DNA from: Vezdaea acicularis
Taxonomy: Eukaryota
Assembly: GCA_026025075.1 (NCBI GenBank)
Contig: JAPEUI010000068.1
Span: 62,001 to 97,504, forward strand
Direction of reading: 5' to 3'
DNA: 35,504 nt
Part shown: positions 1 to 35,504 of the stretch, piece after piece
How the letters are laid out: each line of letters opens with the position of its first letter
Numbering within the stretch: position 1 is the first letter of the stretch
Program-made: the position numbers and the translations under genes
The notes under the pieces: model-generated
Told to the model about the DNA's origin: nothing
Seen by the model: only the letters and a program-made list of their open reading frames with translations
The model's database searches: none

Positions 1-929
1 TGGGACGCAGAGCTGTTCACAAGCTACGGATGGATCGAATGCGTGGGTTGCGCCGACCGAAGTGCTTACGATCTGACAGTGCACGCCAAGAAGACCGGAG
101 CGGCCTTATGCGTGCGTGAGACTCGAGCAGAGCCCCTTCGGATAGAAGAATGGCAATTAGACCTGAACAAGAAGAAGTTCGGGCCATTCTTCAAGAAGGA
201 CGGCAAGAAAGTCGAAATCGCGATCGAGGCGACAAGCCAAGAGGAAAGGGAAAAGCTCGCGGGCGAGTTGGAAAAGAATGGGAAACTGGTCCTGAGCGTG
301 CCCGACGTCGCCGATGGTAAAGTGGAAATCAGCAAGGATCTTATCGGCATCGTCAAGCGCACAAGGGTGGAGAACGTGCGGGAATACACCCCTAACGTGA
401 TCGAGCCCTCCTTTGGCATCGGCCGAATACTCTACTGTCTCCTGGAGCACGTCTACTGGACGCGCCCCGGCAGCGAAGAGCGCGGCGTAAGCCCACCCCC
501 CTTTCCGCACAGTCCTCAAAGCTAACGCTACTACCATCCTAGGTCCTCTCCTTCCCCCCGCCCCACTCCCCCACCAAAGTCCTAATCGTCCCTCTCTCGA
601 CCAACGCCGCCTTCAAGCCGATCGTGCGGCAAATCTCGCACGACCTCCGCGCCCTCGGCGTCTCCAACCGCATTGACGACTCCAGCGCCAGCATCGGCAA
701 GCGCTACTCCCGCAACGACGAGCTCGGCACTCCCCTCGGCATCACCGTCGACTTCCAGAGCGTCCGCGACGGCACCCTCACCCTCCGCGACCGCGACTCG
801 ACCAAGCAGGTCCGCGCCACTGTCAGCGAGGTCTTGGCCGCGGTCAAGAGTCTGGTCGAGGCTCACGAGGCCTGGGAGGATGTTATGAAGCGGTTGCCGG
901 AGTTCACGGAGCAGCTCGTTGAGGATTAG
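1..929 (+). CDS. GRS1: Glycyl-tRNA synthetase, 3' part (5' end outside window); exons <1-486, 543-929
   Basis: Frame open from base 1: WDAELFTSYGWIECVGCADRSAYDL...PNVIEPSFGIGRILY (class II motif 3). Anticodon-binding domain SIGKRYSRNDELGTPLGITVDF...LRDRDS. Intron 487-542 GTAAGC..GCTAAC..CTAG joins the exons in frame. Confidence 0.97.
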
Positions 930-1102
930 AGGGATTTACTGAGCGGCAGATAGATTTTGTAAAAAAGAAGGATCCTGCTAAAAGGATTGAGATTCGTGAT
1001 TTCATCGTCTATTGATTTCTGGCCTTCTGGGGTATAATTCTAAACAAGCCCGTTAACTCCTTCCCTTATGACATAGCGACAGCCACGGGTACGCCGCCCA
1101 GT

Positions 1103-1263
1103 TCTACTTCATCCCCCAATTTCTTCTAACTTTCCCCCCCCTTCTTCGCCATCCCCCATCTCTTCTTCTTCCCCCAATTTCTTCTTCATCCACTCGTTTC
1201 TTCTTCATCCCTCCATATCTCCTTCACCCCCCTTTTCATCTCCATCCCCCCATATCTTCTTCT
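1103..1263. repeat. Low-complexity pyrimidine tract of degenerate TTCTTCATCCCC units
   Basis: Repeated ttcttc(a/t)tcccc motifs between the convergent GRS1 and methyltransferase 3' ends. Confidence 0.7.
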
Positions 1264-1275
1264 GCTCTCGGATTT

Positions 1276-2585
1276 TCAGGCGGGCTTCTGCGCAATCACA
1301 AAATGCCTGGCTCGAACAAACCATTACACATCAGCTTCCCTTTAACAGACAACAGAGATATACGGAAAAGTTCAAATACAGAAAATCGAAAGAATCTTAC
1401 ACTTCCGTGCTCAAGCCGGCGAACCCACCCGCCACCTCCCTCTTAGCGCGCTCCACGACCCGATCGACCCTCTCCTTCGGCCAACCGATCCTGGTCAACG
1501 GCCTCAAGACAGTCGCCTCGATTCCCTCGAGCACGGCAACCAACCACATCTTGCCCAACGCCTTCTGCGCGGGGTCATCTGGCCAGTCGCCGACTGGGAC
1601 CTGGAGGATTGTGCGCTGAATATTGTCGAACCCGGCTCTCTCCAGCATCCCGAACGGCGGCGCAATGTGTCTGAGGTCGCTTGGTCGTGCGGCCGACATC
1701 CGATACTGCCTCTTTCCCGCCTCCAGCTCATCCCACGCAGACGCGTACTCGGTATCGCTTTGAGCGTCTAGCGCGCCACGGGGCTCTACATTTCCCACAA
1801 CATCTTCTGGCAATCCACGGGGTCGCGGCACCTCGCCCAGCTCGACAATCTCCACCCACCCGCCGGGCTTGAGCGCCTTGTGCATCTTGCGATAGATCTC
1901 CTCCCAGCGCTCGAAACTGCCTGCCACGTCGCGCGCGTGTACGAGATCGAACGCCGCCCCGCCAAACGTCCAATCCTGGGCCTCGAAATCGTCGACTTCG
2001 AAATAGACGTTGGCGGGGACGGCAGTAGGCTGGATGGCGGCAAGATCTGCGCCAACGACTTCGCACGAGGGGAGGTGCTCGGCCACATCGATGGCCCAGT
2101 CGCCGGTCCCGGTGCCTAGGTCGAGGATGCGCGTGGGATCCGGGGTGATGGGCGCAAGGGTAAACATGCCGATTGGGGAAGAAGACTCATTCATAGAGAG
2201 GAGAGAGCTGTAAAGATGGTGCAGAATGTTGAGGCGTGTTTGCTCGGGCTCGTCGTTGGGCATGAAGTATGCGCCTTCAGAGGTGCTGGTATAGCGTCGG
2301 CCATTCTCTATTGGATACTCCAAGACCGAGCCGACAAGGGAGCGGGTGGAGAGCCTAATGGGAAGGAGAGGGATTAGCCATATACTTGAGGCTTTAGAGA
2401 AGATAGTAATTAGAGGCATACCCATTGAAGGATCGGTCTGATTCTGAGTCCTCTGCGCCATCAAGTGACTTGGGGGCAGTCTCACTGTCATCATCGTCCA
2501 TAGCAATGATGCGTGGCCTGAGACTACCATCTGTACGCCTGTATGAGCTGGAATGAGCGAGGGGACCACAAAGAGGCGTATTCAT
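1276..2585 (-). CDS. LaeA-like class I SAM-dependent methyltransferase; exons 2585-2422, 2354-1401, 1306-1276 (alternative start 2501)
   Basis: Family motifs YPIENGRRY, YFMPNDEPEQTRL, ILDLGTGTGDWAIDVA, GADLAAIQP..VPANVYFEVDD, FDLVHAR, LKPGGWVE, PVGDWP and terminal HFVIAQKP. Introns 2421-2355 (GTATGC..TAG) and 1400-1307 (GTAAGA..CAG) restore the frame. Confidence 0.92.
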
Positions 2586-4006
2586 AGGATCACTGGGCCT
2601 CTGGCTATAGCCACGGAGGGCTGTGAGATACAGATATAAGATGCCTTATTTTCGCTTGTCCTCTAACGAAGAAATGACTGCAGCGGGTGATAACAAAGGT
2701 AGTTGCAAAGAATGGTAAGGAGACCAAAGGGTTGAGAGGCAGGAGTGGGCTGTCCGATCTGTTCCAAGCGACTGCTGCTTGGGGTTGGACGGGCAGTGGT
2801 GCTCTCCTGCTGTGGACAACCGCCAAGATTGGTAGAACCGGTAAAGACTGGGCCGCAAGCAATTGTAATGGAGATCGCCCGGGAATCAACTCACGTAGCG
2901 GATCCTGCGCAGTAAGTTGTCAACGCATCTCGTATGATTTGCTGCGTAGCAGGAAATCACATAAGGCTAGGTCCGAGGCTGCTCGACTACTCGAGTGCTT
3001 GTTGGTGAACGCTATCGTGACATTGCGGAAGACTCGTAAAACGTGACAGCAAAAAGAGTAGAAGGCTGTAAGACTCTGTAAGGGACCACCGAAGGGACGC
3101 TTTCAAAGGTGGAGAGCAGGCAATCAGGTAGTCAAGCAGACGCAGCGCCAATGGATAAATTGCGGCAAGAGGATTCCGGAAGAAGTGGAGATGGACTCGA
3201 CTGAGCTGTCGAAGCTTGTCCGCCTCTTGCAAATGATGGGCAGGAACAGAAACGCAGGGACGGGGGGCATCATGACCATATATCGGCGGCTTTTCTCGCG
3301 CAACATCCCAGCTGCAGGTTGAAGCGGCGGCGGCGTCGAGTCGTCTCTGGAGGCCGAGAAAGATGGCGCATTGGGGCCGCGATAGTCGCCAGCTAGGCCC
3401 GAACATCGCCTAGTCCATCGCGCCCCGTTCGGCTCGGGACAGGGGCCTAGCGCAAGCGCAAGCGTTCGGTTTTTCGGGTTGGGGATGCCCCGTGGGAGCC
3501 CTCGCCAAACCCCGTCGCATGCGAAGCGAGCCGGCACGCACGGCGAGATGCTTTTCGAGATGTCTCCCCTCTCGCCTCATCGACGACGACGCACACAGCC
3601 GGCGGAGAAGAGACGGCGCACGCCCTAAACCCTGTAACCGCCCGGTCTCCCCGTCCGGCTCCTCTGCAGCCGCGCCTACTGACTGGCCGCACCTTCGCGC
3701 CACGGGCTTGCTGTCAATGCTGCCAATGTGTGACAACTCTCCAATGCGTGAAACCTTCAGAGCCCAGCGTGCATGGCAGACGAGCTCTAGCAGATGTGAT
3801 AATGCACAAGGAGAAATGAGCAACAGTCTTGATCGTGGTGGTAACGTTCGAATTGCTCGAGGTCTCGTAGATGGCAGGCGTCTCCCAGACTTGCCAGCAG
3901 GCTCATAGGTGGAACGCTCATCGGAGGGTGGAGGACCGAGACGAGCAGAGCCGGGTTGCTCAATGTCAATTCACGGAGATGTGCAATAGTAGTGGACACT
4001 ACTAGT

Positions 4007-6654
4007 CTAATCGTTTGCTCCGCTACCATCGTCCGAGGTATCTAGATCTGCTGTGAGAGGTGGAATCTCGAAATCATCATCATCATCCTCCTCATCGCCA
4101 ACACGGCCGCCCCCACCATCCCCGACAACAGGACCTGTCTCGGCTGATATGTCCATGTTCACACTATCATCCGCGTTGGGCGTCACCAGAAATGCGTTGG
4201 TCTCTGACACATCCTGCTTCCCCAACTGAACGGCGCCGCCCTCATCGGGCTCTGATGCAGTGTTCGAGCTGAGTCTTGGCACTGCTGGGTTCAAACTCCA
4301 CGATGCCTCCGTATCTTCTATGCGTGCGCGTTTCGAGCGATGGACGTTGTCAGTGTCTACCGACGGACTAGATGAGGCGAGATTCTTAAGCGGATGCGGC
4401 TGGTCCTGCAAAGGTGGTTCTGCAGTCTCTCCAGGCAAATGTGCTGGAGAATATGTCGGTTGTGAAAGCCTAGTGTCATCTTTCAACGGCTCGGCCGGCT
4501 TGTGGCTTGCATATGGCTCATACTTTTCCCTATATTCATCAACTGTAGCACCGACATCTTGCTCGCCTCCCTCTTCTGCCCTAATGTCGTCATCCACAAC
4601 ATCTCTCGGAGCGATAGCGGGCATCCTTGGTCTCACAAGCCCCTCAACATCATGATCGCCCCCAAACGCGCGGGCAAGGAACGGTAGGATGCTTGGAGGA
4701 TGTTTGCCCTTAACTCCTTTCGGAGGTTCGAGCACGCTAGCCAGCATAGCTGATTTGTTGCTTGTGAGAATTGCTGTTTGCTCTAGCTGAGTCCGGATTG
4801 ATTTGGTAAGAACGGAAGCAGGAAGGTGCGAGAAAAGAATGGGGAGAACAACGGACGCTGCAAGTTTCAGTGTCGTCTGTGCTTCAGGACCAATAGGAGT
4901 GGTCAAAAGACCAACTGGCTTGAATGCATCCGCGTCAGTCTTTGGAGGATTCTGTCGGCCTTCGTGCTGATTTTGGGATGATGATACAAGGTCATCGCAA
5001 CATGATCTTACAACCCTTTTGAGGTTTTCCGATGTCACTTTTGATAAGGAGGGACCCACTAAAGGAAGTAGGCCGGCGAGAGCAACGTATATGAAAGACC
5101 GAACCTCACTAAGTACGCTTAGACTTTACTCATTGGCATATAATAGGGAGAACTTACGAATTCCACAGCTCAACGCTGAACAGCCAGGTAACATGGTGCA
5201 CAAAATGTTCAGCCGCTGGAACGAGAGCCCTTTGAAATCTTTCGATCGTGATGATCAGAAGGCTTAGACCCGCCCTATGTATGCTTGGTAGACTTAAGAA
5301 GAGCCCTTCTCGCTCATCTCTTGAGATTTCAGCATTGAATCGTGTCGAATTTTGTGATGAATCCCTCTTGTTTGGTGGCACGACTAAAGTCAGTATACGA
5401 GACAGCATATCTAAGACCATGCCCAGCGGCAGATTCACTGCTGACGCTGTCCGACAGCATATAAAAGTCTCCAATGTCGATAGGAGACCAAGGATCCTCT
5501 CAGCACCTGCAAATATACCCGTCCACGGCGGTAAACCCATGGACTCATTGAGCGCTCCTAGAGGCTGAGCCAAGGCCTCTGTTGTCTGCTGGAGGTTATC
5601 ATTAGTACTGGCTGCAGCAGACTCCCAGTCTTCGACCACAGCACGGGATACCCGGTTGAGCGTGATGTTAATCTCGGAAATAACAACTCGAACCGTTTTT
5701 GTCCATTCATCCCCAGACGTGCCTTTGGTAGCACATAGGTGGAGACGAGCGAATACGTGACGTGCCGCACTTGCTACGTCATTGGAAACTTTCTCTTCTA
5801 GGAAGGGAGCCTCCTCCACTGACGGCGTTGAAGCAAGTAGCTGATAGGTGATCGGCCTAATTTGGGGGATGAAGGGGCGGAAAACAGTTGGGTATTGTGG
5901 CAGCAGATGATTATAAGCTCCTAGCACCACCCCTAGCAAAGGATCTATATTTTTCAGTAACCTGGCATTCGAATATGCTCGGGCGTTTTTAACTACAAGA
6001 TCAAGACATGATTTGATGAAAGTCGGGAGTGTAGGGGTTGCGATTTCTCGGGCCAGGGACTGGTGCGCTTGGATTAGAAAATAAATTCTTGTCAATGTGA
6101 CTATAGCAAGATGCTTGGTGCAGACAGGATCTGGGCGCTTTATAGCAAACATGTCAGCACTTTTAAAGCGAGAAATGGCCCTAGTGACAGTTTGGCATAC
6201 CCTTCTAGGATATCGGGAGTAGAAGAGTAGCCTTAGGTAGGGAGATTTGGTAGCCAATTGCACGAGTATAGGCTTGTATTTGGCAGTTTCATGTCCTCAA
6301 ACATACCGTAAGTATTGCTAGTAAGCCACGAACCCATGGCATGCAGCTCTTCAGCACCTCCCATCCCCCCGCCTCAACTGTTGTCTTAATCAATACTATA
6401 GCGGTCCATCTGCCCTCGAGAATTCTAGAGTGAAGTAGAGTAGAGATTTGGGTTTTGAACTTGTGCACAGTTACAGACAAATTGCCAGAGCTATCTGCTG
6501 AAGCTTGGCTGTCTCCAGACGACAAAAGGTCACTCGCTGCAGTAATAGCGTGGATCAGGTGGTCAATCTTGGATGGTAGCTGCTGACTTGGCGTGCTAGA
6601 TAGAATTTTTGCCGCAATTCGCAAAGAAGAAGCCGAAATCGGCGACGAATCCAT
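4007..6654 (-). CDS. RIX1: Pre-rRNA-processing protein Rix1 (PELP1 family); exons 6654-6307, 6137-5158, 5108-4007
   Basis: VHKFKTQISTLL..GRWTAIVLIKTTVEAGGWEVL, RPDP..TLTRIY, LAREIATPTLPTF, YPTVFRPF, SILPFLAR..EGLVRPRMP and an acidic tail DDDFEIPPL. Canonical introns 6306-6138 and 5157-5109. Confidence 0.92.
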
Positions 6655-6956
6655 TTTCAACAACGCCTATCCCTAGTAGTGGAGAAGTTGACAAGTTCAT
6701 AGTGTGTGTTTGAGACTCTAAAAGTTGCTTCTAGTTGTGCGAATATCTTTTCAAAGTGATCGAAGCCAGAAACAAACACCGGAATTTAAAGCCCTAGCGA
6801 ATTAGCAAATCTGCCAAGCTCCGCCAAATCCCTGTTAAAGCGCAACTTTCGTCAGTGGTATCAAAAGAGGTCTTCCGCCAGGCATCGCATTGCAACCGCC
6901 ATGCGTCTTCTTCTTGGCTACAGGCGGTATTGACTACTCGCGGCGGCCTTAGCATC
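6655..6956. promoter_or_regulatory. Probable bidirectional promoter between RIX1 and YPP1
   Basis: About 300 bp between two divergent start codons; inferred from position only. Confidence 0.5.
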
Positions 6957-9900
6957 ATGAGCGTAAGATCTCCCGTTAGAATAGTGCTCTTAGAGATGCA
7001 TGCCTATACCATAAGCCCATTTGATGTTGGGATACAATTGAAGCTAATGGTACATCTTGCAGAAAGAGCAAGCTAAGGCGGCACATTACATTGGCTTGCT
7101 TGATGAAGCGCGGTGTAATAGTCGCTGGACGGAGGTCCCGGAGTTGGTCAGAAAAGTTGGGAAACACGCCCCGTCTCGAAAATGTGTGAACGAACCATTT
7201 TTTCTCATATTCTCAATGACTTGGAACCCTTGGCTAATACGACGTCCTCCAGGTCTTCTCCTTACCGCCCACTCGGAACATCAGGTGATCTCGTACACAC
7301 GAGGACGCCAGTCCTCCACAGTCTCTTCCGCCCTTTCAGGTCTAATTGAACCATTGCTGGACGCCATAAAATTGGAAGAGGATCATCCAGAAGACGCTTT
7401 ACAGGGACAAGTCTGCGTGGGATGGATACATTGGGCTCTGGGAGAGCCGAACCTTGCAGTTTCGCGGCTCCCTCGAGACGTCATTCAAGATATTGAAAGA
7501 ATCCATGGAGGGTTTGCTGATGCGTCAAGTTGGACAAAGATATGCGCTGTCAAGGGTATCTACATCAAAGGTTTGCCACGTTCCCGTGACACTTGAAAAG
7601 GAAGCTAAACTTTCATCCCTGTACAGGTGCTTCTCTTGAGAAGCTAGATGAGCCAAACGGTGCCATTGAAACATTCGCCTCGGGCCTTCCACTTCTCGTC
7701 CGTTCACGGGAGTCGCTGTCGGATGGGCCAGAGCTTTTGTTATGGAGAGAGCGACTTCTCACCCGCGCCTGCTTCCTTTCCAACGAAGTTGCGAAGAAGA
7801 ACAAAACAGCTTCGTCTAGTCATGTAGCAATGAATTTCTTCAGGTCCTGGGCACAACTGTGGAGAGGAAAATCTAGCGATGGCCTTGTAGCTACCGATGG
7901 TGCGGGCTTAGATGCGGGAATACCGAAGAGACATGTCTGGAAAGCTTACTACTCCACATTATCAAGATACCTGCAACAAGGCCTGCCTTACCTACCTCAA
8001 CCGGCAACGTCAGAGGATGAAGACACCTTTGGGGACGATCCCGGCGCAAAGCATCTCGCATTAAGGTTACAGCAACGAAGCGAAATAGAACTAGCCCAAA
8101 CAACATACGAGTCGCTTCTGATGAGGGAAGTCCGGTTTCCGCAAGCAAATGAGACCAATGTGGAAGTGGAGGAATGGGTCGAGCTCGTAATGGCCAACTG
8201 GAGAATTCTCTGCGGTAGCAGCTGGAATGATGAGGAGCTAGGTCAGGGCGGAAAAGATGGTGTCGGCCATGGGGTACTAGATGTAAGTCAAGACCAGAGG
8301 TACCACGAGACTATGATGAAGGTATTTACGCCGTCAATAGATCTTGTACCGAGCTGCTGCAAAGACTTTCCATTCAACTCCAATTTTACGCCACCTTTTC
8401 ACTGTGCATGCGTCCCTTGCTGAGTTCGATCTTGCATTCAAAGCGTTCGACACATATATGGAAATTGTACAGAAAGGAAGGGCACGAGTTAAGAAATCCG
8501 GAGATAGGGAAGTGAGTCTCGATAATGATGAGACAGTCATAAAGACGGCTTCCGAGGCTATCAGAATATTATGTCGATTTGGAACGCGGAAAGAGGGCGA
8601 AAAGGCGAAGGACATTGGCGAGCTCATTACCTCCTTGCTGGATGAAATTCGAGAAAAGCCAAATCAGTCGCAGGCAAACGGCTCATCAGGTGAATCCACG
8701 CACAGAAGCCCATATCTTCCACCACCTTCACCAAAAGGTATTGCGTTAGCCTACCGGGCTATTGCAATTAGTCAAGCACATTGGTCCCGGTTGACCTTCG
8801 ATGCAACAGACCGCCCCAACATCCAGAATCGAGCCTTATTGAATTTTCGTAGATCTCTTGAGGGCGACCTGGGTGAGTCGGATAATCTGGAGTCCTTCTT
8901 TGGACTTGGCTTGTTGCTTGCAGAGAAAAGAGACGTATCACGTGCGATTGAAGTGGTGAAGAGGGCCCTTGTTCCCCAATCGGATCAGCGCGCGAGTGTA
9001 GCAAGCTCTGATGATGGGTCACCGATCGATCTAACTCCGGAACAGAAGGGTTTTGTACGAGAACGGAGACTTATGCCTCTCCTGCATCTTCTTGCTTTGT
9101 TACTGAGTGCACGTCAAGATTTTACAACGGCAGCAAAGTCATGCGATGCTGCCTTCGAGCAATTTCTTGAACCTGCCAATCTTTTCGGCCGCACCAATAT
9201 ATCCGAACCTTACCGCAGCGAACACTTAAGGCGATCACCATTGGCTACAATGGACGAAAAGCACAGTCTAAAATCCAAAGGTGTCGTGGATGATATGCAA
9301 ACATATGAAAAGTTCTCTGTTCTACAGATAAAGATGACCCAGATAGCGCTTATCGAAGTGAGCGAGGGCCCTGACGCCGCGATTAATGCCAGTAATGAGC
9401 TGCTCGGTTTATATGCAAGATTGTTTGGTGACCCAAAAGTCGAGAATGGAACAACGCTAGTGCTACCAACACAGTCAAACCCTCCAAAGAGCTCCGCTGG
9501 TACCATCAGAAGCATTGGTGGGTCAATCTTTGGCCGGTCAAAGAGCTTAAGGAAGGGATTACATAAGAGCGAAGGCAGCGCTACTTCGGCATACACTGGT
9601 GATACGGCAGTTCCGAATAGGCCGCAAAGCGGGACGAGCTTGCCTGTGACTCCGGCCCCAGTAATTCAAGTGATCGATGAGTCTGGGGCCACAGCAGAAT
9701 CCCAGCCGCACAGTCATAGTCCTCATCATCTTTTTCATCATGATAGTAAACGACGGGGAGAGAAACTTCACAAACGAAATCTAAGTTTACGCGAACAGAA
9801 AAGCTTTGGTAGTCTCAGGCGCTCTAAAGAACCAAAGAATAGAGCCGTGAGCGGCCCAATGCTTAGTACCACTCCTACAAGCTTCCCCGCATCTAGTACT

Positions 9901-11046
9901 GGAACCGATCGTATGTCCGATCGCCCTAGCTCTCAAGAGTCAGGCCATCTTGAAGGCTATTCGCCGTCACCAAGTCAAGTGGGACTTGCTGTCTCCCCTG
10001 ACATACCCTCTCCAGCTCCCTCTCCGAAGCCCTCTCAGAGCCACCTACGATCTAATTCCCAGCGGTTTGCATCCCCATTGGGATATATGCATCGAAATCA
10101 GCAGACCCCAGTGCCGGATCGGCTATCACAGCCTCCTGCTCAATCTTCCACTCTACCATATGGATACCTTCTCTCTCTCTCTCTCCCGCCAGAACCCCGC
10201 TTTTCTCTGGAGCAGGATCGCTGCCAGAGGATCATCATACTTACCAAAGTCTGGCTTCTTATCGCAGGACTCTATCGTCGTGCCTCGTTATATGACGATG
10301 CAGAGGGAGCGATTGAAGAAGCTTCCAAATTGGTTGAGAGCCTCGAGCTTGATGTCGTTCGAGACCAGACAGGGCTAAGAAGACTTGACGAGGCAGGTTG
10401 GGGTAATCGCAAAAGTGTGGCCGAGCTATGGGCAGACATTTCGACAGAAAGAGGCCACTTGTGCCAAGCGCAGACCCTTCCGCACGATGCTCTTAGTCAT
10501 TATGAGGCTGCCCTCTCACGTTTTCCTGATCACCCAACTGGAACAGTTGGCCTTTGTAACCTTCTGCTAGATATCTCCAGCCAGAGAATATCCGCAACAC
10601 CGCCAGATCCGTTTTCGTCTCCAGACATAGCTGCAACACCACAACCTAGCGGCGATACTCCGACTCCGGGTTTTATCCTGCACGATACAAACCCTAGCCA
10701 CCCGCTTTCAGCATCTAGCAAGATTACTCCCTCGACACCTCTTGCGCCTTTAGGCTTGCCAGACCCACAGGTTATGGAATTTCCCTCAGGGCAGAAACGA
10801 CAGAAGCCTACATCAACGCTGGAGCGTTTAGCAGCAAGGGATCGTGCCTATGGTTTGCTCTCGTCGCTCACTAAGCTAGGCACCGGATGGGATTATTCAG
10901 AGGCGTGGTTCGCGCTAGCTAGAGCATATGAAGAAGGCGGCCAATTAGGGAAGGCCAAGGAAGTACTATGGTGGTGCGTAGAGCTGGAGGATAGCCGACC
11001 AATCCGGACTTGGCGGGAAGTGGCTCAAGGGAGCTTTGTATTGTAG
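6957..11046 (+). CDS. YPP1: Ypp1/Rhf1/TTC7-family TPR protein (PI4-kinase complex scaffold); exons 6957-6962, 7063-7183, 7253-7570, 7627-8282, 8341-11046
   Basis: LDEARC..W..VPELVRKV.KHAP.RKCL, ILYRAAAKTFHSTPILRHLFTVH, RLAARDRAYGLLSSLTKLGTGWDYSEAWFALARAYE, WWCVELEDSRPIR. Four GT-AG introns give one continuous frame. Confidence 0.9.
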
Positions 11047-11501
11047 GTATCGAATTCATAACGGGAATCTATGCTATATTTCACTGAGCTGCAACGTGCT
11101 GCAGTCTCCCATAGCTTTGTGCAGCATTTTACTTTAGAGGCTGTTGACAGCCACGGCTCGCCTTGAGCTACTGAGTTATATCAGAGAACAAAACGATTCC
11201 AAAATCACAAAATTTGACTTGCAAATGGAAATTCTTTCACATTGGCAGTCGAGAGTCTGTAGAGATGACTGAACTAAGTAAAGAGGGGTTCTTATATGCC
11301 ACTCCCGGTACATCTTGTATGCTCGCTTGGCACTCGCATGACACTCGCCAACGAAATCTCAGGATATACTACGTCAGCTGCTCCTGCTTTGCAGGATTGC
11401 CATCGGCCCCCATCGAGGCCTGACCCGTGGCTTAAAAGCCTAACCCCCCTCTTACGCTCAAACTTGCGGACGCAGGACCCTCTTGTCGACCTCTCGCGCT
11501 C

Positions 11502-13142
11502 ATGAACTCTTCCATTCCTCGCTCCCATCTAGAGGTCTTGCGCCGGCAAGATGAGCAAGTCGACCGGGCTATAGCCTCTGGCGAATACGAGCCCTTCATA
11601 TATCCATGGGCTCTGATCAGTGCGTTCATACTTATCTTCTATCTCATGGTGCCATGGAGGAAGTATGGTCTCCGTTTCATGCGGTACCCTCTCTTTGGAG
11701 CGATCGTCTACGTCTCGATGTACTGTACAAGCTTTTGTCGCTCCAAGAGTAAGGCGGTCGATTACGGGATTGGGTTGATATCCATATATTCAGTACAATG
11801 GGCGGCCTCTTTGATGGTTTTGAATGATGTGCAGGCAGACTTCAAGAGAATCGAAGAGCGATTGGAAGACCATGAGGGGGCAAATGGACACTTACATGTG
11901 GAGTCGAAGGACAATGCACCCGCTTCTAATGCGGCATCAAATGAAAAGCTTACGGATCAAAGCTCGTTGACACCAGAATTAACGCAGCGAAAGCCGGCGA
12001 AAGTCACGCCTCAGAAAGAACAAGATGTGGCCGTCGATCAGACGATTGGGGCAATTCCCACTAAATCTCCAACTCGGGAAAGGGCATATTACTGGCAGAA
12101 ATACCCCTCTTCCATTTCAAGACGGATAGGTTGGGTTTTTGACCTAGCCTCCAACCCCCGCTGTATCGGTTGGGCCCACCAACTCTCCCCTATCCCTACG
12201 GCCCCGGAACTCGCATCGATGTCTGGCGCTCGCCCTTCAAAAAACTACAACTACCTCACCCGCCGGCGCCTCCTCCAGCACAACCTCCTCATTTTTATTA
12301 GCACCTACCTCGCCATCGACGTTATCACCGTCTTTGGCCTCAAAGACCCCTACTTCTGGGGCTACATCAGCTGTCCCCCACCAACCCACCTCCCCCGTCT
12401 TATCCAACACTCACCCGTCCTTCTCAAATCCTATCGTCTCCTTCTGACCTGCACTGGGGTCTACGCCGCCCTTCAAATGGTCTTCTCTCTCTCCCCGCTC
12501 TTCTATTGCTGGTTTCTGGGCCCGCGCTACCTCGGCCTGCGCGGCGAGCCCTTCATGTACCCGAATCACTACGGCTCTTTCATAGCGGTGCTCGACCACG
12601 GCCTGGCCGGATGGTGGGGCAGTTGGTGGCACCAGACCTTTCGGTACGCATTCCAGGCAAACGCTGATTTCGTGCTGCGCAGCCTCAATATCTCAAGGAA
12701 GTCAAGTCTGGGAAAGGCGGTGCAGCTCTTCGTGTCTTTCACACTGTCAGGCTCAATTCATGCAGCGGGGTCATACACGCAGTTTCCACCTTCGCACCCT
12801 ATCAAGGGGCCGTTCTCCTTCTTCATCTGTCAGCCGTTTGGGATCATCTTCCAAGAGTTCACGGCAAAGGAACTTAAGCGCTTGCTGCCGCCAAGCCTGT
12901 ATCTACCGAAGACGATAAGGAGGATAGCGAACTTCTTGTTTGTGATGGTGTTCCTTTACTGGACAGCGCCGCTGCTGTGTGACGATTTTGCGAGGGGCGG
13001 ATTGTGGTTGTACGAGCCATTACCCGTCAGCCCCATGAGGGCGATGGGATATGGTGTGGAAGGTGAGAAGTGGTATGCCACACGGAATACTGCGACGCTG
13101 TATAAGGCAGATAGGTGGTGGAAGAGTGGACTCGCGCTTTGA
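11502..13142 (+). CDS. Membrane-bound O-acyltransferase (MBOAT_2 / wax-synthase-like), single exon
   Basis: 546-aa multi-TM ORF with GLAGWWGSWWHQTFR and FTLSGSIHAAG (catalytic His region), then FFICQPFGI. Confidence 0.9.
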   Translation: MNSSIPRSHLEVLRRQDEQVDRAIASGEYEPFIYPWALISAFILIFYLMVPWRKYGLRFMRYPLFGAIVYVSMYCTSFCRSKSKAVDYGIGLISIYSVQWAASLMVLNDVQADFKRIEERLEDHEGANGHLHVESKDNAPASNAASNEKLTDQSSLTPELTQRKPAKVTPQKEQDVAVDQTIGAIPTKSPTRERAYYWQKYPSSISRRIGWVFDLASNPRCIGWAHQLSPIPTAPELASMSGARPSKNYNYLTRRRLLQHNLLIFISTYLAIDVITVFGLKDPYFWGYISCPPPTHLPRLIQHSPVLLKSYRLLLTCTGVYAALQMVFSLSPLFYCWFLGPRYLGLRGEPFMYPNHYGSFIAVLDHGLAGWWGSWWHQTFRYAFQANADFVLRSLNISRKSSLGKAVQLFVSFTLSGSIHAAGSYTQFPPSHPIKGPFSFFICQPFGIIFQEFTAKELKRLLPPSLYLPKTIRRIANFLFVMVFLYWTAPLLCDDFARGGLWLYEPLPVSPMRAMGYGVEGEKWYATRNTATLYKADRWWKSGLAL

Positions 13143-13339
13143 AGAGCATTTTGACAGTGGGAATATAGACTTTACGTTATGAGATGGGATAGACTGCATT
13201 AGCAAGCGTAGCATCGGGGTTTTTGTAGCATAAAACCCTCCACTAAAGCCGTCCTTTCAATGTTGATCAGATGGCTATATGAAGCCATGAATTACAATAA
13301 TTTTGCGGTATCTATTAATCCTAAGCCATGCAACAATAC

Positions 13340-15240
13340 CTACAACCCCCCAACGACCTGTCCCACGAGCCCCGCAACCTCCCCAAAGAAGACACTCTTC
13401 AGCACGGTCTCGACCTCGTTCTCCGCCCACATACCCCCGTCTCTTAACTTCTTTTCCCACCACTCGCGCTCTTTATGACCCAAATCCTCCCACTTCCTTC
13501 CCCTTTTCCCTTCAACGTGCTCAACTGCATGCACGTCTGCCTCAACGTCTCCTCCCTCGTGGGGAACGCTGATTAACACCGCGTGCTCCTTTTCCTCAAC
13601 GCCCTTCTCCTCGGCCTTTCCTAATAGATGGCTCAAGACGGGCGTAGCAGGGGCTTCATCTGATGGAGCAGATATATCGGGCATGACATTCTCCATAACG
13701 TACGGCCTAGCGATCCTTTCCTGCCATGCAGGGCTGAGCCACTTCTTTGCCTCTAGGTACTCCGGCGAACCGCCGCGTATCTCGAGAAAAGCCTGTAGCA
13801 GCACGGCGCCGAGGAGCACAACCACCAAGCTAAAGACCACGCTAAACACTTGCTGCGGCCCTTGACCTGGCGCGCTTAGAACGTAACGAGGGGTCCTTGA
13901 TCGCGGAGGGACGGGCGTGAGGGGCAGCGTGTGGACGGTGACAGTCCCAACAATGCCTACGGAAGCAAGCTTCAGGTGTTGCGGTAATGCGGCTTTGGCA
14001 TCAGTCGTAGAGGTATCTGGGAGGCGAAAATTCGAGAAGACGAGGGAGCCTACAGCGGAGGCATTTGAGGCTCGCAACAGGGGGAATTTCTTGAGATTCG
14101 AAATGCCGGACGACGCTTTCCAATCGAGCGTGTAGACCGCGACGGTACCATTTTTGTCACCTACAGCTATGACGAACTGTGATTGCGTCTGTGCGGAATT
14201 ATCCAGGATGCTGACATCGAGCGCGGTGGCTTTGCAACCAGTGTGGAGCCGCTTTCTTGCGATGATGTTACCGAGCTTACCTTCTTCAGAGCAGCAGAGG
14301 ACGAGGATTTCGGCGGCTTTCTTCCCTGGGTAATTTGCTAGGAGGAGGAGGAGATGTGGCTTTAGGAACCGCAACGAGCGGAATGATGGGCGGTCTTGAG
14401 GATTGCCCCAGAAATCTGGGTGTGGTTGCACGTAAACGACCAGTGGGTTCTCACTGGGCCTTTGTTTCTCGGCAGGATTGAATATCGATACTTCGCGCTC
14501 AGTACAATAGCAAGCGATTGGCTCGCCATCCCCATTTTTGTTGATGACGTCCACACCCCCGGCCTCGATGCCTTTTCCGAGTGAGAGTCTTGCTCGTTCC
14601 CTAACTCCATCTGGACCATACAATAAGCAAAGGAGTTCACCAGATGGAGCTAGGCCGGTGGCGAGGACAATAAGTCGTCTGGATTGACCTCGAGGCGAGG
14701 ATATACGGACAATTCTTTGATATGTTTCTTTTATTTTGGCGTCAGCGGGCCGGAACCAAGATTTACGGCTGAGCTCTTCTATCGTGCCTCCCAACTTAGC
14801 ACCCTTCTCATCCGGGGCTGAAGCAGCTTTGAGCGGTGGATATGCAACTTTGAAGGTGCGGAAGTGTTCGTTATTGCCTGCCTCCTGATCTGCGGTTGAC
14901 GAGTTGATGCCGGCGAAGACTGTGGCAGCACTAGCATCGAAAGATCTTGCAGTGACTAAAGAGGATACGGAATCTTCGCCGGAGGATAGCTCAATACTAG
15001 TAAGCTCGGAAAGCTCGGTCTTTGAGGAGGCGTCTAGGAGAGTCTATGTGATAAATTTGAAAATAAGCACGTGGACTCCCACAATGTTCGCATCAGACCT
15101 ACGATCTTGTTCTTTACTCCTGATTTACTCTCCCCACCCCCGCCTCCGACTAATAAGTATCGACTGTCCTCTTCGTCGAAGTCAACGCAGAAAAGAGGAT
15201 ACGACAGGTTCGCAGTCGCGCTTGGTATCGAAGGTGCCAT
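13340..15240 (-). CDS. SEC12: Sec12/PREB-like ER guanine-nucleotide exchange factor; exons 15240-15103, 15043-13340
   Basis: N-terminal YPLFCVDF..LLVGGGGGESKSGVKNKI (K-loop) spliced to TLLD..EDSVSSL..AGINSS..NEHFRTF. Beta-propeller-like body and a single TM segment VFSVVFSLVVVLLGAVLLQAFL. Intron 15102-15044. Confidence 0.85.
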
Positions 15241-15696
15241 ATTGCTAGCGATGCCGTTTTGCAGTTCAGGACTCTAAGACTGGTAGTGATAGCTCGCAGA
15301 AACGGGAAGCATGCTCCATCGATACAAGAGAGTTATTTCGCTGTTAAAGATATTGCGTTGGGCTGAAGAGCACCCGACGCGTTACCACTACGGTGGAGCT
15401 TGATGTCCTCAAAGTTTCAGATGGGAGATTTTGCGTTCGCCAATCGGAGAGCTTCACCGGACTCTCGCATAAAGATTTCGCCGAGGTCCCCTCGTCGCCA
15501 AGCATGGCGTTAACCTTTGACATGGGATATATGATAAACGGTAAAGAGTGCCAAATTTTGACTAAAAGGCCTTATTCCTATGGCGCACCCAATACAAATA
15601 TGGCTCACACCAGCCGTGCTATGCATCCCACCCATGCCCAACAAATGCTATCAAGCCATAACGCCCTAGAGCCTGCTAAATAACAATGCCGCAGCT

Positions 15697-17861
15697 TCAA
15701 TGCACTCCATTTCCATTGATTTGGGTATCTGCACCATTCTCCTCATCACCTATGTACTTGCCCATGAAGGTGATGTAATCGTATTGGGGCATTCCACGGT
15801 CTTGCTGGAGATCAGGTCCTTTGTGAGGAGGCATGGTCTTGAGGAGCTCGTCGATGACTTCATCAGGGACGAGAGAGTGGCGAAGGTCAAGCTCGGTGAC
15901 ATAGGGCTAAAAGCGTGTCAACATCAATCTAATGCTGTTATGGAAAGTTGATCTTTACCTTGCCATCAGCCACTTCCTGGAAGCTCTGGAATACTTGTTC
16001 TGCCGTATTCTGATCTTCGGTGACATCCACCATGAACCGAATGAATTGTTCAAAGGTAACATAATCTCGGCCACCACTTGTCTGATTAAATACTTCGTGC
16101 ATCTCGTTTTCGTCATAGACCAACCCCAGACTTGCGAGCGCTGCTGAGAACTCCAACTCTTGCAGGGAATTACTTAAGTCGCGATCAAAATGGCGGAACA
16201 CCGACTCGAATTCCTCGAGCTGGATTGGGGTAAGGTTTGTCATGTTTCGTGCAACCATTTGATTCTCAAGGAAGCTCAATTTCTTGGAAACGCTGCTCTT
16301 TACCAGGCTTAGCTCATATTCAAGCTCATCGTATGTGTAGGTCGTAAAGTCGTTCTCTTCAATATTGGCTTCCTCGCATTGTCCAGAAACCGCAGCAATA
16401 CTATCAAGATAGGCTTCGAGTGGCGGCAAGCTTTCGCTAAGACGTCGTACGTGCCGTAATTGATCCTCAACATCGCCTTCGAGGCCCGATATCGCAAGTG
16501 ATAGGGTGTTAAGTGTGATTGCAAAGTCGTTCGCTTTGTCGGCAAAGGTCCGGCGTAGGGCATTCTTGATACTAGGAAATTTAGTCTGGGAATCTCTTTA
16601 GTAGCGGTACAACTCACTCTCTGATAGTCTCGTTGATTATCTGACTCCTATTCCTTTCCGCCTTCATCAGTAATGCCCATACCCTATCTAGAGTCTCTAA
16701 ACTTAGTTCTGATGGCGGTTCGTACGGTCGTAACCGATACGTGCTCATCTTCGTCCTGATATTTCCCAGTAGGCCCTCCAGGTCACTTTTCTCTGTGACC
16801 CACTTTCGTTTCTGACTTCGTTTATACATGTTGAATTCGCCGGCCTGAACCTTGGCATCCGCGTAGGTGCCCTCGAACGTCGCTTGGTCCCAACTCTGCA
16901 TCTGCGCTTCAATTTGCTCCAGTAGATCCCGCACGCGCTGCTCGTATGAGTTTTGCATTCCCCAAGCGCCTTGCATATTCTGTACGAACTTCTCAACTCG
17001 GCGACCAGCATTTTCAACTCGCTCCATTTGTGAGAAGGCATGGAACCAGTATGCGATGTAGGTCATGAGTGAGCGTTCATCGGGCTTCACCACATCACAC
17101 ACATCTTCAACATCGAGGAGATCGGGGATACCAATCTCTTTAGAGGCGATGTCGAAAGCAAGCTGCATGTTGCCACGATGGTCGTTTTTGTCGAGTTGGT
17201 CGTAGTCAATTAGATCCGGACGATGAATATCCAGTAGCGCACAGAATGCTAGACCATCATTCCAACTCCCAGAAAAGTCCCGAACCTCAACTTCGTCATA
17301 GCATGCCGTCTTCCTTTGGCACCAGAGGAGTAGACCCTCCTTTGCCGTCCGACCCTCTTCGTTGATATCACTGATCGTGAATCGGAGAATGAGTGTCCAT
17401 AGAAGGCCTAGTATCAGCTTTTGGTTGCCATCAACAATGTCTTCTGCCCCAATATTTGTCGTATGGATCCCACGGAGTTTGATGAAGTCCAGGGCTTTAT
17501 TGACGTTCTCGAATTTTTGTACTCGCAATTTCGGCTTAGCAGCATATCGGCCTAGAGATTCGTTTCCAAGAATTTCAAGGAGGTGGACGAGTACGACCTA
17601 AGAACGGCTGTTCAGCTTTTTGAGGTTGCAATTGTCTGCTGTGGGCATCGGTTTGAGAGAATTGTCACGGATATGAGTGTTGCTTACGCCATCAGAAAGA
17701 TCCTTGACAAGGTCAGTGACAGCTAAGTCCCTGGACTTGAGCTTCGTATTAAGCCTGCTCATATCTCCAATCAACAATTGTACTCTACATAACCAGTTGT
17801 CCAAGCCCTACCATTTGGTGAACGTCTTCTGCTGCACCGTCACCCAACGTTGATCAGCCAT
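15697..17861 (-). CDS. ain1: Alpha-actinin (2 CH domains, spectrin repeats, EF hands); exons 17861-17812, 17754-17688, 17597-16618, 16571-15959, 15906-15697
   Basis: WVTVQQKTFTKWLN, DLSDGV.LVHLLEIL, NIGAEDIVDGN.KLILGLLWTLILRF, LLLWCQRKTACY, SWNDGLAFCALL and EF hand FRHFDRDLSNSL. Four canonical introns. Confidence 0.97.
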
Positions 17862-18130
17862 CCCCACTCCTCAATCATGGGCAATGCCGCCCCTGTAGGT
17901 ATACAAGTAATCAAAGTGACAAATATTTGATGAGACTCTAGTGGAGGCAGGGAATTTGTTTGTCAAATAGAATGTGAATAAGGAGGGGAATTTGCATACG
18001 TTTTAACAAGTGGAGACATTTAGCGAGACTATGTCAACAATGGCAACAGGATACCCCAAGCGACGCCAGGGGTCCGATAAGGTGAAGCGCGCCAGAAATA
18101 CACCCTTGGCATGCGGTTGCTGCTAAGCGA

Positions 18131-18185
18131 GCCCCTTCACGAATAGGCGGACGAAGCGGCTTCATCCGCCTATTCGTGAAGGGGC
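18131..18185. repeat. 55-bp near-perfect palindrome (27-bp arms, 1-nt centre, 1 mismatch)
   Basis: gccccttcacgaataggcggacgaagc-g-gcttcatccgcctattcgtgaaggggc. Confidence 0.97.
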
Positions 18186-18221
18186 CTCAGCCAAACACCC
18201 ACCGGATGAAGCCAGCGTCTT

Positions 18222-18962
18222 GCGCTTGAAGCGCGTGGCGCCCGAGCGTCGGCTTCCTCTTCGGTCGCGACTGGGCTTCCTGCGCTTCAAGCGCAAAGCG
18301 CCCGGACGAACCGTACGCCACTAGCCTTTCTGGGGCTTCTTACGCTTCAAGCGCATGAAGCCCCTATCATCTTAGCAGCATCTTGCGCTTGAAGCGCATG
18401 GCGCCCGAGCATCGGCTTCGCGAACGGTCGCGACCGGGCTTCTTGCGCTTGAAGCGCAGGAAGCCCAGTCGCGACCGTTCGCCACTGGCCTTTCTGGAGC
18501 TTCTTGCGCTTCAAGCGCACGAAGCCCTTATCATCTTGGCACCATCTTGCGCTTGGAGCGCATGGAGCCAACTTCCGTCCACTCGGGCTCCTTGCGCTCC
18601 AGGCGCAAAATGGTGCTAAGATGATAGGGGCTCCGTGCGCTTGAAGCGCAAGAAGCTCCAGAAAGGCCAGTGGCGAACGGTTCGTCCGGGCTTCTTGCGC
18701 TTGAAGCGCAAGAAGCCTGGTCGCGACCGAAGCGAGAACCGATGCTCGGGCGTCATACGCTTCAAGCGCAAGAAGTTCGAGTAGATGGAAAACCGCTGCA
18801 TGCGCTTCAAGCGCGAGAAGTTCGAGTAGATGGAAAACCGCTGCATGCGCTTCAAGCGCAAGATACTTCGTAGAAGATAAGGACTTCATGCACAAGAAGC
18901 GCAAGAAGCCCAGCCGCGACCGAAGGGAGAGCCGACGCTCGGGCGCCATGCGCTTCAAGCGC
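18222..18962. repeat. Long imperfect inverted repeat (fold-back) centred near 18577
   Basis: 18381-18569 pairs with 18586-18773 across a 16-nt loop. Outer blocks 18222-18290 and 18340-18397 pair with about 18898-18962 and 18847-18911. Confidence 0.92.
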
Positions 18963-19487
18963 TCCAAGTTCAGAGGGAAGCAAGAGCCACATGCGCTTCA
19001 GGTACAAGATGTTTGGACGAAAGTGAGGGTCCCATGCGCTTGAAGCGCATGTAGCCCAAGGAAACGCTCCGTTCCAGTTCTTCACTTGGCTTCTTGCACT
19101 TTAAGTGCAAACGGCCCCGACAAACGCACTGTTGCTAGTTATGGACGAGCTTAAAGCGCATCAAGGGCGTATAACCCAAGCTTCTGTTCTTTCTACGATT
19201 ATGACATGGCTACATACGCTTGAAGTGCATGTGGTTCGAGCAAACACCCTATTCCTTCTCTTTGCTTAGTTTCTTGCGCTTCAGGCGTATGGAGCCCGAG
19301 CGTACTCTCTTTTCTCGGTCATTAGCTGACCATATGTGCTTCAAGGGCATGGAGCCCGAGCAGACGCCCCCTCATGGTTTGCAGGATGATTTCTCTTGCT
19401 ATAAACAGGTGGAGCACTAATGGTTGCTCCTATACTTACTTGCTTTTGAAGCGCGCATTTTGATTATATTTGTTGCGCTTCAAGCGC
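18222..19487. repeat. Array of about 25 GCGCTT-N-AAGCGC dyads at 60/43/45-bp spacing
   Basis: Perfect copies start at 18222, 18282, 18385, 18445, 18506, 18637, 18697, 18802, 18847, 18950, 19036 and 19475. Degenerate copies start at 18342, 18549, 18594, 18757, 18890, 18993, 19096, 19156, 19216, 19276, 19336, 19396 and 19442. Confidence 0.95.
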
Positions 19488-19918
19488 GTGGAGTTGGTCA
19501 GCATCTTTCAACTTTCCGGGTAAGAGAGGCTTCATTTCTCAAGCGCTCTTTGCATGATGGGGCGGACATTAACTAAGACCTCCCAACGCATCTCAATTCA
19601 TCCTGGAGTGGAAAAGCTACAGGTCAATAAATTCGTTATATAGACTTAGCAGGAGTTTAATTCCAATTGGCGCCAGAATGAAATTGACAGCCTCTAGGCT
19701 CAGATTGTGATGACCCAACACGGACGCTATGTTCCCTTAAAATAGAGCATGAAACCAAAGCTCGAGAGAGCAACCTGATAAATAAGGAAAGCCTCATTGG
19801 GAAAAGCCCGTAACAGTTGAGGTCTTTTGAGCGTATTACGATCGTACTAGGCCCCTAAGCGTGAGAACTTTTGTTTGAATGAACGTAAAGAGACTGTTAA
19901 GTCTGAAAAGTCCTATCA

Positions 19919-21516
19919 TTATGAATCCTTGAATCATCAGCAAGTTAGCGAAATGCGTCAACTCTTCAATATCCCCAGACCCGTACATATGAAAGACCTA
20001 CCTGCGGCTTGTTCTCTAATAGAGCCAATTGCGTCTTAATATCTGCACAGCGATCTGTTAGACGTTTAGATTCCGCCGCAAGACGATCAGTCTCAAATCT
20101 GTACTTTTCCTCCTCGGCTTCTTCCCTTGCCTAGAATGTTTTAATTCAGAACTCAATTGAGACATGTGACAAGGCCATGGCCAAACTAACCTCGAGCTCC
20201 ACACAAAGTTGCTCGTAGCGCTGATCGAGTGCTGTTTGAAGGGCTTGTTGTCTTCTATCAGCCTCATCGAGCTCCTTTGTTCTCTTCTGTATGCCTTCAT
20301 CTCTTTGTCGCCGTCTTTCCGCTGCTGCGAGCTTAGCAGCTTCAAACCTCTCGCGAGCTTTGCTCATAACAGCGTCATTTAGCTTCTCAGGGCATGCAGC
20401 CACAGCTTCCTCTGATAAAGCCATATCTCTATAAGTGCGTTTCCGCTGCGCCTGGACTTCTTGAGCTTTTGTTGCCGTGCATTCTAACCCTCGCCCTATG
20501 GATACCTCGTCATCGACAAATCCCGTCGAATGAGTATCAACATCTATTAACGATTGATCGTGATTCCAAATTACTGATGATTGCCTGTGGTCTGTGTCAT
20601 CTAGCTGAGAATATTCTTCCTTGATTGCGCTTAATCTTGGGGTACTTGAGAAGCTGAAGTCTAAGGCATCTGCATTGTCCTGAAGACCGATGTCTGCAAG
20701 ACTTGCCAGTTTCCCTGGACTTGTATCAGTAAGTTGAACCCCGTAAAGCGAGACTTCTCAAACCCGAGTCTCTATAGAGGAAAATGAACTCAACCCACGG
20801 GCCATTTGGATCCCTAAGGTTTAGATTCTTTGGCATATTTCTTAACAATTTTCGTCTTGGACTCTCCGTTTTTGGGGGAGCTGGCACAAGGCTTACGTCT
20901 ATGTTAGTTTTATTGCATGATCTTGGAGTGAGACGATCTACCTGATCCAATGAGTTGGAGGCAGAGCCAAGTTCTCTTGGGAAGGAATAATCGATTTCCA
21001 GCATTCCATGTCTGTTACAGAAGGACGGCGGAGCTCAGTGCTATGTATTCCGCCTCTAAAGATCTGTATCTTTATCTCTCCTATGCCCGGTACCAGTTTG
21101 ACATTCTCTTCTTGTTGAAGCGGACCTTGTTATTCGTTAGCAAGATCTACAAACGATCCGATGGATATACCTGAAATTGGTTCGACAATCATATTGCATT
21201 CCACGGCAGCCCCCTCTTGATGCCTGGCATCATAACAAAATTCGAAATCTTTATTTGTGAATTTCCAAGTTGGAGCTTCGCTGCAGGAGAACATCGTAAA
21301 CCGAAGGACCCCATCAATACTAAAGTCCCATTCAAGAGTCTCTTTGGTTGCGGTCTTATAGGAGCATTTGAGCTTGATCTGCTCTTTTGATATTACTGGT
21401 ATGATTGAAGTGACCTTATGCCCATCGCGTGCAGAATGGTATTCATTGAGGATTTTATTATTGGCCAGCGCTTGAACTTTGACCGAAATGTTTGTAGTAT
21501 TGTCGTGGATATGCAT
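19919..21516 (-). CDS. DUF7918-like fungal protein with C-terminal coiled coil; exons 21516-21171, 21125-20942, 20891-20764, 20714-20191, 20130-20002 and a short last exon (stop at 19919, alternatively 19847)
   Basis: Five GT-AG introns link the fragmentary ORFs into one frame. Motif order ILNEY..DFSIDG..GEIKIQIFR..PTHWI..PWVEFIFLYR resembles DUF7918 from memory. The E/R/K/A-rich helical tail suggests a coiled coil. Confidence 0.7.
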
Positions 21517-22224
21517 CTTGGCGATCGCTTTGGTAGGGAACCTAGAGAGCTTGTCAGCGGGACAAGCTTCAAGTGAGATGAATAGAAAGAAGATTCTTAG
21601 TGAGATAAAGTGTAGGTCGCATACAGTGGCAATCCGCAGATACTTCGAACGTCAAATTCAAAGTAGGCGAGGAGAAATATCAACGCTGTAGCACTGGAGA
21701 TGAAATGAAGCCTTTGCACTCAAGCTCGACAGAATACAGGGGCCGCAGGAGAAGAGAGCACAACCGGCGCCGCAAGATTCAAGCCGAATTCCAAACTCAA
21801 CACTGACAAAAGGTGTTATGACTGCAGCACTGGCAGTGAAATAAGGACTCTTCTGTTTGAATTTGGCATTGAAAGGGATAGGAGTTGGTAATGCAGTTTG
21901 TAAAGTTGAGATAGGAGATCGGTAATAGGAACGCCGATAGTAGTTAGCACTGCCTTACGAGTTCTCAAATCACAAAAGGTCATGAGTGGAAACAGATCTT
22001 AAAATCATCGAGAAATTTTAAATCACACAAACAGGAATGAAAGACACGGCAAGGGACATCGGTATTTTACGTTCCATCTCACTACAGGTAGAGAAGTCTG
22101 ATAGTTCCGCATTTCAAGAAAACAAGTAGTTATATGCCCTGGAATGAGAGCAATCAATTTTTCTTTCTCGCATCTACTCACAGACCACTATTCTTCTCGG
22201 CCCCGTAAGCGCTGGGTGAGACTT

Positions 22225-22295
22225 GCGCTTCAAGCGCGTTGAGTCAAGTTGACATTCTTTTTTGTGAAGCCAAACTGCAAGCGCTTGAAGCGCTT
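22225..22295. promoter_or_regulatory. Two isolated perfect GCGCTT-N-AAGCGC dyads (22225-22237, 22281-22293)
   Basis: Same motif as the array. The second extends to the 17-bp dyad aagcgcttgaagcgctt. They lie about 700 bp upstream of the DUF7918-like gene; a regulatory role is inferred. Confidence 0.55.
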
Positions 22296-22462
22296 TGAGC
22301 GTCAAAACTGGCCACGATTTAACAAGGAGCTGCGGGAAAAGGATTTGCTTTATCCTTTTCTCTTACCACTGCACTCAACTTACTCAGCCCTCTGAGCCTA
22401 TCATCCCCACAATGTTTACTCATTCTCCCCATCTTTACGTCTGACAATCGGCCAAACCCGCG

Positions 22463-22908
22463 TCATTGTTTATCGACTCCTACAAACATGAGAGATGAAA
22501 ATTTACGAGGAAAATACGCGCAATCAACGTACGAGATGTGTTCATACATGTTCAAGCCCAAGGATCTACCGCTGGGGCTGGAACAGCAGTAGAGCGGTAG
22601 TGACAAACAGTGCGCTACTGGCTGAGACTGGCTGCCCATTGATCTTGTTGCTGTGAACACCTGTCCCGGAAAAGTGGATCGTATCTTTAAAGTCGCCGCA
22701 GTTGTGGTCGCGATACCTATTTGCACGTTGAAGAGGGGTTAGAAGGAATGAAAAGAGGAGATTAGAGGAAGATTTCATGGATGAAGTGAAGAGCTAGGGA
22801 AAAGGAGAAGTAAGACCAGTTGACCTGCAAAGCAGAAGCGCCATGTACAATTATTGCGCCAGCGACGGCAAAGGTGAGGAGGTATAGCGATTTGGATGGT
22901 GTTGACGT
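22463..22908 (-). pseudogene. Possible relic of a small secreted Cys-containing protein
   Basis: Signal-peptide-like (ACG)STPSKSLYLLTFAVAGAIIVHGASA, then LQVNW/YRDHNC across a putative intron 22816-22717 (weak donor, CTAAC branch). No ATG, and a probable later frameshift. Confidence 0.35.
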
Positions 22909-23645
22909 GTAGGTATTGGCGTTTCTTTGCGTCTGTTTAGTGGACTGAACTGGAAATTTGAGTACGGATTAGCATAGAAGCTGGTGATGCGATAGAGACA
23001 CAAATAAGTAGTATTGAAGCAAATGGGGCCTCCATTATTTATCACACGTCTACTGTGCGTGAGAATCCCAAGACACCTTGCCGGACCAAACTCTTCACGG
23101 GTCATATCATGGGTCAAGTGAGGTTGCAATGCCTCTGCTCCCAACGCCCAAGTCGCGAAACAATGCCCCATCCTCCTTGTCTTCCACAAAAGTTCCGTGC
23201 GATGAGACTCGTAATAGAAGCTTATTATCAATACGAGGTCTATGTTGCACGTGTTTCGTAACTCTGTCAGTATGGTAGAGGGTGGCATTAGCTAAAGGTC
23301 TTTAACAGAAAGTAGAATTACGAAGACGACTAGGAAAGTAACGTATTATACTCAAATGTTATAACATCTTTTTCAAAGTGCTTATTAGACTTTTGGTTTG
23401 ATGCAGGTGTTCTCCGCGTTTTGGGGACGTTTACACGCACAGAAGGACACTGAACAGAGAGCACTGGGTTGCTTGAAGAAAACAGGCATCTTGGATCCTG
23501 TAGCAGCTTCTAGACATCTTCAGATGGTTGGAAAACAATCGCCCGATCCCTCCATTTCTCAAAAACTTCCACTAGATAGACCTACTGTTAGTCGGCTATC
23601 GTTATTCCCATAATCGTGACAAGGATGAAAGATTGAAGACGTACC

Positions 23646-24026
23646 TTAAACGTTTGCGGCTACGTTGGCGGCCTCTTCTTCTCCATGATTGGCAAGGTCT
23701 TCGCCGTTGTCTTCGAGGATGGCTCGCGCCACTTCTGTTGTTATAGGGACACGATCAAAATCACGCTCCCAGACAGCAACGTTACCACCGCCGAGAACCT
23801 TTGCCTTGACGGCTGGAGTTGAAGTTGATCAACGAAGCGCCTCCAGAGTCCACATTGCAACCGAAGACTTTAAAGAAGTGATTTGGACTGTTCAAGCCCC
23901 TTCTCCAGCGAATGAGACGATTTCGTCGCCGTTGAACCTCCCGTGCAACTCTAGATACCCTATCCAATCGATAACGCTGCCCCGCTTCGAGGCTTTTAAG
24001 GCAGCCATAGTTACTTTCTTGAGGTT
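23646..24026 (-). pseudogene. Exon-like frame with two in-frame TGA stops
   Basis: After GCTAAC..TTAG: NLKKVTMAALKASKRGSVIDWIGYLELHGRFNGDEIVSFAGEGA*TVQITSLKSSVAMWTLEALR*STSTPAVKAKVLGGGNVAVWERDFDRVPITTEVARAILEDNGEDL...; stops at 23892-23894 and 23829-23831. Confidence 0.4.
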
Positions 24027-24226
24027 CTAAGGACAAAGAGTTAGCTTGGATATCTGGAGATCGGGTTTACTCATAATCGGCATGTTTGAAATACGTCGAA
24101 TTAGATCGATAAGTGATTGCTTACCGGCTGTCGTGGGTTGAATGCTTTGATAAGGTAGTTAAAGGTGGCTATATGTGTCTATCGGGTTGGTGAAATGCAC
24201 TAGGTTGAACATGCGTATCAATAGCG

Positions 24227-24363
24227 AGTGAATGCCGCTGCGGGAGTGAATGCCGCTGCGGAAGTGAATGCCGCTGCGGAAGTGAATGCCCCTGCGGAAG
24301 TGAATGCCCCTGCGGAAGTGAATGCCTCTGCGGAAGTGAATGCCCTTGCGGAAGTGAATGCCC
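24227..24363. repeat. 18-bp minisatellite AGTGAATGCC(G/C)CTGCGGA, about 7.6 copies
   Basis: Directly visible tandem units with stepwise variants. Confidence 0.97.
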
Positions 24364-27059
24364 AATATCACATGCGTTATCCACGTTACAATTTCTGTCC
24401 GCTAGGTAAGAGCCTTGAGACTCCGTACTCTCTTTGATGTGAAAGCTCCTTCAACCGAATTCGTGTATGCCCGTAGAGCTCTCGCCCATACTCAAATATT
24501 TCCCGATGTCAATGACCTTGAGGTGATATTTATACCCTTCTGTGATTCAATTGCATTCTGATGCCCTTTGTCGGAATGGCGGCTATCGACAACCGCCACC
24601 CATCAAACAATAGTTCCGCAATCCATACGGCGATTGGTGAGATAAGCAGGAGAGACGGAATTACTAAAAGCCTGAAAGACTTTTCCGGTGAAGTTGACCT
24701 GGTGCTGAGACGTCCTGAAAGTAACGCACTTGACGCGTTTGCCCTTTGTGACGCCTCAGGCCTGGAGCAAGCTGGCAATATGTAAAAGGAAAAGTTGGGA
24801 GTAAGAGAAGATGGTACTCTTAAAATGGACAAAGATAGGCCAAAGGCAACAAGCTGTTCTCTAAAAGTGAAAGCGGCTTAGCCCACTTCTTGCTTATGGT
24901 CAAGGTTGCCTAGACATTGCTTTAGCTGTCCTCCCAACAGAGAATTTTTCACACATTAAATGGCCCATATTTCTCACTTACATGTCCATTACCACAGCAG
25001 TCAATGCCCCACTTGCCTCCATCTATAGGTATGCTTTGTGACGTCCACTTGATCTTGCCAAGCAATTGGGTCCTAAGTAGCTACTGCCCTGTCAACAGTT
25101 TGGAATATAGAGATTTTTATAGGAGACTTGAATAAGCTCTTGAGGAGAGATAGTTATCTAAACTTTCCTTAATGCATATCCAATCAACCAGACAATATTT
25201 TTATCCGAGTTAGAGCCTGAGTTTGTGTGCCAGTAATGCCGTTGCATGTTTTACTTTGGAAAGACTTCAATGGCTCTTCTATCAGTCGGTATTGCTAGCT
25301 GATTTCCCAGTGTATTTGATGTATTGGAACGTATTTCAGAAGCTGAAGGTAAATTTGGTCTTTCCCGCGAATACTTTCTGGGTGAGAGAGAGCTTTAATG
25401 AGGTCGGAGTGGATCCTATGAAAACTTTCCCTGATTCAAGAACGTGATACTGGAGAGCTGTTCTTGAACCTCTTCTTGCTCCATCAAGCAGTATGGGGAG
25501 TGCGAGCGCACTAATTGCCAGTACATTATTTTTGACAAATGATGCGCCTTCATCCTCTAGCAAAAACGTATATGAAAATTTCTCAATGCTCTCGTTTTCC
25601 TTTCCGTAAAATTCTGCTGAAGCCCATGTGGTTGAGCTGATAAAGGAAGATGTGGTTCCGCGCTCTCGGAAGAGCTGGTGTAGTCACTGTAAAACCCCTC
25701 CTTCGATGAACACAACTAGTGAAAGTGCCAATCAGGAAGATTCATACCAAAGATAGTAGGTATGAGTTGTAGAATGCTTCCCATTTTACAGAAACCTTCC
25801 AAAGAGCCCACACAAGCATCTGCGCCTAGAGTCGTCAATGAACGACATTCCGTATATCAAACCTTTCAAAAATGATAGACATCTTGCCCCTGGTCTCAAT
25901 ACAGGGCAATCTCTCAAGCCTGGATACGTTCAGGTCCGAACAATTTTAGACCTGTGAGCGCTAGTCTCTTCATCATCGAGCGGTCTCTTACGCCCTAAAC
26001 TTCTCAGCTTTCGTCATTACCATGAAGCTCTAAACGCGTAGCGCATCTCCGCAAATTACTCAACAACAAGCCCGTTATCTACAACGCTCTTGCCGACTTT
26101 CAACTTGATCGTAAGCTAAACCTTTGCAAGACACAGACTTCAACCGCTTGACTAACAGCTTAAAGTTGCGATCTGCCATGGAGCCTAAACGATCTTCCCA
26201 CGCTTCTTGTACTCGACAAAGCTGTGAGTTTTTGATATCGAAATGGACTTCCAAGGGGAACTGTGATCTTTCAACGTCTTAAGTGGAGTAACTACAATCT
26301 TTCACCAAGAAAAGCAGCCCGCCACACGGAATCAGATACTCGTTGTTCTAGAATAACCCCCGGAACAGGGTTTCAGAAATTTGTAGTGCGCAATTCTAGT
26401 ACTTACAACAATATTGAAGATAGGAGCGGTCCAAACAGAGATGCTGTGGGAACTACAAAATGAGATGCGGCTGTAAGGCGGCTAATTTCGAGCTGACCTG
26501 ATCAGACATGGTACTTATTACTGCTTGCATGTTTAATGAGAAATGCTAGCTAGCTAACATACAACAACTGATTGCATAGCTTCAGGTTGATGAGATGTAT
26601 GAGCCTACACGGAAGCGTTCTAAAATCATGTCCACTTCTTTTGATCGGTAACTTCTTACGGACTAAGAATTCATAAGATCAATCTGACGTACTGATCTCT
26701 ATTTCTAGATCAAGTATACACGTATCATCTAGAAAGATCGTATACGAAGGGCGGGAGGATTAATGTGGAAGAATTCCACAATTGATCAAGGGTGTTGGAC
26801 AATGCAGCAATTTTGAGATATGCTCCTGTGGGTTACTAGAAGGTAGAGAGCACGTTATGGATGGACTACGCTAGAGGGAGCTAGACTGTATCTACAACCT
26901 TTTCCCTGTGTCATTTTCGGCCAGAGATCTACGTCGCCTTCTTGATAATCAAGTCGGTAATAAGCATGCTTTAAGCTTAAATCTAGAGAGTAAATCTCTC
27001 ATTCAATCGAGTAAGTACTCTTTGGGTTCGAAAGATTTATTGTATTGCATCTCCGGCCT

Positions 27060-27638
27060 TCAGTGAGTGTCTGATCTTGTTAACGATTCTTGTAGCACTG
27101 ATAACCGCTCCGCCACCAACTTGATCGCCCCTAAGATGATCTGAACGCAATACTTGGACTCGACAACCAACATGTTTCTCTGTGAATCATTACGTCCGAT
27201 GCTGACTAGATCAATGGTGTGTTGCAGGTATGCTGCTCCACAAGCAAGGTGTAGTGATGAGAGTTCGCCGTATGACATGCTGTTGTTGGAGGCATCATCT
27301 TGATCAAGTCGCCTCTGTATACTCTCTCCGATATTCTTTGATGATAACTGACCATCTAAAGAGTTCAACAAATGACTAAACATCTTTGAAAGATGGACCT
27401 AGTTACCAGTAGACCGATCATTGACGCCTTGCATGTCCAGAATTTTATCGACAAGTCGAGCAATGACAAGCACATCATCTTCGACATTAGATAGCTGCTC
27501 ACTCTTGCTTGCAGCGTCGTCGGTGAGTCGATTCATAGCTAGAGACTGTGGTTGAAGTGGTATTTGGAGTGTTTCTTGAGGTAAGAGCTTCCACTGTACT
27601 TGAGCTCGAAATAGGTTGACGTGAGCATGAACAATCTT
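27060..27638 (-). pseudogene. About 190-codon helical frame interrupted by one TAG (27399-27401)
   Basis: KIVHAHVNLFRAQVQWK...DDVLVIARLVDKILDMQGVNDRSTGN*VHLSKMFSHLL... continues in frame into ORF 27060-27383. Confidence 0.5.
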
Positions 27639-28581
27639 CTACGTTTAACAGGGCAAACTTGGAACAGCATACATTTCAACTATCGGCTCAGACCGCATTA
27701 CTCAGACCGTATTACTCGACTGTATTGACTTCATGTCGTTTTCCAAGCTACCTGTCGTTCACAAGACACGGCGCTCCTTATATCGCTTGGTCTCTAGCAA
27801 AGGCAGCAGAGGACTCCCATACGTTCAGCTTCTGTACCAAAAAGGCGCTTGCCTTTTATCGATTTAGGGGGTCATAGGAATGGTTGGACCCCCCAACTAC
27901 TCTGAATGACCAACTCTATCCAGCTAAGCTTTACGTCCAGCATTCAGCTTTTAGGGGTGGCGAGTAGTCCCATCACTTGTATCAGGAAATTAGTCCTTCA
28001 AGGGTTGGGACTGGAGGAAGTCGGCGAGTGGACGGTGGAGAGAATCACCAACCTCTTCGGCATGTGTGCCTAACCTCCCCGAGTTCATCGGGTAAGCAAA
28101 TAAAGCCACAAGGCCTTCCCGCCTTCCTACTACCAATCACAGGATGCAATGGCAGAGACATACCCTGGTCGGGGGTCTCGCGTAGGCGCAAATACGCTTT
28201 AGCGAGTGCACTTGAATAACGCGTTGGAATCCACGCTAGTAAGTCTCCTCCTAGAAATGACCACTTGTTAGTGACTGGCACGCACAGGAGATCACTCTCC
28301 CGTTGTGTTGAGTGAATGTTCTCTCGTCTAGAGGAAGGCGTGTACGCCTGAATGCATGACCAAGACCTGTGATGCTACACAGATTAGTACGTTTTGCCCT
28401 GTGAGTAACCACCTATTGACGACAAGCACATCTTAAGGGGAAACCCTCCTACGACGTCAGAATAATGACCCCATACCTCAACTAGATGTCTGCCAGGTTC
28501 CGTTGCAACCCCTTCTTGAGCGTCAAAACCGAGTCATTCCAAAGATCTGCATAATTGAGCATCAACTCTTTCGAAAGCATA

Positions 28582-29583
28582 ATGGAGCTTAGCGCTCCGG
28601 AATCATACGAAAACCATCCTCAACTCATACATGCTGTCGAAAAATTCCATGCGGACATTGAGAGTATTGCAGCGGATATTGAATTACCTCGTACTCGTAT
28701 CGAGGCTATTGCAAAGAAATCCTTGTCGGACATCTTCGTAAGATCTGCAAGAGGACCAAGTAGCTGGAACAATTTCGTTCAAGGGATGCAAAAGACGCTG
28801 CCCGGCAATAAAAAAGATTTTGGTCTAAACACACGTCACTTATCGACTCTCTGGCGTGGATTGTCACAAGAAGAAAAGGCACAATACAGACGTGGCCGAA
28901 GGACGAAAAGGAAATCGGAAGTACAGAACGCCCAGCTGCGACGTGTAGTCAACGATCTCCGCAGAAAGGTTGTGCCTTCGGCTTTTATGGATCTTCGTGC
29001 TGATTGATTTGCATAGGTGGATGAGATCTCCAAGCTTGGAGCTGACGCTCTGTTCTTTGTGTGCGACAACAAGAAACAAGGCCAAGGAGGTGGTCTTTCA
29101 AGCGCTTTCGGGTCGCCTCAAGCGGTTCGGTTTACTCAATGGATGGATGCGCACCGGGTCGGCCTCATTGACTTTAAGAGGTTTTGCAAGGGAGAGGAGC
29201 TCTCACTTAATCATCGTGATATCATAACTTTAAGAAGAACTCAGGACCCGCTTCACTCAAGGCATGATCAAGAGGAATTAGAAATGCTCTCTCGAGACGC
29301 GAGTCGGTCTCGCTTGAACGCAAGTTTGCTTGTAATGTTTAACCAGGCGGTAGAACATCATGACAAACTTTTGCGTCTCCCCCCAAAAAAGAGTTGGGCT
29401 TCGTGGATGGAAGTAAGAGGGCTGGAGCTTGTCATTGAAAACCCAAACATCACCAGATCTGACTTGGAAGAACGCTTGCAAGGAAAAGCCGGCGTTGCAA
29501 AGATGAAAACGATGATATCTGGCATTGAGAATGGTGAAATCCGCCTGCAAAACATTCGACGCGACCTTGGATCAAGCTCTTAA
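28582..29583 (+). CDS. HMG-box-like DNA-binding protein; exons 28582-28968, 29017-29583
   Basis: RGPSSWNNFV...LSTLWRGLSQEEKAQY followed by a basic tract RRGRRTKRK. Intron 28969-29016 GTTGTG..GCTGAT..ATAG joins the two ORFs in frame. Confidence 0.75.
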
Positions 29584-29649
29584 CTCATACCTTATCTTCT
29601 AAGTAAAATATGAACGGACAGGATCTGTAGTAGGCAGTAGCGGTACCTT

Positions 29650-30706
29650 TCATAATACAACTGCCGTCCGGTGATTTGAATAAATGACATCAGTGCTGTT
29701 GTTTGAATCCGTCAGCGTCGATGGATCAAATACGAAAGTTGAAAGGGTTGACACGTACGCACTGATTCTTGAGCTTGTCGTTTGAGACGAAGACTGTATT
29801 TGCGGAAGCCACGAAAGCGGAGCACCCAAGCCAGCTCCTTTATCTATTGAAGAACCAATGCATGAAGGATCGGAAAGCTTCTTTCTCAGCATTAAGACTT
29901 AACCCTTAGCCTTAACAGAATAACGTCTCGATAGTAGACGACGTTCGGCTCAAGGCCTTGATCTCGTTTCCTCTTTATGGCCAGGCCAGCCAGCGTGCGA
30001 AAAGACACCCAAGCCACTTTGAGCAGCCATTTCTAATTCAACAAAAATACACACCGTCAAAAACCTAATAGAGTCGTGAATAAGTGACTTCGAGGAAATT
30101 TTGGATGCCAAAGATACGTCAAATGAAAAAGATAACACATGTTTATCTCATAATCACTCATCAGAAGTGAAGATAATACATATCCCGATACCCACTCTTA
30201 AGTTCGTCATGGAAGGCCAGAATAAGGATTGCAAGATTTGTTCCCTGCCTTCTTTATTTGAATGAAAGGCACGGAGATCGGTAGGGACGTGTTTTCTGTA
30301 GGTGTGTTCATTATGCTGTACACAGTATTTGGGTAATCCAGAAGTTGGATAGTAACAGTCTCGTGATGTGTCATCTCCCGTCATTCGTAGGCAGACAGGG
30401 ATAGAAGCGATCAATTTGTCAATGGATATCAAGCGATTTTCTTTGAATGAGCTAGGTTGGATGCTATGTGAACATATCATGGCCTTACATTATCCTGATT
30501 CTCTCTATATCGACGATTGAAAAGTTGATATCTGCAGCATTGGAGAACATACTAGGCAAGGATGGAGTCAGAACCCAACGCGCTTGTCCCGTTCTAAGCG
30601 CATATGTGGCGTCTTCGACTCCGTTAAGCCACTCGCGAATATGTCTGGTGAAAACGCGCTTCAAGCCTGGAGAACGATCTTTCACCCGTGTTTGATGGGG
30701 AAACAA
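29650..30706 (-). pseudogene. Degraded gene: three co-framed ORFs separated by isolated stops
   Basis: ORFs 30480-30154, 30138-29950 and 29892-29650 share one frame broken by TGA, TGA, TGA and TAA. The upstream ORF 30706-30485 ends at a GTAAGG donor-like site. Confidence 0.4.
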
Positions 30707-31617
30707 TGCTAGCTCATTAGAGAATGGTGTCAGTGAATGTCAGATCTTATGACGCGAAGTGCTTTGATCGAACCATGTCGAATATTGCACGACTGCCATG
30801 AGGACAATAATCTTTTTCACCGTGAAGTTGACCATGACTGCGATGTTTTGACCGGAATTATCTTAACTTGAACGGGGCCAGAAGCTTTTGATAACTTAGT
30901 CTTTACCGATATGTGCAGTGGAGTATGTGACGAACCGTTTAAAAGGCTCACAATAAGCTTACAGATGACGAACCCAAGACAATGCAAGCCTTCTATGCAC
31001 CAGAGCAATTCTGTACATTGAGTTCTAGCTCTAAGAGAGCATGATCATCCTTGTCGATGATAAAAGTAGAGCTGATTCTCTCTATCGAAGCGTTCAGGAG
31101 TGAGGTCTAGGTTGGATGCAAACATTTTCCCCACAATTGATGACTATGAGGGCGCCAACAGCAGTACAAAGCTTGACAGTGGTCTTAGATGAGAAATAGA
31201 CGTGATTCATTCGTCTTCTGTGTAGTACCTTTGAGATTTTCCTTGTTGGGATACAGGTATGTAGAGGGAAAACAGTTAGATTGATAGTAGCACATCTGTT
31301 CTGTCTGCCCTTGCGAGATCTGTGAATTGGGTTTCACCAGTTTTTGCTGCAAGAAACTACCCTTAAAGTTGAGCTTTTTAGAGACGGACAACCTGAACGG
31401 CAAAGCTGCCAAATATCCTGCAACAAACTATTCCGATTGCACTTAGGATAGGAGTGTACCGTTTTGGTATGAGATTGAATGCTTTCAAGATGCGAGTTGT
31501 AGCTTTGTTGATACCTAGTGGGGGAATGCATCAGAGGATGAGTTGCCCTTTGGTTTTGATTTTGGGAAAAAACAACGAAACGGCTCATACATAAGGCCAA
31601 AGAGGGAGAGATCAGCT

Positions 31618-32593
31618 CTATGCTTTACGTCTAGTCCCACTTCTTGTGGCATGTTGCTTGGACAAGGTGCGTTTCTGCCTCTTTGGCTTGTGGACTTCGT
31701 CCAAAAGCTCCCTTTCATCACGTTCGGCATCCTCTTCAGCTCTACTGACATGTCCAGGCGTGTCTTTATCAGAATTGCCGTCTACTATACGTGAGAGTCA
31801 GATAAGGTTGGAACAAGACGATGTCAAAGTACTAACCCTGTTCATCGCGCGATTCCACGTTCTCACTCTCATCATCGCCCTTGCTGGGTCCATGATCGCT
31901 GGCCCCGTCTCTTTGGTTCTCGACGTTTGAACACGCATAACTAGATTCGTTGTTCCTCTTCCGTGCCTGCAAAGTAACCGGAGTCCTTCCGTCTCTGTTG
32001 GGTATGCTTGGGAGACGTGGTTTCTCATTGATGAGCTCAATTAACAGCTGCTTGTGTCGTTCCGTAAGCACTGGCATAGCCGCGGCTATGGCGTTTTTTG
32101 CCGTTAGATATGGCTTCGGGTCCTCCTTAGTGACAGTAAAGGGGGGCTTGGTATCACCATCCCAGGCTGAGCTGAACCATCGATTCGTCCATTTTGCCCA
32201 GAAGCGCTCTTGTCGGGTCTCCTGCTCGCAGGCATCCTTGGGTTCTGACTCGTCTTGCGAATCGTCCTGATCGTGTATTACACAGATATTGACAATCTGG
32301 AATGCGCCTGTTCTAGCAAATTCTTTACCATTGCTGTAAACGTGATTTTTGATCATCTTATCAAGTCCGCTTCTTTTTGCCTTATCTTCGCATCTCGAGA
32401 TGTCAAGCACATCCATCAAGTTATTCCAGTTCTTCGCAGCGTCTTCTCCCTTTTTTCCACAATCGGATTTCATGATCTGATCATGTTCGACCATCCACCG
32501 TGCAACAACCATTTCGATGAGAGGCGGTAACTTTTTCCTAGGTGCACCAAGGTCGACCTTCATCCACCAATATTCTTCTTGGACCGGCTCCAT
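31618..32593 (-). CDS. Orphan Trp-rich protein, paralogue A; exons 32593-31837, 31784-31618
   Basis: 253-codon ORF plus intron GTTAGT..CTGAC..TAG leading to an acidic/basic tail (KPKRQKR). Clear homology to the gene at 34106-35045. Confidence 0.75.
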
Positions 32594-33019
32594 ACCAGCT
32601 AACGCTCACCTATAATTGAAATCAGCATGAAAACAAAGCTGCAATAATTGTGTAGTAGTTCAATTCGACAAAGAAATCGCCTCCGTTCGTACGTTCGTAT
32701 GATTAGGCTTTGGGAGGAAGGGGGTCATGAGGGAGTTGGAGAGATTGAAGCACGCTAGAAGCGAATAAAGCGCTTGAAGTGCGCTTAACCGACGTCCGTA
32801 GCTTCCTGTCTGCATCAAAAGTTTTGAATTACCATCGTGTAGGAAACTGGTGGCTCTAGCAAGAGCTCAATTTTCACCTTTACAACCTCTAACACCACCC
32901 ATTCTTCCGTCATCATGGATGGGTCTTGGCATCTTGTCATAAATTCCTCTCAACTCCATCCATAAAACGTTGTTAGCATCTCTCAACGCTGGCCTTCTCC
33001 ATCTTCTGCCAACCTTGCA

Positions 33020-33668
33020 ATGGCTACTGTAACGCAGGAAAGACTCCTGCTAGAGCAAGAATTCCTCCCTGCACCAGGCAGTGCAGGAGCCAAAAAAATC
33101 GTCAGGTCTATCGGAATCGATCGAAATATCTATGAGAAGTATTACAACGAGGTATATATGCAACTGATAGCTCGCTCTTCGTGGCAGCTAACTGGATATC
33201 AAGCGTATTCATTCCAATCTCCTCAGCCCTCCCAGAACAACATTCTCGCCGACGCCGACCTTATTCTCCCAAGACCCATGGCGATCGCCATCAGCGACTA
33301 ATGCTGATTGGACTGAGCACGATGCAAACAGGTTGAGCGTCGTTCTTGCCATGGCGCGAAAGCAGGGCGATCTGGAGTTCGTTCCCAAGTCATCGCTGGT
33401 ATGCCATACCATCCCGGAGATCAAAGCCGCTGTCGACGATATCTGTAACGCAATAATAGCAGGCAATAAGGACAGGAGAAGGATTGCGGAAGTCAGAAAA
33501 TCTAGGGCAGGTATAGCCAAAGAGGAAAGACTTCGGCGAACACGGAAGATTGTTGAAGAGGGCCATCGATTTATCGGGATGAACGTAAGAAGATATCAAC
33601 AATGTAGGCTCAGGTCTCTTCTTAAAGGCGAAGTTTCTAGATCAAGGATCTCCAGTGCTAGACATTGA
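33020..33668 (+). CDS. Orphan basic protein; exons 33020-33151, 33204-33668 (3' end uncertain)
   Basis: Intron 33152-33203 GTATAT..GCTAAC..AAG joins ORFs 33020 and 33333 in frame; R/K-rich helical C-terminus. Confidence 0.6.
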
Positions 33669-34105
33669 AGCCTGTATCACGTACTGGCGTAACTTGGAGT
33701 AAACTTGCTTGGTTGTTTCTCTGAAATAGACCATCAAAAGGATGGCGATGCAAAGTCCTCGTATCTTATTTGTCTGGATCCGCGAGTAGATATCGGGTTT
33801 GCTGCAGGTGTTCTCATAATACCAATAGTCGATAATGGCATTCCAATTGCTCTACAATGAAGCTCAAAACGCGCACCAATTCCTCCCGATAATAACGTAG
33901 TAATGACATTCATCCTATTCAACTTGAGTCGCTTGAAGCGCTACATGTGTGCCCTACCCATAGACAAGAACGATCACGTGACTGAAGCTCCTATCATCGG
34001 TTATTCTGATATAAGCAGCCCGCAATTAAAGGGCCTTGTTCTCTTTGAGCAACTTGATTGATACAATTATCCTGAGCACGGTGTTTTCAAACATTATCAC
34101 GCGCG

Positions 34106-35045
34106 ATGGTAAGGCGTTTCCTGACTCCCTTCACGTTCTTTTTTGGCTGAACTCTACTCATGTTATCTTGGAATCAGGCCGAGAACAGAGTTGGCTCACC
34201 CCTAGCAATCTCACGAGCACCAAACAGCCCGCCATCACGCGAATCATCCGAGGAAGGATTGTCGTTCAAGGTTCATTAAACGATCTTTAGTAGTTGTTAT
34301 AAAGTACTGATATTATATTCTGCAGCCCTTAAACTCAAAGCGATCTCTGAACGAAAGGCGAAGAACTTCTTCCGATGAAGATGGGTCTGGCGCAGGCATG
34401 GAAGCACCCAGCGTCGTGAAGAAGAAGCAATTAAACAGGGAGAGCCAAATAATTGTAAGGAGGTGGATGGCTAGGCATGATCAAACTCGGAAAACGGATT
34501 GTGGAATATATGGTGAAGATCCTGGAAAGAACTGGGAAGAGCTCTTTTGGGAGCTGGGCTATAGAGGTAGGGTGCCCCCAGATGTGGATGCGAAATATCG
34601 CACATACGTTCGCAATGAGGGCAATCGACTTGAGGCCAAAGGAGTTTTTGTGAGGGCGGAAGTCCCTGATGGAGAGGGACGGCTTAAGGCCAAGGAAAAG
34701 CGGATATGGAAATCTTGGACAAAACTTTGGGAGGAAAAAGGCTGGGATGGAAATACTAACCCGCCCCAGCTCACTGTCGAGGGTGTCAAAGTTTCCATTC
34801 ATCCGGCTATCCGCCTCATGTCCTATTCAGAACGCCATGCTTTGGTCAAATGGATATTGGATGTTGGTGAATGTCCTCCAACCACATCATCGGACGGGGC
34901 GAACCAAAAACGAACGGTTCTAGATGCTTTTCACGAAGACCGGATCGCGAGCGACTGCTTGTTGTCTCTTTCGAGTTCTGCAACCAGCGAAAAGAGGAGG
35001 CGAATCGTTATACCAACTAGTCGAGTTCCACAGCGTTCACGATAA
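34106..35045 (+). CDS. Orphan Trp-rich protein, paralogue B; probable exons 34106-34108, 34178-34270, 34326-35045 (core ORF 34398-35045; both ends uncertain)
   Basis: Shares RWM..HDQ..K.DCG..GED..KNW..L and W..WT..W....WDG.T.PP with paralogue A. Upstream GT-AG introns preserve the frame. Confidence 0.75.
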
Positions 35046-35346
35046 CCCCCAAAAGCCCATCAACGGCAAATCGACCTCCGGCTCCACCACGGTCTTATCC
35101 TCGACCTCGACCTCGACTGTCGGGGCGGGGATCAAAAGTATTGCTGTGACAAGCACAAGCGTGAGCGACGGGAAGGCTGCAGCGCCAGTTTTTAAAAGAA
35201 AGAAGAGAGTTTTGGGCCTGAATGTCAGGGCAAGATGTACATCAATAGAAGGGTACCTCGTCGGCCAGGACGAGTGCCATCTTGGTCTTGGTCAACGCCG
35301 TCCCTATTTTTCCTACCTTTCCTATCTCTTCGGTCGTGCTCTCAAC

Positions 35347-35504
35347 GTCCAGTATCTCTGTCGTCACTGGCTCTGTTGTCACTGGCTCTGTCGTCACTGG
35401 CTCTGTCGTCGCTGGCTCTCGAAGTCCAGTATTTCTGTTGTCGCTGGTTCTGTGGTCGCTGGCTCTCGATGTCCAGTATTTCTATTGTCGCTGGCTCTGT
35501 GGTC
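35347..35504. repeat. 15-bp tandem CTCTGTCGTC(A/G)CTGG nested in a 47-bp higher-order repeat; runs off the window
   Basis: Visible 15-mers; the GTCCAGTAT anchor recurs at 35347, 35424 and 35471. Confidence 0.9.

Follow-up and report, generated by a model that had tools for sequence, protein, structure and literature searches.

What ends beside the alpha-actinin gene of the lichen fungus Vezdaea acicularis? In the 35,504-nt stretch of DNA analysed here (the window), conserved genes are followed by a palindrome, an array of short dyads and a block of orphan genes, which the first-pass annotation took together for the end of a large mobile element. A structural boundary does exist, and it lies 30 bp to the left of the palindrome (Table 1). 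It could represent the edge of a strain-variable segment, the end of a giant element or the join of a chimeric contig. The best reading we can offer, put forward tentatively, is that a fragile fold-back repeat borders a variable, lineage-specific segment no shorter than 17.4 kb.

To the left of the array, ORFs match methyltransferase, RIX1, TPR, MBOAT_2, EF-hand and CH domains in Pfam. The neighbouring genes on this flank are alpha-actinin itself, recognised by a CH domain (E 9.5e-40) together with EF-hand and Ca-insensitive EF-hand matches, one gene without known identity, and MBOAT_2. Among the right-hand ORFs nothing rises above the Pfam cut-off, and conserved genes do stop at alpha-actinin, as had been claimed.

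The boundary itself was found in metagenome contigs of co-occurring genomes. Four metagenome runs were compared, all from one study and at depths of 2-11x, and the comparison used assembled contigs, which lose rare variants, rather than reads. Left of 18101, identity among co-occurring genomes of this fungus is 98-100%. In two of the four runs (X2 and X3), contigs match the actinin flank as far as 18101, beyond which they carry other sequence. The loose ends extend at least 125 nt beyond this position in X2 and 255 nt in X3, with an identical 30-letter consensus in both; this 30-mer is absent from the window (15505-35504 checked) and from the metagenome contigs, and among the pieces and loose ends listed no rejoining of the alternative haplotype with the window is reported up to 19.5 kb. 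The contig that carries the alternative junction in X2 (record 9) shows 25 differences and 1 gap over 16961-18101 (2.2% diverged). In X3 the actinin flank is covered by five contigs (1,728 nt, 0 differences), whereas for the 16 kb to the right the matches listed include two close-matching contigs (396 nt), with 8 of 24 bins non-zero; on this patchy cover, the right-hand block is nearly absent from X3. Diverged relatives of 28012-29403, 32142 and 34965-35005 are present in the same runs.

Table 1. Features at and to the right of the alpha-actinin locus, in window coordinates.
Feature	Position	Strand	Details
Alpha-actinin gene, last widely conserved gene	15938-17861	-	ATG 17861-17859; first intron after codon 17
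Breakpoint at which related contigs diverge from the window	18101-18102		Loose ends in X2 and X3
Palindrome upstream of alpha-actinin, 55 bp	18131-18185		27-nt arms, 1 mismatch, 1-nt centre
Dyad array, 1.3 kb	18216-19490		About 23 units round GCGCTTSAAGCGC
Long fold-back within the array	18222-18962		Left arm 18222-18569, centre 18570-18585, right arm 18586-18962
Mutated 60-bp units, older part of the array	19036-19490		2-3 mismatches in 6 of 8 cores
Orphan coiled-coil gene	20134-20805	-	Main exon ORF 20149-20757; more exons likely downstream to about 19900
Two solo dyad cores outside the array, exact, 56 nt apart	22225-22293		Cores at 22225 and 22281
Two-exon gene, intact, 317 aa (P0004)	28582-29583	+	Intron 28969-29016
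Two-exon gene, intact, 307 aa (P0001); duplicated family, copy 1	31621-32593	-	Exons 32593-31838 and 31785-31621
Dyad core in a divergent spacer, 1 mismatch	32770-32782		177 nt upstream of the P0001 ATG, 251 nt upstream of the 33021 ATG
Small orphan gene, two exons	33021-33584	+	Source model P0008 joins this gene to the next one
Dyad core between two plus-strand genes, 1 mismatch	33929-33941		Core scan
Duplicated family, copy 2	34398-35045	+	ORF 34311-35045
Tandem repeat, 15/47 nt, last bases of the window	35356-35504		Period scan

The repeats to the right of the break can be described directly, and both that had been reported there proved real. An inverted-repeat scan gives the palindrome arms as 96% complementary around a 1-nt loop, and as single-stranded DNA the palindrome folds at -31.4 kcal/mol, compared with -10.3 +/- 2.1 in 200 shuffles (z -10.1); it occurs once within the window. 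In the adjoining array the 17-mer CTTGCGCTTSAAGCGCA recurs 20 times from 18219 to 19488, with copies mostly spaced by 43, 45 or 60 nt, and many of the dyad units extend into palindromes of 19-35 bp. With at most one mismatch allowed, the window contains 19 occurrences of the 13-mer core where 0.17 would be expected, a count that none of 100 shuffles gets to, and 15 of the 19 fall in the array; core positions rise to 23 when up to three mismatches are allowed.

The left part of the array is organised as a long inverted repeat, whose arms consist of nested inverted repeats (192 nt at 86% and 96 nt at 94% complementarity) and whose right arm contains an extra 45-bp tandem (18754-18863). This 740-nt fold-back is predicted to form one unbroken hairpin of -352 kcal/mol, compared with -166 +/- 9 in 20 shuffles (z -20). 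Periods of 164 nt (x2.2) and 45 nt (x2.4) accompany the fold-back. From a centre of symmetry at about 18577 the array decays toward the right: 14 of 16 cores at 18222-19036 have at most one mismatch, against 2 of 8 at 19036-19475, the cores at 19096-19442 carry 2-3 mismatches each, and GC declines from 0.587 to 0.457 toward the decayed units. As part of the same tentative reading, palindrome and array may be regarded as a single minisatellite that is non-coding, tends to fold into hairpins and has a unit of about 60 bp, each unit being centred on the 13-bp dyad GCGCTTSAAGCGC; it occupies the spacer from 240 to 1,630 bp ahead of the alpha-actinin start codon. Four dyad cores lie outside the array, against about 0.17 expected for the whole window, and the one-mismatch dyads at 32770 and 33929 could have arisen by chance (p about 0.01).

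The genes of the right-hand block are small, and their short ORFs, formerly read as decayed genes, are exons of intact genes separated by GT..AG introns of 48-52 nt. At least two of them are intact, spliced and identical to source-annotated proteins named for Vezdaea acicularis (P0004 and P0001), and some share the codon usage of the left-hand genes. The three proteins searched (3/3) yielded 1-4 matches each among 5.8 billion clusters, and a search of 1.84 billion representatives with family A1 gave 10 matches (E up to 0.001). The description of these genes as orphans thus stands; they belong to tiny, multi-copy, lineage-restricted families. The coiled-coil gene, with a codon score like that of left-hand genes, has no Pfam match, and its sole match is the same sequence (P0016). 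The duplicated family reported earlier was likewise recovered: ORFs 31832-32605 (minus strand) and 34311-35045 (plus strand) are 25% identical (E 6e-18), and the second gene copy is 27% identical to P0001, with the conserved motifs W..HDQ..K.DCG..GED..KNW and W..WT..W...WDG.T.PP. P0004 also has a paralogue, P0005, 69% identical and encoded on a different contig that carries the same organism name. Neither a RIP signature nor a telomere repeat was found. The contig appears to stop at 35504, probably on account of the tandem repeat that occupies its last bases; the source records of the proteins encoded here give it a length of 97,504, and one boundary of the segment is therefore available.

At least three genes of the block look like genes for DNA-binding proteins, and the modelled proteins weakly resemble an HMG box plus GTF2I-like arrangement and a homeodomain; the assignments are weak (Z up to 6.7, model pLDDT 47-52). 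P0004 combines an N-terminal HMG-box-like region (residues about 53-113) with a C-terminal GTF2I-like one (residues about 215-311). The HMG likeness claimed for this gene survives in part. Measured against the gathering cut-offs of the two HMG families (PF00505 and PF09011), P0004 falls short for both HMG_box (18.4 vs 25.4 bits) and HMG_box_2 (15.4 vs 22.4), as does P0005 (16.9 vs 22.4); on the other side, its Atlas match to a cluster labelled 'HMG box domain-containing' scores very high, and HMG boxes fill 15-16 of 50 VIA-align rows for residues about 53-113 (Z up to 5.1; pLDDT there 47-70). The GTF2I likeness (PF02946) has no Pfam match and comes from predicted fold: Foldseek places 2eje first (E 0.35, with high match probability), VIA-align ranks GTF2I first with Z 6.7 (rmsd 3.5, 86 aligned) and second with Z 5.7, and the nearest Atlas cluster with a Pfam family is GTF2I, at a fairly high score.

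An HMG-like gene within a region where similarity is abruptly lost, next to a flank that is 98-100% alike, recalls the mating-type idiomorphs of ascomycetes, which usually have APN2 and SLA2 as neighbours and contain an alpha-box or MATA_HMG gene. Here, however, the flank is alpha-actinin, the HMG-like gene has a 69% paralogue and the region extends over at least 17 kb; no alpha-box or MATA_HMG match reached the Pfam cut-off.

The reading that we prefer accounts for these features as follows. Inverted repeats are well known as fragile sites. Those that form hairpins or cruciforms would stall replication and be cut, and would therefore expand through template switching and trigger insertions, deletions and rearrangements nearby. 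On this reading, the left 740 bp of the array have been turned into one long inverted repeat, and the right third is old and mutated. The array would mark the edge of a segment from 18101 onwards, where co-occurring genomes carry other sequence; the segment holds ordinary-looking, small, intact, intron-bearing genes and, over 150 of 152 ORFs, no mobility gene. The array would be the cause or the scar of a structural variant rather than the working end of a transposon. A dimeric factor may also recognise the dyad core, given that spacers within the segment contain four more copies. Both fragility as the cause and variability between strains, rather than misassembly, are what we infer from this arrangement.

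Misassembly is the strongest of the competing explanations, though unlikely in our estimate. The true actinin locus would have been joined at about 18101 to an unrelated stretch of the same or a related fungus. The window is metagenome-derived: the sequencing runs that contain it are metagenomes, and its source protein names include 'MAG'. Among the contigs listed, none bridges the actinin flank into the palindrome (18101-18131) in the window's form, and both X2 and X3 continue differently; the junction may therefore be an assembly chimera. Furthermore, record 9 continues past 18101 despite the right block's coverage of 3.4-5x in X2, the relative depth of block and flank differs among runs, and GC drops from 51.6% on the left side to 45.8% on the right. 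Against a false join, 18040-18215 has no repeat of 12 nt or longer in common with other parts of the window that would cause one, the right-hand genes have fungal-type short introns and in some cases left-like codon usage, and the paralogue of the HMG-like gene bears the same organism name. Additionally, the runs compared may differ from the contig's source sample, and their junctions need not match it.

A sharp break beside a variable block of orphan, multi-copy genes is also the expected picture of a giant mobile element's end. A Starship-like or new kind of cargo-carrying element would have inserted from about 18102, with palindrome and array as subterminal sites and the recombinase past the contig end; we consider this distinctly unlikely. 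In its favour are the break in two of four runs, the one run with the flank nearly without the block, and the paralogues of block genes elsewhere (P0005 and the diverged relatives noted above). Something does end here, as the first-pass annotation proposed, but the terminal structure of a mobile element is another matter: the break falls 30 bp outside the palindrome, and a symmetric fold-back with decayed units, unlike subterminal sites arranged on one side, resembles satellite dynamics, not conserved binding sites. No mobility domain (DUF3435/tyrosine recombinase or other recombinase, transposase of DDE or other type, KDZ/Plavaka, HUH, Rep/helicase, PolB or RT) was detected in 150 of the 152 six-frame ORFs of at least 50 aa in the 16 kb at 19400-35504, 30 larger ORFs from across the window likewise lack any DUF3435 or recombinase domain, and no Pfam match to a KDZ/Plavaka transposase domain occurs in the window. 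The window contains no inverted or direct copy of the end, and a target duplication cannot be defined. Beyond the window, the dyad pattern gave 46 single matches in viral contigs and no comparable array, and of 19 metagenome loci with the pattern, none is flanked as in the window.

CACTA- and hAT-type transposons are known to repeat short motifs in both orientations close to their ends, and subterminal repeat arrays are known in CACTA, hAT and Mutator elements. The dyad array is similar in placing many copies of a short motif, in both orientations, within about 1 kb of a putative boundary; it differs in having no TIR at the outer edge and no transposase, and in being at least four times longer, internally folded back and partly decayed. 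Starships carry auxiliary cargo such as DUF3723, ferric reductase, patatin-like and NLR genes, of which the Pfam results contain none. Both of their boundaries have direct repeats, sometimes also TIRs, and another genome offers a matching empty site; here a single boundary is available for such a comparison. The block is Starship-like in comprising at least 17 kb of lineage-specific genes, unevenly present among co-occurring genomes beside a conserved housekeeping gene. Its host belongs to the Pezizomycotina, the group in which Starships occur; their architecture is described as a DUF3435 tyrosine recombinase captain at the 5' end, cargo, direct repeats and occasionally TIRs (PMC11162782). By contrast, no captain was found in 16 kb here, and a 55-bp palindrome with a 1.3-kb dyad array is absent from the architecture so described (PMC11162782).

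It is doubtful that the array consists of one or several clustered non-autonomous fold-back (FB/MITE-like) transposons that inserted upstream of alpha-actinin and have no connection with the genes to the right, the orphan genes being fast-evolving native neighbours. The anatomy fits: long inverted arms of short tandem subrepeats without coding capacity are a hallmark of FB elements, and here the arms are built of 43-60-nt dyad units around a short unique centre, with no coding capacity and extreme hairpin potential, as in FB-type elements and long-inverted-repeat minisatellites. In X1 and X3, contigs that are otherwise unrelated contain 40 nt of the 45-bp unit (loose ends 18762/18802 and 18807/18847), which together with the solo cores at 22225, 22281, 32770 and 33929 suggests dispersed copies. 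However, an insertion of 0.1-1.4 kb should allow the alternative haplotype to rejoin the window within 19.5 kb, and its 30-mer is not in the window. No direct repeat or target duplication flanking the palindrome or the fold-back was seen by eye; unlike FB-type elements, the array is known in one copy, continues on one side as decayed direct units and has no FB-type transposase nearby.

Just as doubtful is a reading in which the block right of 18101 is one end of a large insertion, variable between strains and of a kind so far undescribed, in this lichen-forming ascomycete. Such an insertion would encode its own DNA-binding proteins (the HMG-box plus GTF2I-like protein and a divergent homeodomain/Myb-like pair), with the dyad array at its edge as their cognate binding platform and a recombinase beyond the contig end. 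Subterminal transposase-binding repeats and the repeat arrays of yeast nuclear plasmid partition proteins are analogues of such a platform.

Very improbable, finally, is a functional cis element, either a binding-site array for a dimeric transcription factor, possibly encoded nearby, that controls actinin and the orphan genes, or a hairpin-RNA locus giving small RNAs: the perfect, regularly spaced core, the further cores in right-block spacers (one upstream of two divergent start codons), the putative DNA-binding proteins of the block and the fold-back's score of 139 bits on a long-hairpin miRNA-precursor model speak for it, but that score is under the model's cut-off of 268 and the Rfam matches are generic hairpin matches below threshold, the protein assignments are weak, the decaying right third argues against site selection, and an alternative haplotype without the array lies next to the same actinin promoter, so that actinin does not need it.

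Should the junction be a chimera, the locus would serve as a warning on reading 'element ends' from metagenome-assembled fungal contigs. If it is real, a hairpin-forming fold-back repeat sits exactly where close genomes of a little-studied lichen fungus lose collinearity, and a few orphan proteins that probably bind DNA are encoded beside a repeated perfect dyad. Such a junction would be relevant to how structural variation starts from inverted repeats and to the origin of lineage-specific gene blocks.

Both repeat features that the first-pass annotation placed to the right of the conserved genes are real and lie well above chance. The 55-bp palindrome occurs once in the window, and its fold energy lies 10 sd below that of shuffled sequences. 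In the neighbouring array the 17-mer dyad is present 20 times, and its 13-nt core is found 19 times with at most one mismatch, against 0.17 expected; 23 core positions, between 18222 and 19475, carry no more than three mismatches. The base period is 60 nt, with variants of 43 and 45 nt, and many cores widen into perfect or near-perfect palindromes of 19-35 bp. A higher-order unit of 164 nt is followed by an inverted copy of itself; the inverted arms are 192 nt (86% complementarity) and 96 nt (94%) long, the inner arms lying 16 nt apart. A single strand of this region folds as one continuous hairpin (-352 kcal/mol versus -166 +/- 9, z -20), whose right arm has an additional 45-nt tandem. Left of 19036, 14 of 16 cores have one mismatch at most; to the right the 60-nt phase is kept and the cores are mutated, with two or three mismatches at six of eight positions. 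GC content is lower in the right part of the array than in the left. The array is a minisatellite, one part of it old and decaying, the other younger and remodelled into a fold-back. Such anatomy is not that of conserved sites gathered on one side at an element's terminus.

Features of the window, in window coordinates
Feature	Position	Strand	Details
19-nt tandem repeat	1097-1262		8.7 copies, 68% matches; within left conserved part
Alpha-actinin start codon	17861	minus	gene carries CH and EF-hand domains
Break	18101		240 bp upstream of alpha-actinin ATG
Palindrome	18131-18185		27-nt arms, 96% complementary
Dyad array	18216-19490		
Higher-order unit	18218-18569		164 nt, 2.2 copies
Continuous hairpin	18222-18962		centre 18570-18585
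Cores outside array	22225, 22281		exact
Cores outside array	32770, 33929		one mismatch
18-nt tandem repeat	24227-24363		7.6 copies, 95% identity
HMG-like gene (P0004)	28582-28968, 29017-29583		48-nt GT..AG intron; equals annotated 317-aa protein
First copy of duplicated family (P0001)	32593-31838, 31785-31621	minus	two exons
Gene fused into P0008	33021-33584		
Paralogue of duplicated family	34311-35045	plus	also fused into P0008
15-nt/47-nt tandem repeat	35356-35504		reaches final window base

The contigs of four metagenome runs (X1-X4) from one study, the only sequencing runs found to contain the window, were aligned to 15505-35504 at 80% likeness. A 1,265-nt contig from X2 tracks the window over 16961-18101 at 2.2% divergence (25 differences plus one gap), then continues for 125 nt unlike the window. 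An X3 contig also leaves the window at 18101, and the first 30 of its 255 unlike letters are the same as those of X2. This 30-letter continuation has no match in the window or in the metagenome contig collection, and the contigs of the four runs include no reported joint from the alternative sequence back into 18102-35504. At least one co-occurring genome therefore joins the alpha-actinin flank to other sequence, 30 bp left of the palindrome. This shows a structural boundary at 18101, where the window's own arrangement is a candidate junction. In X3, five contigs (1,728 nt) match the flank over 15679-18085 with zero differences; among the contigs listed, two (396 nt) are close to the window in the right-hand 16 kb, where 16 of 24 bins are empty. 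The same block is filled in all bins of X1 and X2 at ~3-6x and is patchy in X4. Coverage of flank and block thus varies by run, so their proportion is not fixed. These statements cover the contigs and loose ends listed, beside which the alignment yielded 167 further pieces and 87 further loose ends, at low depth and with rare variants dropped by the contigs. The discontinuity beside the palindrome is genuine, and to that extent the earlier proposal that something ends here stands; its view of palindrome and array as the terminus of a mobile element is not supported. The most economical reading, which we favour tentatively, is that a fragile fold-back minisatellite edges a strain-variable, lineage-specific segment.

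An unlikely but serious rival is that the metagenome-assembled contig contains a chimeric join. Among the contigs listed, none bridges 18101 to the palindrome, and the X2 contig runs through 18101 unbranched although the block is present in that run; with the caveats of contig evidence, these observations give the rival its weight. Against it, repeats of 12 nt or longer that could produce a false join are absent from 18040-18215, as judged within the window, and the right-hand genes resemble those of the same kind of fungus.

Two right-half proteins are identical or 99% identical to the database entries 'MAG: hypothetical protein M1824_005520 / M1824_005519 [Vezdaea acicularis]', and V. acicularis belongs to the order Vezdaeales within the Pezizomycotina (Ascomycota). 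Both entries come from a contig of 97,504 nt, exactly 62,000 nt longer than the window; we infer that the window forms the terminal 35.5 kb of this contig, with 35504 as the contig end. This end falls within the 15-nt/47-nt tandem repeat, which is probably the reason that the assembly stops there; on the minus strand the repeat reads (TTEPV)n, resembling a low-complexity protein tail. The left 18 kb holds ordinary conserved genes, namely a methyltransferase, RIX1, a TPR protein, MBOAT_2, one domain-less gene and alpha-actinin. GC content is 51.6% in the left part, 55.7% in the array and 45.8% in the right part. The window contains neither RIP-like dinucleotide bias nor TTAGGG telomere runs, leaving a subtelomere or a RIPped repeat without support.

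That the boundary marks the end of a giant mobile element is improbable. Stop-to-stop ORFs of 50 aa or longer that overlap 19400-35504 number 152; 150 of them were scanned against Pfam, the excluded two lying in the array. None of the 150 matched a transposase, recombinase, reverse transcriptase, Rep/helicase or polymerase. Just two matches emerged, both below threshold: one to an HMG box, and a metallothionein-like one (E 5e-4; 21.3 bits, cut-off 23) in a hexapeptide minisatellite, the 18-nt repeat, which reads (SECxCG)n, rich in cysteine, in one plus-strand frame; its ORF has no in-frame ATG and is either a later exon or mere minisatellite. The usual auxiliary cargo of Starships comprises DUF3723, ferric reductase, patatin-like and NLR genes, all absent from the window's Pfam results. 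The sections of PMC11162782 drawn on here describe a Starship as having, at its 5' end, a captain that is a DUF3435 tyrosine recombinase, together with cargo, direct repeats and, occasionally, TIRs, and as recognised via an empty site. A captain was not found in the right-hand 16 kb, and that of a putative Starship would lie beyond 35504; an end made of palindrome and array has no counterpart in the architecture set out in those sections.

We regard as more doubtful still a fold-back transposon unconnected with the right-hand genes. Long inverted arms made of tandem subrepeats are the chief structural criterion of fold-back elements, and the array has such arms; unlike those elements, it displays no visible target duplication. 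Our literature search returned nothing relevant on fold-back repeats in fungi. Least probable of all is a functional array, acting through putative binding sites or as a hairpin RNA. At the gathering score Rfam gives no match in the window, and at E <=1 it gives generic long-hairpin and miRNA-precursor models only, all under the cut-off. Because no tRNA model appears even at that level, a 93-nt tRNA-Ser(tga) called by ARAGORN at 19005-19097, inside the array, was discarded as probably an artefact of the array hairpins.

The core is not confined to the fold-back minisatellite. Two exact copies, 56 nt apart, and two with one mismatch lie outside it; a chance origin for these four is unlikely, since 0.17 are expected over the whole window. 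The core at 32770 sits between divergently oriented genes, with one start codon 177 nt away and the other 251 nt away. The extra cores may be sites for a putative dimeric factor, or dispersed remnants of the repeat family. Otherwise unrelated X1 and X3 contigs likewise include 40 nt of the 45-nt unit. In viral contigs the dyad 17-mer is found at 46 loci, 45 of them with a single match and the other (L021) with one site read on both strands, and forms no arrays. The two-dyad pattern is found at 19 loci in metagenome contigs, all lacking the window's flanking context. At six of these loci (L051, L057, L058, L060, L061 and L063), GC-rich hairpins form arrays that share the window's core, GCGCTTSAAGCGC, but have different flanks, e.g. 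CGCGCTCGAGCGCGCTTCAAGCGC; L058 has 17 cores within 820 nt (about 1654-2473). We take these as analogues of the window's array rather than relatives, possibly an independent hairpin-satellite family in other eukaryotes. As six unrelated contigs carry same-core hairpin arrays, such cores can evidently arise independently. In a literature search, the two 13-mers came up in one unrelated paper, within a primer-like string.

The genes of the right-hand block had been called orphan or decayed. Orphan they are; decay is not borne out, at least two of the gene models being intact and spliced. The source's 410-aa model P0008 fuses two genes across a gap of ~740 nt, in which lie a TATA-like box and the core at 33929; two separate genes seem likelier than one. 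Codon usage parts coding from non-coding sequence weakly here, and its score serves as a hint only. The proposed duplicated family holds up, its copies being 25-27% identical (E 6e-18), and is very small: 3 matches among 5.8 billion clusters and, in a profile search of 1.84 billion representatives, 10 at E <=0.001, of which four reach E <=1e-30 and a fifth <=1e-10. Proteins P0010 and P0011 have the common motif W..W..DWDG.T/V.PP. The HMG-like protein has four matches, including a 69% identical paralogue (P0005), which sits on a separate contig of 14.3 kb that bears the same organism name, and the coiled-coil ORF adjoining the array matches only itself. Neither family A1, that of P0001, nor A2 has a relative in viral contigs.

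The AlphaFold models of P0001 and P0004 are poor (mean pLDDT 52.4 and 47.5), making fold matches leads only, and against the PDB Foldseek gives nothing at E <=0.001 for either. In P0004, residues 215-311 resemble a GTF2I domain (Z 6.7 and 5.7) and residues 53-113 match HMG boxes in 15-16 of 50 rows, the best at Z 5.1; further leads come from Foldseek (E 0.35) and Atlas. For residues 16-96 of P0001, homeodomain-like three-helix bundles make up about 20 of 50 rows, with Z reaching 4.9, and there is a Zeste/Myb-like match at Z 3.7. For 21133-21651 (minus strand), the best Atlas score of 0.79 is uninformative. A description of the block's proteins as orphan and probably nuclear DNA-binding is fair but weakly supported. 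A literature search linking GTF2I, HMG and transposons in fungi gave nothing relevant. The sharp homology break and the HMG-like gene also prompted us to consider a mating-type idiomorph, which we reject on account of the flanking genes and the 69% identical paralogue.

In runs X1-X3 there are diverged relatives (under 90-95%) of three stretches: parts of the HMG-like gene (28012-29403), 24532-24663, and the duplicated family (32142 and 34965-35005). Their depth is like that of the flank, which fits the existence of the P0004 paralogue. For the HMG-like gene and the duplicated family the likeness is about 80-95% in short patches, at a depth equal to or above that of the window's own copy; both families must then have several copies, whether within the genome or across the community. 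On the reading that we favour, these families would belong to a lineage-specific segment that varies between strains, with a fragile fold-back minisatellite at its border.

What the first reader, a model, noticed from the sequence alone, without database searches (positions are those of the whole stretch)
18222..19487. Array of a 13-bp dyad with quantised spacing and diverging spacers
Start-to-start distances of GCGCTT-N-AAGCGC are 60,60,43,60,61,43,45,43,60,60,45,45,43,60,43,43,60,60,60,60,60,60. From 19036 to 19408 the sequence between cores has diverged heavily while the 60-bp phase is exact. This suggests constraint on site and spacing, as for a dimeric DNA-binding protein. Analogies only: transposon subterminal repeats, replication iterons, baculovirus hr origin/enhancer repeats.
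Basis: partly seen in the sequence, partly recalled or inferred. Interest (0 to 1): 0.82.

Follow-up and report, generated by a model that had tools for sequence, protein, structure and literature searches.

The report
Fungal transposon end with binding-site array
The repeat array is the left end of a large, recently inserted fungal DNA transposon of the little-studied KDZ kind, and copies of this transposon family tend to sit a nearly fixed short distance from a common transcription-factor DNA motif, which hints at how they choose where to insert.

Summary
The array is real. It is the subterminal repeat region of the left end of a 25,188-bp KDZ (Dileera-like) DNA transposon in a filamentous ascomycete. 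The element starts at 18101 (CACCC), runs off the window into contig C87 through an exact 127-bp overlap, ends in an inverted copy of the array, encodes an uninterrupted KDZ domain and is flanked by an 8-bp target duplication. The empty site exists in 3 of 4 metagenome runs laid. The genome holds 25 such ends; the first dyad lies 120-122 bp inside in 18 of 18 measurable ends. The dyad (a 31-bp palindrome with a 13-bp core) also marks intergenic DNA inside the element. It is most likely bound by an element-encoded protein, probably the transposase (inferred, untested). The 60/43/45 spacing mostly reflects a few duplicated and flipped spacer types, and other subfamilies use 64-66 bp. Unexpected: an exact CACGTG E-box starts 22-25 bp outside the end at 6 of 15 insertion sites (11 of 15 with one mismatch; controls 0.05 and 0.35). 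That points to insertion directed by the motif or by a host bHLH protein such as Cbf1; my literature searches found no report of this for KDZ elements.

The parts
18093..18100 (+). 8-bp target-site duplication (CAGAAATA); second copy directly outside the right end at C87:7912-7919
   Evidence: single copy in the empty allele, table 7
18101..35504 (+). Left 17,404 bp of a 25,188-bp KDZ transposon; it continues on contig C87 (128-7911), which holds the transposase (C87:1191-3281 minus strand plus upstream exons), a kinase-like gene (4586-5620) and the right end
   Evidence: (window 35378-35504 = C87:1-127, 100%)
18101..18117 (+). Terminal 17-mer shared by 25 ends in the genome (CACCCT-NRR-CATRCGGT)
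18101..18650 (+). Terminal inverted repeat: 99% identical to the right end over the first 140 bp, 88% over 550 bp
18131..18185 (.). 55-bp hairpin-forming palindrome; strong here (z -8.8) and in the 1.5-kb non-autonomous family (z -4.0 to -6.5), not in other subfamilies (z -1.8 to 0.1)
18222..19348 (.). Subterminal array of 22 dyads (13-bp core in a 31-bp palindrome), first core 122 bp from the end; remnant at 19396, extra cores at 19442 and 19475
22225..22293 (.). Two internal perfect dyads in intergenic DNA upstream of the minus-strand gene at 21133-21651
32770..32782 (.). Internal dyad between two divergent element genes; aligns with a two-mismatch dyad at the same place in the second element (C226:623)
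33929..33941 (.). Internal dyad about 380 bp upstream of the open frame at 34311
20149..21651 (-). Cargo gene(s) of unknown family, shared with the second element (29-55% amino-acid identity by exon)
   Evidence: no Pfam match at E<=0.01
28555..29583 (+). HMG-box-like cargo gene, shared with the second element (51% and 69% identity)
   Evidence: (HMG box E 0.008, below the curated cut-off)
31835..32605 (-). Cargo gene of unknown family; paralogue at 34311-35045 (+); both have relatives in other elements (58%, 61%)
   Evidence: no Pfam or Atlas hit
15938..17597 (-). Host alpha-actinin-like gene (CH and EF-hand domains); the element sits in its upstream region

Best explanation
The array is the left subterminal repeat region of a cut-and-paste KDZ transposon (shown). 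Each palindromic dyad is a binding site for a dimer of an element-encoded protein, most likely the KDZ transposase (inferred). Loading on many sites gathers the protein at both ends and pairs them across 25 kb; the terminal CACCC sequence 120 bp outside the first dyad is where cutting occurs, and staggered joining gives the 8-bp duplication (duplication shown, chemistry inferred from DDE transposases). The same sites in the element's intergenic regions would let the protein regulate the element's own genes (inferred). The array grew by duplication and inversion of a few spacer types between palindromic cores (shown for proximal units). Insertion is biased to a position 15-18 bp, centre to centre, from a CACGTG E-box (bias shown in this genome; cause inferred, a bound host bHLH factor such as Cbf1 being my first choice).
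For: Inverted second end, exact contig overlap and matching 8-bp flanks. Empty allele in 3 of 4 runs of one study. KDZ domain E 6e-40 in a 697-codon open frame; only 2 KDZ genes in the genome. Predicted fold closest to ISCth4 (Z 9.0, rmsd 4.5, 226 aligned) and Tn5 (Z 8.4, rmsd 5.9, 228 aligned) transposases. 18 of 25 ends pair by 8-bp duplications. First dyad at 120-122 bp in 18 of 18 ends long enough to measure. 1.5-1.7-kb non-coding derivatives keep termini and dyad arrays at both ends. 99 exact dyads in the genome against 2 for the reversed control. Cores more conserved than spacers. Five internal dyads, all outside long open frames, one aligned between two diverged elements. E-box counts and controls. 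Cbf1 orthologue present. Precedent for clustered cognate motifs at termini bound by an element protein: Spm TnpA (10.64898/2026.08.24.746577, section 4).
Against: No binding experiment. The DNA-binding protein is not identified; the element carries several conserved accessory genes that could bind instead. Spacing differs among subfamilies and between the two ends (23 positions left, 14 right), so no strict geometry beyond the first site. One subfamily end (C66) shows only one dyad cluster. 4 of 15 sites have no E-box within one mismatch. Only one genome and 15 sites; the 22-26 window was chosen after seeing the data. The fold match is of middling Z and Foldseek gave no hit at E<=0.001. 7 of 25 ends have no partner, and one derivative (C60) lacks a duplication.
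Confidence: 0.7

Rival explanations
1. The dyads are bound by an accessory protein of the element (HMG-box-like or one of the unknown conserved cargo genes) for activation or anti-silencing, as VANC does in VANDAL and TnpA in Spm, and not mainly by the transposase.
For: Dyads also lie in internal intergenic DNA and form an internal tandem array in the second element (C226:2222-2729). Several cargo genes are conserved between two elements. VANC targets form tandem repeats (PMC5735166, abstract).
Against: Fixed 120-122 bp offset from the cut end and retention at both ends of non-coding derivatives fit a role in end recognition. No TET/JBP or other chromatin domain was found among 95 element frames scanned. 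No RIP-like skew in the element (TpA/ApT 0.70-0.77, host 0.71).
Confidence: 0.2
2. The array is a neutral minisatellite amplified by slippage, inversion and gene conversion inside the terminal repeat; only the terminal 120 bp matter.
For: Spacer families in both orientations explain the quantised lengths. Distal cores are decaying. Palindromes promote inversion.
Against: Cores stay more conserved than spacers of the same age (p 5e-4). The same core persists in subfamilies with different spacers and as isolated internal copies (5 within the element against 0.12 expected per window).
Confidence: 0.08
3. For the target bias: the transposase reads CACGTG itself, or simply uses the nucleosome-free DNA beside E-box-bound promoters, with no contact to a host factor.
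For: The E-box is about three times as frequent in the wider flanks as in the genome (4.4e-4 against 1.5e-4 per base), so insertions favour E-box-rich regions in general. The motif occurs on either side of the duplication.
Against: Open chromatin alone would not give a 4-bp-wide peak (6 hits at 22-25, 4 hits over 26-60). Direct readout usually gives one fixed spacing, whereas 15-18 bp is seen (reasoning, not tested).
Confidence: 0.45
4. Replication origin or enhancer repeat (iteron- or baculovirus hr-like).
For: Palindromic cores in an array; a hairpin at 18131-18185.
Against: Position inside terminal inverted repeats with target duplications, a DDE-type transposase and an empty allele. No replication gene among the frames scanned. 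The hairpin is not conserved across subfamilies.
Confidence: 0.02

Closest known systems
KDZ/Dileera transposons (Cryptococcus KDZ1-3; Puccinia and Melampsora Dileera)
   Same: PF18758 transposase with CxC1, 8-bp duplication, long terminal inverted repeats, extra genes of unknown function (PMC11343200, PMC12139950, passages). Dileera-1_PTrit begins CACCCC and Dileera-2_MLP CACCTC (PMC12730594 supplement).
   Different: Host is a filamentous ascomycete; PMC5751038 lists KDZ in Basidiomycota, Rhizophagus, Mucoromycotina and Allomyces. Longer terminal repeat (550 bp against 139-241 bp) with a dyad array; non-autonomous 1.5-kb derivatives; E-box-linked insertion. No TET/JBP cargo found.
Zisupton and Kyakuja
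   Same: KDZ catalytic domain; large size (9.8-24.4 kb in the 17 KDZ consensus rows seen; a 31.7-kb Zisupton in Chlamydomonas, PMC9977147). By eye some 5' ends carry repeated short motifs (not quantified).
   Different: Kyakuja_LB has 7-bp duplications and no terminal inverted repeats (PMC12730594); the Cryptococcus Zisupton has CxC4 and SWIM (PMC11343200), neither found here.
En/Spm (CACTA) TnpA subterminal motifs; VANDAL VANC motif arrays
   Same: Clustered family-specific motifs at termini or in non-coding parts, bound by an element protein.
   Different: Unrelated transposase families; here the motif is a palindrome and no binding protein is known.
Factor-directed retrotransposons (Tf1-Sap1, Ty3-TFIIIB, Ty1-AC40, Ty5-Sir4)
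   Same: Insertion positioned by a host DNA-bound factor (PMC5371812, passages).
   Different: Those are LTR retrotransposons with tested interactions; this is a cut-and-paste DNA transposon and the tether is only inferred.

Membership tests
KDZ superfamily | KDZ transposase domain (PF18758) | tested here: met
   137.6 bits, cut-off 26.6, E 6.4e-40
KDZ superfamily | Conserved acidic residues of an RNase H-like core | tested here: met
   D230 and E284 invariant, D114 nearly invariant in 13 aligned proteins; their catalytic role is recalled, not tested; best fold matches are DDE transposases
KDZ superfamily | 7-8-bp target-site duplication | tested here: met
   8 bp at 9 elements, 8 distinct targets; empty allele
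KDZ superfamily | Mobility | tested here: inconclusive
   Presence/absence polymorphism shows past insertion; current activity and expression not testable, no RNA holder listed
Dileera lineage | CxC1 cysteine cluster N-terminal to KDZ | tested here: inconclusive
   Two consecutive exons each match adjacent parts of CxC1 (E 0.043, 0.046, below cut-off); a 38%-identical relative has CxC1 at E 2e-11, but CxC2 also hits it at 1e-7
Dileera lineage | Terminal inverted repeats with 8-bp duplication | tested here: met
Dileera lineage | Phylogenetic placement with reference Dileera transposases | not testable with these tools
   No labelled reference transposases were available as session sequences
Kyakuja lineage | 7-bp duplication, no terminal inverted repeats (as described for Kyakuja_LB) | tested here: not met
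   8-bp duplication and 550-bp repeats
Zisupton lineage | CxC4/SWIM domains with the transposase | tested here: not met
   No such Pfam hit on the exons at E<=10 or on the other frames at E<=0.01; short exons could be missed
CACTA/EnSpm | 2-3-bp duplication and EnSpm transposase | tested here: not met
   CAC terminus is shared, but the duplication is 8 bp and the transposase is KDZ

The most novel reading that the evidence does not exclude
This KDZ family is a eukaryotic cut-and-paste transposon that is steered to promoters by a host sequence-specific bHLH factor (Cbf1-like), inserting 15-18 bp from the centre of its CACGTG site, while its own protein uses one palindromic site both to pair the ends and to control the element's cargo genes.
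Probability: 0.4. Interest if true: 0.85.

Novelty: new variant of a known kind. Interest (0 to 1): 0.62.

Why it matters
KDZ transposons are large, cargo-carrying and shown to be mobile in fungi, yet the papers I could read give no binding site or target rule for them. This element supplies a candidate binding site (a defined palindrome at a fixed distance from the cut end), small natural non-autonomous substrates, an apparently intact transposase and a testable target rule. If insertion follows E-box-bound host factors, it would be a DNA-transposon parallel to factor-tethered retrotransposons and would place 25-kb elements straight into promoters, as here upstream of alpha-actinin. Without the targeting, it is a well-resolved new member of a known superfamily in a host group where it was little reported.

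Tried and rejected
Complex prediction of the Cbf1 bHLH-zipper dimer with the transposase: no answer, score 0.00; no evidence either way. Foldseek gave no match at E<=0.001. Atlas search of the 31835-32593 protein: no usable hit. Earlier-findings look-ups by place, words and sequence returned nothing. Cryptococcus KDZ1 insertion junctions could not be read because supplement cells are cut at 400 characters, so whether Dileera elements elsewhere share the E-box bias is open. The hairpin at 18131-18185 was considered as an origin or essential structure and rejected because it is not conserved in all subfamilies. Helical phasing was considered: 43, 45, 60 and 66 bp are not whole numbers of turns (arithmetic). 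One further terminal-motif hit with a mismatch (C294:258848) was not counted as an end. Two flanks (C1:331, C294:1505) were dropped from target counts as duplicates of the C244 target.

Full report
Observation. The spacing list is correct. Of the 23 positions it gives, 11 are exact, 3 have one mismatch, 6 two, 2 three and the last (19396) six. The window has 20 matches at up to one mismatch against 0.12 expected, none left of 18100. The conserved unit is a 31-bp palindrome around the 13-bp core. In the six distal 60-mers core columns are 77% identical and mid-spacers 45% (p 5e-4); the spacers are homologous and in register.

What it is. The genome is fungal, 18.9 Mb in 315 contigs, and the window is the end of contig C281. 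A host protein beside the array has best named relatives at about 42% identity among lichen-associated and other filamentous ascomycetes, so I place the host only as a filamentous ascomycete. Similarity to other loci begins sharply at window 18101. An inverted copy ends at C87:7911, 99% identical over 140 bp and 88% over 550 bp. The last 127 bases of the window equal the first 127 of C87, giving one element of 25,188 bp. The 8 bases left of 18101 recur directly outside the right end. In 3 of 4 metagenome runs laid (one study, contigs only) a contig leaves the window at 18101 and continues with the right-hand flank, that is, the empty site with one copy of the 8 bases; two of these runs also cover the element interior in 30 of 30 bins. 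C87:1191-3281 (minus) is a 697-codon open frame with the KDZ domain at E 6e-40. Two exons match adjacent parts of CxC1 weakly. The genome has 2 KDZ genes, 67% identical. The model (pLDDT 77) is closest to ISCth4 and Tn5 transposases at middling Z; Foldseek found nothing significant. The second element (C226 plus C147, joined by an exact overlap) shares the transposase, a kinase-like gene, an HMG-box-like gene and several unknown genes.

The family. A terminal 17-mer finds 26 places, of which 25 are ends. 18 of 25 pair by 8-bp duplications, giving 9 elements at 8 distinct targets; 7 are unpaired. Pairs across contigs rest on the 8-bp match alone, except the window element and C294/C1, which also have contig overlaps. 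Several are 1.5-1.7-kb non-coding derivatives, 85-98% alike, with dyad arrays at both ends. The first dyad starts at 120-122 bp in 18 of 18 ends long enough to measure; the other 7 are cut by contig ends at 125-127 bp. Spacing thereafter is subfamily-specific: 60/43/45 here, mostly 66 in the derivatives, mostly 63-65 at C269:96398. In the window, proximal spacers belong to five sequence types, forward in units 1-7 and largely reversed in units 8-14, so the array was built by duplication and inversion; that accounts for most of the quantisation. Five dyads at up to one mismatch lie inside the element (window 22225, 22281, 32770, 33929 and C87:4389), outside long open frames; the last is upstream of the transposase, as is one in the second element, and 32770 aligns with a two-mismatch dyad in the second element. 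One gene shared by both elements has upstream dyads only in this one, so the pattern is partial.

Target bias. An exact CACGTG starts 22, 23, 23, 24, 25 and 25 bp outside the end in 6 of 23 flanks (two duplicate flanks dropped). In a scan of all 4096 six-mers over all 4-bp windows starting 9-56 bp out, only CACGTG and words overlapping it reached three hits. By site, 6 of 15 are exact and 11 of 15 within one mismatch at 22-26 bp; 168 control windows in the same flanks gave means of 0.05 and 0.35 and maxima of 1 and 3. Two pairs of sites are paralogous targets; merging them leaves 5 of 13 and 9 of 13. Four sites have no match. The E-box belongs to the target, since it is in the empty allele. 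The genome encodes 7 bHLH proteins, one a clear orthologue of yeast Cbf1 (E 7e-19); that Cbf1 binds CACGTG is recalled and consistent with the search listing. Which factor, if any, is involved is not shown.

Mechanism. Shown: transposon end, 8-bp duplication, insertion polymorphism, conserved dyad at a fixed offset, array growth by duplication and inversion, E-box bias in one genome. Inferred: a dimeric element-encoded protein binds the dyads (about 0.9), the transposase rather than an accessory protein (about 0.7 against 0.2), to pair the ends and regulate element genes; a host bHLH tether explains the target bias (about 0.4-0.45, against direct readout or open chromatin).

Comparison. Dileera elements have 8-bp duplications and Kyakuja_LB 7 bp without inverted repeats (PMC12730594: parts 1-2 of 7 of the text, passages, supplement part 1 of 20 and 17 of 51 KDZ places, each consensus cut at 400 letters). 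Cryptococcus KDZ1-3 are 9-11 kb with CxC1, 139-241-bp repeats and extra genes (PMC11343200 and PMC12139950, passages). Size is not new: up to 24.4 kb in the rows seen and 31.7 kb in Chlamydomonas (PMC9977147, passages). PMC5751038 (passages) lists no ascomycetes for KDZ. TnpA and VANC are the nearest models for motif clusters (10.64898/2026.08.24.746577, abstract and section 4; PMC5735166, abstract); Tf1-Sap1 and Ty elements for factor-directed insertion (PMC5371812, passages). PMC9297572 (one passage) added nothing. The original KDZ and Zisupton papers were not read. Searches listed no paper on KDZ subterminal binding sites or E-box-linked insertion; the library lacks most subscription journals and Repbase reports, and the cut supplement cells of PMC11588098 may bear on the generality of the bias.

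Verdict. A new, Dileera-like KDZ transposon family; the array is its subterminal repeat region, an expected kind of feature though not described for KDZ in what I read. The target bias is the surprising part and is directly testable. New variant of a known kind; interest 0.62.

Noticed in passing
G000:C269:100644 end (L026:5645-5730): The loop of the subterminal hairpin is inverted relative to the other copies of the 1.5-kb family, showing flipping between the arms.
   Followed up: partly
G000:C226:2222-2729 (L028): Internal dyad array in the second element with a higher-order period of 143-147 bp; the window array has a 163-164-bp period. A link to nucleosome length is speculation.
   Followed up: no
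G000:C244:140765, C294:1505/C1:331 and C269:96398: A repeated target: two elements share the same duplication and 90%-similar flanks, and a third inserted on the other side of the same one-mismatch E-box in a paralogous copy.
   Followed up: partly
G000:C60:33234-34745 (L023): Complete 1.5-kb derivative without a target duplication, with an exact E-box 23 and 24 bp outside its two ends; may be a recombinant between copies or an assembly join.
   Followed up: partly
window 23649-24027 and C87:393-731: A short coding region duplicated within the element (about 49% amino-acid identity), also present in the second element.
   Followed up: no
window 24227-24363, 35356-35504, 1097-1262: Tandem repeats of 18 bp, 15/47 bp (spanning the contig overlap) and 19 bp.
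   Followed up: no
window 24532-24663 and 32142-32181: Short segments that match other contigs in the metagenome runs with loose ends on both sides, suggesting captured or shared fragments.
   Followed up: no
G000:C79 about 83700-83890; C68:92102; C250:308416: A degenerate end lacking the terminal 17-mer, and two isolated perfect dyads not beside a recognised end.
   Followed up: partly
window 18101-35504 and C87:1-7100: No RIP-like dinucleotide skew in the element compared with the host part of the window.
   Followed up: partly
window 8341-17597: Ordinary host genes: TPR protein, MBOAT protein, a guanine-nucleotide-exchange-factor-like protein and alpha-actinin-like gene.
   Followed up: partly
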